From assembly GCA_040437565.1 (NCBI GenBank), contig JBDOQK010000034.1, positions 248,001-312,000 on the forward strand: DNA of 64,000 bases. Direction: 5' to 3'. The position numbers and the translations under genes were made by a program. Positions 1 to 64,000 of this stretch are shown piece by piece. Numbering within the stretch: position 1 is the first letter of the stretch; every line of letters begins with the position of its first letter. The stretch comes from Albugo candida (lineage: Eukaryota). Under the pieces are notes generated by a model, which was not told the origin of the DNA, did no database searches, and was given only the letters and a program-made list of their open reading frames with translations.

Positions 1-700
1 TCTGGTATTGAGCCTCGCAAAGTTTACGCCAGCTACAATGAAACCGAGAACAAACCAAAGACTTGGGGAAAACTCTGATACAAGGAACTGAAATCGAGAG
101 AGAGTGGTGAGACTTACCAGATACAGGCAAGTACTTGGTCGTCTTATATAGTTTTCAGCAGCAAAACGTTAGGCTATGCATACCATGCTGCAAGTCGTTG
201 AGCATCCTACGGCTGTGTTCATCCTCAGAGAAGCTGGTTACCCTATCGAATCGTACAGCAGCAAAAAGTCTGTGAAGCGGAGAAATCGAAGGTACCGGTC
301 AAATATACCTGAGTTTGACCAGGATGTCAATGGGACGAATAAACTGAAGGATTTGATGTAAAACGAAGAATCTGCAAGCCTTGGCAGATAGTTATACTGA
401 ACAAAGCTTGTAGGAAGGTGAAGGTCGTCCGTCTTCAACTATCACAAATCACTTCAAGTGAGAAGCAGCTGATTACCTGGTAAATATTCCCGCACCGAAC
501 AGCTAAATTTTGCAGCAAGGAAAAGGGCTACAGGACGTAGGGTTTCAAGGGCACAGAAGAATTAGTAGCATATGATGTATTCTTCTATGATGGTGTTACC
601 AATTGATGATTTGAAAACCACTTCTTTTTGGAGATTTGAGCATTTTGGGTCGGCATCCAAGCTCAGATTCTTGTCAACTGCGCGAGTGTACACGAGCATG
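1..700 (-). CDS. Probable multi-exon hypothetical gene running off the left edge of the window
   Basis: A series of minus-strand GT..AG pairs can be joined in frame (MLVYTRAVDKNL...KSSI/ALFLAAKFSCSVREYLP/VEDGRPSPSYKLCS/FIRPIDILVKLR/LFAAVRFDRV...NDLQH). No recognisable homology. Confidence 0.3.
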
Positions 701-2194
701 ACGGCCTCGGCTACAGTAGACGAGCAAAAAATATCAGTTTAAACATTTAAATATGTAAGCTCTTCGCGCTGCATATAGTTATTGATCTTGCAAGATGTTT
801 TTTTCATCATTTCGTATTGCAATCGATTGTATCAATTCAAAGAACAACTTTTTTCTCTCCTGGGGACGACACTTTCTAAAGCTAAGGCATTTTGATGGGG
901 TCAGCATTTTTTGCTGGTAAAATGAAGTAATGCATGAAAGTATCTAAAAAATCGCAGCGCTGATAACCATGTGATTTTATTCCGAACTCAGCTAATCACA
1001 TTCAAAAGTCAAAATTATAGTGCTTTCTCACTGCATAGTTGCGGTATGCGACCAACAATTCATCATCTTTTTTTCAGCCATTTCTGATGAGAAAATAAAA
1101 ACGACTTTGACTGCACACAAGAAGAAACCATCACGATTTTTAGTGGAATGGAAATGTAGGTAGATGTATGAGAGCCATGCATTGATAAATTTCATCAGCT
1201 TGCTGAAAACCCGATTCTGCACAAGTAATTACGGTGCTGATTATCATTTTTTGGAGCTTTTTCTCTTGAGAGTCCTAGTGGTTCCATGGGAAACTAAACA
1301 CCATCTTATCAACGCGCTGGGTTTTTATAGGAAATTTCGGCATTCCCTTATGAGCGATTGCTTCCGTGGTAATGTGATGGATGCAGAACCGTGATTACGT
1401 TTCTCAAGCATGCATAGGAGCTATCGCTAATAGAATCCAGATTACGTTTCTCAATCAGCTTGACGATGCGACCATATGAATCTTCCATATGATTGTTCTA
1501 TGAAGGCTCCGCAATACTGAACGACTTAAAAGATTACGAATGCTTTAGTCAATCACAAATAGTTAACTACTTATTAGTCAAAAGCGAGCAATATCCACTT
1601 TAAGTAGACCGCTTCCCCGAGGACAATATCAAATAAAATAGATCCAGGGAATTTTAGAAGACCAGGAATAGCAATAAGTTTGTATCATTTCTATATCACC
1701 AGCTGCTTGTGGATTTTTAATGGCCGACAAAGAAGCCTTACAAGTTGCCAATAAGGATTTTTCGGTCATGCTTCAGCGATGGGAACAATGTAAGCAACTT
1801 CAGTTTGTAGAACATGACCATTCGGACATCTAGTCACTGCAGGACCTCGTACTCTGAAAGGATTTGACGTGTGTGATCTCTGCCAAAAGTCTATCATTCA
1901 ACATCTGACGGGTCAACATTGTCTCAACATATCTCCTGTATACAGCACCGCATTGCTCTGATGAAAGAAAATGGTTGACGAGGAAGATAGATTCGCTGCT
2001 TGCAGACATACCAATTTGCTACGCGAAGTCGTGACATACTTGCATATTTCGACAGCATAAAAACTGAGCATCCAAACGGTTTGACACAGAAAGCAGCGTC
2101 TTGGACTTCTATTTCAGTAGTTGAGATCACTTCTTCACCCGTTCCTTTGCCATAGTATCATTGTCTGGTCGTGATTGAAGCAATAATGGCAGTT

Positions 2195-5100
2195 TCAGCA
2201 TACTTGCAGGCCGAAATCATCATCATCAATTCGCACCCGCGTCGTGTAGCGCTCGCCAAGTAACGGTTCCCCACCAATAACGTAGAGCCGAATCTTGAAG
2301 AATTTCGTGTCAAGTTCCCGACATTTATTGTCGACAATCGGAACTTGGATTTTAGCAAACATTCTTCCAGCCGGAAGCACCAGCTCTCCAGCAACATGTT
2401 GATAATCAGGACAATCTTTACGCTCATTCGGTAGCTTTGCCTGGCAATCTCGACATTCTGTTGCGCTAGCGCCTCTTGCATTTTCATCCTCAGTTGCATA
2501 CGCAACAGCGATGACTTGATTCACATCCTGGCTAAATCTTTTCACAATCACGATCGCTTCTGTTCCTCTCCCCTCGACACAATGGAACAGGGATGATGCG
2601 AAACCGATATGCAAAAAGTTGATGTCGTAAGCAAAAACTTGTCCGATCGGATTTGAGACCGAAGCTTGAGAGAACAATGGTGCCCCGCTCAACAGCGTGC
2701 TCCCACTCATATCGATCGCATGCCCGTACCGTGATTTGGACTGCTGACGTATGCACTGCAGCTTGACGATTTCGTATGGTGTCCATTGAGCTCTCGTCCT
2801 CGTGTCCGATGTAGCATCCGCATTTTGATCACGATTGACTTGACTTCTCTGAAACACGTACGTGCTTCCCATCTGATTTTCTTCATTGAAAATACGATCC
2901 GCTTCACGATATAATCCATGTCCAGGAGCAGACACGACCGCGAATCCGCTCGATGAATCGATTGCGACATCAAAGCTAAATTCATCGCCACTCTGTTTAT
3001 CTGTAGAAGTCAAACGGCTTTCCAATTTCCAATAAATCGATTCATCGCATAGACTATCGGAGCACTCTGACGCACTGCGGGAAAAGATATAGGCAGCTCC
3101 GGCATTCGGAGTGGCAGCAAACTGATGAGATATATCCCAGTCAAACTGAACATCATCAAAATTGATGTGACCCCAGTATTGACTGCTTGAGGCATCCACA
3201 ACACATAACTGAGCGCTTTTTCTCTGGAATGTAGCGACGTTCCACCGAACGAGCTNNNNNNNNNNNNNNNNNNNNNNNNNNNNNNNNNNNNNNNNNNNNN
3301 NNNNNNNNNNNNNNNNNNNNNNNNNNNNNNNNNNNNNNNNNNNNNNNNNNNNNNNAATGGTGCCCCGCTCAACAGCGTGCTCCCACTCATATCGATCGCA
3401 TGCCCGTACCGTGATTTGGACTGCTGACGTATGCACTGCAGCTTGACGATTTCGTATGGTGTCCATTGAGCTCTCGTCCTCGTGTCCGATGTAGCATCCG
3501 CATTTTGATCACGATTGACTTGACTTCTCTGAAACACGTACGTGCTTCCCATCTGATTTTCTTCATTGAAAATACGATCCGCTTCACGATATAATCCATG
3601 TCCAGGAGCAGACACGACCGCGAATCCGCTCGATGAATCGATTGCGACATCAAAGCTAAATTCATCGCCACTCTGTTTATCTGTAGAAGTCAAACGGCTT
3701 TCCAATTTCCAATAAATCGATTCATCGCATAGACTATCGGAGCACTCTGACGCACTGCGGGAAAAGATATAGGCAGCTCCGGCATTCGGAGTGGCAGCAA
3801 ACTGATGAGATATATCCCAGTCAAACTGAACATCATCAAAATTGATGTGACCCCAGTATTGACTGCTTGAGGCATCCACAACACATAACTGAGCGCTTTT
3901 TCTCTGGAATGTAGCGACGTTCCACCGAACGAGCTCCATTTTCTCTCGGCATTTTCCAGTTTGCTTGTATTCCGTGGTGCCTCCAACGCGCAATTCTGCA
4001 TAGAGAACAAGAATATCGCATCCTCCACCTAGTTTGAAGGATATCCAATTTCCATGAATCACAAATGGCTGAGAGCAAAGTTTTCCTTGTGGGCCATCAC
4101 CCTGGATACTTCCTGCTCGGTTTTCACCGGGAAGAGTATAATTCGAAGCTCGACATTGAGATCCAGGGAAAGAGCAAAGACTTAATTCAGTGGAATTTTT
4201 GCCTCTACCAGGTCGGGCTTCATACGTTCCAACCCAGTAACGTCCCTGTGGATAAGCTCGTTGTCCAATGCTTTCCAGAGAGTACAAACCGTAATCGTAA
4301 GTACTAACGCGATCGTAGACATTGTCTCCAAATGTCGGCTGTTGATCAAATGCTGTTCCGGTTGTGAGCCATCCGGTTAGATCTCCTGTCTCAAAGTCCC
4401 ATGTTGTTGTCGTGAGAGCGTTGGAAGCCGGTGCGCCAATGATTAATAGGTCGTCGTCCAAATCGATACTAGAGCCGAAGCGATCGCCAAAATTCCCGTC
4501 CGGCGCTTCTAAACGAGTCTCGCATTCCCATTCACCTAGCATTTTTCTCTCTTCGACATGTATCTGATCGGAAGGATCAGCTACGTATGCACTGCTTAGT
4601 GATTGACACTCATCACATCCAAAACCTTTCCAAGAAGCTTCTAGCAAGGGCACTGTCATAAATGCATCCCAGAACGTCAACATCCATTGATGTGTCAAGT
4701 TATCGCTCATCTTCGAAACCTTTATCCGGTGAAGTAAATTTAGGTGCCTCAACGCATCCCCAACATCTCTTGCTGAAGAAGTGAATCCAAGGCGCTGTGT
4801 AGTCTTTCGGCCGCCTCGGTACATCAGTGTAAGTCTAAACTCTCCATAGAGAATTGCTGTATCAGCTCGCAGCTCGATTGTCTGACGTTGTGCTTGGAGA
4901 GAGCATAAGTAAACAGCGCCTTTGCTTAAATAAGTGCGATCAGCTTTCACATCATCATTCTCCTTTACCGCTTGCGCTGTTGCTAATGGAGCGCCTACAG
5001 CAATCATGCGATCAGAGACTGACACCGAGAATCCAAAGTGAAAAGTTGATTGAAATTCATCTTCTAATACTCTGTGTAGTACACGATCCACGCATGTTAT

Positions 5101-8100
5101 CTCTGAAATGAAAGCCCAATCCAATATTCCACGGTGGTATACGAAAACTTTCTCGAGACCGACTGCACCAACGACTGCGAGATCCCCCCAAAGGCCGACC
5201 GTACGAGGACCTCCGTATCGATGGGAAGACGCGGAGGCCAGATTGTGAGTGAGTCGAGATTCCAGAATCCAATTTATAGGCTGATGCTTCTGACTTTTGT
5301 AAATAACTGCATGAGGATGCCTTCCTGGACTTCCGATTATTGCACGGAGACTTTCAAAGGTACAGTCGAGCGCTACAGAAGCTCCAAATTCCTGACCTTC
5401 CAAACATTCCGGCGGTACTAATTTGCTATGTAGTTCCCAATATCCCACTCGAAGAACAAATGTGTACACAGCGCCACAGGAAGTAGTGCGTCCGTCAACA
5501 TCGAATCTCTCTTTTGGTGCACCGATAAGCGCAATCCCGTAAATATCGCAAACACTAACACAAGCGCCAAATTCTGCCATTAACTGACGACTCTTTCCGG
5601 CATGAAGAAGCCCCAAGCTGATACGGGTACCGGAACCTCCATCTCCATTATCTTGAATAGTTAAAGTCGACCATAGAGACCCGGGAGAGCTTGGATGAAT
5701 TCCTGGAGAGGAAAGCCGTAATGTGAATTTATCATCGGGCTCTTCGAGTGCATAGTCATCAATCGTTTTAAATTCAAAGCTTTGGGAAATTCCGTCGCCG
5801 ATGTTTTCAAAATAAAGCTTCTTAGAGTCGACCACATAGTCTGAAAGACCTGCATTATCATACGTGCCATCATGCCACAATGAAGCTTCTTTTTTCTTCT
5901 CAATGTCATTGAAGACAGCGTGACTTTCATCCCATACTAATTTGCGAGTAGAATCGTCCTCTGGTTCGTGTGAAATGTATACATCTGCCGAACGGAGTGC
6001 GTTAACGTCCTTTGCGAGCAACTCGCGATGTATGACAGGAATTTTGATCGTATCGCCTTCAATGACTGTGTATGTATCGGATGAAAAACCAAGAGCGAGA
6101 ACATTCAGATCAAATGCAAATGCATCTCCAGCTGGATGATCTCCAATGATGGCGGTTCTGCCATAAATGGCTATCGCCGCACCATAATTGTTCAGCTGCT
6201 TGAATCTCGGTCGTAACGTTGCCTGCTCTATCCATTTATGGTTGCTTCTTTCAAACACATACACACTGTTATCTAGCCTTGGTGAAGGTTGCTGAACCCA
6301 TTCCGTCTTGATCCTTGGCACAGTACACGTTTCAAAGCCGCAAGTTGTTTCTTCGACATTGAGTAAGGAGGCCCCCTGGTCAGCCCCAAAGGTCAAGAGC
6401 CATGAGATACCATTCAGATCGGTTGTACGACTCACCGATACATCTTCTATCAGCAGTTCTTGATGTAGAATGGCCTCCATCGTGTTGACATCCACATTAA
6501 ATTTGATCGGTTGGGTCTCGAGCCGGACGATTTGCTTGCGTTTGTTGACATCTTGGACCTTTCTGCAAGAAAGACGGAACTCATCCTCACCATATGAATC
6601 GTATGGGGAAGAATCTATTGTCGTGATGCGAATATGCTGGATAGGATCTGATAATTTGTGAGTAGATTTCGGAGATTCTAATGCATTCACTATGATAATA
6701 TTTCTCGATACTGAAACTTTACGTCCAAAGCGATCGTTTGGTGACGTGTTCAAGCCGACCAGCATCGTCTCCATCGTAAAGTATATTAGTCCTGGATCTT
6801 CTCGTACAAAGACGAAAGCAGCGCCGGTATTGGAGCCTACCACAAGTGTCGTGATCTCGGTCATATCAAGAGCCACATCACAGCCGAAAAAGTCTCCCGC
6901 ATATCCATGAGTCTGTGAGAGCTCCTGTTGTAGATTATAACGATTCTGGTTGATGTCATAGTCGTAAATAAACACTGAGCCAGGACTCGATACTGATCCT
7001 GGTGCTCCGATTGCGATTGTCACTTTGGATGATTTACCTGAAATGGCAATTGCTTCACCAAATCGACGTGGCTGTAATGAAAGAAGCGTTTGGAGCGTTT
7101 GTAGTAAGATCCAAGAATCATTTCCCGGGATGTATTGGTAAATGTATACCCGACCAGTATTATTAGAGGATGCCGGTGCCCCGACTACGCCAAAAGTTTC
7201 GAAAATCGTGACGGATGCTCCAAATTCACGCACAAAAATGATATCAGTAGCTGGAATTTGAAGTTTTGCAGTTTGATTCCAATTCCCATCATTCATTTTT
7301 TTGAAAATGTATGCTGCTCCAGCCTGGGATCCTTGCACTTCTTGTCCATCCAAATGGAATGATCCCGAGCTCTCTTCTATAACATTGATGATTCCCTGGC
7401 TCCCTTGTTTGTACAGCGAAGACTTGTCAATTGTCAGTACATCGTTCCTTCCATATCCTCGACCAAATGCTTTCACTATTCGTATTGGCGCATTGGAGCA
7501 TAGACTTGTAAAATAAGATACTATCACACTATTCTCAGGTACATTCCATAAGCTAGAGAGGCTTTGCTGTAGTATTTGACGGTTTGCATTGAATGGTATA
7601 CGTTCGGTGCTTCTAAACTCGTTCTGTATTATGAATGAGCCTGCATCAGCGTCACAAATGATTGAGACGGAGCCAAAGTCAGCATAAGCAGCCGCATATG
7701 GAGCTCCAACAAGTATTACATCTTGATATAGTGCGATGCTCGACCCGAAACCATCATCAAGTCGCGTATCGGATCCCGTGATAGGCACTGCCGCCTGTTT
7801 CCAAATCCCTTCATCACGAGCATACGTAATAATCGACCCACTCCCCTTTCTACCGTCTTGATACGGAGGGTACATCTGATCCACATGAACACTGATTCGA
7901 ACATTAGTGCCGTGGAGAAGCTTTTGTTCTCGTCCGTCGGAAACCTTGACAATGATAACTGGAGAAAGTGATGGAATAGATTCGATTGATGAAGCAGCGC
8001 GATCCTCCTTTCTTGTGAATGTGATTTTCCAAATCATTGCATGCTTCTTTGTCAGCCGTGTCACTGTCACTTGATACATTGGAGCTACCACACTGATCAC

Positions 8101-11100
8101 TTGCTCAAGATGACGTGCACTGGCATCCACAGGAATGTCTTCTGTCATTCTGGTCGGTAGACCATTCATCCGAACATCGATTCGGTATGTTCCACTAGGA
8201 GGCACTTGACAATTTGTCAGTGTGCGGGTTGAAATCATCGCTCCGTAACCAATAAGCCCTTCACCCTTCGATACGAGCTGCTGGTACTCGTGCACAATGT
8301 CGCTCTTTTTGAAGGTTATGATCCAAGTGAGCTCCATCATGGCGCTTGGCTGTGTCCTTGTAATCTTTTCTACGCTTAATCCCAGGTCATCTAATAAAAT
8401 CGCTGCTAGCTGGACAGATTCAGCATCAACTGGAATAGATCGAGTTTCTTTGGCGTCATATTTCAAGGTGAACGATCCTGAAAGAATTGTTGGTTTGCTG
8501 ATAACAAGTGCCGATGGTGTTCCTTGTCCATCTCCGATTACTGCCTGCGCTCCTGTTAGCGATTGGAATGCAACAGCGAGAGCCTCGAAAGGACCTTCAG
8601 ATGACAAAAACGTTATGGTCCATACAAAAGCATTTCGGCTCTTGCTAAGATTGTTGATTTCTCTAGATACACTCACAGTGTTTTTACCGACACGCAAGTC
8701 GATCTCAATGATGACTGCGATCTGAATCGGATGATAATTGTAATAGATACGCCTCGAAGTCGGACCTGTACCAATACTCAACATGAACCATCCATCGATT
8801 GTCTCGTTTTCCGCCGCATCCGACAGAAGTTTTTGTACTAATGGGCGTTGTGTAGCTCGTGTCGAAATTTCTTGCACTTCATTGATGTAGGAAGACACAT
8901 TGGAGGTAAGGGTCAGCGATTGTATCGATATCACTTCCTGAAAGCGATTCGATTGAGCCCCAACAACGATAGTGTTGTTGTGTATCGCAACGCTCGTGCC
9001 CAGAATATTCCCAGTTGGGGGCCGTAATGCATACACTGATGAATGGGATACAATGACATGGGTCCAAGCTCTTAAGATCTCTCTTTCAATCTTCATTTGA
9101 AAATATATTCGATAATGATTGCCTGGTCCATCTAGAAATATGTCTGTAGATTTTGTGGCTCCACGCACTACGGGAAGGTGTTTTGTACCATGGAACCGTC
9201 TTCCAGGAGGATTCAAATGGATATCAGCATCTTGGATAGCAGTTCCAGCTGTATCAGAAGTCTGCGTAAGAATTCTGGCATCCCCGTCAAGGGTGAGAGA
9301 CGATGTGTCATAGTAATCCAACTGTGATGCATAATCTCCTCTTCGAACAGTGTACTCAAAGTAAAGAGTAGTCTTATTATTATTTTGACCGACATAATCC
9401 GCATAGCGGTTTAGTAACAACCCGGTATCACGACTATGAAGTGATAGTTTGAGCCTCACTGCACCCTCTCCGAGTGTCACGTAGACTGGAGACGAAAACA
9501 CAATCTCTATCGTAACGATCTCACCAAAGGTGTAATCACGATCGGATCCAACAACCTGAATCAGTTCAATAATTGGTTTTCTTCCATCCACAGAGATTTT
9601 TTTATTGTGACCAAGGCTTCCTGGCGTCGACGGTAATGGTAGCTTCAGATAAGCAGTTACTGATGGAATGTCTGCTTGTTGAAATATAGAGCAAGCATGA
9701 TCGTCAGCGGTGTGTATCGTGTCCAGTGAATGCGAGTCTCTGTAGTCCAACCTCATAGAGTAATCATTCTCTTCAATAATGTACAAAAATCGCAATGTAG
9801 TGGAGCCGGAGCCGGCAGAGTAAGTGGCTGGCAGCGACATCGATCCTGCATTGAGCCACAATACCGGAAATCCTTGCACTGTAACGTGACCCGAGAATTC
9901 TACATCAATAGTGATCACATCACCGCATTTATAAATACCATCCGGTAGTGGTGACGTAATCGATAAAACATGAGGCACAAAGGTCGTATTGATGCGGAAG
10001 AGCTGATTTTGCCATTGACCGAATGGAATTGGAGGCATCGGAAGCGCCAGAATTGCGAATGTTGTGGGAATGGATGAGAACCTTTTGATCGAGCATTGTT
10101 CATCACCAAACGATAAGGCATCATTTGATTCGTACGTCAAGTCCATGTGCTCGTCTCCAGATTGAATCACATACGTAAACCATAATAGCTTTCGGTTTCC
10201 TTCGAAAAACCCTCTGCATGGGACCTTCTGACCGTCTTGCGATGTGTTTAAGAACAATGTTGGGCCGGTACAAGAACGAGTGCTATGAGCTGGTACTATC
10301 GTCACAGGACTGCTCCATTCGACAATAATATCGATCACGTCGCCAATAACAAACATGCCGCCATTAACGGATGGGACTAAATTAGTAGAGTAGACGCGTG
10401 AAACCATAGGTGGTGTTGGATCGATATGAATGCCACTAGGCATCACATCTACTCCTTCCAGAGACGAACTAACCGGATCTCCATTGAAGTTGACAATATT
10501 GCAGCCGGAATCGCATACAATCGAGGCATCATCCAGCTTATTGAGACGAAGAGTTGTGTCGTAGGTGCCAACAATGTATTGGAATATCAGCGTTATGGAC
10601 TTTGATCCTGAAATATACAGAGCGGTGGCCTGAGAATTGAGTAGTAGAGTGGGTGTCCCAGTGACCACTACTTCACTAGTGAATGTAAGATTGAGCCGTA
10701 TGACATGTTTGACTCCATAGGAGCCTAAAGGCACATCAGCCCACAGACTTTCAATTGAGGTGCTCTCGGCAATACCGGGATCAATATTCGGTGCGTTTAT
10801 TATAGGTGTTGAGAGCAGCAATGCGGCATCCACAATCGGCATTTGGGCTTTCCGTCGGATTGTAGCACCACATAAAGTTATTGCTCTTCTTGTAGTATAC
10901 GTCATGCCTTGAATAGCTTGATCACCAAGTCGTACTTTGTATAGAAATGTTAGAACTGATGTGCCACTTCCTCCATTGTATTCTGCAAAGCGCTCAATTT
11001 GTCCCACGGATAGCGATATTCTAGGAGTTCCTTTATCTGTGTTCACGACGACCGGAGAAGTGAAAGTGATAGAGATGGGGACTGAATCGCCGGGATACAC

Positions 11101-13620
11101 CGTCACACCCACAGTGTTGCCAGCTGAAATGCTATTGATTGATGGAGTAGCAGAGTCCAGGAGGATCCGGGCGTTTTCGTACAAGGATTTATGGTTTTGT
11201 GAGGACTCCGATAAAGAAGTCTGAGCATCAGAGGAGTTGTAACCATGACGGATATATCGTTGAATAGAGCCCCCATTCAATTCAAGTGCATTATCGTCGC
11301 GATAATTCAGGAAAGAGTTTCCAGTGAGATCATGTCTGTCGCCCACAGCAACAGTGTATCGAAAAGTGAGTTTGAACGACCGATTGCCCGAGAAATAATC
11401 AGCTGGCTGCTTGATAGGACCGCTTTCTAAATAAAGTCGAGGAAGGCCCTGAACCATGACAGGCTTAGTGAATGTTACTTGAATCAGGATAATGTCGCCA
11501 GGGCAATAGATGCCATCGACAGAGTCGGAGGTAACTCCAACATGAGAGTCTACTTTTGGATCCGTAGTGTCGATTCGTATTTGGTTCAAGGAACGGAGGG
11601 TATTTGGATTTGAAATGTCCATCATAGTTGCAGCAACTGTGCTCGGCTCCATGGAGTATCTTTTTATGGATCCACCATTCAGCTCAATCACCGGCCGCAC
11701 GTCCAAGATACCGGCTTGATCACCTTGCTGTACAACATACGAAAATACGATTGTGGACGTATTATTACCACCTGATAGGGTTGCTCGCCGAGCTGGATCG
11801 GATCCACCAACGTTGTCCAAAATGACAAAGAGGAAGGGAAGCCCATACACTGCGACCTCGGCCGAGTATTTGACCTGTATGTAGATAGTTTCTCCGACTC
11901 CGTACTCTCCATCATCAGGTGTCGAGCATTGGATAGACGTGATAAACGGTGTAGATGTGTCGATACTGATAAAACTTTCGATCAAGGAAGCAGGGCTATC
12001 TAGAGGAGGTAGAGTGAGAGTGGCTGGAATGCCGTTGCGATCGGAAATCTCGCCTCCGTTGGGGATCAAGGAGGTAGCTGATGCATACTGCAAAGCATTC
12101 GTAAGATCGTTCGGAGAGACTGTGTACTGAAACAAAAGATGCCGTGACCATGTGCTGAGTGTCACACACGTTGCAACGCTAGGAAGTGAGGATGCAGCCA
12201 GTATCAGACTTGGTGTGCCTGTAGCTAGTACTTCATCTGAGAAAGTTACTCGAACAAAAAGAATAGTGCCAGCTCCATACGGTGTCGTAAATGATGGAAG
12301 AGGTTTCACATCAACTTTTTGCACGACTACTGGTGGTGCATTGATCGAATTCACGGAAACTGAGGTAGTAATCGCCATGCTTGGTACATATACTGTATCT
12401 ACTACTGTTGTGGACGTTGAGACCAGATTACCACCTGCATCAAGAATCTCTACATGGGGCTGTTGACGCATAGGTTCACCATCGGAGAAGCCGTATAAGA
12501 GTGGTTCCACAGAAATTCTGGCTGGGGAACCAACGGCTACGTCGAATCCTGGAGACAGGATGGAGATAGATGTTTCCATCAGATCTCCAGTATCATTTGT
12601 CTTGTACAATGCAAATGACAGGGTGTAGTTCGATCCAGCTTTGTCGATGTTTAAATTACGAAAAACTGCAAGCCCACGTTGCACCTTTGCTGTCGAAAAT
12701 GCTTCAGGTTGTATTTTTCCATTGTACGGATTTGGTGATAAACTAATTCGCACCAAATTTTGTGCTTCATCATCCGGAACGTTGCCACCTGCATCTGTGA
12801 CTTTTAACACGGGCTGAGTACTAAAAGCACATCCTCCTATTGCTGCACTCGGACTTTGGATCACCTGAAGGATCCTACCCTGACCAGGTTGTACACATAG
12901 AGGTTTTGTTTCGACTATGGATCCCCCGACAAGATAATGGTCGATAGTGTATCTCATTCTGTAAAAGCATCCCGCAGCGGTGATATACAAGCCCGAGAAT
13001 CTGGCTCGTCCATTTGATACATTTGCCATGACGTTCGCTGTAGGGAGAAGCTGTCCACGAGAAGTACTTTGCGATAGCTCGACACGAACACTAGCTGTAA
13101 ATTCTTGGACAATGTTACCACCACGATCAACGACTGAAATGATCGGCTGAGGGTGGAAGGCTGTGCCTCCGAAAGCACTGACGCTGTCAGAATCAAGTAA
13201 GAGCTTATAAGCAGGACCCACTCTAACTTCAAATACAGTGGTCTCTGTTATCGAATTGTGAAGTGCGGAATATATAGATAGCCGGTAATCTTTCCCAGCC
13301 TTATCGATAACAAAATTACCACATTGAGCAATTCCATTTACGATTGGATATGAATTATGTTCGGGTTTCAATACTGCGGAAGAAGGCTCTGCTGATTTAA
13401 GGCTTAGCGATACAAATCCTGAATTTATTGTAGTCATAAAAGTATTTTTTTCATCGACCAAATGGACAATTACAGCACTGGTATAAATTTCTCCCGCCGT
13501 CATTGTGATCGGTTGTCGTACTACCTTTAAGATTGTTTCCATTCGTATCATGTAGAGCAAAGTAAAAATAAGAATAATAGTGCATCTCCACCGCAAGCTA
13601 ATAGTCACACTCATTGTCAT
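2195..13620 (-). CDS. Giant secreted/surface protein with Ig-like repeats, 8 bacterial-adhesin-type repeats, FG-GAP (integrin-alpha-like) propeller repeats, 2 Calx-beta-like domains and a levanase-like domain; ~3,581 aa after removing the 680-bp gap+overlap
   Basis: Intronless ORF 13620->3356 continues in 2675->2195 once the duplicated 580 bp (2676-3255 = 3356-3935) is collapsed. N-terminal hydrophobic segment (IILIFTLLYMI). Many FG-GAP motifs (FGSSIAL..VGAP, FGASVT..VGAP, FGEAIA..IGAP, FGSSID..IGAP). C-terminal Calx-beta-like IGFASSLF..EG..V.V.R...DY....GELV...I.VPIVDN...TRVRIDDDD. Confidence 0.85.
2676..3935. repeat. Assembly gap (N 3256-3355) with 580-bp duplicated flanks (2676-3255 = 3356-3935)
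   Basis: Identical sequence on both sides of a 100-N gap, offset 680. Confidence 0.95.
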
Positions 13621-13749
13621 CCATCAATGATGCAATAATGAAAAGAGCATGGATACTGGACAGTCATTTGTGTCCTCTCGTGATATAGTGTCTGTACATA
13701 AATGTATTGTAAACACAAATCCAACACCAAATTCGACATTTGCAAAAAC

Positions 13750-14895
13750 ATGTTCGGTCGTCTCGTGGGCCATCGAGATAAGTTGCGAATGACGCTTGCA
13801 GCTGCAAGTGGATGCCTCGTGAGTGGGATGTTTTTACGAGATACGAGTCTCCATTCGGGCCATAATGAAACGGAACCACTCGAACATATGAAATATCCAC
13901 GACCTCCGACGGTCGGCAAACAGCCAAAAATCAATGGTCTGAAAATTTTCAGCGGAAATGCAAATACAACATTAGCAGAAAATGTGGCCAAGCTGGTGGG
14001 TGTAGAGCTAGGAAAGATCACAGTTGACAGATTTGTCGATGGCGAAGTCGATGTCATGGTTCATGAAAATGTGCGTGGCAAGGACGTTTACATTGTGCAG
14101 CCAACATGCGTACCAGTGAATGAACATCTAATGGAGCTTTTGCTCATGGTTAGCACAATGCGTCGATCTTCCGCTCGTAGAATAACCGCTATCATTCCTT
14201 ATTATGGATATGCACGTCAAGATCGAAAAATGGCAGCACGAGTTCCTATCTCAGCTGCGGATGTTGCCCGTCTTCTCGAAGCCATGGGGGTCGATCGTGT
14301 CATCGCAGTTGATCTACACTGTGGTCAAATCCAAGGTTTTTTTGGACCCCGTGTTCCAGTCGATAATTTGGATGGTGGTCTCGTAGGTGTGTCTTACTTT
14401 GCGAACCATGAGTTAGTCAATCCTGTGATCGTCTCGCCTGATGCTGGCGGTGTTGCTCGAGCGAAAAAGTTTCGAGAGTGGCTTGTGGGTAAATATGGTG
14501 TGCAAAATGTGGGTCTTGCGATGATAATCAAGCAGCGTGTAAGAGCAAATGAGATCGATAAGATGGACCTAGTAGGTAATGTAGAAGGCTCCGATTGTAT
14601 TATTGTAGATGACATGATAGATACAGCGGGTACGTTGTGCAAAGCCGCTCAGCATTTAAACGATCATGGAGCTCGCAATGTGTATGCTTTTGCATCCCAC
14701 GGACTATTTAATGGCGCAGCTAGTGAGAGAATTCAAAAGTCCAATCTTAAAGAAGTTGTCGTGGTGAACACTACCCCGCTTCCAGAAAGCTGCAAAGACA
14801 ACGAGAAGATCACCCAGCTTGATATTGCGCCACTCATCGCAAAGGCAATTCAGAATATACATGATAAGAAGTCTGTATCAATGCTATTTGATTAG
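13750..14895 (+). CDS. PRPS: Ribose-phosphate pyrophosphokinase (PRPP synthetase) with N-terminal extension
   Basis: Motifs FVDGE, ENVRGKDVYIVQ, IPYYGYARQDRK, VDLH, VSPDAGG, IVDDMIDTAGT. The ORF opens at 13702; ATG 13750 (MFGRLVGHR) looks like an organellar transit peptide. Confidence 0.95.
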   Translation: MFGRLVGHRDKLRMTLAAASGCLVSGMFLRDTSLHSGHNETEPLEHMKYPRPPTVGKQPKINGLKIFSGNANTTLAENVAKLVGVELGKITVDRFVDGEVDVMVHENVRGKDVYIVQPTCVPVNEHLMELLLMVSTMRRSSARRITAIIPYYGYARQDRKMAARVPISAADVARLLEAMGVDRVIAVDLHCGQIQGFFGPRVPVDNLDGGLVGVSYFANHELVNPVIVSPDAGGVARAKKFREWLVGKYGVQNVGLAMIIKQRVRANEIDKMDLVGNVEGSDCIIVDDMIDTAGTLCKAAQHLNDHGARNVYAFASHGLFNGAASERIQKSNLKEVVVVNTTPLPESCKDNEKITQLDIAPLIAKAIQNIHDKKSVSMLFD

Positions 14896-14978
14896 AATTT
14901 GATTTTCATCCCCGCGCTTATGTTATAAATGATTCCTGCTTTTGTAACTGATAGTGTCAGCTACGTAACTGACTGCCA

Positions 14979-16328
14979 ATGAAGCAATCGGATCTGCCTC
15001 CAACATTGCCTTCTTATCTTCCGTCAACTACCAACACTTCCATTTCACACAATAAGGAAAGAGATTCTCGCGGTTTACATGCCACGCAATTGAATGCTGT
15101 AACGCCGACACAAACTTTAATGGGGGTAGGATCGAATATTCCGCTCATTCAGGTGGACAAACGACAAGGCTTACGAGAAGATAATGCTTCTGGAAACATA
15201 ACTTCTCGCATTTCAGCCGCCCAATTCACAGCTGGAACTGGAGGTTTAGCTTTCAATCCCAATCTATTGGCCAAAGTGAGTGGAACAGATCCCGCGCTAA
15301 TGGGATCTGAAGACATTCGACAAATCATGCGATGCCCCGATCTGCTATCAATTTATCAAAAGCTACAGGAAGAGGATGACCGGCGACAACGAAGGTGAAA
15401 TGTTGTGCGCTAGCAAGTATGCCGTGTATGCACAATAATAAAGTAAATATCTTGTAGACTGGAAAGAAATCGGGCATCAGCAAAAATGCGTCGAGAGAAA
15501 AAGAGGACAATGGTGGAAGTGTATGAAGCCAAAGTCAATAAACTTGAGCACTCACTCAACTTGATACGAGGTCATTCTTTCGGTGTTGGAAAAGAGAATG
15601 ATCTGGTGAATGCACTAGGTATCACAACTAATATCTATTTTCCTGAATTGATTCTGACGAAATTGAACTTGGATGAAGAGTATTGTGGTGAAGAACATAT
15701 GCGTCATGTATCAATGGCCAAAGAGGCTAAACAGGAACGTCTAACGCACATGCTCACTCAGCATTGTAAATTCAGTAATTCTGTAGGTCAATCGATCCGG
15801 ACTAATATGTGAAAATCTTACTGACCGATATGATGCAGATACGAAAGGCTGGATGGGAAATTCAAGTTCTTGCAGATGATAAATCAAAGCTTTTTGAGTC
15901 TCTGAAAGCAGAACTGAATCTTACTGACGAACAGATCGTTTTGCTGCGATTGTTAAGTGCGGAAATTGAGCATGAAGTTTTTTATTTAGAGATCATAAAT
16001 AAGTGCTTCTCGGCATTGCGAACTCACGAATGGTTGTACTTTCCTGGCATGGAGGTAGTGTATCTTTTCCAAGGCCTGGATGAGCGTAACTTTCTCCCTG
16101 GCATTCAGACACTATTCTCCAACACAAAAGCGGCACTGAGCTTTCAGCAACTTCATAAACTTTTACGCTTCACGACCGAGAATCAAGAAACTATACGCAA
16201 TTTGAAAGTAAGAAACAACATTTATTCTTTTCTGAGCTAAGCTTTACTTTCAGATCTCCAACTCGTCGAGCACAGAGCCCGAAAGCAATCAAGAGACTCA
16301 GATTTACTTCAAATTGAGCGACGAGTAA
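14979..16328 (+). CDS. bZIP transcription factor (multi-exon)
   Basis: Intron 15395-15457 (GT..AG) joins EEDDRRQR-R-LERNRASAKMRREKKR...VNKLEHSLNLI, a basic region N-x7-R plus zipper. Further short introns follow; probable stop at 16328. Confidence 0.85.
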
Positions 16329-16876
16329 GCCAACCGCAGCATCCCACAANNNNNNNNNNNNNNNNNNNNNNNNNNNNNNNNNNNNNNNNNNNNNNNNNNN
16401 NNNNNNNNNNNNNNNNNNNNNNNNNNNNNNNNNNNNNNNNNNNNNNNNNACTGACGAACAGATCGTTTTGCTGCGATTGTTAAGTGCGGAAATTGAGCAT
16501 GAAGTTTTTTATTTAGAGATCATAAATAAGTGCTTCTCGGCATTGCGAACTCACGAATGGTTGTACTTTCCTGGCATGGAGGTAGTGTATCTTTTCCAAG
16601 GCCTGGATGAGCGTAACTTTCTCCCTGGCATTCAGACACTATTCTCCAACACAAAAGCGGCACTGAGCTTTCAGCAACTTCATAAACTTTTACGCTTCAC
16701 GACCGAGAATCAAGAAACTATACGCAATTTGAAAGTAAGAAACAACATTTATTCTTTTCTGAGCTAAGCTTTACTTTCAGATCTCCAACTCGTCGAGCAC
16801 AGAGCCCGAAAGCAATCAAGAGACTCAGATTTACTTCAAATTGAGCGACGAGTAAGCCAACCGCAGCATCCCACAA
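15923..16876. repeat. Assembly gap (N 16350-16449) with 427-bp duplicated flanks (15923-16349 = 16450-16876)
   Basis: Identical sequence on either side of the gap; this explains the duplicate ORF 16468-16767. Confidence 0.95.
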
Positions 16877-17682
16877 TCACATCACTCGATGTGGCTCATC
16901 CATAGTGAGCACCGTTATTTGTATTGGAGCGACATTGAGGTCATGCGAGCATTAGACCTTTTGTCAAACGTCGAATCCGTTCTCTTCCAAACAGAGACAA
17001 AGTAGCAAACAAATCAAGAATACGAACGATGTTCGGCTTTATCGTCCCTCCGAATCATCGCAAGCGGTATCTTAGTCACAAGTGTTGATCGATTACGCTT
17101 TGTGCACTTGCACTACCTTTTCATTCACATGCTCTTATTACAAATTGTACGATATGGTATCAGAAAAATCGACAGAAAAGTAACATTTGATTACTCCATT
17201 ACGTACAGAAATGGACATATTGTACTCGAATTTCGGCTGTTAGCTACTCTCATTTAAACAGTTCGTCACGCGATCAATACTTTGAATGGTGTCTAAGAGC
17301 GATCGTCAAAAATGTTTAGGCCTTGACCAGCTGTCTTATTTAGTTAATGATGTAGTGCATTTTACATGTTCTCCGATCGTAACAGCATTCGCTCTACTAC
17401 ACGCAACTGAACAGCAAAATGGAGTAGGAGTCAGATCTCGAAGCAAAAATAGAAGAAATCGATTCTAATCTACCCAATCAGCTCGAATTATGTATGGCTC
17501 AGTTCCAATATGATACAAATTGCCCCATTTCTGTCAGATTACAAATTTGGTACTCTCTGTGTCACTCTCTGCCCTGACGCAGACCTCGCATTTTCTATTT
17601 TGACATGCCCACCTTTTCACTGAGACGACTGGCCTGATCGTTTTCAAGGGACCTTGTAAAACTCAGTAACAAATAGGGACAC

Positions 17683-20103
17683 ATGCCGCAACATGGTTTA
17701 GAGAAATTGGCGCATGATCGATCGCACAAGATCTCCCAATCGTTGTCGTGGGATCATAAATCCAATCGATATACGCGTTCTCGTCCCAATCCTTTCCTTC
17801 GATCGTGCGCGTGTGAAAAATGCTTGGAACAAGAGCCGCAAGAAAGCTCTCCTCCGTTTCGTTTCTTGCAAAGACAACAAACTGAGTACCAAGAGTACGA
17901 GAGTCTTCGGAATGAGATGCTGTATGAGTTTGCGCTAGATTTGCATAGAAATATGCTGACAAATAGTCGACGTAAATTCTTATTTCGAGTGTATCGAGAC
18001 TGTTTCTCGGGAATGGAGGCAGTGCATTGGATGCTGCAAGCCCGAAAAGTGAGCTCGCTGCATACAGCGATTCTCAGAGGACAATCGCTTTTACAAGCAA
18101 AATATATTGAAGGTGTTATAAAGGACGGAGCCAGAATATTTTCTTACGACAGAAAGCGTTTATATGTTTTTTCAACGATGTTTTTAATGACAATCCAAAA
18201 TGATTTCGCTACAAGCAATTCCACTCATGAATGCACAGCTGGGACCTCTTCAATTTGCCATGATCCTACGTATGCTTACAAGCTCTATACAGCTCCCATA
18301 CTGGAAGCCAGGTCGGAATCTGCTTTGTCATCGGAGAGACCACCGCCTGGAAAAGGCTGTGGCTCTTTTTTTCTCAAAGCAGCCATGTGTGCGCGAGAAT
18401 CAATCGTCGTGGAAAGGTCGAATGCATCCTCTCTCGATAATTCCGAATATGATCTTCTTGACGGTGATCTCAATCAGAGTATACAGCCATTACATCATGC
18501 TGCACGACAAAGGGCGCTAGCTGCGCTAGTTGGTGGTTTTGTCGCCGAGGCTGCCTCCACTTCACTGAATGGAGTCCCGGATCCGTTAAAACTCATTCCA
18601 GAATTCAAATTTCACAGTCGCGATCCAGCTTTTTTTGACACAGCAACAGTCAGCAGAGCATCGGAACAAAACAGTTATCGAATTTCGCTGAGCAAAAAAT
18701 TATTCAGCAGGGATCTCGACCAAAGCTTCTGCAACAACAACGTTAGCATCACTGAGAATGTGAAGCCTTCCTCCACTGGTGTCGAAGCTCGATCCGTTTT
18801 ACACTGCTTTGCGCAACGTAAACAATTGAGTGCAAAGGAAATCGCTAAAGATATTTTGCAAGCCTTCCAGATGCAGAAATCATTACTGGGTCGGGCAGCT
18901 CGCGATTTCGTCGAGAAGGCTGAAAGAAAAGGAGAGAATGTATCTGATTGTTCCGTACACTGCGGTTCCATCGATGTGCTGGTTCTAATTCCCCCTCTCA
19001 TTGTTTTGTATGCTGGGACGCCACAACTCTTCACCAAAGTGAAGCAATATGTGCTCATGTTTTACTCCGGAGCGTACGTAATGGATGTGGCAATGATCGC
19101 TGCATTTGTTCTTGAACAAATCATATTGGGTGCCACCATTCTGGACGCATTGCGAAAAGCAATGCGGTGCGATCATCTCACATCGCGGCAACGGAGTGCG
19201 ATTTACAAATCCTTCACGCAATCTCAGAATCCCACACAGTACGTCTTGCAGAAATATGGAAAGTATGGCAGCAAAGCACGTGGTCTCTACACAATTCTCC
19301 AGCCCTTATTTGCCGAGAATGAGTATAAAGCTGCCATACGTGAAAATATCCTTGGAGGCGGTCGTTCATGCCGAAGAGCAATTTTTCTCGGTGCATGTTT
19401 TGCTGCCCAAGAAGGCTTACAATGCATTCCGAGAGAATGGATTGCAAAAACCCCTTTTTTTGAATTTATTGAAGCCGATATAAAAGCAATTGTCCAACAG
19501 CGCGATTTGTTGCATAGTGTCGAGACCGACAATGGAATACATGGCGAGCGGAATATCCTGGACGATGATCGAGAAGCTAAGCGTGCGTCTATCGTCAGCT
19601 CTCTATTACGACCAACCGAAATTGGATCTTTATATTCTGACGATATGCGACAACGGGACAGTGCTTACAGTCTCGCAGAAAATGAACGACCAAGCACGGC
19701 TTCCCTCCAACCTGTTGGCTCTAAATCTTTATCAGCGTCTAACATTTCTCGTGAGAGCTTTCGGTCGGATTTAATCGATTTTGGAGATCTTCAAAAGTTT
19801 TATCTTACGGAGCCAGTCAGAGGTTCGTCAATCACGTGTACGTCTTCAACACAGTCTTCTCCACCGCAGTCATCCAACAACAAGAAATACGAGCCTCACC
19901 CAACCAATACGATCAAATTATCACGGCCACCACCTCCTCCTCCTCCGTCGACAATCTCACCCGCTGTAACAACCGGAGACAGCGAGCTTTCCCATTGTGC
20001 CGAGGAAATGAAAATCTTGGTCACACAATCGATCGCATTCCAGATTCTATCCATCGACTCGCCAGAAAATCACAGTCCATGTCTCCTTCGAGTTGAGCAT
20101 TGA
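17683..20103 (+). CDS. DEP domain + ADP-ribosylglycohydrolase-fold (J1-crystallin/SelJ-like) protein with Ser/Pro-rich tail
   Basis: DEP: YRDCFSGMEAVHWML...AILRGQSLLQAKYI...F...LYVF. ARH fold: RALAALVGGFVAEAA...PLIVLYAG...YKAAIRENILGGGRSCRRAIFLGACFAAQEGLQCIPREW. Confidence 0.8.
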   Translation: MPQHGLEKLAHDRSHKISQSLSWDHKSNRYTRSRPNPFLRSCACEKCLEQEPQESSPPFRFLQRQQTEYQEYESLRNEMLYEFALDLHRNMLTNSRRKFLFRVYRDCFSGMEAVHWMLQARKVSSLHTAILRGQSLLQAKYIEGVIKDGARIFSYDRKRLYVFSTMFLMTIQNDFATSNSTHECTAGTSSICHDPTYAYKLYTAPILEARSESALSSERPPPGKGCGSFFLKAAMCARESIVVERSNASSLDNSEYDLLDGDLNQSIQPLHHAARQRALAALVGGFVAEAASTSLNGVPDPLKLIPEFKFHSRDPAFFDTATVSRASEQNSYRISLSKKLFSRDLDQSFCNNNVSITENVKPSSTGVEARSVLHCFAQRKQLSAKEIAKDILQAFQMQKSLLGRAARDFVEKAERKGENVSDCSVHCGSIDVLVLIPPLIVLYAGTPQLFTKVKQYVLMFYSGAYVMDVAMIAAFVLEQIILGATILDALRKAMRCDHLTSRQRSAIYKSFTQSQNPTQYVLQKYGKYGSKARGLYTILQPLFAENEYKAAIRENILGGGRSCRRAIFLGACFAAQEGLQCIPREWIAKTPFFEFIEADIKAIVQQRDLLHSVETDNGIHGERNILDDDREAKRASIVSSLLRPTEIGSLYSDDMRQRDSAYSLAENERPSTASLQPVGSKSLSASNISRESFRSDLIDFGDLQKFYLTEPVRGSSITCTSSTQSSPPQSSNNKKYEPHPTNTIKLSRPPPPPPPSTISPAVTTGDSELSHCAEEMKILVTQSIAFQILSIDSPENHSPCLLRVEH

Positions 20104-20370
20104 ACGTTCGAGTATTTATCATCAAAGTAGCACATGTTTGTGATTAAAATGGCAGATTAGCCTATCACTTGTGTGGCTCAAAATAGCGATAAAGTTTGTA
20201 ATGTTCGCCATCGATAAGTAACGTGTGAACATTTTCTGCGCTCGTCAGTTTCGCAACAAAACACAGAAAACACTGAACAATACAGTAGAAGGTGCTCATA
20301 ACTCATACTTTTCATCTAATTCATCTATTTTATCTGTTCTTTCTGTTTATTGTTCCGAATACGGTCAAAG

Positions 20371-22176
20371 ATGCATTCAGAACTCCGAGATGGATTACAC
20401 ATCCAGCAAGTCGATTATTATGACGGCCAATCGATATTTTGCAATTCGCAATTGTGTTACAGTCTTGGAGAATATCTGGGAGGAGGTACCGCAGGCGTGT
20501 ACGTTGAGCTCAGCTATTCTTCCATTTGTGTTCGCTTACTGGATTTGGTGCAAGCAGTGTCTACNNNNNNNNNNNNNNNNNNNNNNNNNNNNNNNNNNNN
20601 NNNNNNNNNNNNNNNNNNNNNNNNNNNNNNNNNNNNNNNNNNNNNNNNNNNNNNNNNNNNNNNNGTACGTTGAGCTCAGCTATTCTTCCATTTGTGTTCG
20701 CTTACTGGATTTGGTGCAAGCAGTGTCTACAAAGCTTTTTGCCATCGAACAAATTGTGTGCGTCGCTGCAACTGCGGTCGATTCTATATCTCATTTGTGT
20801 CAATTAGCATGTTGCAATCAAGATTTTAAATCCTGTGGGGTACAAGCTGGTGTCTCCATCGTTTCTTCCACGTTGTCTGATTGCTGTCCGCGGGAAGGCA
20901 GTGACCACCGCTATAGAAAATCCACATGAGCTAAAGATGGAGTACGTCTTCATTTTTCCATCTTTGAGCTTTGAATAAATTAATGACGTTCTATAGGAAC
21001 GTATTCTGGCTGATTCATCCGACAACAAAGCAGGTTATAACTGCCTGGGAAGACCCGACAACGCAATCGTTAAAAGAACTTCATTTAGCACAATGTATCG
21101 CATTGTGGAAGGATGAGATCACGGAAGCAGACGCGTACAACAAGTGCATTGACACTGTCATGCAGCATCAGCGGTGGAATTTTCCACGAATTCCAAGGAA
21201 ATTTCTGAAGTTTCTCGAGATGCAGCGATGTATCCGTCGTGAGATGGCGGCGATGTCGAGATTGAAACATCATAATAATGTTCTCAAATTGGAGGAAGTT
21301 TTGGAGTTTGTTGAGGAGGCAAAGTGCACAACATTTCTTGTTCTTGAGCTGGCGACTGGAGGCGACTTGTTCGATCGACTTCGCAACCGTGGCGCTGATG
21401 AAGAATTCGCGCGTTTTTACTTTCGACAATTGGTCGAGGGTGTCGCGTTTTGTCACGCGTCGGGCATCTGTCATCGCGATTTGAAATTAGACAATTTGAT
21501 TTTAGCTGATGATCGAGTTCACTCAGTACTCAAAATTGCGGATTTTGGGCTTTCTGCCATTGTTTCAAAGACAACAGGTGATCACTCAGACGGCAAGTCC
21601 AATTTCCGCAGACTCCAATCAGTTATCGGATCCCCATATTATGTCGCTCCAGAAGCGCTGCATGACGCTGGAACCGGCTACGATGGTTTCAAAGCAGACG
21701 GATGGTCGATCGGTGTCATTTTATACGCTATGGTAACAGGAGTGATGCCTTTCGGAAAAAATTTGCCGTCATGTCCGCGTTTTGCTTGTTTTAAAAGCAT
21801 ATTTAGCGACTTGAAACATGAAAACACATCAACCAGAATAGTTGATTCGTTCGATCTCGCAAGTCACTCGCCAAATTGGTTATTCCCTTCTCAGCTATCA
21901 GACGAGCTCAAGGGATTACTCTCCCTTTTATTACATCCCGACCCGTGCTCGCGATTGTCAGTCGAAGAATGCTTACAGGACCCGTGGGTGCTGAAACAAA
22001 CGTTCACTGCAAACGCACCAATCTGCTTAGAGCTTTGTGAGAACAAAACCGGCAATAGTCCTGTTTTTGAAACAGATTCAAAGTGCAATTTCTCAAGAGA
22101 TTCTCAGTGTAACTTCAGTTTGAGCAAAAACAATTCGCTCTCATCGATAACGTCAAGCCTATCGCCCTCACCGTGA
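20371..22176 (+). CDS. Ser/Thr protein kinase (CAMK/SNF1-like) with a long N-lobe insert, 4 exons
   Basis: Spliced exons give LGEYLGGGTAGVVYKA, HVAIKIL, RREMAAM, ELATGGDLF, HRDLKLDN, KIADFG, GSPYYVAPE, DGWSIGVILY. A gap with a 66-bp overlap (20499-20564 = 20665-20730) lies inside. Confidence 0.9.
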
Positions 22177-22566
22177 ACGTTAATATCAGATAGCATGTCG
22201 TGCTATTTTGTAAGATCAACGGCTTAGACTATAGTGTGTAAGTTCATTAGCTAATTCATGTTAGTTTTGTCGACTGAAAATCTAGATAGAAATTTTTCCG
22301 ATCTAAATAAGCTGGTACTTGATTTGATTTTTAACATCAACAAAAGAGAAATTTCGAACCAGCTCAGTCGTTTCAGTTATGCGTGTAATTTCATTGCAGA
22401 TTGGCGTCATCGAGCAAGTATCAAAAACGTGTATTTAGTTTGGGCCAAATATCTGCCGTCAAATTGCACCTCAAATTTCAATAATTCAGCCATCCTTGCT
22501 GAATCGTCTAGCACTATTTTGATTCATTCATTGCTCACCGGATTGTATTTTGTAACTACTCATATA

Positions 22567-23820
22567 CTACTTGCAATACAAATTACGGTCGATGACGGGT
22601 GGTATCGGTCGTATCTCTGTACCCAGTTCTTGCTCAATTCGATACAAATTGAATCGATCGTCATACGTGATCATACTGATCGCCAATCCTAAATGCCCAA
22701 AACGTCCTGAGCGACCGATTCGGTGCAAGTAAGTTTCAGAGTTTTTTGGAAAGTCGAAGTTGATGACGACATTGACCGTTTGTATATCGATACCACGCGT
22801 AAACAAATCTGAACACACCAAATGCCGAGTAGCCCCATTCCGAAATTCGTGAAATACACGATTTCGATGAGCCTGGCTCATTTTCGCGTGTATATAAAAG
22901 CACGAGTATCCCAATTCTGTAACTTTCTTCGCTAGTAACTCTACTCGATTGACCGAGTTGCAAAAAATGATCGACTGATTGATGTCGAGTTTGGAGAAAA
23001 GTGTGTTTAAGCAATGAACTTTTTGACGCTCCTCAACAAATGCATAGAACTGTGAAACACCTTTGAGTGTTAATTCGTCCATGAGGTTTATTTCGTAAGG
23101 ATTTTCAATGAAACGATCTTTGAAGGCTTTGACCGTGACCGGAAAGGTTGCAGAAAACAGACAGATTTGCCGTTTTTTTGCGGTGTGATTGAGCAATTGT
23201 TCCAATAAAGGCTGAAATTCAGGAGAGAGTAATTTGTCAGCTTCATCCATAATCACCGTAGAGCAATTACTCAAATCCGCAACTCCTTTATTGGCTAGAT
23301 CCATGATTCTTCCTGGTGTGCCAACTAATATATGCACTGTATTGTACAATCTCATAATATCGTCTTTGAGTGAGGTGCCTCCAGTAGAGACCATACATTC
23401 TACACCCATGTGCTTTCCAATTTCTTTCACAATGGCGGACGTTTGTAATGCTAATTCTCTTGTTGGCACTAAAATTAAAACCTGAATGTGATTCTTGCTC
23501 GTTTCCGTTTTCTCAAGACATGGAATAATAAACGCTGCCGTTTTTCCCGTTCCGTTCTTAGCACGTGCCATTACGTTCCTACCGGCCAAAATAATTGGAA
23601 CTGCTTCTTCTTGTATCGGAGAAGGATGTTCAAAACCTTTCTCGAAGATTCCCATCAACAGTTCACGTTTCAAAAAATAATCCTCAAATTCGTTGCCTTT
23701 TACATTAGTCACATCCTCTGTCTGGATGCGTGTGTCTTTTCCAGGTCGCTTCAAACCGGCTTTCCAGTCTTCTTCGTCATTCGCAGCAGCTCGAGCTGAG
23801 TGTCGGCCGTCCATTGCCAT
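22567..23820 (-). CDS. DDX6: DEAD-box RNA helicase DDX6/Dhh1/Me31B
   Basis: [65 protein letters not shown]; intronless; start at MAMDGR. Confidence 0.97.
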
Positions 23821-24011
23821 TTCTTTAAAAGGGGGCGTACTAAAACACGTTCTGTTATAAGACAACGTATCCAAATGTGATACGTTACTGTTAGATGCTA
23901 TGGAAGAAAACTTAACGGAAATTTGATGAATGTACAAAAAGACAATTTTTGTTATCGCGTTAAATGCATGGATGAGTTCGTACTCCAGCTAAAGCGAAAT
24001 ATCTGATCAGA

Positions 24012-25637
24012 TTAATACAGAGGAGCACATGTTGATGAATGCGAGCGACGACGCTCAACAGGGGAAGTGAACTTTCCAGAGACTGACACCTCGGGAGTCG
24101 CAAGGCAAATTCGACGAGCAGCAAAGCCACGAGTTCCATCTGGGCCTGAGGCTTGACGGTACGAGAGAGTTGCAACATCTCCAGCTTGAGCCGATGAGAC
24201 TCGAGGAGATGAAAGTGCCAGCTTCGGTCGTGATCCATTTGAGGAGGAGCGTGAACGGAATAAATTTGGTTGTGACGAGGGAGTTCCCACGGTACTCGAA
24301 CGATTACGACTTTCCCAACGACCTGGGCTTGGTGCACGAAATTCGGTGGGCGTCGGGCTGGCACTTGAACTTGATGGAGGTCGAAATTCCAATCTGACTT
24401 TAGAGGCATACTTGCGGCCGCTCTTTTTGTTTTTTCCGACAGTGAAAGAAACATAGTCTCCAGGTCGGATGTCCATATTACCATCTTCATCGGGAACTAA
24501 TCGGAAGGAGATTGCTGCGTTCTCCAGTCGAGTAGGATTAATCAGACCACCAGCTCCACGGATAGAGTAGACAGTGCCAGTGCTAACTCTTCCTTCCTGT
24601 AAGCCATCAAGTCCTTCCCCAACGGCATCTACGTGTACTGGGCGACTCACCGCAGAGGTTGAACGAGCACGTCGACGATCTCCACCCATTTCAACTGGGA
24701 ACATCTTTTGCTTGAGTTTGTCACAGTTGGTTCCATCGAATAAAACCACCTGCATTCCGGTTCGCCAATTGTATTGGTCCGATAAAGTGAGTACGGCATG
24801 TTTGGCCATTTCTTCGTCAGTGAATTCTATTATAGCATACGTTTCACCGGCATTGATTGGTGGTTTCAATACAGCGTTTCTTCCAGTTGATGTGTTCTGC
24901 TTCAGTAATCGCAAATATGAAATGGTTCCGCACTCAATGAATTTTTCTCGCAAGAAAGCAATTGATGCATCTTCAGGAAGATTGTAAGCAATAGCCGTTC
25001 GTGCCAATTTCCCATTATAAGAGTGTTCGGGAGCCAAAGGTTCTTTGCGACAGACCATAGTTTCATCTTCATTCATGATCAATTTAGTCGATACTTCCAG
25101 CGCTTCTCTCAAAAGACTCAAGTCCGATGTCAGCTTCTTTATACGACCGAACGAAGCAAGCAACTCAAGTTTCACGTAGCCATCTGCGTTCATATTTTTC
25201 AGCAAGTACAAGTCTCCAAGTAGGTTGTCGTCACAGAAATAGAACTCCAACTGATCACACACTGAGCGTAAAAAAGTTGCCGGTAATTGAATTCGTAATG
25301 GCGAAGCTGATTCGTCTTCAGGTACTGAGGCCTCTTGCGAATCATGGTCGCCTGGGTCTACAAAAGACAACGCATCGAAACTCGGAAGAGTCTCAACTCC
25401 ATTCGCATCAACAAAATCACCGTTGGATGGAGAATTCATAGGTGCCATAATGTCCACTGCTGGTGGTGGTGGTAAAGGGAGCTGTGAATTCGAAGCCATG
25501 CCCAATTGTTTCGAATATTTCCAAGTAGTATTTCCAATTGTCGCAGGACGAATGGGAGCGGATGCAGATCGACTCCTACTCAGAGAGTAATATTGAGACG
25601 CTAATTGAGCCATGACATCATCTTCATGCGATTCCAT
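24012..25637 (-). CDS. LARP6: La-related protein (LARP6-like): La motif + RRM + cold-shock-like domain + SUZ-C/LSA motif
   Basis: La motif QLEFYFCDDNLLGDLYLLKNM..DGYVKLELLASFGRIKKLT; RRM RTAIAYNLP...YAIIEF...NWRTGMQV; C-terminal RQASGPDGTRGF. Confidence 0.85.
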   Translation of the reverse strand: MESHEDDVMAQLASQYYSLSRSRSASAPIRPATIGNTTWKYSKQLGMASNSQLPLPPPPAVDIMAPMNSPSNGDFVDANGVETLPSFDALSFVDPGDHDSQEASVPEDESASPLRIQLPATFLRSVCDQLEFYFCDDNLLGDLYLLKNMNADGYVKLELLASFGRIKKLTSDLSLLREALEVSTKLIMNEDETMVCRKEPLAPEHSYNGKLARTAIAYNLPEDASIAFLREKFIECGTISYLRLLKQNTSTGRNAVLKPPINAGETYAIIEFTDEEMAKHAVLTLSDQYNWRTGMQVVLFDGTNCDKLKQKMFPVEMGGDRRRARSTSAVSRPVHVDAVGEGLDGLQEGRVSTGTVYSIRGAGGLINPTRLENAAISFRLVPDEDGNMDIRPGDYVSFTVGKNKKSGRKYASKVRLEFRPPSSSSASPTPTEFRAPSPGRWESRNRSSTVGTPSSQPNLFRSRSSSNGSRPKLALSSPRVSSAQAGDVATLSYRQASGPDGTRGFAARRICLATPEVSVSGKFTSPVERRRSHSSTCAPLY

Positions 25638-26388
25638 TGCTGAGAAAACGTAATATCGATTCAATATTGAATAGTAACGAGTGCGTTAGAGAAACACGAG
25701 CAGTGAATAAGTAGTACGTTCACCCAGCCCACCTGATGAATAAGATGAAAGTTCGGTTGTTGGTGGCAGCTGTTACTCGTTATTTAAAATAGTATCAAAT
25801 GAAAACAAAGTGTTAGCCCCCAGAGTTACGGTATGATGTATTGACCACACCACTTACGACACGCTCAGCCTCTTCCTTATTCTCTTCTATCTTTATAGGC
25901 TTGATTTTTCTATACCAGCCAGCCGAGTTCTGAGACAATAAGGTCAACAGTAATTGTATAGAAAGTAACCTTATCGCTTCAAGAATCGGATAGCCTTTTC
26001 TTCCTCTATGTGACTACATGTCGCCAGAAAAGTAAAATAATTAGAAACACATCTTTCGTAGAAGCTTGTAGGTACATACTCGACAAGACGAAACCAAAAC
26101 TGGTCACCTGATACAACTTTCGATCGTACCCTCGGCCGATGACGTTATAACCGATAGCGCAGCTGCAAAATGAAAAAGGATGCCACGTTTAGAGAAGAAT
26201 CAGCTGTGCGCAACTCTTATGTACTGCGTCAGGCGCGCCCTTGATTGATGCATTTGACGAATAGTGATGAATTTAGGCGTTAAAAAACGGTAAGCTAGTC
26301 GGAAACTTTCTTCCAGCGAGAAGAAAAGTTGTCACGCGGCACTACATCCTTCTGACTCACAAACGAAACAGTTGGCTGTGCCTTTTTT

Positions 26389-27747
26389 TCAAATAGACCG
26401 CTCTAAAGTCGGCAAAAATGATTTTGCAGAAGTCGAATGGCGGCTACTGTTTTCTGCTGGATTTGATCCATACGATTCCTATGACGGAGCGAAAGATAAG
26501 ATACTAATCGATCTGTTGTCTTACACGAGTATCAACGGACCTGGACTTCCGTGTACTTGATCGCAATGTAATCTAGATCTGTGATTCGTGTTGCAATAAA
26601 CTGCAATAAACGCTCAAGATACTTTGCTGTTTCAACTTTCTCTTCTCGTAAGACCGGAAGTTTGGCATCGAGATTATGTCGACATCGATCAAACAGATTT
26701 GTGACCGTCATTGTTATCTCGCCCAGTTCACGATTACGATTGTTTGCACTTTTGTCGCTGCGTAGTAGATCGAGATCTAATCTTGATACCTCTGATCGCA
26801 GATATTCTAGCTTTTGCTGTAAACTGATTGAATGGACAGCGTCAGGTGCAAGCAACTCTATGTTAGCACAGTGTACCGGTGTATTTCACTGTTCCGATTA
26901 AGAGTCAGATTCTGCAGCTCCATTTGCAATGCTCGAATATTAAGACGCAATTGTTCAGTCTGGAAGAGCCAGTAACGGTCACAATCATGTATCTATTCGA
27001 CTCAATCACTAACCTCAGTTTCCGCTGCATAGATTCGTTCTGCAAGATGATTCTTGGTATCGACAAGGATTGCATGTCGATTAAGCATGTCGCCTATCTC
27101 CTCATACTCCCCATCTGAGAATTCGACGGTAGCTTCTAGATATACTTTGTATCGAAGCAGCTGGTCTAAAAAGATACTCTAGTCAGTACTTTTCTAATTG
27201 TTTCAATGTGTGATCCTTTTCCTCACCACGTTGTTTCTGCAGCGTCTCCTTTTCCGCCAAGTCTTTTTCTAGCTGTGCTTTCAGCTGTTTTCTCTTCACT
27301 TCGTTGAGTTCGAACGACCGACGCTCAGATTTGTATCTCGCTTCCGCTTTAAGACATTTTGATTCGTTCTCCTTGATGAATTTATCGAATTTTTGAATCT
27401 GTTCTTTCATTTCCAGTTGTTTTCGTGAAAGTTCTTGTTCCTTGGCATAGCATGCCTCCATCCGTTGAGCATAATCCTCTTTCATAAATTCCAGTGCGTC
27501 ATCAATCTCACGTAATTCTTTTCTTTTCTTCATCAAAAGAGTCGATTGAGATATTTGAGATGCACCGGATACCACCGGGAATAGCTTCTTTATCTCATGG
27601 CGAAGAATCGGAACACTTTAAAGGTGAAATAAATGAAAATATGATCAGGACAAATTGCGTGATCACTTACTTTGGTACTTTTGTTTCAGTTATAAAAACG
27701 TTCTTCTTTATTTCTTCGTACTCATCTTCCTGCTGATTTTCACTCAT
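26389..27747 (-). CDS. CCDC42/CFAP73-like coiled-coil flagellar protein (DUF4200 family), multi-exon
   Basis: STLLMKKRKELREIDDALEFMKEDYAQRMEAC..KEQEL...QIQKFDKFIKENESK. First exon MSENQQEDEY ends at a GTAAGT donor. The 3' end is inferred from splicing. Confidence 0.75.
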
Positions 27748-27904
27748 TTCGGCCTAGAATAAGACGAAATGCAGAACGATCGATTCGTGTCATCAGTTAC
27801 AGTTCGTCGCACATAAATGCGGATTTGCCATTGGTTTAGATTTAGCTTTCGTCATTTTTGACCAATCAGCAAGCTAAAGTAGCGCCTCCATTAAAATCGA
27901 CTCA
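27748..27904. promoter_or_regulatory. Bidirectional promoter with two oppositely oriented CCAAT boxes
   Basis: 157 bp between divergent ATGs; contains CCATTGGTT (~27828) and GACCAATCAG (~27860). Confidence 0.45.
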
Positions 27905-30025
27905 ATGGAATTCGAGTCAAAGTCTTTATTGTGGCAGGTATCACGATCGAATGATCAAGTCATTGGGACTCGTATCCACACAACAAAGAGTGCCGAGAAA
28001 AGCATCCTTATTTCCAGCAAAAACGAAATCGTGGAGTTTTCGTTACCCCAAGTGAAACATTTGAATCACTGGGTTCTGCGACCAGCTATACAAATTAAAA
28101 TTGGAGCAGTAAAAAACACGAACTCACAAACGTACTTTGCTCCCATTCAGCTTGAAAAAAATCAAACAATCGCATCGTGGAAAGAAAGTGAGACTGACGC
28201 TTCGAAATGGAACAATGTGGACTTGCAATGTTCTACACAAATTTTCGACATCTTTGTTCATCCGCTCTTACGTGAAGGATGCATTGCTGTCATGGAAGAT
28301 GCGAGCATTTATTTCGTGACGGAGTGTCCTCTCCGTACAATAAGATTGCACGAAAACAAAGATAAATCATGTAAATGTACGGTCTCGTGGGCTGAAATGG
28401 CTGATACTAACCGAAAATCAGGATCGGGACCCTCGACATTTCTATTTATTCTCACCAGAAACACGGAAACACTTATATATGAGATGAACGTCTTCCTGCT
28501 GTCTCCTTCTCCAAAAGGCACTCTCGAAGGACCTCGAATGTCCTATCTAGCGAAGCGAGAGTTACACCAGAATGAGTCGGCGCGTAATGCTCGTGATTTC
28601 ACTGTAACTTCTTGTGCATTCCATGATGAGATGATTGCAAATTCGATCGTCTGGTCGAATGGAGACTGGGAGTTGCTTCAGTGGCATTATGATTCGCTCA
28701 ATATGGAACTCAGAGATATCGGCAAACGAAATATGCCGCACCTCGCAGCAATGGAAACCAAGCCTGGGCTTGGATCCAGTAAAAAGCGCAAGCATGAGTC
28801 AGAAAATTTGAATAGATATCAATATGTCGTAAGCTCGATTGGGCTTGGAGGCTACTTGCTTTTCGCAAATACCGCTTCTTTGACGACCATCACTTCTTGG
28901 AATGTGCGATACGGAGCGCAGGTTGCTTGCACTCCAGCAGATTGGAGCGATTTGATTGCTCAGAACTGTAACAGAAATTTGGGCAGACTTCACGGGCTTT
29001 TATCTCCCCCGATTGGAGATCTAGTCATTGCTGAGTTCGACAATGGAGTTGGTATGCTAACTATCCGAACAACCCAGCCTACATTAGCATCAGTATTGGG
29101 TTGTGGTGCACTCAAGGAACGTGAAGGCCAGTACAAGCTGCAAGCTGACAAAATTTCGACGATGGAAAGTCCGAGCGCATCGCACTCAGCTGACTTCCTT
29201 GCAAAAGACTGGAAACAATGCCCTTTTGAAATGCTTATACATGCTGGTCGAGTATGTCTCAAACAACCTGATCAGAATACGTGGTGTGCACTACAAAGAA
29301 TTGTCGAATCGAATCGACTCACTTCTGGAACAATTCCGTCACTCATGTCTACGTTGATGCGAAAGCAGCAATTTTCTGCATTGGATAAAGCGATCAATAA
29401 TCTCGTTGACATTGATGAGAGATGCCTTATTCGGATATTACAATACGTTCTAAAAAATCGTAGCAATTCTGCCTTACAGGCGTACGTGATTACCCAGTAT
29501 CGACATCAAAATAGTGCCGCTCAACAGGACGACGGACTCTCAAATATGGGGAGATTCGACATGCTGTGTGAATATTTTATCGCAAGCGTTATGAAGAGAC
29601 CTGTGAATGATGTTTTTTTGCATGCTGCGATTCAATTACTTAATGTCGACGAAGCATTGGCATTATTAGCACTGTGTCAGCGATTTTTGTTGATCAACAC
29701 ATCGCATGCAAGAGCTGATCAAACAAATGATGCTTATCTGCAATGGTTCATGAAGTGGTGTCCCCCTCCAGCGGTCGTGTTACATTGGATCAGCGTTTTG
29801 CTGGACACACACTACAGCGCCGTTGTATTGCTCGGTGGAGAGAATCTCAAGAAAATTCAGCAAGACTTTGAAACTCTTGCAAGAATTTTAGAGCTAGAAT
29901 CGAGTCGGATCTTAGAAGAAGAAAGGCTAAAAGTTATTTTGGAATCCGTGGTGGCATCAGGCAGGAGCAGATGCTCTACAACGCGGATGGTGGCTGATTA
30001 TAGCATCGAACAAGTTGAATTCTAG
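27905..30025 (+). CDS. NOL11: Nucleolar protein 11 / Utp8-like (SSU processome)
   Basis: 706-aa intronless ORF with LVDIDERCLIRIL, VLHWISVLLDTHY and a C-terminal YSIEQVEF resembling NOL11 family ends. Confidence 0.7.
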   Translation: MEFESKSLLWQVSRSNDQVIGTRIHTTKSAEKSILISSKNEIVEFSLPQVKHLNHWVLRPAIQIKIGAVKNTNSQTYFAPIQLEKNQTIASWKESETDASKWNNVDLQCSTQIFDIFVHPLLREGCIAVMEDASIYFVTECPLRTIRLHENKDKSCKCTVSWAEMADTNRKSGSGPSTFLFILTRNTETLIYEMNVFLLSPSPKGTLEGPRMSYLAKRELHQNESARNARDFTVTSCAFHDEMIANSIVWSNGDWELLQWHYDSLNMELRDIGKRNMPHLAAMETKPGLGSSKKRKHESENLNRYQYVVSSIGLGGYLLFANTASLTTITSWNVRYGAQVACTPADWSDLIAQNCNRNLGRLHGLLSPPIGDLVIAEFDNGVGMLTIRTTQPTLASVLGCGALKEREGQYKLQADKISTMESPSASHSADFLAKDWKQCPFEMLIHAGRVCLKQPDQNTWCALQRIVESNRLTSGTIPSLMSTLMRKQQFSALDKAINNLVDIDERCLIRILQYVLKNRSNSALQAYVITQYRHQNSAAQQDDGLSNMGRFDMLCEYFIASVMKRPVNDVFLHAAIQLLNVDEALALLALCQRFLLINTSHARADQTNDAYLQWFMKWCPPPAVVLHWISVLLDTHYSAVVLLGGENLKKIQQDFETLARILELESSRILEEERLKVILESVVASGRSRCSTTRMVADYSIEQVEF

Positions 30026-30293
30026 CAGGAATAAATCAGACTCTTACAAAAGCTGGTCCATTTACTTGAATAAGAGAGACAGCCGATCCGCCTTGCAAAC
30101 TTGATTGGTCGATCTTCTGCATGAGTCTGTCAAACTGCGCTCTATTAACTTGCGTAGGAATAGCATAAGCAGGGTGCTAACAGGAGGATACGTGCTCTCT
30201 ATAGTATATAAATAAATTGGACAAGGAAGGTAGTTAAAGAGCCAGATAAAGAGTGTGATGAAATCCTTGACAAAGTATAGAAATAAAGGTGCT

Positions 30294-30307
30294 TCACTTC
30301 ACATTTT
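30294..30307 (+). promoter_or_regulatory. Oomycete INR+FPR-like core promoter element
   Basis: TCACTTCACATTTT 10 bp upstream of ATG 30318 matches the TCAYTY..CAWTTT consensus. Confidence 0.5.
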
Positions 30308-30317
30308 TTCATTTCAA

Positions 30318-31412
30318 ATGGATCGCGCACTTGTTCTATTCTTCCTTGTTTCTGCGACGCAAGTTGCGATTCTCAATTCGAAAGCTTTGCTAGAAGTAGA
30401 AATTGAGACGCAAATCAAAAAACCTCCGAAGTTTGAGGCAGCTTTGACTTACAAAGATAAGACTGCTGGGAAAGGAGATGGACAATACGACATGGTCATT
30501 AACTTCGATGACAAAAACTGCAATAAGAAAAATTACACTTATTCTTCTCCTATCGGAGCTTGGGAGGAAGATAAAGTTCTTGTACTCCGTGCTCCTATGA
30601 AAATCGCTTCGGTCAGAGTTTACAATGGCCCAACAAAGAAGAACGAAGGTTGGTCTTTGGTATCAAGTTACGACGCCGAACGAGCAAAAGCGCAAAATCT
30701 ACTCTTCTTTGCTAATAGAGATATCTCGTTCGATAAAAAAGTATCTAAATCACCATTATGCTTTGTGAAAGCTGATGGACAAACGAAGTCAACCACCCCA
30801 GAGGTGTTCAATGGTTTGCTTCAAGATTGTAAACTGGATGGTGGTAAGTGTAATGGCTACGATGAAATGGAGCGTTCTGGAGCTGAAATTATCTTGCAAA
30901 CGAGTGAAAAATGCGATTCAAAAGATTCTTCGGGTAAAGGGTGCAAAGGATATCATGGTGAATCTGCATATCGTGGCTGGTCTGGCCAGCGTACTATCTT
31001 CTATATCAGAGCTGCATTCATACAAAGTAATTATACGAACCGTCCAGCAATATGGATGCTCAATTCGCAAATTGTAAATGCTCAGCAATACCTCTGTAAT
31101 TGCCGTGGTATGGGCGAAATAGGTGGATGTGGTGAGCTCGATATCGCTGAGGTAATTGAAACTGATAAAGAGCGTGAGTATCTATCCTCCGAAAACTATT
31201 GTTCGGATTATAAGAAACTGAAATGCACCAATGGATTTCCTAATTATGCAAAACGATCCTTCGACATGATGAACTATGTTGTAATTTTTGATGCAACAAA
31301 GTCGTTGATAAAGATTTTAGTATTGGGTGATCATAGGGGTTTTACCTTCAGCGATGATACCCTCTCGGACGACTTTGTAACTCAGCTGCAAGAATTGGAA
31401 ATCAAACACTAG
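30318..31412 (+). CDS. Secreted Tos1/YJL171C-like (circularly permuted GH16-like) putative beta-glucanase
   Basis: Signal peptide MDRALVLFFLVSATQVA; PAIWMLNSQIVNAQQYLCNCRGMG..GGCGELDIAEVI with ExDxxE catalytic motif. Confidence 0.85.
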   Translation: MDRALVLFFLVSATQVAILNSKALLEVEIETQIKKPPKFEAALTYKDKTAGKGDGQYDMVINFDDKNCNKKNYTYSSPIGAWEEDKVLVLRAPMKIASVRVYNGPTKKNEGWSLVSSYDAERAKAQNLLFFANRDISFDKKVSKSPLCFVKADGQTKSTTPEVFNGLLQDCKLDGGKCNGYDEMERSGAEIILQTSEKCDSKDSSGKGCKGYHGESAYRGWSGQRTIFYIRAAFIQSNYTNRPAIWMLNSQIVNAQQYLCNCRGMGEIGGCGELDIAEVIETDKEREYLSSENYCSDYKKLKCTNGFPNYAKRSFDMMNYVVIFDATKSLIKILVLGDHRGFTFSDDTLSDDFVTQLQELEIKH

Positions 31413-31508
31413 TGTACCGTAAGTTGTTGCTACGTTTCGCTATGTCGTGGGTTAAAATTCTTTGTTAACGTTGAGTACATACATATCAGTGACTGCTTGT
31501 ACGCATTG

Positions 31509-32922
31509 ATGCATTCGCTCACACCTTCTGAGCGCGCCGGTGTCTCATCTGTTCGCCAAACGCTGACTTGCTCGCTATGGTACCGCAATCCCTTCAATGC
31601 GGCCTGAGCACCTTATTGATCGGCTCCTATCACTAGTGTAAAGTTACTCAATGACCCGCATTGTTTGGACTGCAAACACAACTTTTGTAGGTTCGTGCTT
31701 ACAAATCGCACAGTCATACAATACGATAAATTGATAACTCAATCGTACTAACAGATTATGCATTCACGAATATGCTCGTGATTCCCAGCATTTGGGATGT
31801 CCGAAATGTCGATTACCTATCTACCCGAGTGAGATCATTCGTAATCACTCACTACAAAACTTGCTTCAAGCATGGCAATGTGTTGAAAGATCGATGGAAA
31901 ACTGCATTCAAGACATAGAAGAAGATGATACAACTGCGATATGCAGCTCATTGCAGTCGGAAACGACACTACTAATGACACAGGAGTTACAGGAACTACA
32001 CAAGCTGGTTGACGAGAAAGCTGCTTTTATTCAAAATTTCAATGATTTAAGCCTACCGGAGGTACACTCGCCAAGCTCTGTTGAGCGCGACAGTATTCAG
32101 GTACCTGTTGTTCCGAGCACAGAAGATATCGTAGGAGACTCGGAGAAGCCACTAAGTATGGTGGGAGAAACTCAGGAATGTTCTGCAGCGGTAATTGAAA
32201 CAACACACACTTGTCCGAAGACGTATGTGCTTGCAACTTCAAGTTTGAGCAAAACGCAAAAGTCGACGGTAAAACAAGCGTGCGAAGCGCTAGGTGGTGA
32301 TCTCAAGCATAAGTTAGAAGGAGGGAAAGAATCTTTATCAATATCTTCGTCTGTGACGCACTTGATCACGACGAGTAAGTCGGAAGCTCTTTCTACGACG
32401 CAGATTGTTCGGCGTTGCAAGCGAACCGCGAAATATATGATGGCATTGGCGCATGGAACTTTTATTGTCGACTTTGCCTGGATTGTTGCATCTTTAGCCG
32501 CAGCGCAGTGGGTTGATGAAGAGAATTATGAAATAGCTGGTGATATCCATTCCCAAGTCATGGGAAAGCCGAGCGAGAGCCGACTGAACCGGCTTCAGAC
32601 TGGTCAAAAGAGCGATCTTTTCTCATTGTTCCAGTTCGTCTTGCTATTTCGCCTCGAAGACTACGAGTATCAGGTGGATTCTCTTCGAGCAGTTGTTTCG
32701 GCATTTGATGGGCACATGACCCCAGAAGCTCATTTGATGGCACTAGATACTGGTGGAAGCATTAGACGCACGTGTGTAGGCATTGTTCCGAGAGGCACAT
32801 CAGCTCAATCAGCAAGAGAAAAGTATCACCAGTATCACATCCCGATTGTTCAGATTGCGTGGATTGTCGATTGCATCAGCCATCTTGAAATATTACCATT
32901 TGGCGAATACTTTCCTTACTGA
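31509..32922 (+). CDS. BRCA1: Compact BRCA1/BARD1-like protein: C3HC4 RING + tandem BRCT, 3 exons
   Basis: Two short upstream exons reconstruct CSLC..LLNDPHCLDCKHNFCRLCI...CPKCR. BRCT1: VTHLI...RTAKYMMALAHG..IVDFAWI...WVDEENYE. BRCT2 ends IVQIAWIVDCIS. Confidence 0.75.
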
Positions 32923-32985
32923 TTACAATATACATAATACGAATCTCGTCAAATAGAGTTCAAAGTGGGAAAATGGAATATTAAA

Positions 32986-33444
32986 TTACTGCATTTTTCG
33001 TTGCTTCCCGTCCACAGGCACTTGCATCTCGAATATGTCAAAACTTCCTTCCTGTTTGACTGAAACAGCACGATTTTTAGCTCTGCCGGTTCATTGTGAC
33101 GGCCAAGTACCTGCAATGTTGATGTTGGCATCGTGTGTAACACCAATGTATCGCTAAAAGGAAAATCAGCTCAAGTGCTCACTCTCGATCAAAAACAGTG
33201 CAATGGTCAAATTTATTACCTGCACACATTCTAATAATTCTTTCTGTAGCGCTGCAAGATCGACACCCGCGAGTATTTGACTTCCACGTTGATGTGCCAG
33301 TATTATCTGCAGTCGTTCTTTAGCTATTGATGCAGACATTGTCTTCGAGGAATTCAAGACAGCTGGAGCATGAGGAGTATCGTTAAAGAACGACTGGATC
33401 CATTTACGAGCACCGAGGCTTATTCCTCTAGTATTTGAAGCCAT
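32986..33444 (-). CDS. minE: Cell-division topological specificity factor MinE (nuclear-encoded, probably mitochondrial), 3 exons, 113 aa
   Basis: Exons 33444-33220, 33153-33111 and 33059-32986 with GT..AG introns give ...SASIAKERLQIILAHQR...LAALQKELLECVQRYI..THDANINIAVKQEGSFDIFEMQVPV. Confidence 0.88.
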
Positions 33445-34463
33445 CAACTTTGTCGTTGATCTTATCTCAATGAATGCAGAAAGCAATTGGTCATATTATA
33501 TTTTAGATTATGTACTATATATTTCACTAAATTTCATATGTAGNNNNNNNNNNNNNNNNNNNNNNNNNNNNNNNNNNNNNNNNNNNNNNNNNNNNNNNNN
33601 NNNNNNNNNNNNNNNNNNNNNNNNNNNNNNNNNNNNNNNNNNNGGCAAATGTCATCTGACTATGCAAGCGTCAAGTGGATATGTTTCTACCATGATACGT
33701 TCGCTACTACAGCTTAGCTAACGAAGCAATCAATTTGTCCATCATGACCACTTGATCAAGCGATACATTTTCATCTTGTCATGAAGACAGAGGAAGTGAA
33801 AAGTACATGATTGTAACACAAGGACACATCTATGACACTGACATATAGTGATATAGTCAATTTTTACTATTATGTACAATAATGTGGTCAGATAACTATG
33901 AAGTCCTTAGGCTCATTTGATTATGAAGGCGGATTTCTAAAACAGGAATCTGCTTTCTCGCACTGTATATCACAAAGAGGTTCCTCATTCCACGCTTAGC
34001 ATGTAGCACACATGACAATTACTCAGAGTTTTTTAAGTTACGCTGATTTATCTCCATTGAAATGTCAGACAGGGATAATTACAACTCATCCTCGTAATTT
34101 TGACTACTACTAATGAATAGTACACATTTGTGATCAGACTATTGGGGTGTGAGACCCCGAAACATATTCTCTCTTCATCGAGACACTCGAAGCGAGCTGG
34201 GTTAGCTGTAAGTCATCATCACACAAAGAGGTACATACCCTCGAAATGAAACGTTCATGTCTCTACAAGAGATCAAATGCGCTCAACATAACATATTTGT
34301 TAATACTGCCTGGGGCGGCGACATTATTTTGATGTAATCATCACGTTCAGAATTGAATTATGATTATACTCTACCATAGTCAATCGTTTGCGAGCGACCA
34401 GAGCCAGTCATGTTGAGACCGCAAATAACGAAACCGGTTATATAAAGTAATGTATCATCGACT

Positions 34464-37400
34464 TTATTCCTTCATGAGTTGACCAAACATCTGCTCCAGC
34501 GAGACTTCAGATACCACGAAATGCTTGATGCCGAATGCACTCTTGTATTTCTTCAATACCGAAAACACTTGTGCGAGTCCAAATGCTTCGCTGCATGTCG
34601 TCTCATACACTACCGTTGTCCTGTGGAACATGTGCGCTGCTTGCTGCAAGTCCACCCGAGAGCGAAGAGCCGGGTTGCCTCCATGTGCTGTTATCCATAC
34701 AGTTTTGAATAAGTTTTCAATATCCAAAATGCACTCTTGTACGAGCCATTCTTGCAAAAAGAAATTGACGCAACGTTTTGCTTCTGGATCATCGACTGCA
34801 CTCTTTTCATCCGTTGTTTCCTGAAGACGGCTTAGCCATTCAGGTCTTTCAATTTGTGGGACTAGTTGAAAGCCATTGCAATTTGCACGATGCTCCCGGC
34901 ATTTGATCCATAATGACTCCAATTCCGCTGGTTGTAGCACTGCTCCAGTGTCTAAGTACTCTAAAGATCGGTTCTCTTGTATAAAACATTGATATTGATC
35001 CAAACAGGCTGCACTCCAGATCACGTCGGTATCGAGTTGCAGAGTAATAGATATGCTGACGGCAACACGTTGCTTTAATTCGGGAATACTACCAGACCAG
35101 GCGTGTTTGCTCAAATGCAGTATCACTGCGTTCGCACAAACTGCCTCGGCTTCTTCCATACTGTGAGTAGTAAACAAGCAACTCAAACTACTCGATTGCT
35201 GCTTTGACTTGAGGACGCGCCACAAAAGTCTGCGTGAAACCACGTCGACACCAGCAGAGGGTTCATCCAGTAATAGCACAGATATGTCCACATTAAGGAA
35301 ACTCAAAGCAAGCATCAGTCTTCGCTTGTTGCCTCCACTAAGATCCCCTGCTCGAGTATTTTCCACCTTGACGAGATCCAAACTCTGCAAAAGTCTGTTT
35401 ATTCGCTGTGACTGTATCTGAACACTGACGAAAGTGGCTTGCTCTTGTAGCATCACGAAAAGCTCGCAATGCTCCCGCACACTTAGCCTATCAAAAAGCA
35501 CGTTTACCTGAGGACAATAACCAAAGCGTGTAGCTGCTCTCTGAGGTTCCATAGTGACATCAATGCCATCCAAGTAAGCATGACCCGATGTCGGAGCCAG
35601 CCATCCCGTAAGAATCTCAAACATTGTGGATTTCCCCGAGCCATTCACGCCAAGTAGCGCCACACAATCATTTTCTTCCACAGAGAATGATACATCATTA
35701 AGGGCAATAACTTGACTTGAAGTGGTCCCTGTGCCTTGACTATTTGACGAAAGAACGGGTTCCTCTACACTTGGTGCCTTATTCCCATTGAAAATCTTTG
35801 TCACATGTTCCACCTCGATGCATTTGCTATTGAACTGCAAACTCCCCTCTTCGACATTTCTCGTATAGTTTTCTGAGCTGTATCCATTCCATCCCAGAGC
35901 AGAGTATATAAAAGCCTTACATTTCCGTAACAGATACTTTTGCGAGCCAGATGAGTGAATTTGCCACATATCGATACAAATGAACAAGGTCGAGTAGATG
36001 ATTGAGCAAACAATGAGCCACATAAAGCCTGAATAAGCCACATCCCAACTCCAAATACTGATGATCTTGTTCGTTTTTGTTGGTGATAAGATGGACGACA
36101 TCGCCTCAAGAGCCTCATCCGCATTGTCATCACTAAGCAGCTCGGTCAAATGCTCGCAATTCGATCGGAGTGAGGCCCAATTCATCGTGGCAATGGAGAA
36201 AATCGTCTGGCCATAGGAAAACAGGGGCAGTAGATGAAACAACCTGAAAAAACTATTGGCGGGACCACATATCATCGGTGTCATTGCGAGTATTTCGCTC
36301 AGCATGACGGCGAGAATCTGGAAAGATGTGAGGTAGGATACCACGGTTTGTGCCGAAGAATGAGAGCTGAAGCACATTGATAGGAGATATAAGAACGGAA
36401 TGATCGCGACGATGAATAAGACCGTGCTGATCATCAAAGCTGCTAGTACCGAAGGTTCAAATGCGGTCGGGTAGATCAATACAAGCTCGAGCATCATAAT
36501 CACAGCTGCAGCAAGAAAGCTGGTCAGGTCGAAGAAATAATGTGACAGCCAGTACGTGAGAAGGGGAAAACGATTACGCATATGCAGTAACTGAATTCGC
36601 TTCAGTCCAACTTCTTTTTCTTTCACCACAGCTGCGATGGAAAACGAGCAGATTGTGCTTAACGTCATCATCATTTGTATTGCCAGTACGATCCGACCAC
36701 TACTCCGCATCACCGTTTCAGACGTTAGGCTCTCCGCCAGGTCTTCTTCACCAGTTTGACCATTCTTCAGAGAAGTGGGATGGCGATTTTTGTGAGTCTC
36801 CATCTGAACATCCATTGCGCATGTATCTTTGGACGTCGAATTTACATCACATTGTGCATTCATGACATGTTGCACGAGTATCGGAAGTGAATGAACCACA
36901 CTTTTGTTATAAAACAAAACAGTGCGGAGCAATGGAACACTTTGATTCACAATTTTCTCGTTGTCCAGGAAAAGCGCGCCAATAAACGACTTTCCTTCAT
37001 ATTCTGGCGACAACATGAGAGACTTCAGATCACCAGAACGGCCGACATTCCAACGCATAACGATATCGAAAGGCACTGTATCAGCTGCGCTGTCATGATT
37101 GTTCAATGGAATCCGTGCGCGTCTGATAGACTCCAGAAACCAGTCAAATGGAGCGTTGTTCGACGATGTTAAAACATGCTTCGCCGACGGAGTACCAATC
37201 AAAAGTGACGAAGAAGTAGCTTGTGAGAGACGCAGCGAAGTAATTTCTTGCATCGGTTGCTGCAAGCTTGTAAGAAGATGTTGCGCCATTGAAACGAACA
37301 TCATAAACATCATCAATGGCCACACAAATTGCGCAGCGAGATTTCGTTTGTCTCGCACTGTGACTCGGAATCTTTTGATAACAAGTGCGTAGAAGGCCTG

Positions 37401-40400
37401 CCATAAACTTGAATCAAGAGGTGATGAAAGCAAAGTATCAGTCATGGGAGACGATAAATCAGTGCTGATTTTGTCGTTGGTAGCGTCGATAGCATCTACA
37501 GAGTTGTAAATGTCTTCACCCTTGGTCACGCGCACAAAAACGTCTTCCAAATCCGTCGCACGCAAAGCGTATCGATCAATTAGCCGACGTTTTTTCAAGT
37601 GTTCTAATTCTTCAAATAGTAAAATGAGCTGACTTTCAAACGCGTCTTGCTCAATTTGTACATCAGACTCATTCGTGCCGGTTATAGGATGCCCAAGATT
37701 ATAACGAGTCTCCCATTTTGATGTACTCACGAGTGTTGCTGTCGGTATAAACATACGAATCCAGTTTTCGGTCGCTTTGAAAGACGAAGAGGCTAGAAAT
37801 GAATCCTTATGACCACCCATAAACTCTTCATCCTTTTTGTGCTTTGTGGGCGCAATTGTATGGACAATCGTCAGCTTGTATCCGACCCCAAATCTTTGTC
37901 TCAAAAAAAGGCTGGACCCACAGCATTTTAGTTCCCCATCTGCAACGATGCCAATGTTACCACAAAGAGCTTGTGCTTCTTCCATGGCATGCGTAGTCAA
38001 GATGACAGCACGATCCGATACGACCGATCGTATTGCCTCCCATGTCTCAATACGAGCGTGCAAATCCATTCCTGCGGTTGGTTCATCCAGTAGTACTAAT
38101 TTGGAGTCATCTAGTAAAGCCAACACTAGAGACAGTCGACGTTTTTGACCACCAGAAAGTGTCTCAGCCAAAGCATCTAATTTGGCTGTAAGGCCAAATT
38201 GGTGGAGTTTAGTATAGCACGCTGCAAGTGCCAGTGTCGATATACCAAGTGCACTCTTAATCGCCAGAACAAGTTGCATGTGCTCTCTTACGCTCAATTT
38301 GTTAAAGATCAAGTTTTGTTGAAAGCAAACACTCAAACTTTTGCGCACTAGTAATGGTTCATGGACAACACTGACGCAATCATCTTCTAGGTCAAGACCG
38401 TGCTTGATAGAGGAAACCTTAATGCCGGCTGTTGACGTGGCAACGAATGCATTCCCACTTGTCGGAGATAGAAGACCACATAATACTGACAACGTCGTGC
38501 TTTTGCCTGCTCCATTAGGTCCGAGCAATCCAAAAATCTCTCCTCTTTCCACGCAAAACGAAACATTTTTTACTGCTTTGGTACCATTTGGGTACTCCTT
38601 CATTAGATTGGATACAAAAAGCATGAGATTTTGTCGCTCCAGTGTCTCTTCAAGTGGGATTTCTCGAATTGTTTTGCACTCATTGTTGTCGTCAAGTGGG
38701 TGGTCTGACTCCAATGTCATAGACACAGCGGCGGTAATATCTCCCTCTGCATCGTCACAATCGATAGCACTAGCTGGATGTGCTCTGTCGAATGTCTGGT
38801 AACGTTTGGCTAGCTTGCTTCGTGAACGACCAAAGAATGTGCCATTCGGAAACCAGAAGGATGGTTGAATTGGAAAATACCACTTCAATCGTACTCCATT
38901 TGGTCGAGGAAGTACTTGCTCCAAGTAATAGCCAAGCACTAAATATCCAATACTTTGTAAAAACATCGTCCAACATGCTTCAGATATCGTTCCCCAGTCA
39001 ATAAATTGCAATTTTTCGGCCGGGGTATCGTTTCCAACGATTCCTCCAAGACTTTGAGCTTCTGGATGCTTATCCTTGACCAGTTTCAAAATGCGATGAA
39101 GGCAGTTCATAAATACCACAGGAGAGCTTATAGCGTTAAAGAACTGAAAATGCACCCGAATCATCCAGGATGTAGCCAAAATTTCAGAATCCACCAATGA
39201 TTGTAACCAGGGCACCGCACATAATAGCAAATAGATCAGTGGAGCTCCAGCGGCGGCGGTTTTTGCTTGCTGGAAAATTGGTGTGATTGCAAGTGCGAGT
39301 AGAAGCACACTTATCCCAAATATCAGTACCAAAACTGCAAAATTCAAGCTTGACATACTCTGAAAAGTATCAAAAAAACTGGGCAAATCTGATGGAGAGG
39401 CAGCTACAGCAAACATTCCACCTCCTAGGAACGCAACGGCAAGAGCGACAATGACAATCAATGCCACCAAGTATAATAAAAACCAGCTTAGCAATAGAGA
39501 CATAGGATGCAGCCCCATGATTAACAAGTACTCTTTGAGCTGGTTCTCTTTTTCAGCCACAATGTCACGTACAAGCCGAGAGAATGGCCACAAAAATACA
39601 TACACCATGTAGAATACGATGGAGCTTTCGAGTGGTCCTGCGCGGAATTTGCTGGGTCGAGTCGGTACATATTCTACGTCGCTGATCTTTACCTTGTGAT
39701 CACCATTGCCATCAAATACTGTTCCAATTTGACGAAATGAAATAAGTCTTCTTAAAGACACGATAATTGCGGCTGACAATGTTCGCTGAACTTGCAGATT
39801 TCTCAACTTTTCCTGACAATTTTTTGCCGAAGTCATAATGTACAGCGGAAAATCAAAAATCATGTCTTCCCATCGATAATGCACTAATTTCAGCATGTCA
39901 TCGAGAACTATACAAGCATCTTCGAGATGATTTGATTCGACATTATGTACTTTTGTTCTGATGGGATTGCTTCGTTGCGATAAGAACTGATCCCAGGAGA
40001 TTTGAAAAGGAAGAATAGAGGGAAACACAAGTGTTTTCTTCGATTTCACAGGCCTCATTTGACGCTGCTTTCGTGAGAAATACATGTCCCATTGATCCGT
40101 CTGCTGTTCCTGCTTTGTACCGAATTCTTCCAGTGACATCTTCGGCTCTGACGCAAATGACATGGTTAGTTGAATCGTATCATCCGAAGACGCTGGTTCA
40201 GCTCCCATTATTGCATAAACGCGTTCATTTCCTGTCAGCTTTTTCTTCAAATCTTCTACCTGAAGCGATATCGATTCCCATTTATCACTCTTAGGTAAAA
40301 ATACAGCGTGATCCCGGACTGTAGGGATTCCCAAGTCTTTTGCAATTTCGTACTCTCTGAGTACAACTGATTAGACACAATGATCGATGATATATTACTT

Positions 40401-41531
40401 CTTACCTTTCAAGGTATCGGATAAATTCCGTGGTGAGATTATTCTGGATAACCCAAATACTTTGATTCGCCTTTTCTAATGTGAAAGGCAACGCTGTCAT
40501 CAGCAATAAGCTTTGATANNNNNNNNNNNNNNNNNNNNNNNNNNNNNNNNNNNNNNNNNNNNNNNNNNNNNNNNNNNNNNNNNNNNNNNNNNNNNNNNNN
40601 NNNNNNNNNNNNNNNNNNGTCTTCCCATCGATAATGCACTAATTTCAGCATGTCATCGAGAACTATACAAGCATCTTCGAGATGGTTCGATTCGACATTA
40701 TGTACTTTTGTTTTGATGGGATTGCTTCGTTGCGATAAGAACTGATCCCAGGAGATTTGAAAAGGAAGAATAGAGGGAAATACAAGTGTTTTCTTCGATT
40801 TCACAGGCATCATTTGACGCTGCTTTCGTGAGAAATACATGTCCCATTGATCCGTCTGCTGTTCCTGCTTTGTTCCGAAATCTTCCAGTGACATCTTCGG
40901 CTCTGACGCAAATGACATGGTTAGTTGAATCGTATCATCTGAAGACGCTGTTTCAGCTCCCATTATTGCATAAACGCGTTCATTTCCTGTCAGGTTTTTC
41001 TTCAGATCTTCTACCTGGAGCGATATTGATTCCCATTTATCACTCTTAGGTAAAAATACAGCGTGATCACTGACTGTAGGAATTCCCAAGTCTTTTGCAA
41101 TTTCGTGCTCTCTGAGTACAACTGATTAGACACAATGATCGATGATATATTACTTCTTACCTTTCAAGGTATCGGATAAATTCCGTGGTGAGATTATTCT
41201 GGATAATCCAAATACTTTGATTCGCCTTTTCTAATGTGAAAGGCAACGCTGTCATCAGCAATAAGCTTTGATAGGACAGATTCGCATTGGTGTGCTTGAT
41301 CCCTTGTAATAAGCTTTCATTATTGTCAGGGATCGATTGGGTCAATGACAAGTTGTACGAGCATAAAAGCGAGATGATGTAAAATAAAAAAGAAATTGGC
41401 AGAACCACATCGGCCAAAAGAGGAGGGAGAATCCAACGATCACGGCCTTTGTTCTTAAATTTGAAGAGTGTGCTGTCCCGTTGCTTGACCCGCCAATTTT
41501 TCCAAAAAAGTGCACACACGCCAGCCCACAT
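34464..41531 (-). CDS. ABCA: ABCA-family full-length ABC transporter
   Basis: N-terminal ALFWKNWRVKQR; two NBDs (GPNGAGKST/LSGGQKRRL/LLDEPTAGMD and GVNGSGKST/LSGGNKRRL/LLDEPSAGVD); IVAEKENQLKEYL and VKEKEVGLKRIQ motifs; one short intron after exon 1 (ends 41161). Interrupted by a gap with a 655-bp duplication. Confidence 0.93.
39864..41273. repeat. Assembly gap (N 40519-40618) with diverged 655-bp duplicated flanks (39864-40518 vs 40619-41273)
   Basis: Offset 755; about 18 substitutions counted by eye between the copies. Confidence 0.9.
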
Positions 41532-42159
41532 GCGATGTCTAAATGTTTGTGAAGTAGAGGTAGAATAACTACGTTTTTGATTCGTTGATAGTATGTTCTG
41601 ATGTAAAAACGGCGCATTTAAGGCTGAAATATCCGGGTGGGTATTTTGATTGTAGTGGGTGAGTATCGTTCTGAACACACTGGTCGAACATTAACGAACA
41701 TGATGGTTCGGGAGGGTTAAGACAGGCGAGATTGCAGTAAAAGTATGGATGCACAAACAGTCCAACCACATAAACCTGACTAACATGTGGCAAATTGGTA
41801 GCTTTGGATTGGCAGATGGATATCATCGCCAATCTCAACGTATTGACTATTTTGTGGATAAAAGGACGCGAAAGTTACTGCTGTGTATAAATGTACGTAT
41901 GTGATTTGAGCCTTAATGCAACGATACTCGCGTTTCGATATTCGATTTTAATATAAGGATTACAAGCTGTCATGGAAGATCAAATCCTTTAGAAAAGAGC
42001 GCACATGCACATTCCTAACAGATTACTTCCAAGTCCTTTACCCTATAACATACGATGTAAAATTGCTACACTAAAACCTTTGACGCGGACTTTGCACCAT
42101 TGCATACACAATTTCATACACTCATTCAACTGACTTTGACAACACTTTCTAGCAAACGA

Positions 42160-43707
42160 ATGTTTAGAAAAAAAAGTAGTGCAATCATTTCACTCACATC
42201 TTCGTCCACAAGTTGTTCAATTCATGATCCAATGGCCCATACTCAATCCATTTCAACAGATTATGACCGTATTCAGTACTCCAATTCAGTGAGAATTCTG
42301 CATAAAGGATACCTCACCACCAAAAGAGGATTGCTCAAGGCAGACAGCTGCGACTACTACTTCCTTATGGAAAATAATCCACGCTTATTTACGTTCAAAG
42401 ACGAGACTTGTTTTGAGCGATGGGTTGCCTTATGCCGACCGTGGCTGAATCCGAAAGTAGGTGACGGTATCACTGAACCCAGATATGTGTGCACAGTAAT
42501 TCGTGCTGACCGAACAGTTGGTGGTATCCATTCAAAAGGTCATGGAATAACGATACTAGAAGGTCCTGCAGCCAAGTTTATTTCACGAAACTTGATTACG
42601 ACATCGCGGCCCTCTTGTGATGTTTGGCTTGAAGCCTTTCGTAAGGTACAACTGCAAAAACATGAAAATGCCAAGTATGTGTCAGCATCGTCATTATCGC
42701 AGCCTAAAGTCCTCAAAACGGTTGGAAGTACGCAAAATTGCTTGTCACCCGCGCACAACTCGCGTGACTCGCACCAGTCCACGCCCAAATTTGCCACTGA
42801 ATGCGAAAACGAGGCCGGTAAGCGTTGTCGTGGATCGGTCGTATCGTCCGAGAGAAGCGATTTGGATTCATCAAGTAGTCCATCAATGACAGAGTCGTCT
42901 AGTTACAAATCGGACTTCATGAAGACCAGGCAGCTTTCACAACAAAATGATAAAGTTCTTCTGTTTGTGCCTGGAGCAATATCGACGCTGTCAACCAACA
43001 GTACCAAATTGTGCACGGCAAGGGCTGAGCTGGGAAAGCTTTTGAAAAGCGGTAAACAGCGACCCTCACGAAGAGGCTTGAGTGCTGATGAAGTGCAGCA
43101 AGTGCAATGGCGTTATGGTGTACCCGATTTTATACTATACGATATTACATACATTCGAGGGAAAACCCGGAATGATCAGTGCACCCCATTAGAGAGTTAT
43201 ATCGAAAGCTGCTGTCATAGCTTCATTATGGACAGCACCTACAAATGTAAATATCAAGACTGGGTCAGTGTTCAACAGAATCAATTCTACATTACAGTCA
43301 ATGATGGCGAAAAGATCGATGGGAGCCTCATTCAGGAAAATGATATGTTTGGGTTACTTTATCTCAACGAGTTCCAGGATTGGGCTGAAGGAAGTAATGA
43401 CGAGGGGCAAAAGGCACAGAGTTTACTAGCTTCTGCTTTTCCTGAAGGATTTCCGATGGAAGTTTTGGATGTTTACTCGCAACCTCCAAGATGTCATTTC
43501 GCATGGCGTCATTGGGGTCCTTTTTGTGGTCGATACAAAGGTGTCAAAGGAGACAACCGTATAATTGAAATCCGTGGATTCGCTTATGTCGAAATCGACT
43601 CTTGTCGAATGCTAAGCCTAGATATATATTATAAAGCACAGAGTCTTTTCAAGGCTCTCGACGACGCCCGGGAAGAAATATTACAAAAGGGTATCACTGA
43701 CCACTGA
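42160..43707 (+). CDS. PH-like domain + plant 'pathogen-related protein'/SnoaL-like domain fusion
   Basis: N-terminal ILHKGYLTTKRGLLK...YYFL...CDVWLEAFRKV. C-terminal WRYGVPDF..Y..GKT...LE...AFPEGFPMEVLDVYSQPP...FAWRHWGPF.G.YKG..G. The ORF opens at 42100; first ATG is 42160. Confidence 0.75.
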   Translation: MFRKKSSAIISLTSSSTSCSIHDPMAHTQSISTDYDRIQYSNSVRILHKGYLTTKRGLLKADSCDYYFLMENNPRLFTFKDETCFERWVALCRPWLNPKVGDGITEPRYVCTVIRADRTVGGIHSKGHGITILEGPAAKFISRNLITTSRPSCDVWLEAFRKVQLQKHENAKYVSASSLSQPKVLKTVGSTQNCLSPAHNSRDSHQSTPKFATECENEAGKRCRGSVVSSERSDLDSSSSPSMTESSSYKSDFMKTRQLSQQNDKVLLFVPGAISTLSTNSTKLCTARAELGKLLKSGKQRPSRRGLSADEVQQVQWRYGVPDFILYDITYIRGKTRNDQCTPLESYIESCCHSFIMDSTYKCKYQDWVSVQQNQFYITVNDGEKIDGSLIQENDMFGLLYLNEFQDWAEGSNDEGQKAQSLLASAFPEGFPMEVLDVYSQPPRCHFAWRHWGPFCGRYKGVKGDNRIIEIRGFAYVEIDSCRMLSLDIYYKAQSLFKALDDAREEILQKGITDH

Positions 43708-43799
43708 TTCTCAGGTTTTTTATGTGACAGATGTAACATTGCACATAGTGAGTCACCAGTGCTTATTCCCCTCGATTAGTTCACTATCTATCACCAAAA

Positions 43800-46295
43800 C
43801 TACGAGGAAATATGATGATCTTGAATTCGATATGACTTTGATCTTGTGAATTTTGGCCTAAAGTATTGCTTCGTGCTTGTTGGATTCTGTTGATACAATT
43901 CTTCGGGTTTTGTTCTAGATACTGAGAATGCTCGAAGTAGCTGTGTATTGCTGGTCGCTTTCCTAAGATGAGATTTGTATGATTTGGTATCATTTTTTGC
44001 TTTGCTCTGACTGTCAAATACAGTCAGTTTGCGTTTATTTTGTTGCTGCGCCAGTTGCAGAAACGGATTTTGTAGCCCGATCTCGTCCGCTTGCCATATA
44101 CGTGGTTGAGTCGGTGATTCCAGTATAACCGTCCTACTCGAATCATGAGTGGATTCACCAGTGACATTGTCAAATGAATTTGTAGCGTGACCATCTATAG
44201 ACATGCAAGAGTCGGGGAATTTGGAGCTGAATGTAGGCCTGGACGTTGGATATTCTGGGTAATGGTATGCGATTGAGCTACTTCGAGCAACCTCTTCTTG
44301 GAGCCTCAACAACTGACTTTCAGTAATTGATCGTGAGCTTTCGAAATCATCTGGTTCTGATTCTTCCATTATGGTTCCGCGAGTACTGGCGAAATCTGGA
44401 TAGCATTTAATGATACATGACTCGGAATGATTTGAGTATGACTTTTCGAATGAGGGTGTGTGCGTCGAACCCGGGGAAAATGCGAGTGAGCTAAATTGTG
44501 GAGTCTCCTGTCCAAGTAGGCTTTCGACATTTCTTCGCTCAGCTTGCAACTCCGCATCACGTCGCTGCTGAATAGATGTCATGCATTTGACACAGAATTT
44601 TTCTTGTCGTGGCATGGAATACATAGTCGCATATCGTTGTTGCACATTAAGCAAACTAGACATGCTCCAACTAGATTCAATATTCCGTGATAGCCTTTCA
44701 CTTGTTGGTTCAGACTTCACACAGTATGGTAGTGTAAGGGTGCAATTGGAACACATGACCTCACCGCATATTCTGCAGTGATGACGGTGCCGCTTCATGA
44801 AGGTAAATGCTTTGGTGCACACGGTACACATTCTTCTCTCACGATCAGGAACCCATCTTTGGTCTTTGGCCACAAGTTGATGGGATGTGATATACTTGAC
44901 ATCAGCGCACCCTTCAAAACTAGTGATCACTGGCATCATGTAGGATAGATATGCATTTCCAAGCCATGAAGAAACTTGGCTACAAGGATCAATACATCCC
45001 TCTGCAAATATCTGGACCGAATTTGTACTGTAATCATATTTGNNNNNNNNNNNNNNNNNNNNNNNNNNNNNNNNNNNNNNNNNNNNNNNNNNNNNNNNNN
45101 NNNNNNNNNNNNNNNNNNNNNNNNNNNNNNNNNNNNNNNNNNCAATACATCCCTCTGCAAATATCTGGACCGAATTTGTACTGTAATCATATTTGTACAG
45201 CGATATACAAGAGAGAAATCCTCGAACGAGGTCGAAATCATTTCGCTTGCTTGGTACCACGTTCTCACGGACTGAGTGTAATATTCGCACCAAGATTTTA
45301 TCTCCATGCTGATCATATATGACTTTCAGATACTCGAAGAAAGCAAAATCACGATTCGAAACCATCATTCCCATTCTCGCGGAGCAAGCTATCCACTTCA
45401 CCGCAAAGAAGCGAAATCCTTTGGTCTCTTGCAACGATATATCTGGATCCCCGGCGGTGTTCTCGCCACCTCCATCGACTACATTCAGGACCGCAGCGTC
45501 CAAATAATGGTCACGAAAGAGATAGGAGGAGATTACACGATATTCAGGTGTTGTGGAACACTTCAGCACGTATTCAATATTTTCAAGTGAGTTGGCGCTA
45601 ATATGTCCCATGCACATGAACTGCCTATGTGCCGTGTCGACGTTGGTACTCAATTTACGACGATAAATGTTCAGATTCGGCAAAGAGTAATGAACTTTCC
45701 AGTCTGCCGGACTCGGAACCATTGCGATGGTGTCATTCCACAGCAAATGACCCTTTTCTTCTAAAAGAGTCGAAAGCATTTTTTCGCTGATTTTTTCCAT
45801 ATCCTCAATGTTTTTTGCCGTTAGATTTGCGTGTGGAACGCGATCATGTATCGTACCAAACTGGGGTTTACCTAAGGAGCTTTGAGGTTCAGATGTATGA
45901 CAAGATGAAGATTTTGTGGACAGGTCGTGATGAGGGTATTGAAGACTCGTACTATTTGCAGATGGGCTATCATTAACGAGACGAGGTGTTTCCAATCGGC
46001 TAGAGGCTGTGCGACCCCTATCCAGAGTATGAGTTCCACGAGAGCTTGTGGAAAGGAGTTGAGCTTGATGTAAGCGACTTCGGAATCCTGCACTGCTGCT
46101 GCCACTTGAGCGTTGTCGATTCATTTGTCGAGTTGAGAGATCTCCGATTCGATTGCTGGATGGGTCTGAAAAATAATTCTCGTCGTCTTCCATTATATCG
46201 TCACAGAGCTCATGCATGATTTTCTGACGTTTATGACGTCCATGACGATCTTTCATACTTCTTGGACCAGGAAGCAACTTTCGAAGAGATACCAT
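43800..46295 (-). CDS. START-like + FYVE zinc-finger protein (oomycete-expanded family), ~780 aa after collapsing the overlap
   Basis: START-like WKVH..LNIYRR...LDAAVL...FAVKW...NRDFAFFE; FYVE WVPDRERRMCTVC..F....RHHCRICGEVMCSNC...FCVKC. Gap 45043-45142 has a 53-bp overlap. Confidence 0.88.
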   Translation of the reverse strand: MVSLRKLLPGPRSMKDRHGRHKRQKIMHELCDDIMEDDENYFSDPSSNRIGDLSTRQMNRQRSSGSSSAGFRSRLHQAQLLSTSSRGTHTLDRGRTASSRLETPRLVNDSPSANSTSLQYPHHDLSTKSSSCHTSEPQSSLGKPQFGTIHDRVPHANLTAKNIEDMEKISEKMLSTLLEEKGHLLWNDTIAMVPSPADWKVHYSLPNLNIYRRKLSTNVDTAHRQFMCMGHISANSLENIEYVLKCSTTPEYRVISSYLFRDHYLDAAVLNVVDGGGENTAGDPDISLQETKGFRFFAVKWIACSARMGMMVSNRDFAFFEYLKVIYDQHGDKILVRILHSVRENVVPSKRNDFDLVRGFLSCISLYKYDYSTNSVQIFAEGCIXXXXXXXXXXXXXXXXXXXXXXXXXXXXXXXXXXKYDYSTNSVQIFAEGCIDPCSQVSSWLGNAYLSYMMPVITSFEGCADVKYITSHQLVAKDQRWVPDRERRMCTVCTKAFTFMKRHRHHCRICGEVMCSNCTLTLPYCVKSEPTSERLSRNIESSWSMSSLLNVQQRYATMYSMPRQEKFCVKCMTSIQQRRDAELQAERRNVESLLGQETPQFSSLAFSPGSTHTPSFEKSYSNHSESCIIKCYPDFASTRGTIMEESEPDDFESSRSITESQLLRLQEEVARSSSIAYHYPEYPTSRPTFSSKFPDSCMSIDGHATNSFDNVTGESTHDSSRTVILESPTQPRIWQADEIGLQNPFLQLAQQQNKRKLTVFDSQSKAKNDTKSYKSHLRKATSNTQLLRAFSVSRTKPEELYQQNPTSTKQYFRPKFTRSKSYRIQDHHISS

Positions 46296-46795
46296 TCTAA
46301 GCTACACTATGAACTAAAATGAAAAGTGCCTAAAGTCATGTCAACTTGATTCAGGTCATTTTCACATACGTATTTGTAATCCGTGGAAAGAAAATTAATC
46401 GAAGTGTAGGTTCGTGAATTGCTCAGACGGAAGCATCGTTTAAGTATTGCTGGCTTGGACATAGGCGAATGAAATAGGGCTAACGACATACTTTAATTCG
46501 ACCAGTCAGATTCCCACGAAGAGTCAGTCAACGACATCAGTAGAAAACACAATAGAAGCAAGTACTGTGAAGCTGACGATCTGTTGATGTTCGACATCTG
46601 GCGTGATAGTCAACACGTTTCGAAATTCAGAATGTATATCGCATGAGATGTTTTGCTTCTATTATCTCGCCCATTTTCGGCAACACATCTAATTATGTGC
46701 ACGCTTATCTGCGTGCGATGTCAACATTGTTGTATGTGAAAAAGAAGCGCGAATTGCGTCTTCTAGCACCAGAGTCAATTGAATAAAAAAGTCAT

Positions 46796-48816
46796 TTATT
46801 TGTGAGCTCTCTTTTTCTGCGAATACGCGATCGAACTTGTCCGTTTTTGAAAATTTCGCCGCTTCTGGAAAGGGTTTCCATTTTTGTTTCCTCTCAGCAA
46901 AAGCCGTGCGGGGATTCCTTCCATGTGGAATTCTTCCCGAAGCTGAGATAGGAAAAAGCGCTGGTAAGACTCAGGGATGAGGGACGGCAAATTGACAAAT
47001 AATGCGAAAGTGGGAGGACGAGCGCTGACTTGAGTAACATATTTGATGTTAGGACGCTTTCCTTTCGAGCTTGGTGGAGGATGATGACGCGATATCGCCT
47101 TGAACCACCTGTTCAATCTAGCTGTTGAGATTCTTTTATTCCATTTTTCATAAACGTTGATACTGTCACACCATGGAAATTCAGGTCAACTACGTCGAAT
47201 TGATCAGGTATCGATAGATGCACTTACATCTCAGGTATGATTTTCCTGGTACCATGGCCGGTCAAAGCAGACGTTGGAAGTACAGTTACACCTCGGACCT
47301 GTGCTAATGAATCCTCCAGCTGCTGTCGCACGCGGTTCAATTCATACTCGTATGATGTGGTCACCAAATCACACTTGTTGGCAATTATAACAAGGCTGCG
47401 ACCTTGTTCGATCACTCGTTGGGCAATTGTTAGGTCCATGTGGGTAAGCTTTTTTTCGCAAAGATCGGTCACAACAGCAACAACTTGTGCTTTGTCAATT
47501 GCATCAAATGAGTCGCGAACTGAGAGGTCCTCGATTTTATTTGAGTGATCGCGCTGCGTGATTCAGGAATCGAGTTGATATCTTACACTTCTATTTGGGT
47601 AATATCATGGATTCTTTACCTTGCCGTGGCGCCTTATTCCAGCCGTGTCGATTAGTTTGATTTCGTGCGCACCGAATGTCCATGGAACTTCGACAGAGTC
47701 ACGTGTCACGCCTGGCCTATACTTTCATTGACTTTAAACGTTGAAATCAAGAATATGAGCAGTGCGTCACGTTACTCTGGGCCTGTTAACACACGATCCT
47801 CGCGAATGATTCGATTTAGTAGGGTTGACTGCGAAAGATAGACATGTCAGAAGCGGGCCAACTACTGCTTGTAAATTATCAAATTTCCATACCTTCCCGA
47901 CGTTTGGACGACCGACAATGGCAAGTTTTATCTTATGTGACTGTCAATCATCGAGATGAATTTGTAAGAATCAAAAAGATTGGAGAAAGCCTTACTTCTT
48001 CGTCAATTTTGTTATCCTCCACGTCTATTTGTTGTGTATCTTGATCTTTCGTCTCAAATCGATCGTAGGCAGGGATCAACGCATCTAATAGCAACGACAA
48101 TCCTTCACCATGCTCTGCAGAAATTGGAATAGCCTCGCCCATGCCGAGCTGATAGCATTCGTTATGAGCATCTTGCCAACGATCAGGATAACCCTCCAGT
48201 TTATTTGCCACGAGATGGATTGGTGCAGTCGGATTCTCTTTCCTTAACCATCTAGCGAAATATGAATCGACCGGAGTCACTCCTTGGCGTCCATCCATCA
48301 AGAAGAAAATTAGGTCGGCTTCATGCACTGCTATTTGAGTTTGCGAAAGCATGCCTTCTTCAAGACTTATCAAAGCAAAGTAATTTAGCGACGAATGATT
48401 TACGCAATGTGGGTGTACCTTCCGGACGGTGCATCTTCGAGTCCTCCAGTATCAATGACCTCAAATTCTAGACCAGCTACACGAGCCTAAAGTAGTGCTT
48501 TGTGTGACATTGGCTTTGCAGAAGAACATATTCATACCGGAGCGAACCGACGATCTCTAGTCGTGCCTGGTACATCATGAACAATTGCTCTCCGGCTTTT
48601 TGTGAGTCTATTAAACAGTGTTGATTTGCCCACGTTCGTGCGACCAACCAATGCCAATCGAAATCGATCCGAGCTCGCTTCACGCACAGGAGCTCTCTTT
48701 CGAAGATAAGAAACCTTGCTGAAAGCACGAAATTGGTGATGTATCCTATTTAGTTCTGAAGTATGGAGAAATAAAGGTATATTGTTGCGGATAAATCGAT
48801 GTCGACCCAGCATCAT
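46796..48816 (-). CDS. der: Ribosome-biogenesis double GTPase Der/EngA (organellar), multi-exon
   Basis: [37 protein letters not shown]; second G domain GRPNVGK/PGVTRDS/DTAG/ANKCD/SALTG; KH-like C-terminus [13 protein letters not shown]...YQRF. Confidence 0.92.
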
Positions 48817-49015
48817 GGTTGCCAAGCAAAAAAGCAAAGTGTCCTATNNNNNNNNNNNNNNNNNNNNNNNNNNNNNNNNNNNNNNNNNNNNNNNNNNNNN
48901 NNNNNNNNNNNNNNNNNNNNNNNNNNNNNNNNNNNNNNNNNNNNNNNACCCAGCATCATGGTTGCCAAGCAAAAAAGCAAAGTGTCCTATTGGATGTAAT
49001 TTGGCATGTAATAGC

Positions 49016-49857
49016 TTAACGCTTAAATGCTTGCCATAAATGCTCAAATTGACCTTGAAAACGCTCTGATTGCGCATGAAAAAAAATATAAGTACGAAGG
49101 TATAGTACAAAATACGCGCAATATTAGCATGCCTACGATGACACCGCGGTGTATGACCAGATTTTCGTTATTACCAAGCACTGCTTGACGACTCCAGTTG
49201 AATGATCCTAGACATTACCCAGTTTCAATCACCGAGCTGTAAGAAATCTATGTTACCATTGAGGAGGATTTTCCCGTCGATGATACAAAACTAGAAAAGT
49301 GGAACTTTACTAATTCCGTTTAACGATACATTGTCACTTCTTATTGTACCTTGTGATGCATGTGTGTGCTTGCGTTGTCATCACGCACTTGTATGCCCTG
49401 CAGCACAAATATCAACCAAAGTCCATAAAGGAGGAAATAGGTCAAAGATATCTCACTGCAGAGATGAATTTCTCCACGTCAGAACCAAGCGAAGTTGCCT
49501 GGCGATCATCTGTGATAACTCGTACACGAAGTCCTCGTTTATGAGCTGCTATCACTTCGTCGGCAATCTAGATGATGGATCGCTAACCACCAACTCTTGA
49601 AAAAAATGCAAACGCCTTACCTCATTGCATGTGATAGTAAAGACACATATGTCGAGACAATGCTTTGCGTTTTGCAGGTAACGAACGAGTTTCACAAGAG
49701 AAGTTGTGGTATGAATCATCTTGCAGCGTTTAGATGTGCAAGTTTCGTTTTTAAAAACTGATCGACATGGCAATTTTGGGTCCGGAAAAAACAAAACATC
49801 AATGAAAGAACTTTCAGAGACTTGAGATTCACTCGCAACCCCGAGGCAATTTCCCAT
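49016..49857 (-). CDS. PLD6: Single-HKD phospholipase D / nuclease (PLD6/MitoPLD/Zucchini family), multi-exon
   Basis: Spliced exons give VLFFPD..LPC...C...C...H, LDICVFTITCNEIADEVIAAHKRGLRVRVITD, THMHHKFCIID, NGSFNWSRQAVLGNNENL. Confidence 0.85.
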
Positions 49858-50366
49858 TACTGTATTACAATTTCCTTGTGTCTTGACGCGAAATAACCCT
49901 AAGTACAGTATAATAGCACCATGCCTTTACGCTGCTTGCCATGTATTACCATATCGCAATTTGAAGTCAAGCTAAAGTATAGTTTGACCTTCAGACTGGT
50001 TCCATCGGCGATTCAAATTCTGCTATTTGAATGAAGTAGATCAGCTGGGAGCAGTCAACTCTGACCTATAACTTTAAATGGCATGAGGCATGTCCGGTTA
50101 TGCTTTTTCACGCTTCGTTTGGATAATGTCGAAGAAATTGAAGCCAAAGGTACGATAGTCACCTTTGACCAAACCATCCTCTCTGATTGTGACTTGCAAT
50201 CCTGATTAGCATGTCTTGGGACCACATAACAGCCCTACTTTTGGTCAAGGCGGAATCTTTGTAATCCGAGATGGATTGGAAGAGTAGCACTTTTACACAA
50301 AACAAAAATTACTGCTTAAGGAGCTTGAAAAATTTGAAACGAGGGAAGACCCGTACATGCCTTACA

Positions 50367-51303
50367 TTATCTTCTATCGCAATTCTTACCAGCAGGAAAA
50401 TTTATAACCATTGCTGGAGAGCAAAACCCAACGGATATCGGAAAAATGTCTGGGAAGTGGACACCATCTCCCCATTTGCCACCCTTTAATTTGCCCTCAC
50501 CGGAAACAAACGAGAACCACCCTCGAAGATGAGGAGTGACTGAGATATAATTTTCAGTGATTTGTACATCCTCTGTGTTAGACAGAGGTGGATGGACGAG
50601 CTCCACGTTTAGCGGTATGTATTTGGAATCGACAGGCAATGAAATAAAAGCCAGCTTCCGCTTTAGACTCACAGAAAAAAAAGGAGTTTTTCCTTTCATT
50701 GACGAAACCTCCACACGATTACACAGCTGTGATGAACGATCGCGAGCGCTGAAGAACCGGAACCTCGCTAGCTGCTTCGGTATTCCCCAGTTAGCTCGCC
50801 CGCTCTGAACGGAAGTTCTTGTTGACACATATATTCGTGTGATTCCAAACCTGCTCTTATTTCCATGAAAGGGTACGGTGAATTTGCCGGGACAGAAAAT
50901 CAGCTCGTCATAAGGCCCTATAAACTTCCTTTGGTCGTATCAGTACCCTGCTGATGAAGCTATTCTTACCGCAAGGAGTTTCCAAGTAACGAATAATCAT
51001 AACCGTACCAATGCCACCTACGTAGCACCTATCTTGCGAGTGGCCCGTCGATGTTGAGCCGAGTGGATCCGACCAAGAAGACGGAATGCTGTGGGATCTT
51101 GTGTAAGTCAAAAATATAAAGCATTCTGCTTTCATGTCATTCCATGGCGGTGGGTACAAATCGGAATCGACATTTTTATTCATCTCAAGTGGTCGTACGG
51201 GAGTGTCAGTGTCTATGGATGCAAAAGACGTCCGTATATGATTATCTTCGTACAAAGATCGATCGCTAATAATAAACTTTGGTTGGCAGGTACCGGTCGT
51301 CAA
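50367..51303 (-). CDS. Acetoacetate-decarboxylase-like (Adc) superfamily protein, 2 exons
   Basis: YPPPW...GGIGTVMIIRYLETPCG/PYDELIFCPG...ITRIYVST..SVQSGRANWGIPKQLARF; intron 50918-50969; start codon uncertain. Confidence 0.8.
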
Positions 51304-51889
51304 GCAACCACACTCTAGCTATGGGGGCTAACATCGTACCCAGTCTATGCTTAGTGGATATAACAGTCTGCCAAGCGGATTGGAACCATGGTCGTACAAG
51401 CACATTGTGATTATAATAGATACAGCATAGATCCAACTTGCTCAACCTTATACATTCAATGCGCAATGAAAGAGTTTTTTTCAAGCACTTGGTTATCAGA
51501 CGATCAACAACTGTTTGCGATCAATATTGATGATCTTGATCAGGTTAATTATCGAGATGAAGACCATCAATGTGAGGCAGACACAATACAGTGGGTATTA
51601 ACACAAATGTCAACGAGCTTGAACGGATGCCATGAAACCTAGTGCTCATAATATTTTGCTGTTCAAGAAATAAGGCTCTCAGTACTATATCAAGCTAAAA
51701 GGCCGCACGAAAGCCTCACTGTTCACCGAAGGAAAGTTTGAGTGAATGGTAACGTTTTGCTGTATAATAACTAACGGCATGTTCACAACCGGATTGTTTG
51801 GCCGTAGCGATATGTTGCTTGTAGTCACGTGCTCAAAACTTGAACTTTACGCTGCAAATGTGAGCAAGATCGCGATCATAATGAAAGAA

Positions 51890-52853
51890 CTGGCTGTAAT
51901 ACACTACACGGTATTCATTTTCATTGTTGGCGTGAAGCCGTGACCATAAATTGGGTCGTTCGGGCGTTGATAGCGACGAGGAAGAGCTAGTTTCCATCCT
52001 CTACGGATGTGCTTTAGTAGCAACCGATGGAAATGTTTCCACCTCCTCCATCTACATCACCGGAACGCGTCTCGACCGTCAGAATCGATGACCTGCAGCA
52101 ATCATGTCATACATAGCACTGGTTCCTCTACTAAATCATTGCGGGTAACATGATTTGAAAGGAGCTCGCGGATGCTATCAAGTTACATAAATGTCTTGAC
52201 ACTGGTAAGAATACGACCTAAAGATAATGCATTCGTTCAACCATTAGCCAATAATCTAGACACAAGAAAGGATTGCATACAACGAGCTATAGCATGTATA
52301 TTTTTGTCTACAATTCTGCGCAATTAGAACTTACATAATTGGAACTTTTCTTTGTCAAGCACTCTCTGCTATGTATGCAACGCTTAAGGCTTCCCGAAAT
52401 GCTCCTTTTTCGAGTGCTTTTCTATTGTGTTCAAGAAAGACAACTGCTGTTCAAATTGACTTGCACTCAAGCTTGTTTACTGTAAGCACATACATTATAT
52501 TTCCAATTCACCTTGCCTTCAGGCGTCGACTACTACTCGCTACTGAGTGCCCCCTCGAAGTATAAAATGATCCGTTCGTCTTTTGAGGCAACAAATAATA
52601 CAATTTCTGGTAGATGCTCCCGGGAAATGTGCTTTATCGCGATTGTATGGATTGAGGTCGCTTTCTCGTCAGCCAACTTGTGATCTCCTTTAGCGTATCG
52701 GTTGACGAGTTGCTCCATTATCTCCTGTTTTCTGACTGCACTCATCCGGTTACCTATCAATGCATACCATGTGTGAAGCAAATTTTGTAGATGGCGATTA
52801 CGGATGTAATAATCAGGTACACGGATTGTCAAAAAGTTACTTGGACATTGTCA
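51890..52853 (-). CDS. Probable multi-exon hypothetical protein
   Basis: ORF 52533-52832 plus several minus-strand GT..AG-bounded segments; no recognisable motif and boundaries approximate. Confidence 0.3.
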
Positions 52854-53037
52854 TGCCGACTAGGTTCTTCAGTATACTAAAGTTCTCTAGCTACCAAAAC
52901 CACAATAGTGAGACAATCTGTTGATACCAGGCATTTATTCTTGAGTATGGGTTATTGATGCGATTTCTTCTGATTAATCGTATAGATGAGGGATACGTGC
53001 ACAGCTTATTTCAATTGAATACTTCATTTGGATTCAG

Positions 53038-53512
53038 ACGTCAGAACCCAAGAGACTACAAGTTTGAATCCTTACAGAATGAAGTGAACTCATTAACAGG
53101 TTTTGCTTAGTCAAATGAAAGGAGTGTTTATCTAGAACTATTGGATGAGGCACATGCATGGATTTCGGATGAAGATTGAAAACGTTTTTGACAAGATGTA
53201 ATGTGCTACTGAGTTAGCAGGCAGTTATTGTGAAAGTGAAGAACTCACTGTGTAGAGGCAGGCGTTGCTGAGCTGATCCTAGTTGGCATGGAACAAATAG
53301 AAATAGTCGCCCAGAGAATGGAATCAATTAGTGCTGATGCTTGCGCAGGCTTCCATAACATAGGTATGTCTGTATCTCATCGATGGGATTTCCGATTTGC
53401 TAAAATTGCTTCGATAGGGCAAATCTCTACTGACGTCGATCAGCGCTCCGAAAATCTGAATGTGCTTTCGCACAGAATTTGCCATTCTTCCTCGCGAGAA
53501 ACAGCAACCTAG
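53038..53512 (+). CDS. Probable short multi-exon hypothetical protein
   Basis: Plus-strand splice-compatible segments ending in ...HRICHSSSRETAT*; no homology recognised. Confidence 0.25.
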
Positions 53513-53729
53513 CAGTGTGAGACTAGCGATATTTATGCAAATCTAATGATGGTCAATTCCATTTGGATTGAGTGAAGACAGCTAATATCGCATAGTTCGA
53601 GTCCCGCAAATACGTATTGTCGAATAAAAAAGCGATGGTAGCTATTGACGCGCAATAGAACCATTTCCACCTCCTTCATCTAGCGTCAAAATTTGTGCAA
53701 GTTCTAGCAAATTTTGAATTTGGGTGTGT

Positions 53730-55018
53730 TCATGAATCATCACCGAAATCTTCGTCTTTAGGATCCTATTGAGAAGACACGATCATAGCTGGTCGAGTGA
53801 CACTGAACTAAGAAAACTTTACCCTTGGTTCTAAATCCTCTCCATAATTGATCGCATGGTCCACATGCATCAAAACATTCGCAATACTTTCTTCCTTCGT
53901 GATATTCATTGGAACAAATGCAACCATGCTGTAATCATTTATCTATGCACGTGATGTATCTTCAAGACTTTGTTTGAGTATATGGGAATGACAAACCTTA
54001 CCACATTGCAAATGGCCGTATTCAATGACCGCCATTTCGTACTTGTATTGCTTACCAGTGTCTCGATAAGAAGCTCGGAGGATGGATCCAAGTATCTAAT
54101 TATATGAATGAAGTATGTTCGCTTTTAGTTTTTCTGTATGATCATGAAGTACTTGCGTACTTTTCAAGCTCTTTTTCGTCCACCAGGTCACACTTGGTAA
54201 GGACATTAATGTGAGGTAATTCGAGCTGAATCATCGCTGACAGCGAACAAAGGACACCAGATATGAATTTGTTGATATCCGAAATAAATAGTGAATCGAT
54301 CTGGCAGAACAACCGGTCATGTGATTTCTTAGCTTAAAGAAATAGTTTCTCACCAGATAGACCCCACAAATGGCAAAACCCCAGCAATGAAGCGCCTCGC
54401 AGAGATTTTTCATTACTGGTAGATGAGAATACAATTCGATTTGCCCTAATAAAAAAATATTGAGTAAGACTGATATAAATTGTGCATAGTGAACCTATGC
54501 AACAAGAGCGGTACCTGGGCAATCAAATATGAAGTAGTCATCATCATTGTATTCTGTCAAAAGATTCTCCAGCCAGTCCAAATTTTGAACCAAATATCTA
54601 ACGGTGTGAAATCATCAATGGGAAATCACCAAGTTAAAAAATTGCAGCATACTCCATGCAGTAAACGAGTCCTCCATTCGGTCCATACCCAAGCTCTTCC
54701 ATCACGTCTTCCACACTGATTAAATCTCGTATATCTAATTCACAAAAAGAACCATAAGCTATCCAAGATAGCATCAAGGAGATTCTAACTGACCAAATGC
54801 GACGGGATACTCAAACTGCTCAGCAGCAGGGTCCAAATTGACAACATAAGTCATTCGACCAGACGCAGCGCAAAACTCTTGTATATTATTACAATATGTG
54901 GACTGAAAGAGATAGAAATACGTAATCAGTGATCGGTACAAGCCTCCTCTTGACATGCTGCTTATCTAAATACTTTTCCGGTTCCAGCAGGACCCATAAC
55001 CAATTGACAACACCGCAT
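53730..55018 (-). CDS. GPN3: GPN-loop GTPase 3, many short exons
   Basis: [19 protein letters not shown]...[66 protein letters not shown]; acidic end [10 protein letters not shown]. Confidence 0.92.
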
Positions 55019-55071
55019 GACTTCAGGTATAATGTGATCCTTTTAAAAGCCCCTTTTGTAGAGTCGATGAG

Positions 55072-58000
55072 ATGAGTTCACTGTCAGTGTCGGCTGATGT
55101 TATTGAGGCTTATGCGGACTCAGCATGGTGACGTCACTCTCAATGCTCTGATTGACGAACTGAATGCAAACAATTATCTCTTGTAGGAAGAGCGGACTTT
55201 TGAAGGAGTCACTGACATGTTACAAGCGCATTGCTTCTTTTCGCGATACAGTCACCACTCGTCATATCCACTTTAAACTCGGAATGCTATACTTACTGAT
55301 AGAGGAGTATGGGAGTGCTTACAAAGAGCTCTACCAAGAGGTGAACGAGAGTTATGGCATTATCCAAGAGGAGAATGAGTCTTTAGTAGGTTCTGGCTCA
55401 GATAGTAGTGTATACCTGGAGAACAGAATGCAAGAAGCAGCTATCAAAGCTTGTGCGTTGAAGGAGCTGGAGGATATCAAGAAAAGATTTCCAAAACTGT
55501 TGAAGGAGAATCAAATTGATTTTGTTGGAAATGATACACACTGTATACGTGCAATCAATCTGACTGTAATGGCAGCAATGGCTTTTACCTATCGTCGATA
55601 TGGAATGCTTGATCGCACTGAAGAAGTGCTTTCGTGCTGTAAACAACAATTCAGCCTACTAAGCTCAGCTTATTATCTTGAGTTGGGCTTTCTATCACAT
55701 GCAAGAGGTGATCACTCTGCGGCAATTGCTGTATTCAATCAGGTTATGACTCATGAGACAAAAGACTCGGTACTCTTCAATAGAGCTATGATTGGTGCTG
55801 GACTATGTTCGTTGCATCAAGGTGCATTCGACGTTGCGGGTCAGGCCATACATGAGGCGATCCGTCAACTAAAGACTCTGTATGGAAAAGCAACATCGCC
55901 GACACGCGAGGTCATCAGTATATCCTTATTTGACGCGCTGTATCTCTTTGCAGGACTCCAAATGATATCACGGACGCTCAAGCCAGCAGTTGATGCTTTT
56001 ATGGAGCTTATCCAATTGAAGTATACAAGCAAAGAGCGGGAAAGATTCCGCGCACCTACTTTACTATCTGTAGCCGAAGATGGTAGATCACAATATTTTA
56101 CTCCACTCATGCTAAGAGAGGCAATTCGACATCTTAACGAGATAGAGACGCGCTATGGACCAGATGTATGCTTGTACCTCCATCGATCCAATCTTTATAG
56201 AGCTTTGGGTGATATTGAGCTTTCTGTCAGAGATATAGCACTCGTAGAGGCTATGGACTCAGAATATTTGGCAACATACCATCAGGCTGATTGTAGAAAA
56301 GAACTTTTTGACGTAAATACCATTTCTTGGATTCCTAAAGATCTGATATACGCACTAGATCATTCCATGAGGCAGGATGAGTATGTAATTCCTCGGCTGG
56401 TGGACACAATGCCAGGAGAAGACAAAAACCAATCGGTTACAGCGCAGGAAAATCAGCAAAATAAGCGCCATATCTTTAGTGAGGAATCAATTTATCGTTA
56501 TTTTGATGAGAGACTGCTTGAGGACGACTCTGACACCTATGCCGAAATATGTCGATTAGACATCATGCGACGAAGACCATTGCAACGAAAGACGACGAAG
56601 CCAAGTACTGATGCGGAAGATTTATTATGGGATGGAACAATTCTTGATCAGCCGTACTGCAGCGATGAAGCAGCGAATATTATGGAGGCACTTCATAGTT
56701 CATGTTCCAAACACGACAAAGATCCGTATATATGCATGCTTCTTGGAATACATGCACTTGAGATGCTTGATGCTTCATCTGCAAGTCACTATTTCACAAA
56801 AGCGCTGACATATCTTCAAGCAGAAAGTATTGAATCGATTAGTCCGCTCTTTTATGGCTGTGCTAATACTACCACCCGCATCTTTTTGTGGAAATTAGTG
56901 TTACCTCGAATGAGATACTATTGCTCTATTTGGCTATCACTTTCGCGAATGCTGAACAATGAGATTAAATCGGTGACGGATGAATTCAATGAATTTGATT
57001 CGGCGTATTTTTCGGATGGGAATAAAGATAACACTCTGCTGTTTGCCCAGATTTCCATAGCAAAACTCATGGACGGACCATTAAAATTTGCCTGCAAAAG
57101 TCTGAAAAAGTGCCAATCTTGTATCTCACAGATACAAAAAGATCGCCATGGAGATGCAAAACACGTGACGGCATATGAAATTACAGAAATCAAAGACATT
57201 TTCTCAAATGCAGGATTGAAGTCGTTTTGTTTGTTCCCATCAATTTCGAGGTCTGAATTTTATGAGAAGCTTACACACGAACGTTTCTCTCCTATTCAAA
57301 TGCTGGCTAAAATCGACATATACGCAAGTGAACGATTTCTGCGTCGTTTTTTAATACTTCACATCATTCAGCTGTACGAATGTAAAGAAAAGATTGACGC
57401 AGCTAAAGGAACCGGATACAGAAGGCGACCTGCCATTGTAGCAGCTCACAATGAAGAATCACATAGACTTGATCAAAAGTTTGATGAAGGCGTCCTTAAA
57501 CTGGCAAAGTTGGGGAATGTTACATCGGGCATTTCGATATTTGATTTGATTCTTTTTTCCAACAAAAATTATATCAGTGGAAGGAGCTTTTCCCGTTCGG
57601 ATTTCTCGCAAATTAAAGAGCACGAATCTCCAGATAGCAAATCACAAATGCATCACAATCGTTTGCTTGATCGATCCAAATGGTTGGAGCAGCAGGTGGG
57701 GTGGAAATTTGAAGCACTGGCGGATCTGAATCATTCGCTTTATCATTCACCACTAAATACAGACACATCATGGAGTAGGTTTCGCCTGTTTAAAAAAGTG
57801 GGTAATGCTACAGCCGGACTTGCTGATGCCAATTGCTGCTTGCAGCGATTCGGCTCACACATTGTTTGGAAAAACAAATTCAAGCCGGAATGCAGGAGAC
57901 CTGTTTTCGTCAACGATACCCAACGCGATCAATGGTTAAGATTGGTTTTCATCTGCGGGGAACTGAATGTGGAGCTGAAGAATTTTGGAGAAGCTGTTTC

Positions 58001-61000
58001 GAAGTTCTCATCAATAAAAGAAAACCATGGTGGAAGTCAAAAAGTTTCTCTAGTGAAAGTCTTAGAACTGCGCACTAAATGCTACATCTCGTTGAAGGAT
58101 TATTCACATGCAGTCGCAGACATAAATGAGCTTGAGGATATACGCAAGTTAGAGAAGCACAGAAAGCTGGACGCAACAAACTCCTCGGTAGAGAAAACAC
58201 TCTACTTCATTTTGGTCGGGACTCTTCATTGTAAGTACGTCCTCGATCATCGCATATTTGCATCAGCAGGTCAATCGAATGAAATTTGTTTTGCACCATG
58301 GTCTTTGCGTTCTTTGACAACCATCACTCGGCAATATGATAGTATACATCTAGCGATGGACGCGTATCAGAGCGCCGTAGAAATCTCCGGGGCACATCAT
58401 CTCGTTCGGTACTTGCAAGGTCGTATGCACGCGATAACTGGTGACTCAAAATCCGCCATACAAAGGCTAACGCAAAGCTTAGCTGCGTATCCATCATTTC
58501 CACCGGCTTTATTTCTGCGGGGATGTGTCTACTTGAAAGAAGGCCTCGTCACGTTGGCTCTAGTCGACTACCATAACGTTTATCAATTCAAACGATCGTA
58601 TCCAAATATTGCCATTAGCATCGCTTACTGCTACTACATGCAGCATAAATTGGATCACGTCCTCGAAATACTAACGGAAACGATTTCTTTTGGAGACAAA
58701 AACGTGGAAATACACTACTTGAGAGGATGTGCTCTGATGAAACATCTCGCAATTAACAATGCAATCAAAGATTTTAAAAGAGTGCTGAGGACACAACCAT
58801 TACATCAGCGTGCACTCTTTCGACTAGGCGTTTGCCATATTACAGCACAACGTTGCCAAGAAGCACGCAGTATTTTGATGCAAGTCACGGCTTTGGAACC
58901 CAAGTGGTTCGAGGCCTGGCGCTCCCTTGGGTATGCTAATATGTGCCTTAATCAATACGAAGAGGCCATTACTTCATACACTCGTTCCATCGAGCTTGTA
59001 GGCCATACGAGTTCTATACGGGCAGCATCGTACCTCGAGCGTGCGATGGCATACTTTCATTTGCAAACATTTACAGCAGCATTAAGTGATCTCAACCAAG
59101 CAGTGAAGTTTGACAGTCTTCAGTTTCTGGTTCTCATCATGGAGCTCATGATATACTCCATTTTGAACGATAAGGAAAATAAGCGGCATGCCATCAATAA
59201 ATGGATTTCTCGCTGCCAAGAAAGCGATGAGGTTGCTTCGTTAAAGTGGATCATCAAAGGATATGAATTTACACCAACTTATTCATTCTTATGTCAGCAC
59301 TCGAAGAAGATAACAACCTTATCCACAAGGTCATTACAACCAGCAAGAAGTCGTTACCCTCGTCTTGATGGTAAAAGGATAGGAAGCATCAGCTCGTTAA
59401 TGCAAGCAAAATGGCACTTATTCTTCAGGATCCTGGTTGCAAATTATCGTTCATTGAAAGCGCTGGAGAGTATGAAAGTTGAGACTCCCCAATGTGACAA
59501 TGAAATTGCAAAAATTGTACAAAAACTGCGGATATCTGATACCGCTGTCATCAAAACGCGTCGAAATTGTGAGATAGCGCTTATTTTATGGGTGTACAAT
59601 AGTATTGGCATATCAAGTTTAGCAGACGGAATGGTAGAGGAGGCGATACGAGCATATACTCGAGCAATTGATAATGATTCGGAAAATGCAATTCTGTATT
59701 ATAATCGATCCCAGGCGTATGCTCGTAACCAGAGACCAGAGTCTGCGATATCAGATCTACAAATTGCAATTCGGATTCATTGTAGGTGCTTTCAGGCACA
59801 AAATAACCTTGGGATTGCCTTATTAAAGTCGAAACAGATTGGTGATGCTCGAGATGCATTTGTTGCTGGTTTGGAGATTGCTGTTAACGAAAAAGATCGA
59901 GCGATTATTATGTACAATCTTGGAACAATTTGTCATTCGCTTGAGCAGCATGTAGAAGCTTTACAATATTACGAACAAGCGATAAAGATGGACAGTTCCC
60001 GTTACGAGTTTTTCTTCAATCGAGGCTCGATATTTCACAGCCAGGAATTTTATAAGGAAGCACTGGAAGATTATAATCGTGTGCTCACAATTCTGAAATC
60101 ATCAGAGAATGATGCGACTTTTACAACTCCTGATCTTTCTAGTGTCTATGTGAATCGAGCACAAACTTATGTTTCCCTCGGACTATGCAGTGAAGCAATT
60201 GAAGACCTCATGACTGCACATCGTACACTAAAAAGCTCAAAAGTGCAGCAAGCTCGCACAAGACCCACTTTTGCACCAAATGATACACGTAAAAGAACAT
60301 CGCACTTTGATACTAACGAATGCGTCGCATCGAAACTGTGGACGTTTTGCGTTCAGTGGAAGCAAGCGCTCCGGATTGCCACGAATGACTTTTTATTCTC
60401 GTTCAGCTGTATTCCGTGCTACAACTTTTCGGAAATATATCAAAGCTTTAGCAGCCGACTTGCAGACTCGAATCGTGGACAACACGATACAATAATCGAC
60501 TCTATCGATCGTGAAAAAGAGTTTCAAATTGATAGCTCCGATTTGAAGCGCCTCCAACCATTTCAAGATGAGTCATTCTTTCAGTTCGAACAGTATGTGT
60601 CACCGAATGACTATACAAACTCGACCATAATACACTATTTTCCTCTCATCGGTCAAACGGAAGTCAAGAATGCGGTGAAGTATTGCCTGAATGGAGAGTA
60701 TACCACCGCACTTTACCACCTTCTTCGAGCTCACTACTTTTGTCCGAGGGACAGTCACGCGGAATACTTACTTCTGATGTGGAGAGTCCAAGTCATGCAG
60801 AAAGTCGCGTGTCAGGAGAAAGCTAAGGATTTCCGAGCAATAGACCTTCTATCAACTTTCCTGGAAGACCGAGAACATTTCGACTCTACTCAGGTGAATG
60901 AGGCATCCGATAATGATGAAATGTTGCAAAAGACTGAAGACTGGTTAATACAACGATCCGTTATCCGCGCTGATATGTATTCTTACTTGGGATGTTTGCA

Positions 61001-61646
61001 CCTACTGGATGGTAGTGTCAAATTGGCGAAAAAGAGCTTCAATGCTGCTATTCAAAACCGCCCAGATTATGTTATTGCATTCTTCAATCTGATTATTTTG
61101 TCGCTGGATTTGGAGAAATACGACGACGTCTTGCATCGCATCTTGCAAGTTCTGCAATTGTCCATTGCGTTTTGTGATAAAAAGGCGAAGTCAAATGAAA
61201 CGCTTGGTCTCATGTATGAGGATCGATCCATTAAAATTATCGCTCCGACAATTGTGGCATATTTCTTGCAAAGCGACACATTACCACTGATCAATGAGCT
61301 TGTTCGCGCTCTTGAACGTTATCGACGTCAGCTTACAGCGAAAAAGATTTTTGATACGGAACAAATTTTCGAAGTACAGGGATTGATTGCCGTGATAACT
61401 GAGAAGATCATATACTTGGAGAAGACACGAACCGTACCATCACATTTTGCAGAAGACAATTCGATACCATTTAGTCATAAGCTACAGAAGTTGACTCGTA
61501 ATGTGCGAGAATATACGGAACGATTTCTTTATCATTCAAAATCGACGAATCATTCGGAAGATTCCCTCTTTTCGCTCGACAACGAATTTGATACCGAACT
61601 GGATAAATTGTATTGCGAAATAGAGTCAGCGTTATCAATATCCTGA
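55072..61646 (+). CDS. Very large tetratricopeptide-repeat protein (~2,170 aa, TTC6-like)
   Basis: 2,160-aa ORF with many TPRs (AWRSLGYANM...YEEAITSYTRSIEL; YYNRSQAY...AISDL; FFNRGSIF...ALEDYNRVL). Probable short first exon from ATG 55072 spliced to 55187. Confidence 0.85.
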
Positions 61647-61963
61647 AAGCATGAGATGACGCAGACGGCTTTAATTGGTCGGATTACGTCCGTCACTAAG
61701 TCAGGTCATGACGAAACTTACATGGAATAGTCTATCCTTGCACCCACTTGAACGCCTCTATGTTATATATGTTTTTTCGCATATGAGAAAAGGTCGCTCG
61801 GTCAACTACAGACAGCAGCATTATTCCTTGGATTTGCGCTTGAGATTTATCTTTTTCGAAATATCAAATGTGTTTCGATTGTTGACAAGTTTCAACACAC
61901 TTATATCCGCTCGGTAAGAAACAACTGACAGCATCTTGACTGCTATCAATCGGCGCAACAAAC

Positions 61964-62350
61964 ATGACAGATCAACACGGTTGTGCCGAAATTTTAGACA
62001 TGACTTTTGGCGGTGCAAATAAAACACAAAACGTGGGCAGATCAGACATATACTCACCGCCGTGCTGTCCCAGTCGTGGCCATTATACGACGCAACAAGC
62101 AAGTCGAATACCTTCTCGAATCATGGATGTCTCTGGTCTACCTATCATATGTGAAAATTGTGGCATTTCATATTTCTCTTTGCAAAAAGATGTAGATGCT
62201 TACAATGCGGTGTCAGACGAGGTTGACAGCAAATCTTACTGTTCAGGAGAATGCAAGTGGAGTGTTATAATGTATGACCAAATCGAAAGGCATTTGCACG
62301 CGACATCTGAAACCAGATTCGATCCGACGTCAGTGGTCCTTACGATGTGA
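61964..62350 (+). CDS. Small FCS/FLZ-like zinc-finger protein
   Basis: CENC-x25-YCSGEC motif in a 128-aa ORF. Confidence 0.55.
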   Translation: MTDQHGCAEILDMTFGGANKTQNVGRSDIYSPPCCPSRGHYTTQQASRIPSRIMDVSGLPIICENCGISYFSLQKDVDAYNAVSDEVDSKSYCSGECKWSVIMYDQIERHLHATSETRFDPTSVVLTM

Positions 62351-62569
62351 TCGACGAGTATCCTTGTTTCTATTGACAAAAGTCAATTTAGTGAAATATG
62401 ATATAGGAATCTGTGCATAATTGTATCGCAAAAGGAATGCTGAATATGTCAGGAATGACAGGGTGATTTGAAAAAAGATAATAAGGTTGACGTGATAATC
62501 CTTTGCATTTTGATCTTAGCTCTCACAGCTTTCGTGACAACTATGCCAACAATTGAATTCGTGTGAGCG

Positions 62570-63627
62570 TCAATCTTCATCGTCATCCGCCATTTCATCT
62601 TCTTCGATAGACTGCAACGCCCATTTGTTAACTTCATCCCGAAGGGCATTTGGTACTAATTGATGTTGCCAATTTGATTCTTTGCATATCCAGCTCATTT
62701 CCAATTCGAAAGGGTGTCGAAGTTCATCGTGTAGTACGTTCAATCTATTGTAGTGCATGAGATAAGGAATCAGTGTATCCGTAGCTAACAGTGCGCAACC
62801 AACATTTTAGCGACGTATTTCATTGCTTCACGGCATGGTAAATCGAACAATTTATACTTCTCGATCTCAGTCTTTGCTGCTTGTTCTCCTTTTCCCATTG
62901 CACATCCACGGAAACTCTATTCGAGAAATGCAATGAATATCGAGTTGTTTACTACTGATTTGTAACGCGGAAGCAACTTACAAAGGTGACGCCAGATGGT
63001 TCAATCTGATACAATTTATGCTGGTTCTCATCTTGGTCGTACCCAGCAATCATTATTGTTGCTCCAAAAGGCCGTACAGATCCATATAACGTGTAATAAT
63101 GAATATATTGTCCCATGCGGTCTGCCAGAACATGAGGAGGAATTGGACTGCCGTAATTTTTCTTATAATTTAGAGCCTCCTCTCTGGCACGATTGACAAG
63201 CTGGCGTCCATCTGCAACCAATCCTGCCATAGACTAAAAGCGACAAGATATCAGTCATACAGAGACTAGACATCGAGCTCGAATGTATCACTGACAACGC
63301 CAATATGGTGATCAACCGCGAAGATGCGTCTATGTGTTCCAGTGACGAGCATTTTAGAGACAAGCTTCTTCTCTACACCTATAATGACCCCATCCGAGCA
63401 TTTGATTCCAATCGTGGTACTGGAAAATGCTCATAAATTGCATGATCTTGACGATGATTATCTGTTGCTACATACCCGCTATTTTCAACAGCCTTTTTCG
63501 CATATTCCACTTGAAAAATTCTTCCATCAGGAGAGAATGTTCCGGCAGATAGATCGTACTGTTGTGCAATAGCTCAGAGGCTGCCTACAATTTTAAAGCC
63601 ATGACTTACCCCGGCGCCAGAACTCAT
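62570..63627 (-). CDS. PSMA3: 20S proteasome subunit alpha-7 (alpha type 3), multi-exon
   Basis: [71 protein letters not shown]; acidic tail. Confidence 0.95.
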
Positions 63628-63854
63628 AAGTGAATATTGAGAAAGTGTTTGTTTTCCCTTCGATGCAGATGTTTGTTAGTTTTCGATTGCATAAGGCACT
63701 AAACGTCTAATGATTCTTTACCTTGGCAAAGATATATTCCCTTTTACCGCACAATTAGGTTGTGGTCATTTATCACATTTTCACAGATATATTGAGCAAC
63801 AATGTAATTACAGACTGCTTAGTGTGGAAAGCTTCGATTTTGCTCAGTGGGAAC

Positions 63855-64000
63855 CTAATTTTCATTTTTTTTATTTTCATTGCGCAGCTCCTCAAAGCGA
63901 ACTTTTATCCGACGCTCTATCTCATCGTCCGATATTTTGGCTGCTTTTGGTAGAATTGAAGGCAATAGCTCGTCGATATCCAATGACTTTGTCTCCTGGG
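63855..64000 (-). CDS. 3' end of a gene entering from the right edge
   Basis: Open frame QETKSLDIDELLPSILPKAAKISDDEIERRIKVRFEELRNENKKNEN*; the RFEELR end resembles ESCRT-III/IST1 MIM1-type tails. Confidence 0.35.
   Translation of the reverse strand, partial: QETKSLDIDELLPSILPKAAKISDDEIERRIKVRFEELRNENKKNEN

Follow-up and report, generated by a model that had tools for sequence, protein, structure and literature searches.

The 64,000-nucleotide stretch of Albugo candida DNA analysed here (the window) encodes an 806-residue protein in which a DEP domain, a SelJ/J1-crystallin-type ADP-ribosylglycohydrolase (ARH) fold and a disordered tail are combined in a single-exon open reading frame (17683..20103, + strand, as are all features below). 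Its sequence suggests that it probably binds something instead of cutting ADP-ribose. We lean towards the interpretation that it is a membrane-proximal pseudoenzyme adaptor, with a remodelled cleft that would bind an acidic or phosphorylated partner.

Translation of the window yields this frame without an intron or an in-frame stop, and accordingly without the in-frame UGA/Sec that marks a SelJ selenoprotein. The closest relative is the Albugo laibachii ortholog, with 74% identity and the same MPQH start. Four of the 14 listed sequencing runs were compared with the window for transcript evidence: the whole ORF lies inside one unspliced contig in both X1 (17535-20288) and X2 (17516-20302). GT..AG introns of the upstream gene, 54 and 46 nt long, are spliced out in X1, X2 and X9, and we therefore treat these runs as RNA, a status that comes from the splicing and not from the record of any run. 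X1 and X2 belong to one study and X9 repeats the figures of X2, so that together they amount to about one independent RNA source. The single contig spanning the ORF speaks for one DEP-ARH gene, as the sequence-only reading of this DNA had it, and against two separate transcripts. X12 is a DNA run with an unspliced 52-kb contig, which carries seven substitutions in the ORF, four synonymous, three missense and none in the pocket discussed below. It also has a 1-nt deletion in a T-run at 18630 that would frameshift the gene (a single contig, depth 17.5), and that may reflect an error of assembly or else a null allele. A search for shorter forms among the homologs recovered one 106-aa fragment of the same 806-aa protein and no sign of a split gene. 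Given the single ORF, the single RNA contig and the conserved family, we rejected an artefactual fusion; a secreted effector was also rejected, the N-terminus being neither hydrophobic nor signal peptide-like.

Both globular domains are recovered by profile searches well above their cut-offs. The Pfam DEP model (PF00610) matches residues 95-163 (46.2 bits versus a cut-off of 32.7; 17965..18171), the folded unit extending over about residues 76-170, and PF03747 (ADP_ribosyl_GH) matches residues 369-585 (50.6 bits versus 26.2). NCBIfam gave just two weak low-complexity matches far under the cut-off, while the ESM Atlas had no usable match for the whole protein and generic PF03747 clusters for the ARH domain. 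An AlphaFold model of residues 76-615, computed from a 94-sequence alignment (mean pLDDT 80.6), contains a complete all-helical ARH/DraG fold at residues 271-611 (18493..19515). Its best structural match is MJ1187 (Z 30.7, rmsd 2.9, 295 aligned residues), followed by the coelacanth and human ARH3 proteins (Z 29-30) and DraG (Z 29.0). Likewise, the modelled DEP domain matches P-Rex1 (Z 11.1) and DEPTOR at Z 11. Thus, the DEP module and the ARH fold that had been recognized from the letters hold up in both profile searches and structure comparisons with DraG and ARH3. The pTM values of 0.68 (residues 76-615) and 0.55 (full-length) are above what one domain alone would be expected to give, a rough indication to which we give no weight. 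When the DEP (residues 72-180) and ARH (residues 266-612) domains were predicted in complex with ADP-ribose, with alignments unused, the score was 0.00, which speaks neither for nor against ADP-ribose binding or a contact between the domains.

In the full-length AlphaFold model the N-terminus, the linker and the tail are disordered. The linker between the two domains (111 residues, 18172..18504) has a pLDDT below 50 over residues 182-260, and measures 97-111 residues in the four Albugo proteins versus 23-47 in the other two-domain members. In the tail, a Ser/Thr-rich stretch precedes the motif LIDFGDLQKFY (residues 697-707, 19771..19803), whose family form D[LF]G[DEN][LM]xx[FY]Y is strictly present in 32 of the 36 members and occurs as DLGEM in two more. 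Residues 700-704 form the main stretch of the tail with a pLDDT of at least 50; no tail motif docks with confidence in the full-length model. A second, C-terminal motif, S[LIMF]HA[IV]L, is found in 29/36 members and in none of the four Albugo proteins. A poly-Pro run, RPPPPPPPS (residues 748-756, 19924..19950), had earlier been taken as a hint of scaffolding; however, a run of at least five prolines is found in just three of the 36 members, and we reject it as a family function.

The A. candida genome (36.6 Mb) contains two PF03747 matches, one being the present gene and the other, on a different contig, a paralog that also couples DEP to ARH, shares the non-canonical motifs and is 39% identical. 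No standalone or other ARH gene was found in this genome, which is perhaps incomplete and was searched exon-wise, a procedure that can miss genes. Elsewhere, a library of 1.84 billion sequences yielded 259 matches; six of the best 30, which were scanned for domains, combine DEP and ARH, one with its DEP under the cut-off, and P0079 is one more, partial fusion. A profile search retrieved 36 proteins, of which 33 have both domains. The named source genera are Albugo, Phytophthora, Nothophytophthora, Peronospora, Hyaloperonospora, Plasmopara, Bremia, Peronosclerospora, Pythium, Globisporangium and Lagenidium: hence, the distribution across oomycetes, which the sequence-only reading had named as a check, covers Peronosporales, Pythiales, Lagenidium and Albugo. 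Four divergent fusions are unnamed (P0007, P0008, P0009 and P0079), with P0008 being 28% identical in the ARH domain. We saw no fusion from Saprolegniales among the named matches, with 8000 candidates scored, and claim no absence; Aphanomyces invadans has a standalone SelJ-like protein. Two metagenome scans produced no match.

To map the metal ligands, we aligned the protein to DraG (its numbering checked by the D97N entry) and six canonical prokaryotic ARHs. Among the aligned DraG residues, T59, D61, D243, D245 and T246 are presumably metal-ligand positions. The catalytic residues of DraG are given as E28, D60 and D97 (PMC8120803), and substrate positioning in the ARHs is reported to need both metals, that is to say an intact binuclear centre together with the Asp that bridges it (PMC7050489). 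In the 806-residue protein E28, the Glu flap, is replaced by N296, at the end of the segment E289-AASTSL-N296 (18547..18570), and T59-D60-D61 by S363-S364-T365 (18769..18777). The canonical D-x-D-T-T (DraG 243-247) aligns with R561-S-C563-R564-R565 (19363..19377), with R561 in place of D243, C563 of D245, R564 of T246 and R565 of T247. D97 falls at or near S400 (18880..18882) in a less certain register, and 31 of the 36 crown members have an Arg in this column. None of the motifs of an active ARH is therefore retained: N296 stands for the Glu flap, S-S-T for T-D-D and R-S-C-R for D-x-D-T with its bridging Asp. Similarly, SIDVLVL stands where canonical ARHs have GNGxxMR, and the Arg of that motif is Leu, Ile, Met or Val in all 36 crown members.

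These replacements are fixed in the family. Among 36 crown-oomycete fusions (P0159 and P0154 were left out as near-duplicates and P0191 as standalone), the residues N, S, S, T, R, C, R and R are each present in 35, the 36th being a truncated sequence without the region in each case. All seven ligand-equivalent positions are invariant in the 34 domain-complete crown sequences versus 101 of 306 ARH columns (33%), which corresponds to the combination expected of an ARH pseudoenzyme, namely metal ligands lost in a cleft under constraint. The naive p of 4e-4 for this seven-of-seven invariance is optimistic, as neither positions nor sequences are independent. Moreover, the whole ARH domain is strongly conserved (155 of 339 positions at 90% or above) and most crown sequences are close relatives, so that the invariance of the pocket is less specific than it appears; it nevertheless persists between Albugo paralogs only 53% identical in the ARH domain. 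Because the replacement residues are invariant, the pattern points to a site remodelled from acidic to basic rather than one that is decaying, and a pseudogene under neutral decay was rejected on the same ground. Judging from homology, the arginines would line one pocket.

The sequence-only reading had described the metal motifs as degenerate and the protein as a pseudoenzyme or adaptor. The alignment supports the loss of the binuclear metal ligands on which this rested; however, the T-D-D said to be absent aligns column for column as S-S-T. The strings AEAAS (residues 288-292) and GGGRSCR (residues 558-564) are present as had been given, but AEAAS is not a meaningful degeneration: its Glu is restricted to Albugo and 29 of the 36 members keep an Asp (ADAAS).

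Much of what looks like degeneration is apparently older than the fusion. When 1.84 billion representatives were searched, every ARH-type protein in the top 150 matches was SelJ/J1-crystallin-like, and two phylogenetic trees place the fusions accordingly. A quick IQ-TREE analysis of 103 domains unites the 16 included fusions in a single clade (SH-aLRT 100) and shows the duplication in Albugo to be lineage-specific; in a FastTree analysis of 50 domains with the six canonical prokaryotic ARHs as outgroups the eight fusions group together (0.999) inside the SelJ/J1-like group (0.963). The stem branch of the fusion clade is long (0.57-0.76). The group itself is anchored on the fish protein P0083, which we take to be SelJ-like, and not on a named SelJ/J1 sequence. 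The J1-crystallin/SelJ-like ancestry proposed at the outset is thus recovered in both trees. The fusions do not match the group motifs LHWxY, SxYG[DE] and GG[DC]xCSR, of which they keep no more than the anchoring Ser, Gly, Cys and Arg, and they are best described, from these comparisons, as a derived subfamily rather than typical members. In common with SelJ (SELENOJ) and J1-crystallin, they lack TDD and DTDT and have a Cys at the place of the bridging Asp and an invariant Arg two residues on. They differ in having N-G-V, S-S-T-G-[FVI] and GGR where the former show H-W-x-Y, S-x-Y-G-D and GGD, and in the added N-terminal DEP and long tail.

We compared the fusions with 86 near-full-length standalone relatives, fragments and DEP-only matches being left out. 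None of these SelJ-like proteins reads TDD, the DTDT is also gone, and the place of T-D-D is typically occupied by S-P-Y. At the E28 position 79 of them have His; Tyr stands at D61 in 73, Asp at D243 in 65 and Cys there in 16, Cys occupies D245 in 54, and all 86 have Arg at T247. Relative to them, the fusion family has lost the His and the Asp and fixed N, S-S-T and R-x-C-R-R. The loss thus reads as stepwise, from the canonical site via a SelJ-type H/D/C site to the N/R/C/R site, and most of the supposed degeneration appears to be inherited from the SelJ/J1 group, a point that the sequence-only reading had overlooked. Three of the divergent fusions are complete in this region and read K-C-C-A-R, E-S-C-I-R and K-C-S-S-R. 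They retain the Lys of the SelJ group, so that the triple-Arg pocket is a later development confined to the crown, and the divergent fusions are intermediate.

Taken together, these observations suggest that the gene, of which Albugo has two copies, encodes a pseudoenzyme adaptor found throughout the oomycetes. As the single clade in both trees indicates, an ARH domain of the SelJ/J1-crystallin type was fused once to an N-terminal DEP, after which, according to the alignment, the remaining His and Asp of the metal site were lost and Asn, Ser-Ser-Thr and Arg-x-Cys-Arg-Arg fixed. Since the known ARH mechanism needs the lost metal ligands, the two Mg/Mn ions used by ARH1, ARH3 and DraG would not be held and conventional metal-dependent ADP-ribosylhydrolase activity is not expected. 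Indeed, the fold is complete relative to DraG, ARH1, ARH3, Tri1 and MJ1187 (Z 24-31, rmsd about 3 Å), whereas identity to them is 11-16% and none of their acidic metal or catalytic ligands is kept. From the charge reversal and the invariance, we infer that the most likely ligand of the old cleft, now rich in hydroxyls and arginines, is acidic or phosphorylated; a phosphopeptide, a nucleotide or the head group of a lipid would be examples.

The DEP domain is basic (15 K/R versus 7 D/E in residues 81-165) with an invariant R96-R97, which is consistent with acidic-lipid or receptor-tail binding; by analogy with other DEP domains it may bring the protein to acidic membranes or receptor tails. The DEP fold and the basic hairpin are shared with P-Rex1, DEPTOR, Epac and the oomycete GPCR-TKL-DEP proteins; in contrast, known DEP signalling proteins pair the domain with GEF, RGS, PDZ or kinase domains, whereas here it is paired with an ARH fold and no transmembrane receptor part. 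The short conserved motifs in the Ser/Thr-rich tail likely recruit partners under phosphorylation control. The DEP domains of the oomycete GPCR-TKLs have been proposed to act in G-protein regulation (PMC5784254). A bolder extension, to which we attach little probability, is that the N/SST/RxCRR cleft represents a new module for recognising phosphate, or else an active site built from Cys and Arg without metal, that is carried to the membrane by the DEP domain and there reads or reverses phosphorylation of oomycete GPCR tails or phosphoinositides, which would make the family a core regulator, specific to oomycetes, of their unusual GPCR-bigram signalling.

A vertebrate parallel is provided by ADPRHL1 (ARH2), a cardiac pseudoenzyme with a dead ARH fold whose old cleft likewise gained conserved arginines. 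ADPRHL1 is a paralog of ARH1 and has no DEP domain, and its arginine-lined cleft therefore likely originated independently of that of the fusions. In ADPRHL1 the di-Arg takes the place of a di-Ser in the adenosine-binding loop; in the fusions, by contrast, it is the metal ligands that have given way to arginines. The di-Arg cleft of ADPRHL1 is described as essential despite the lack of catalysis (PMC7390403).

The invariance of the pocket also resembles that of an active site, and raises the question of whether the protein might be a metal-independent enzyme of new chemistry, with Cys563 serving as a nucleophile or redox thiol towards a phosphorylated or nucleotide substrate that the DEP domain would bring within reach at the membrane. 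A Cys combined with phosphate-binding arginines is a known catalytic arrangement, and Cys563 lies at the old bridging-Asp position amid three arginines, in 35/36 crown members and 54/86 standalone relatives, with R565 being present in 35/36 and 86/86, respectively. The SelJ parent group, while functionally uncharacterised, includes a selenoprotein (PMC13134290). However, N296 and R561 have taken the places of the His and Asp by which a thiol might be activated in standalone members, the Cys is a Ser in the divergent fusion P0009 and missing from 32 of the 86 standalone members, and the part of PMC13134290 covered reports no activity for SelJ/J1. We consider such an enzyme unlikely.

Somewhat less likely still is the earlier proposal of an ADP-ribose reader, in which the arginines would take over from the metals on the pyrophosphate and the protein would sense ADP-ribose or ADP-ribosylated membrane proteins. 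The ARH fold and the basic pocket are in line with it, as is a genome that encodes PARP-like genes (seven matches on one contig), one PARG and one macrodomain gene but, as noted, yielded no further ARH. Against this, both of the metals needed to position the ARH substrate (PMC7050489) and the Arg of GNGxxMR are lost, the ancestry lies in an uncharacterised group in which the canonical site had already gone, and no PARP or macrodomain match lies on the contig of the gene. The label "ADP-ribose-linked" is drawn from the fold by itself, and ADP-ribose is unsupported as the ligand.

Least probable, and by our estimate very much so, is a purely structural subunit like mt-SAF23, ArhL or the J1 lens crystallins, its cleft being kept for folding or an interface without a small ligand: ARH-fold structural subunits are among the structural matches (8xqw_G, Z 28.2; 6sga_FP, Z 26.3), the catalytic residues are described as partly lost in ArhL (bioRxiv 2024.09.02.610899) and the whole ARH domain is highly conserved, yet the DEP domain and the phospho-rich tail motifs suggest regulated signalling, and folding alone poorly explains why charge is reversed precisely where the metal ligands were. 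Both mt-SAF23 of the trypanosome mitoribosome (a structural match only) and ArhL of the Chlamydomonas import motor place the ARH fold in larger assemblies; they are, however, organellar and without DEP, and show no close sequence relationship to the fusion.

The DEP-ARH family favoured here as a pseudoenzyme adaptor is real, conserved and auto-annotated but apparently unstudied, its orthologs being labelled hypothetical, "DEP domain-containing" or "crystallin j1a-like". An oomycete domain-bigram catalogue, reportedly compiled by Seidl in 2011, may list the pair. As the sequence-only reading had surmised, no description of a DEP-ARH protein turned up in the literature searched, including a search combining Phytophthora, ADP-ribosylation and DEP domain. 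The supplement on Phytophthora domain fusions (Morris 2009) has no glycohydrolase row, and there was no DEP-ARH match in 12 of the 26 supplements of the Saprolegnia genome paper. The portion of Perina 2014 covered describes other ARH fusions without mentioning DEP, and the portions covered of PMC12077222, PMC6033456 and PMC6309922 do not mention such a protein.

These proteins would constitute a strongly conserved family of signalling proteins, apparently not described before, in oomycetes, a group that includes major crop pathogens. In them an ARH fold would have become a pseudoenzyme lined with arginines independently of ADPRHL1, the essential cardiac protein that they parallel. The change of the site in two steps offers testable residues both for the fusion family and for the uncharacterised SelJ/J1 group. 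If essential, a family that has so far been seen mainly in oomycetes may be a possible control target.

The 4418-nt RNA contig X1, whose RNA status is deduced from splicing, runs from the DEP-ARH gene across a 79-nt GT..AG intron (between window 20288 and 20368) and extends beyond window 20498 in the direction of the downstream kinase gene, which may reflect read-through, overlapping UTRs or contig joining. A 100-N gap with duplicated flanks lies at about window 20498-20731, and a similar one at about 16300-16500. RNA contigs cross the former without a break, which suggests that this gap and its duplicated flanks are artefacts of scaffolding. Within the gene, a single base is missing from a T-run at window 18630 in one unspliced DNA run, X12; the resulting frameshift would represent either an error or a null allele.

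Pfam identities across window 13702-25685 reveal no evident functional link between the DEP-ARH gene and its five neighbours: on the forward strand, a PRPP synthetase (13702-14895), a spliced bZIP-like gene with a weak Pfam match (about 14973-16900) and a Ser/Thr kinase (20968-22176); on the reverse strand, a DEAD-box helicase (22567-23988), presumably DDX6-like, and a La/RRM protein (24012-25685). The window also holds a very long reverse-strand ORF of 3537 aa (3010-13623) with repeated domains of extracellular appearance. Elsewhere in the genome, all seven intron-split PARP-domain matches, amounting to about 3-4 genes, and the sole macrodomain match share one 102-kb contig (L003, L005, L006 and L004; G000:C79); PARG is on another (L007, G000:C53).

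The same genome encodes a second DEP-ARH paralog (L001:403-2637, G000:C14) of 744 residues, 39% identical to the gene product studied here; it stems from an Albugo-specific duplication. Among the divergent fusions, P0007 and P0009 have longest contigs of equal size (6802), as do P0008 and P0155 (14800), and because of these equal figures each pair hints at tandem paralogs of one organism. The non-Albugo orthologs (P0006, P0160-P0190) share a conserved S[LIMF]HA[IV]L-COOH terminus (29/36 family members) and, in most cases, an SPRS site N-terminal to the tail motif D[LF]G[DEN][LM]xx[FY]Y; the Albugo proteins have neither.

Sequence comparison further indicates that the widespread standalone SelJ/J1-like group (P0010-P0147) has its own conserved non-canonical site, with a His at the Glu flap followed by S-x-Y and then D/C-x-C-S-R, the Arg of which is present in all 86 of 86 relatives. 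This could constitute a His/Asp/Cys metal or catalytic site, with a chemistry differing from that of the active ADP-ribosylhydrolases ARH1 and ARH3.
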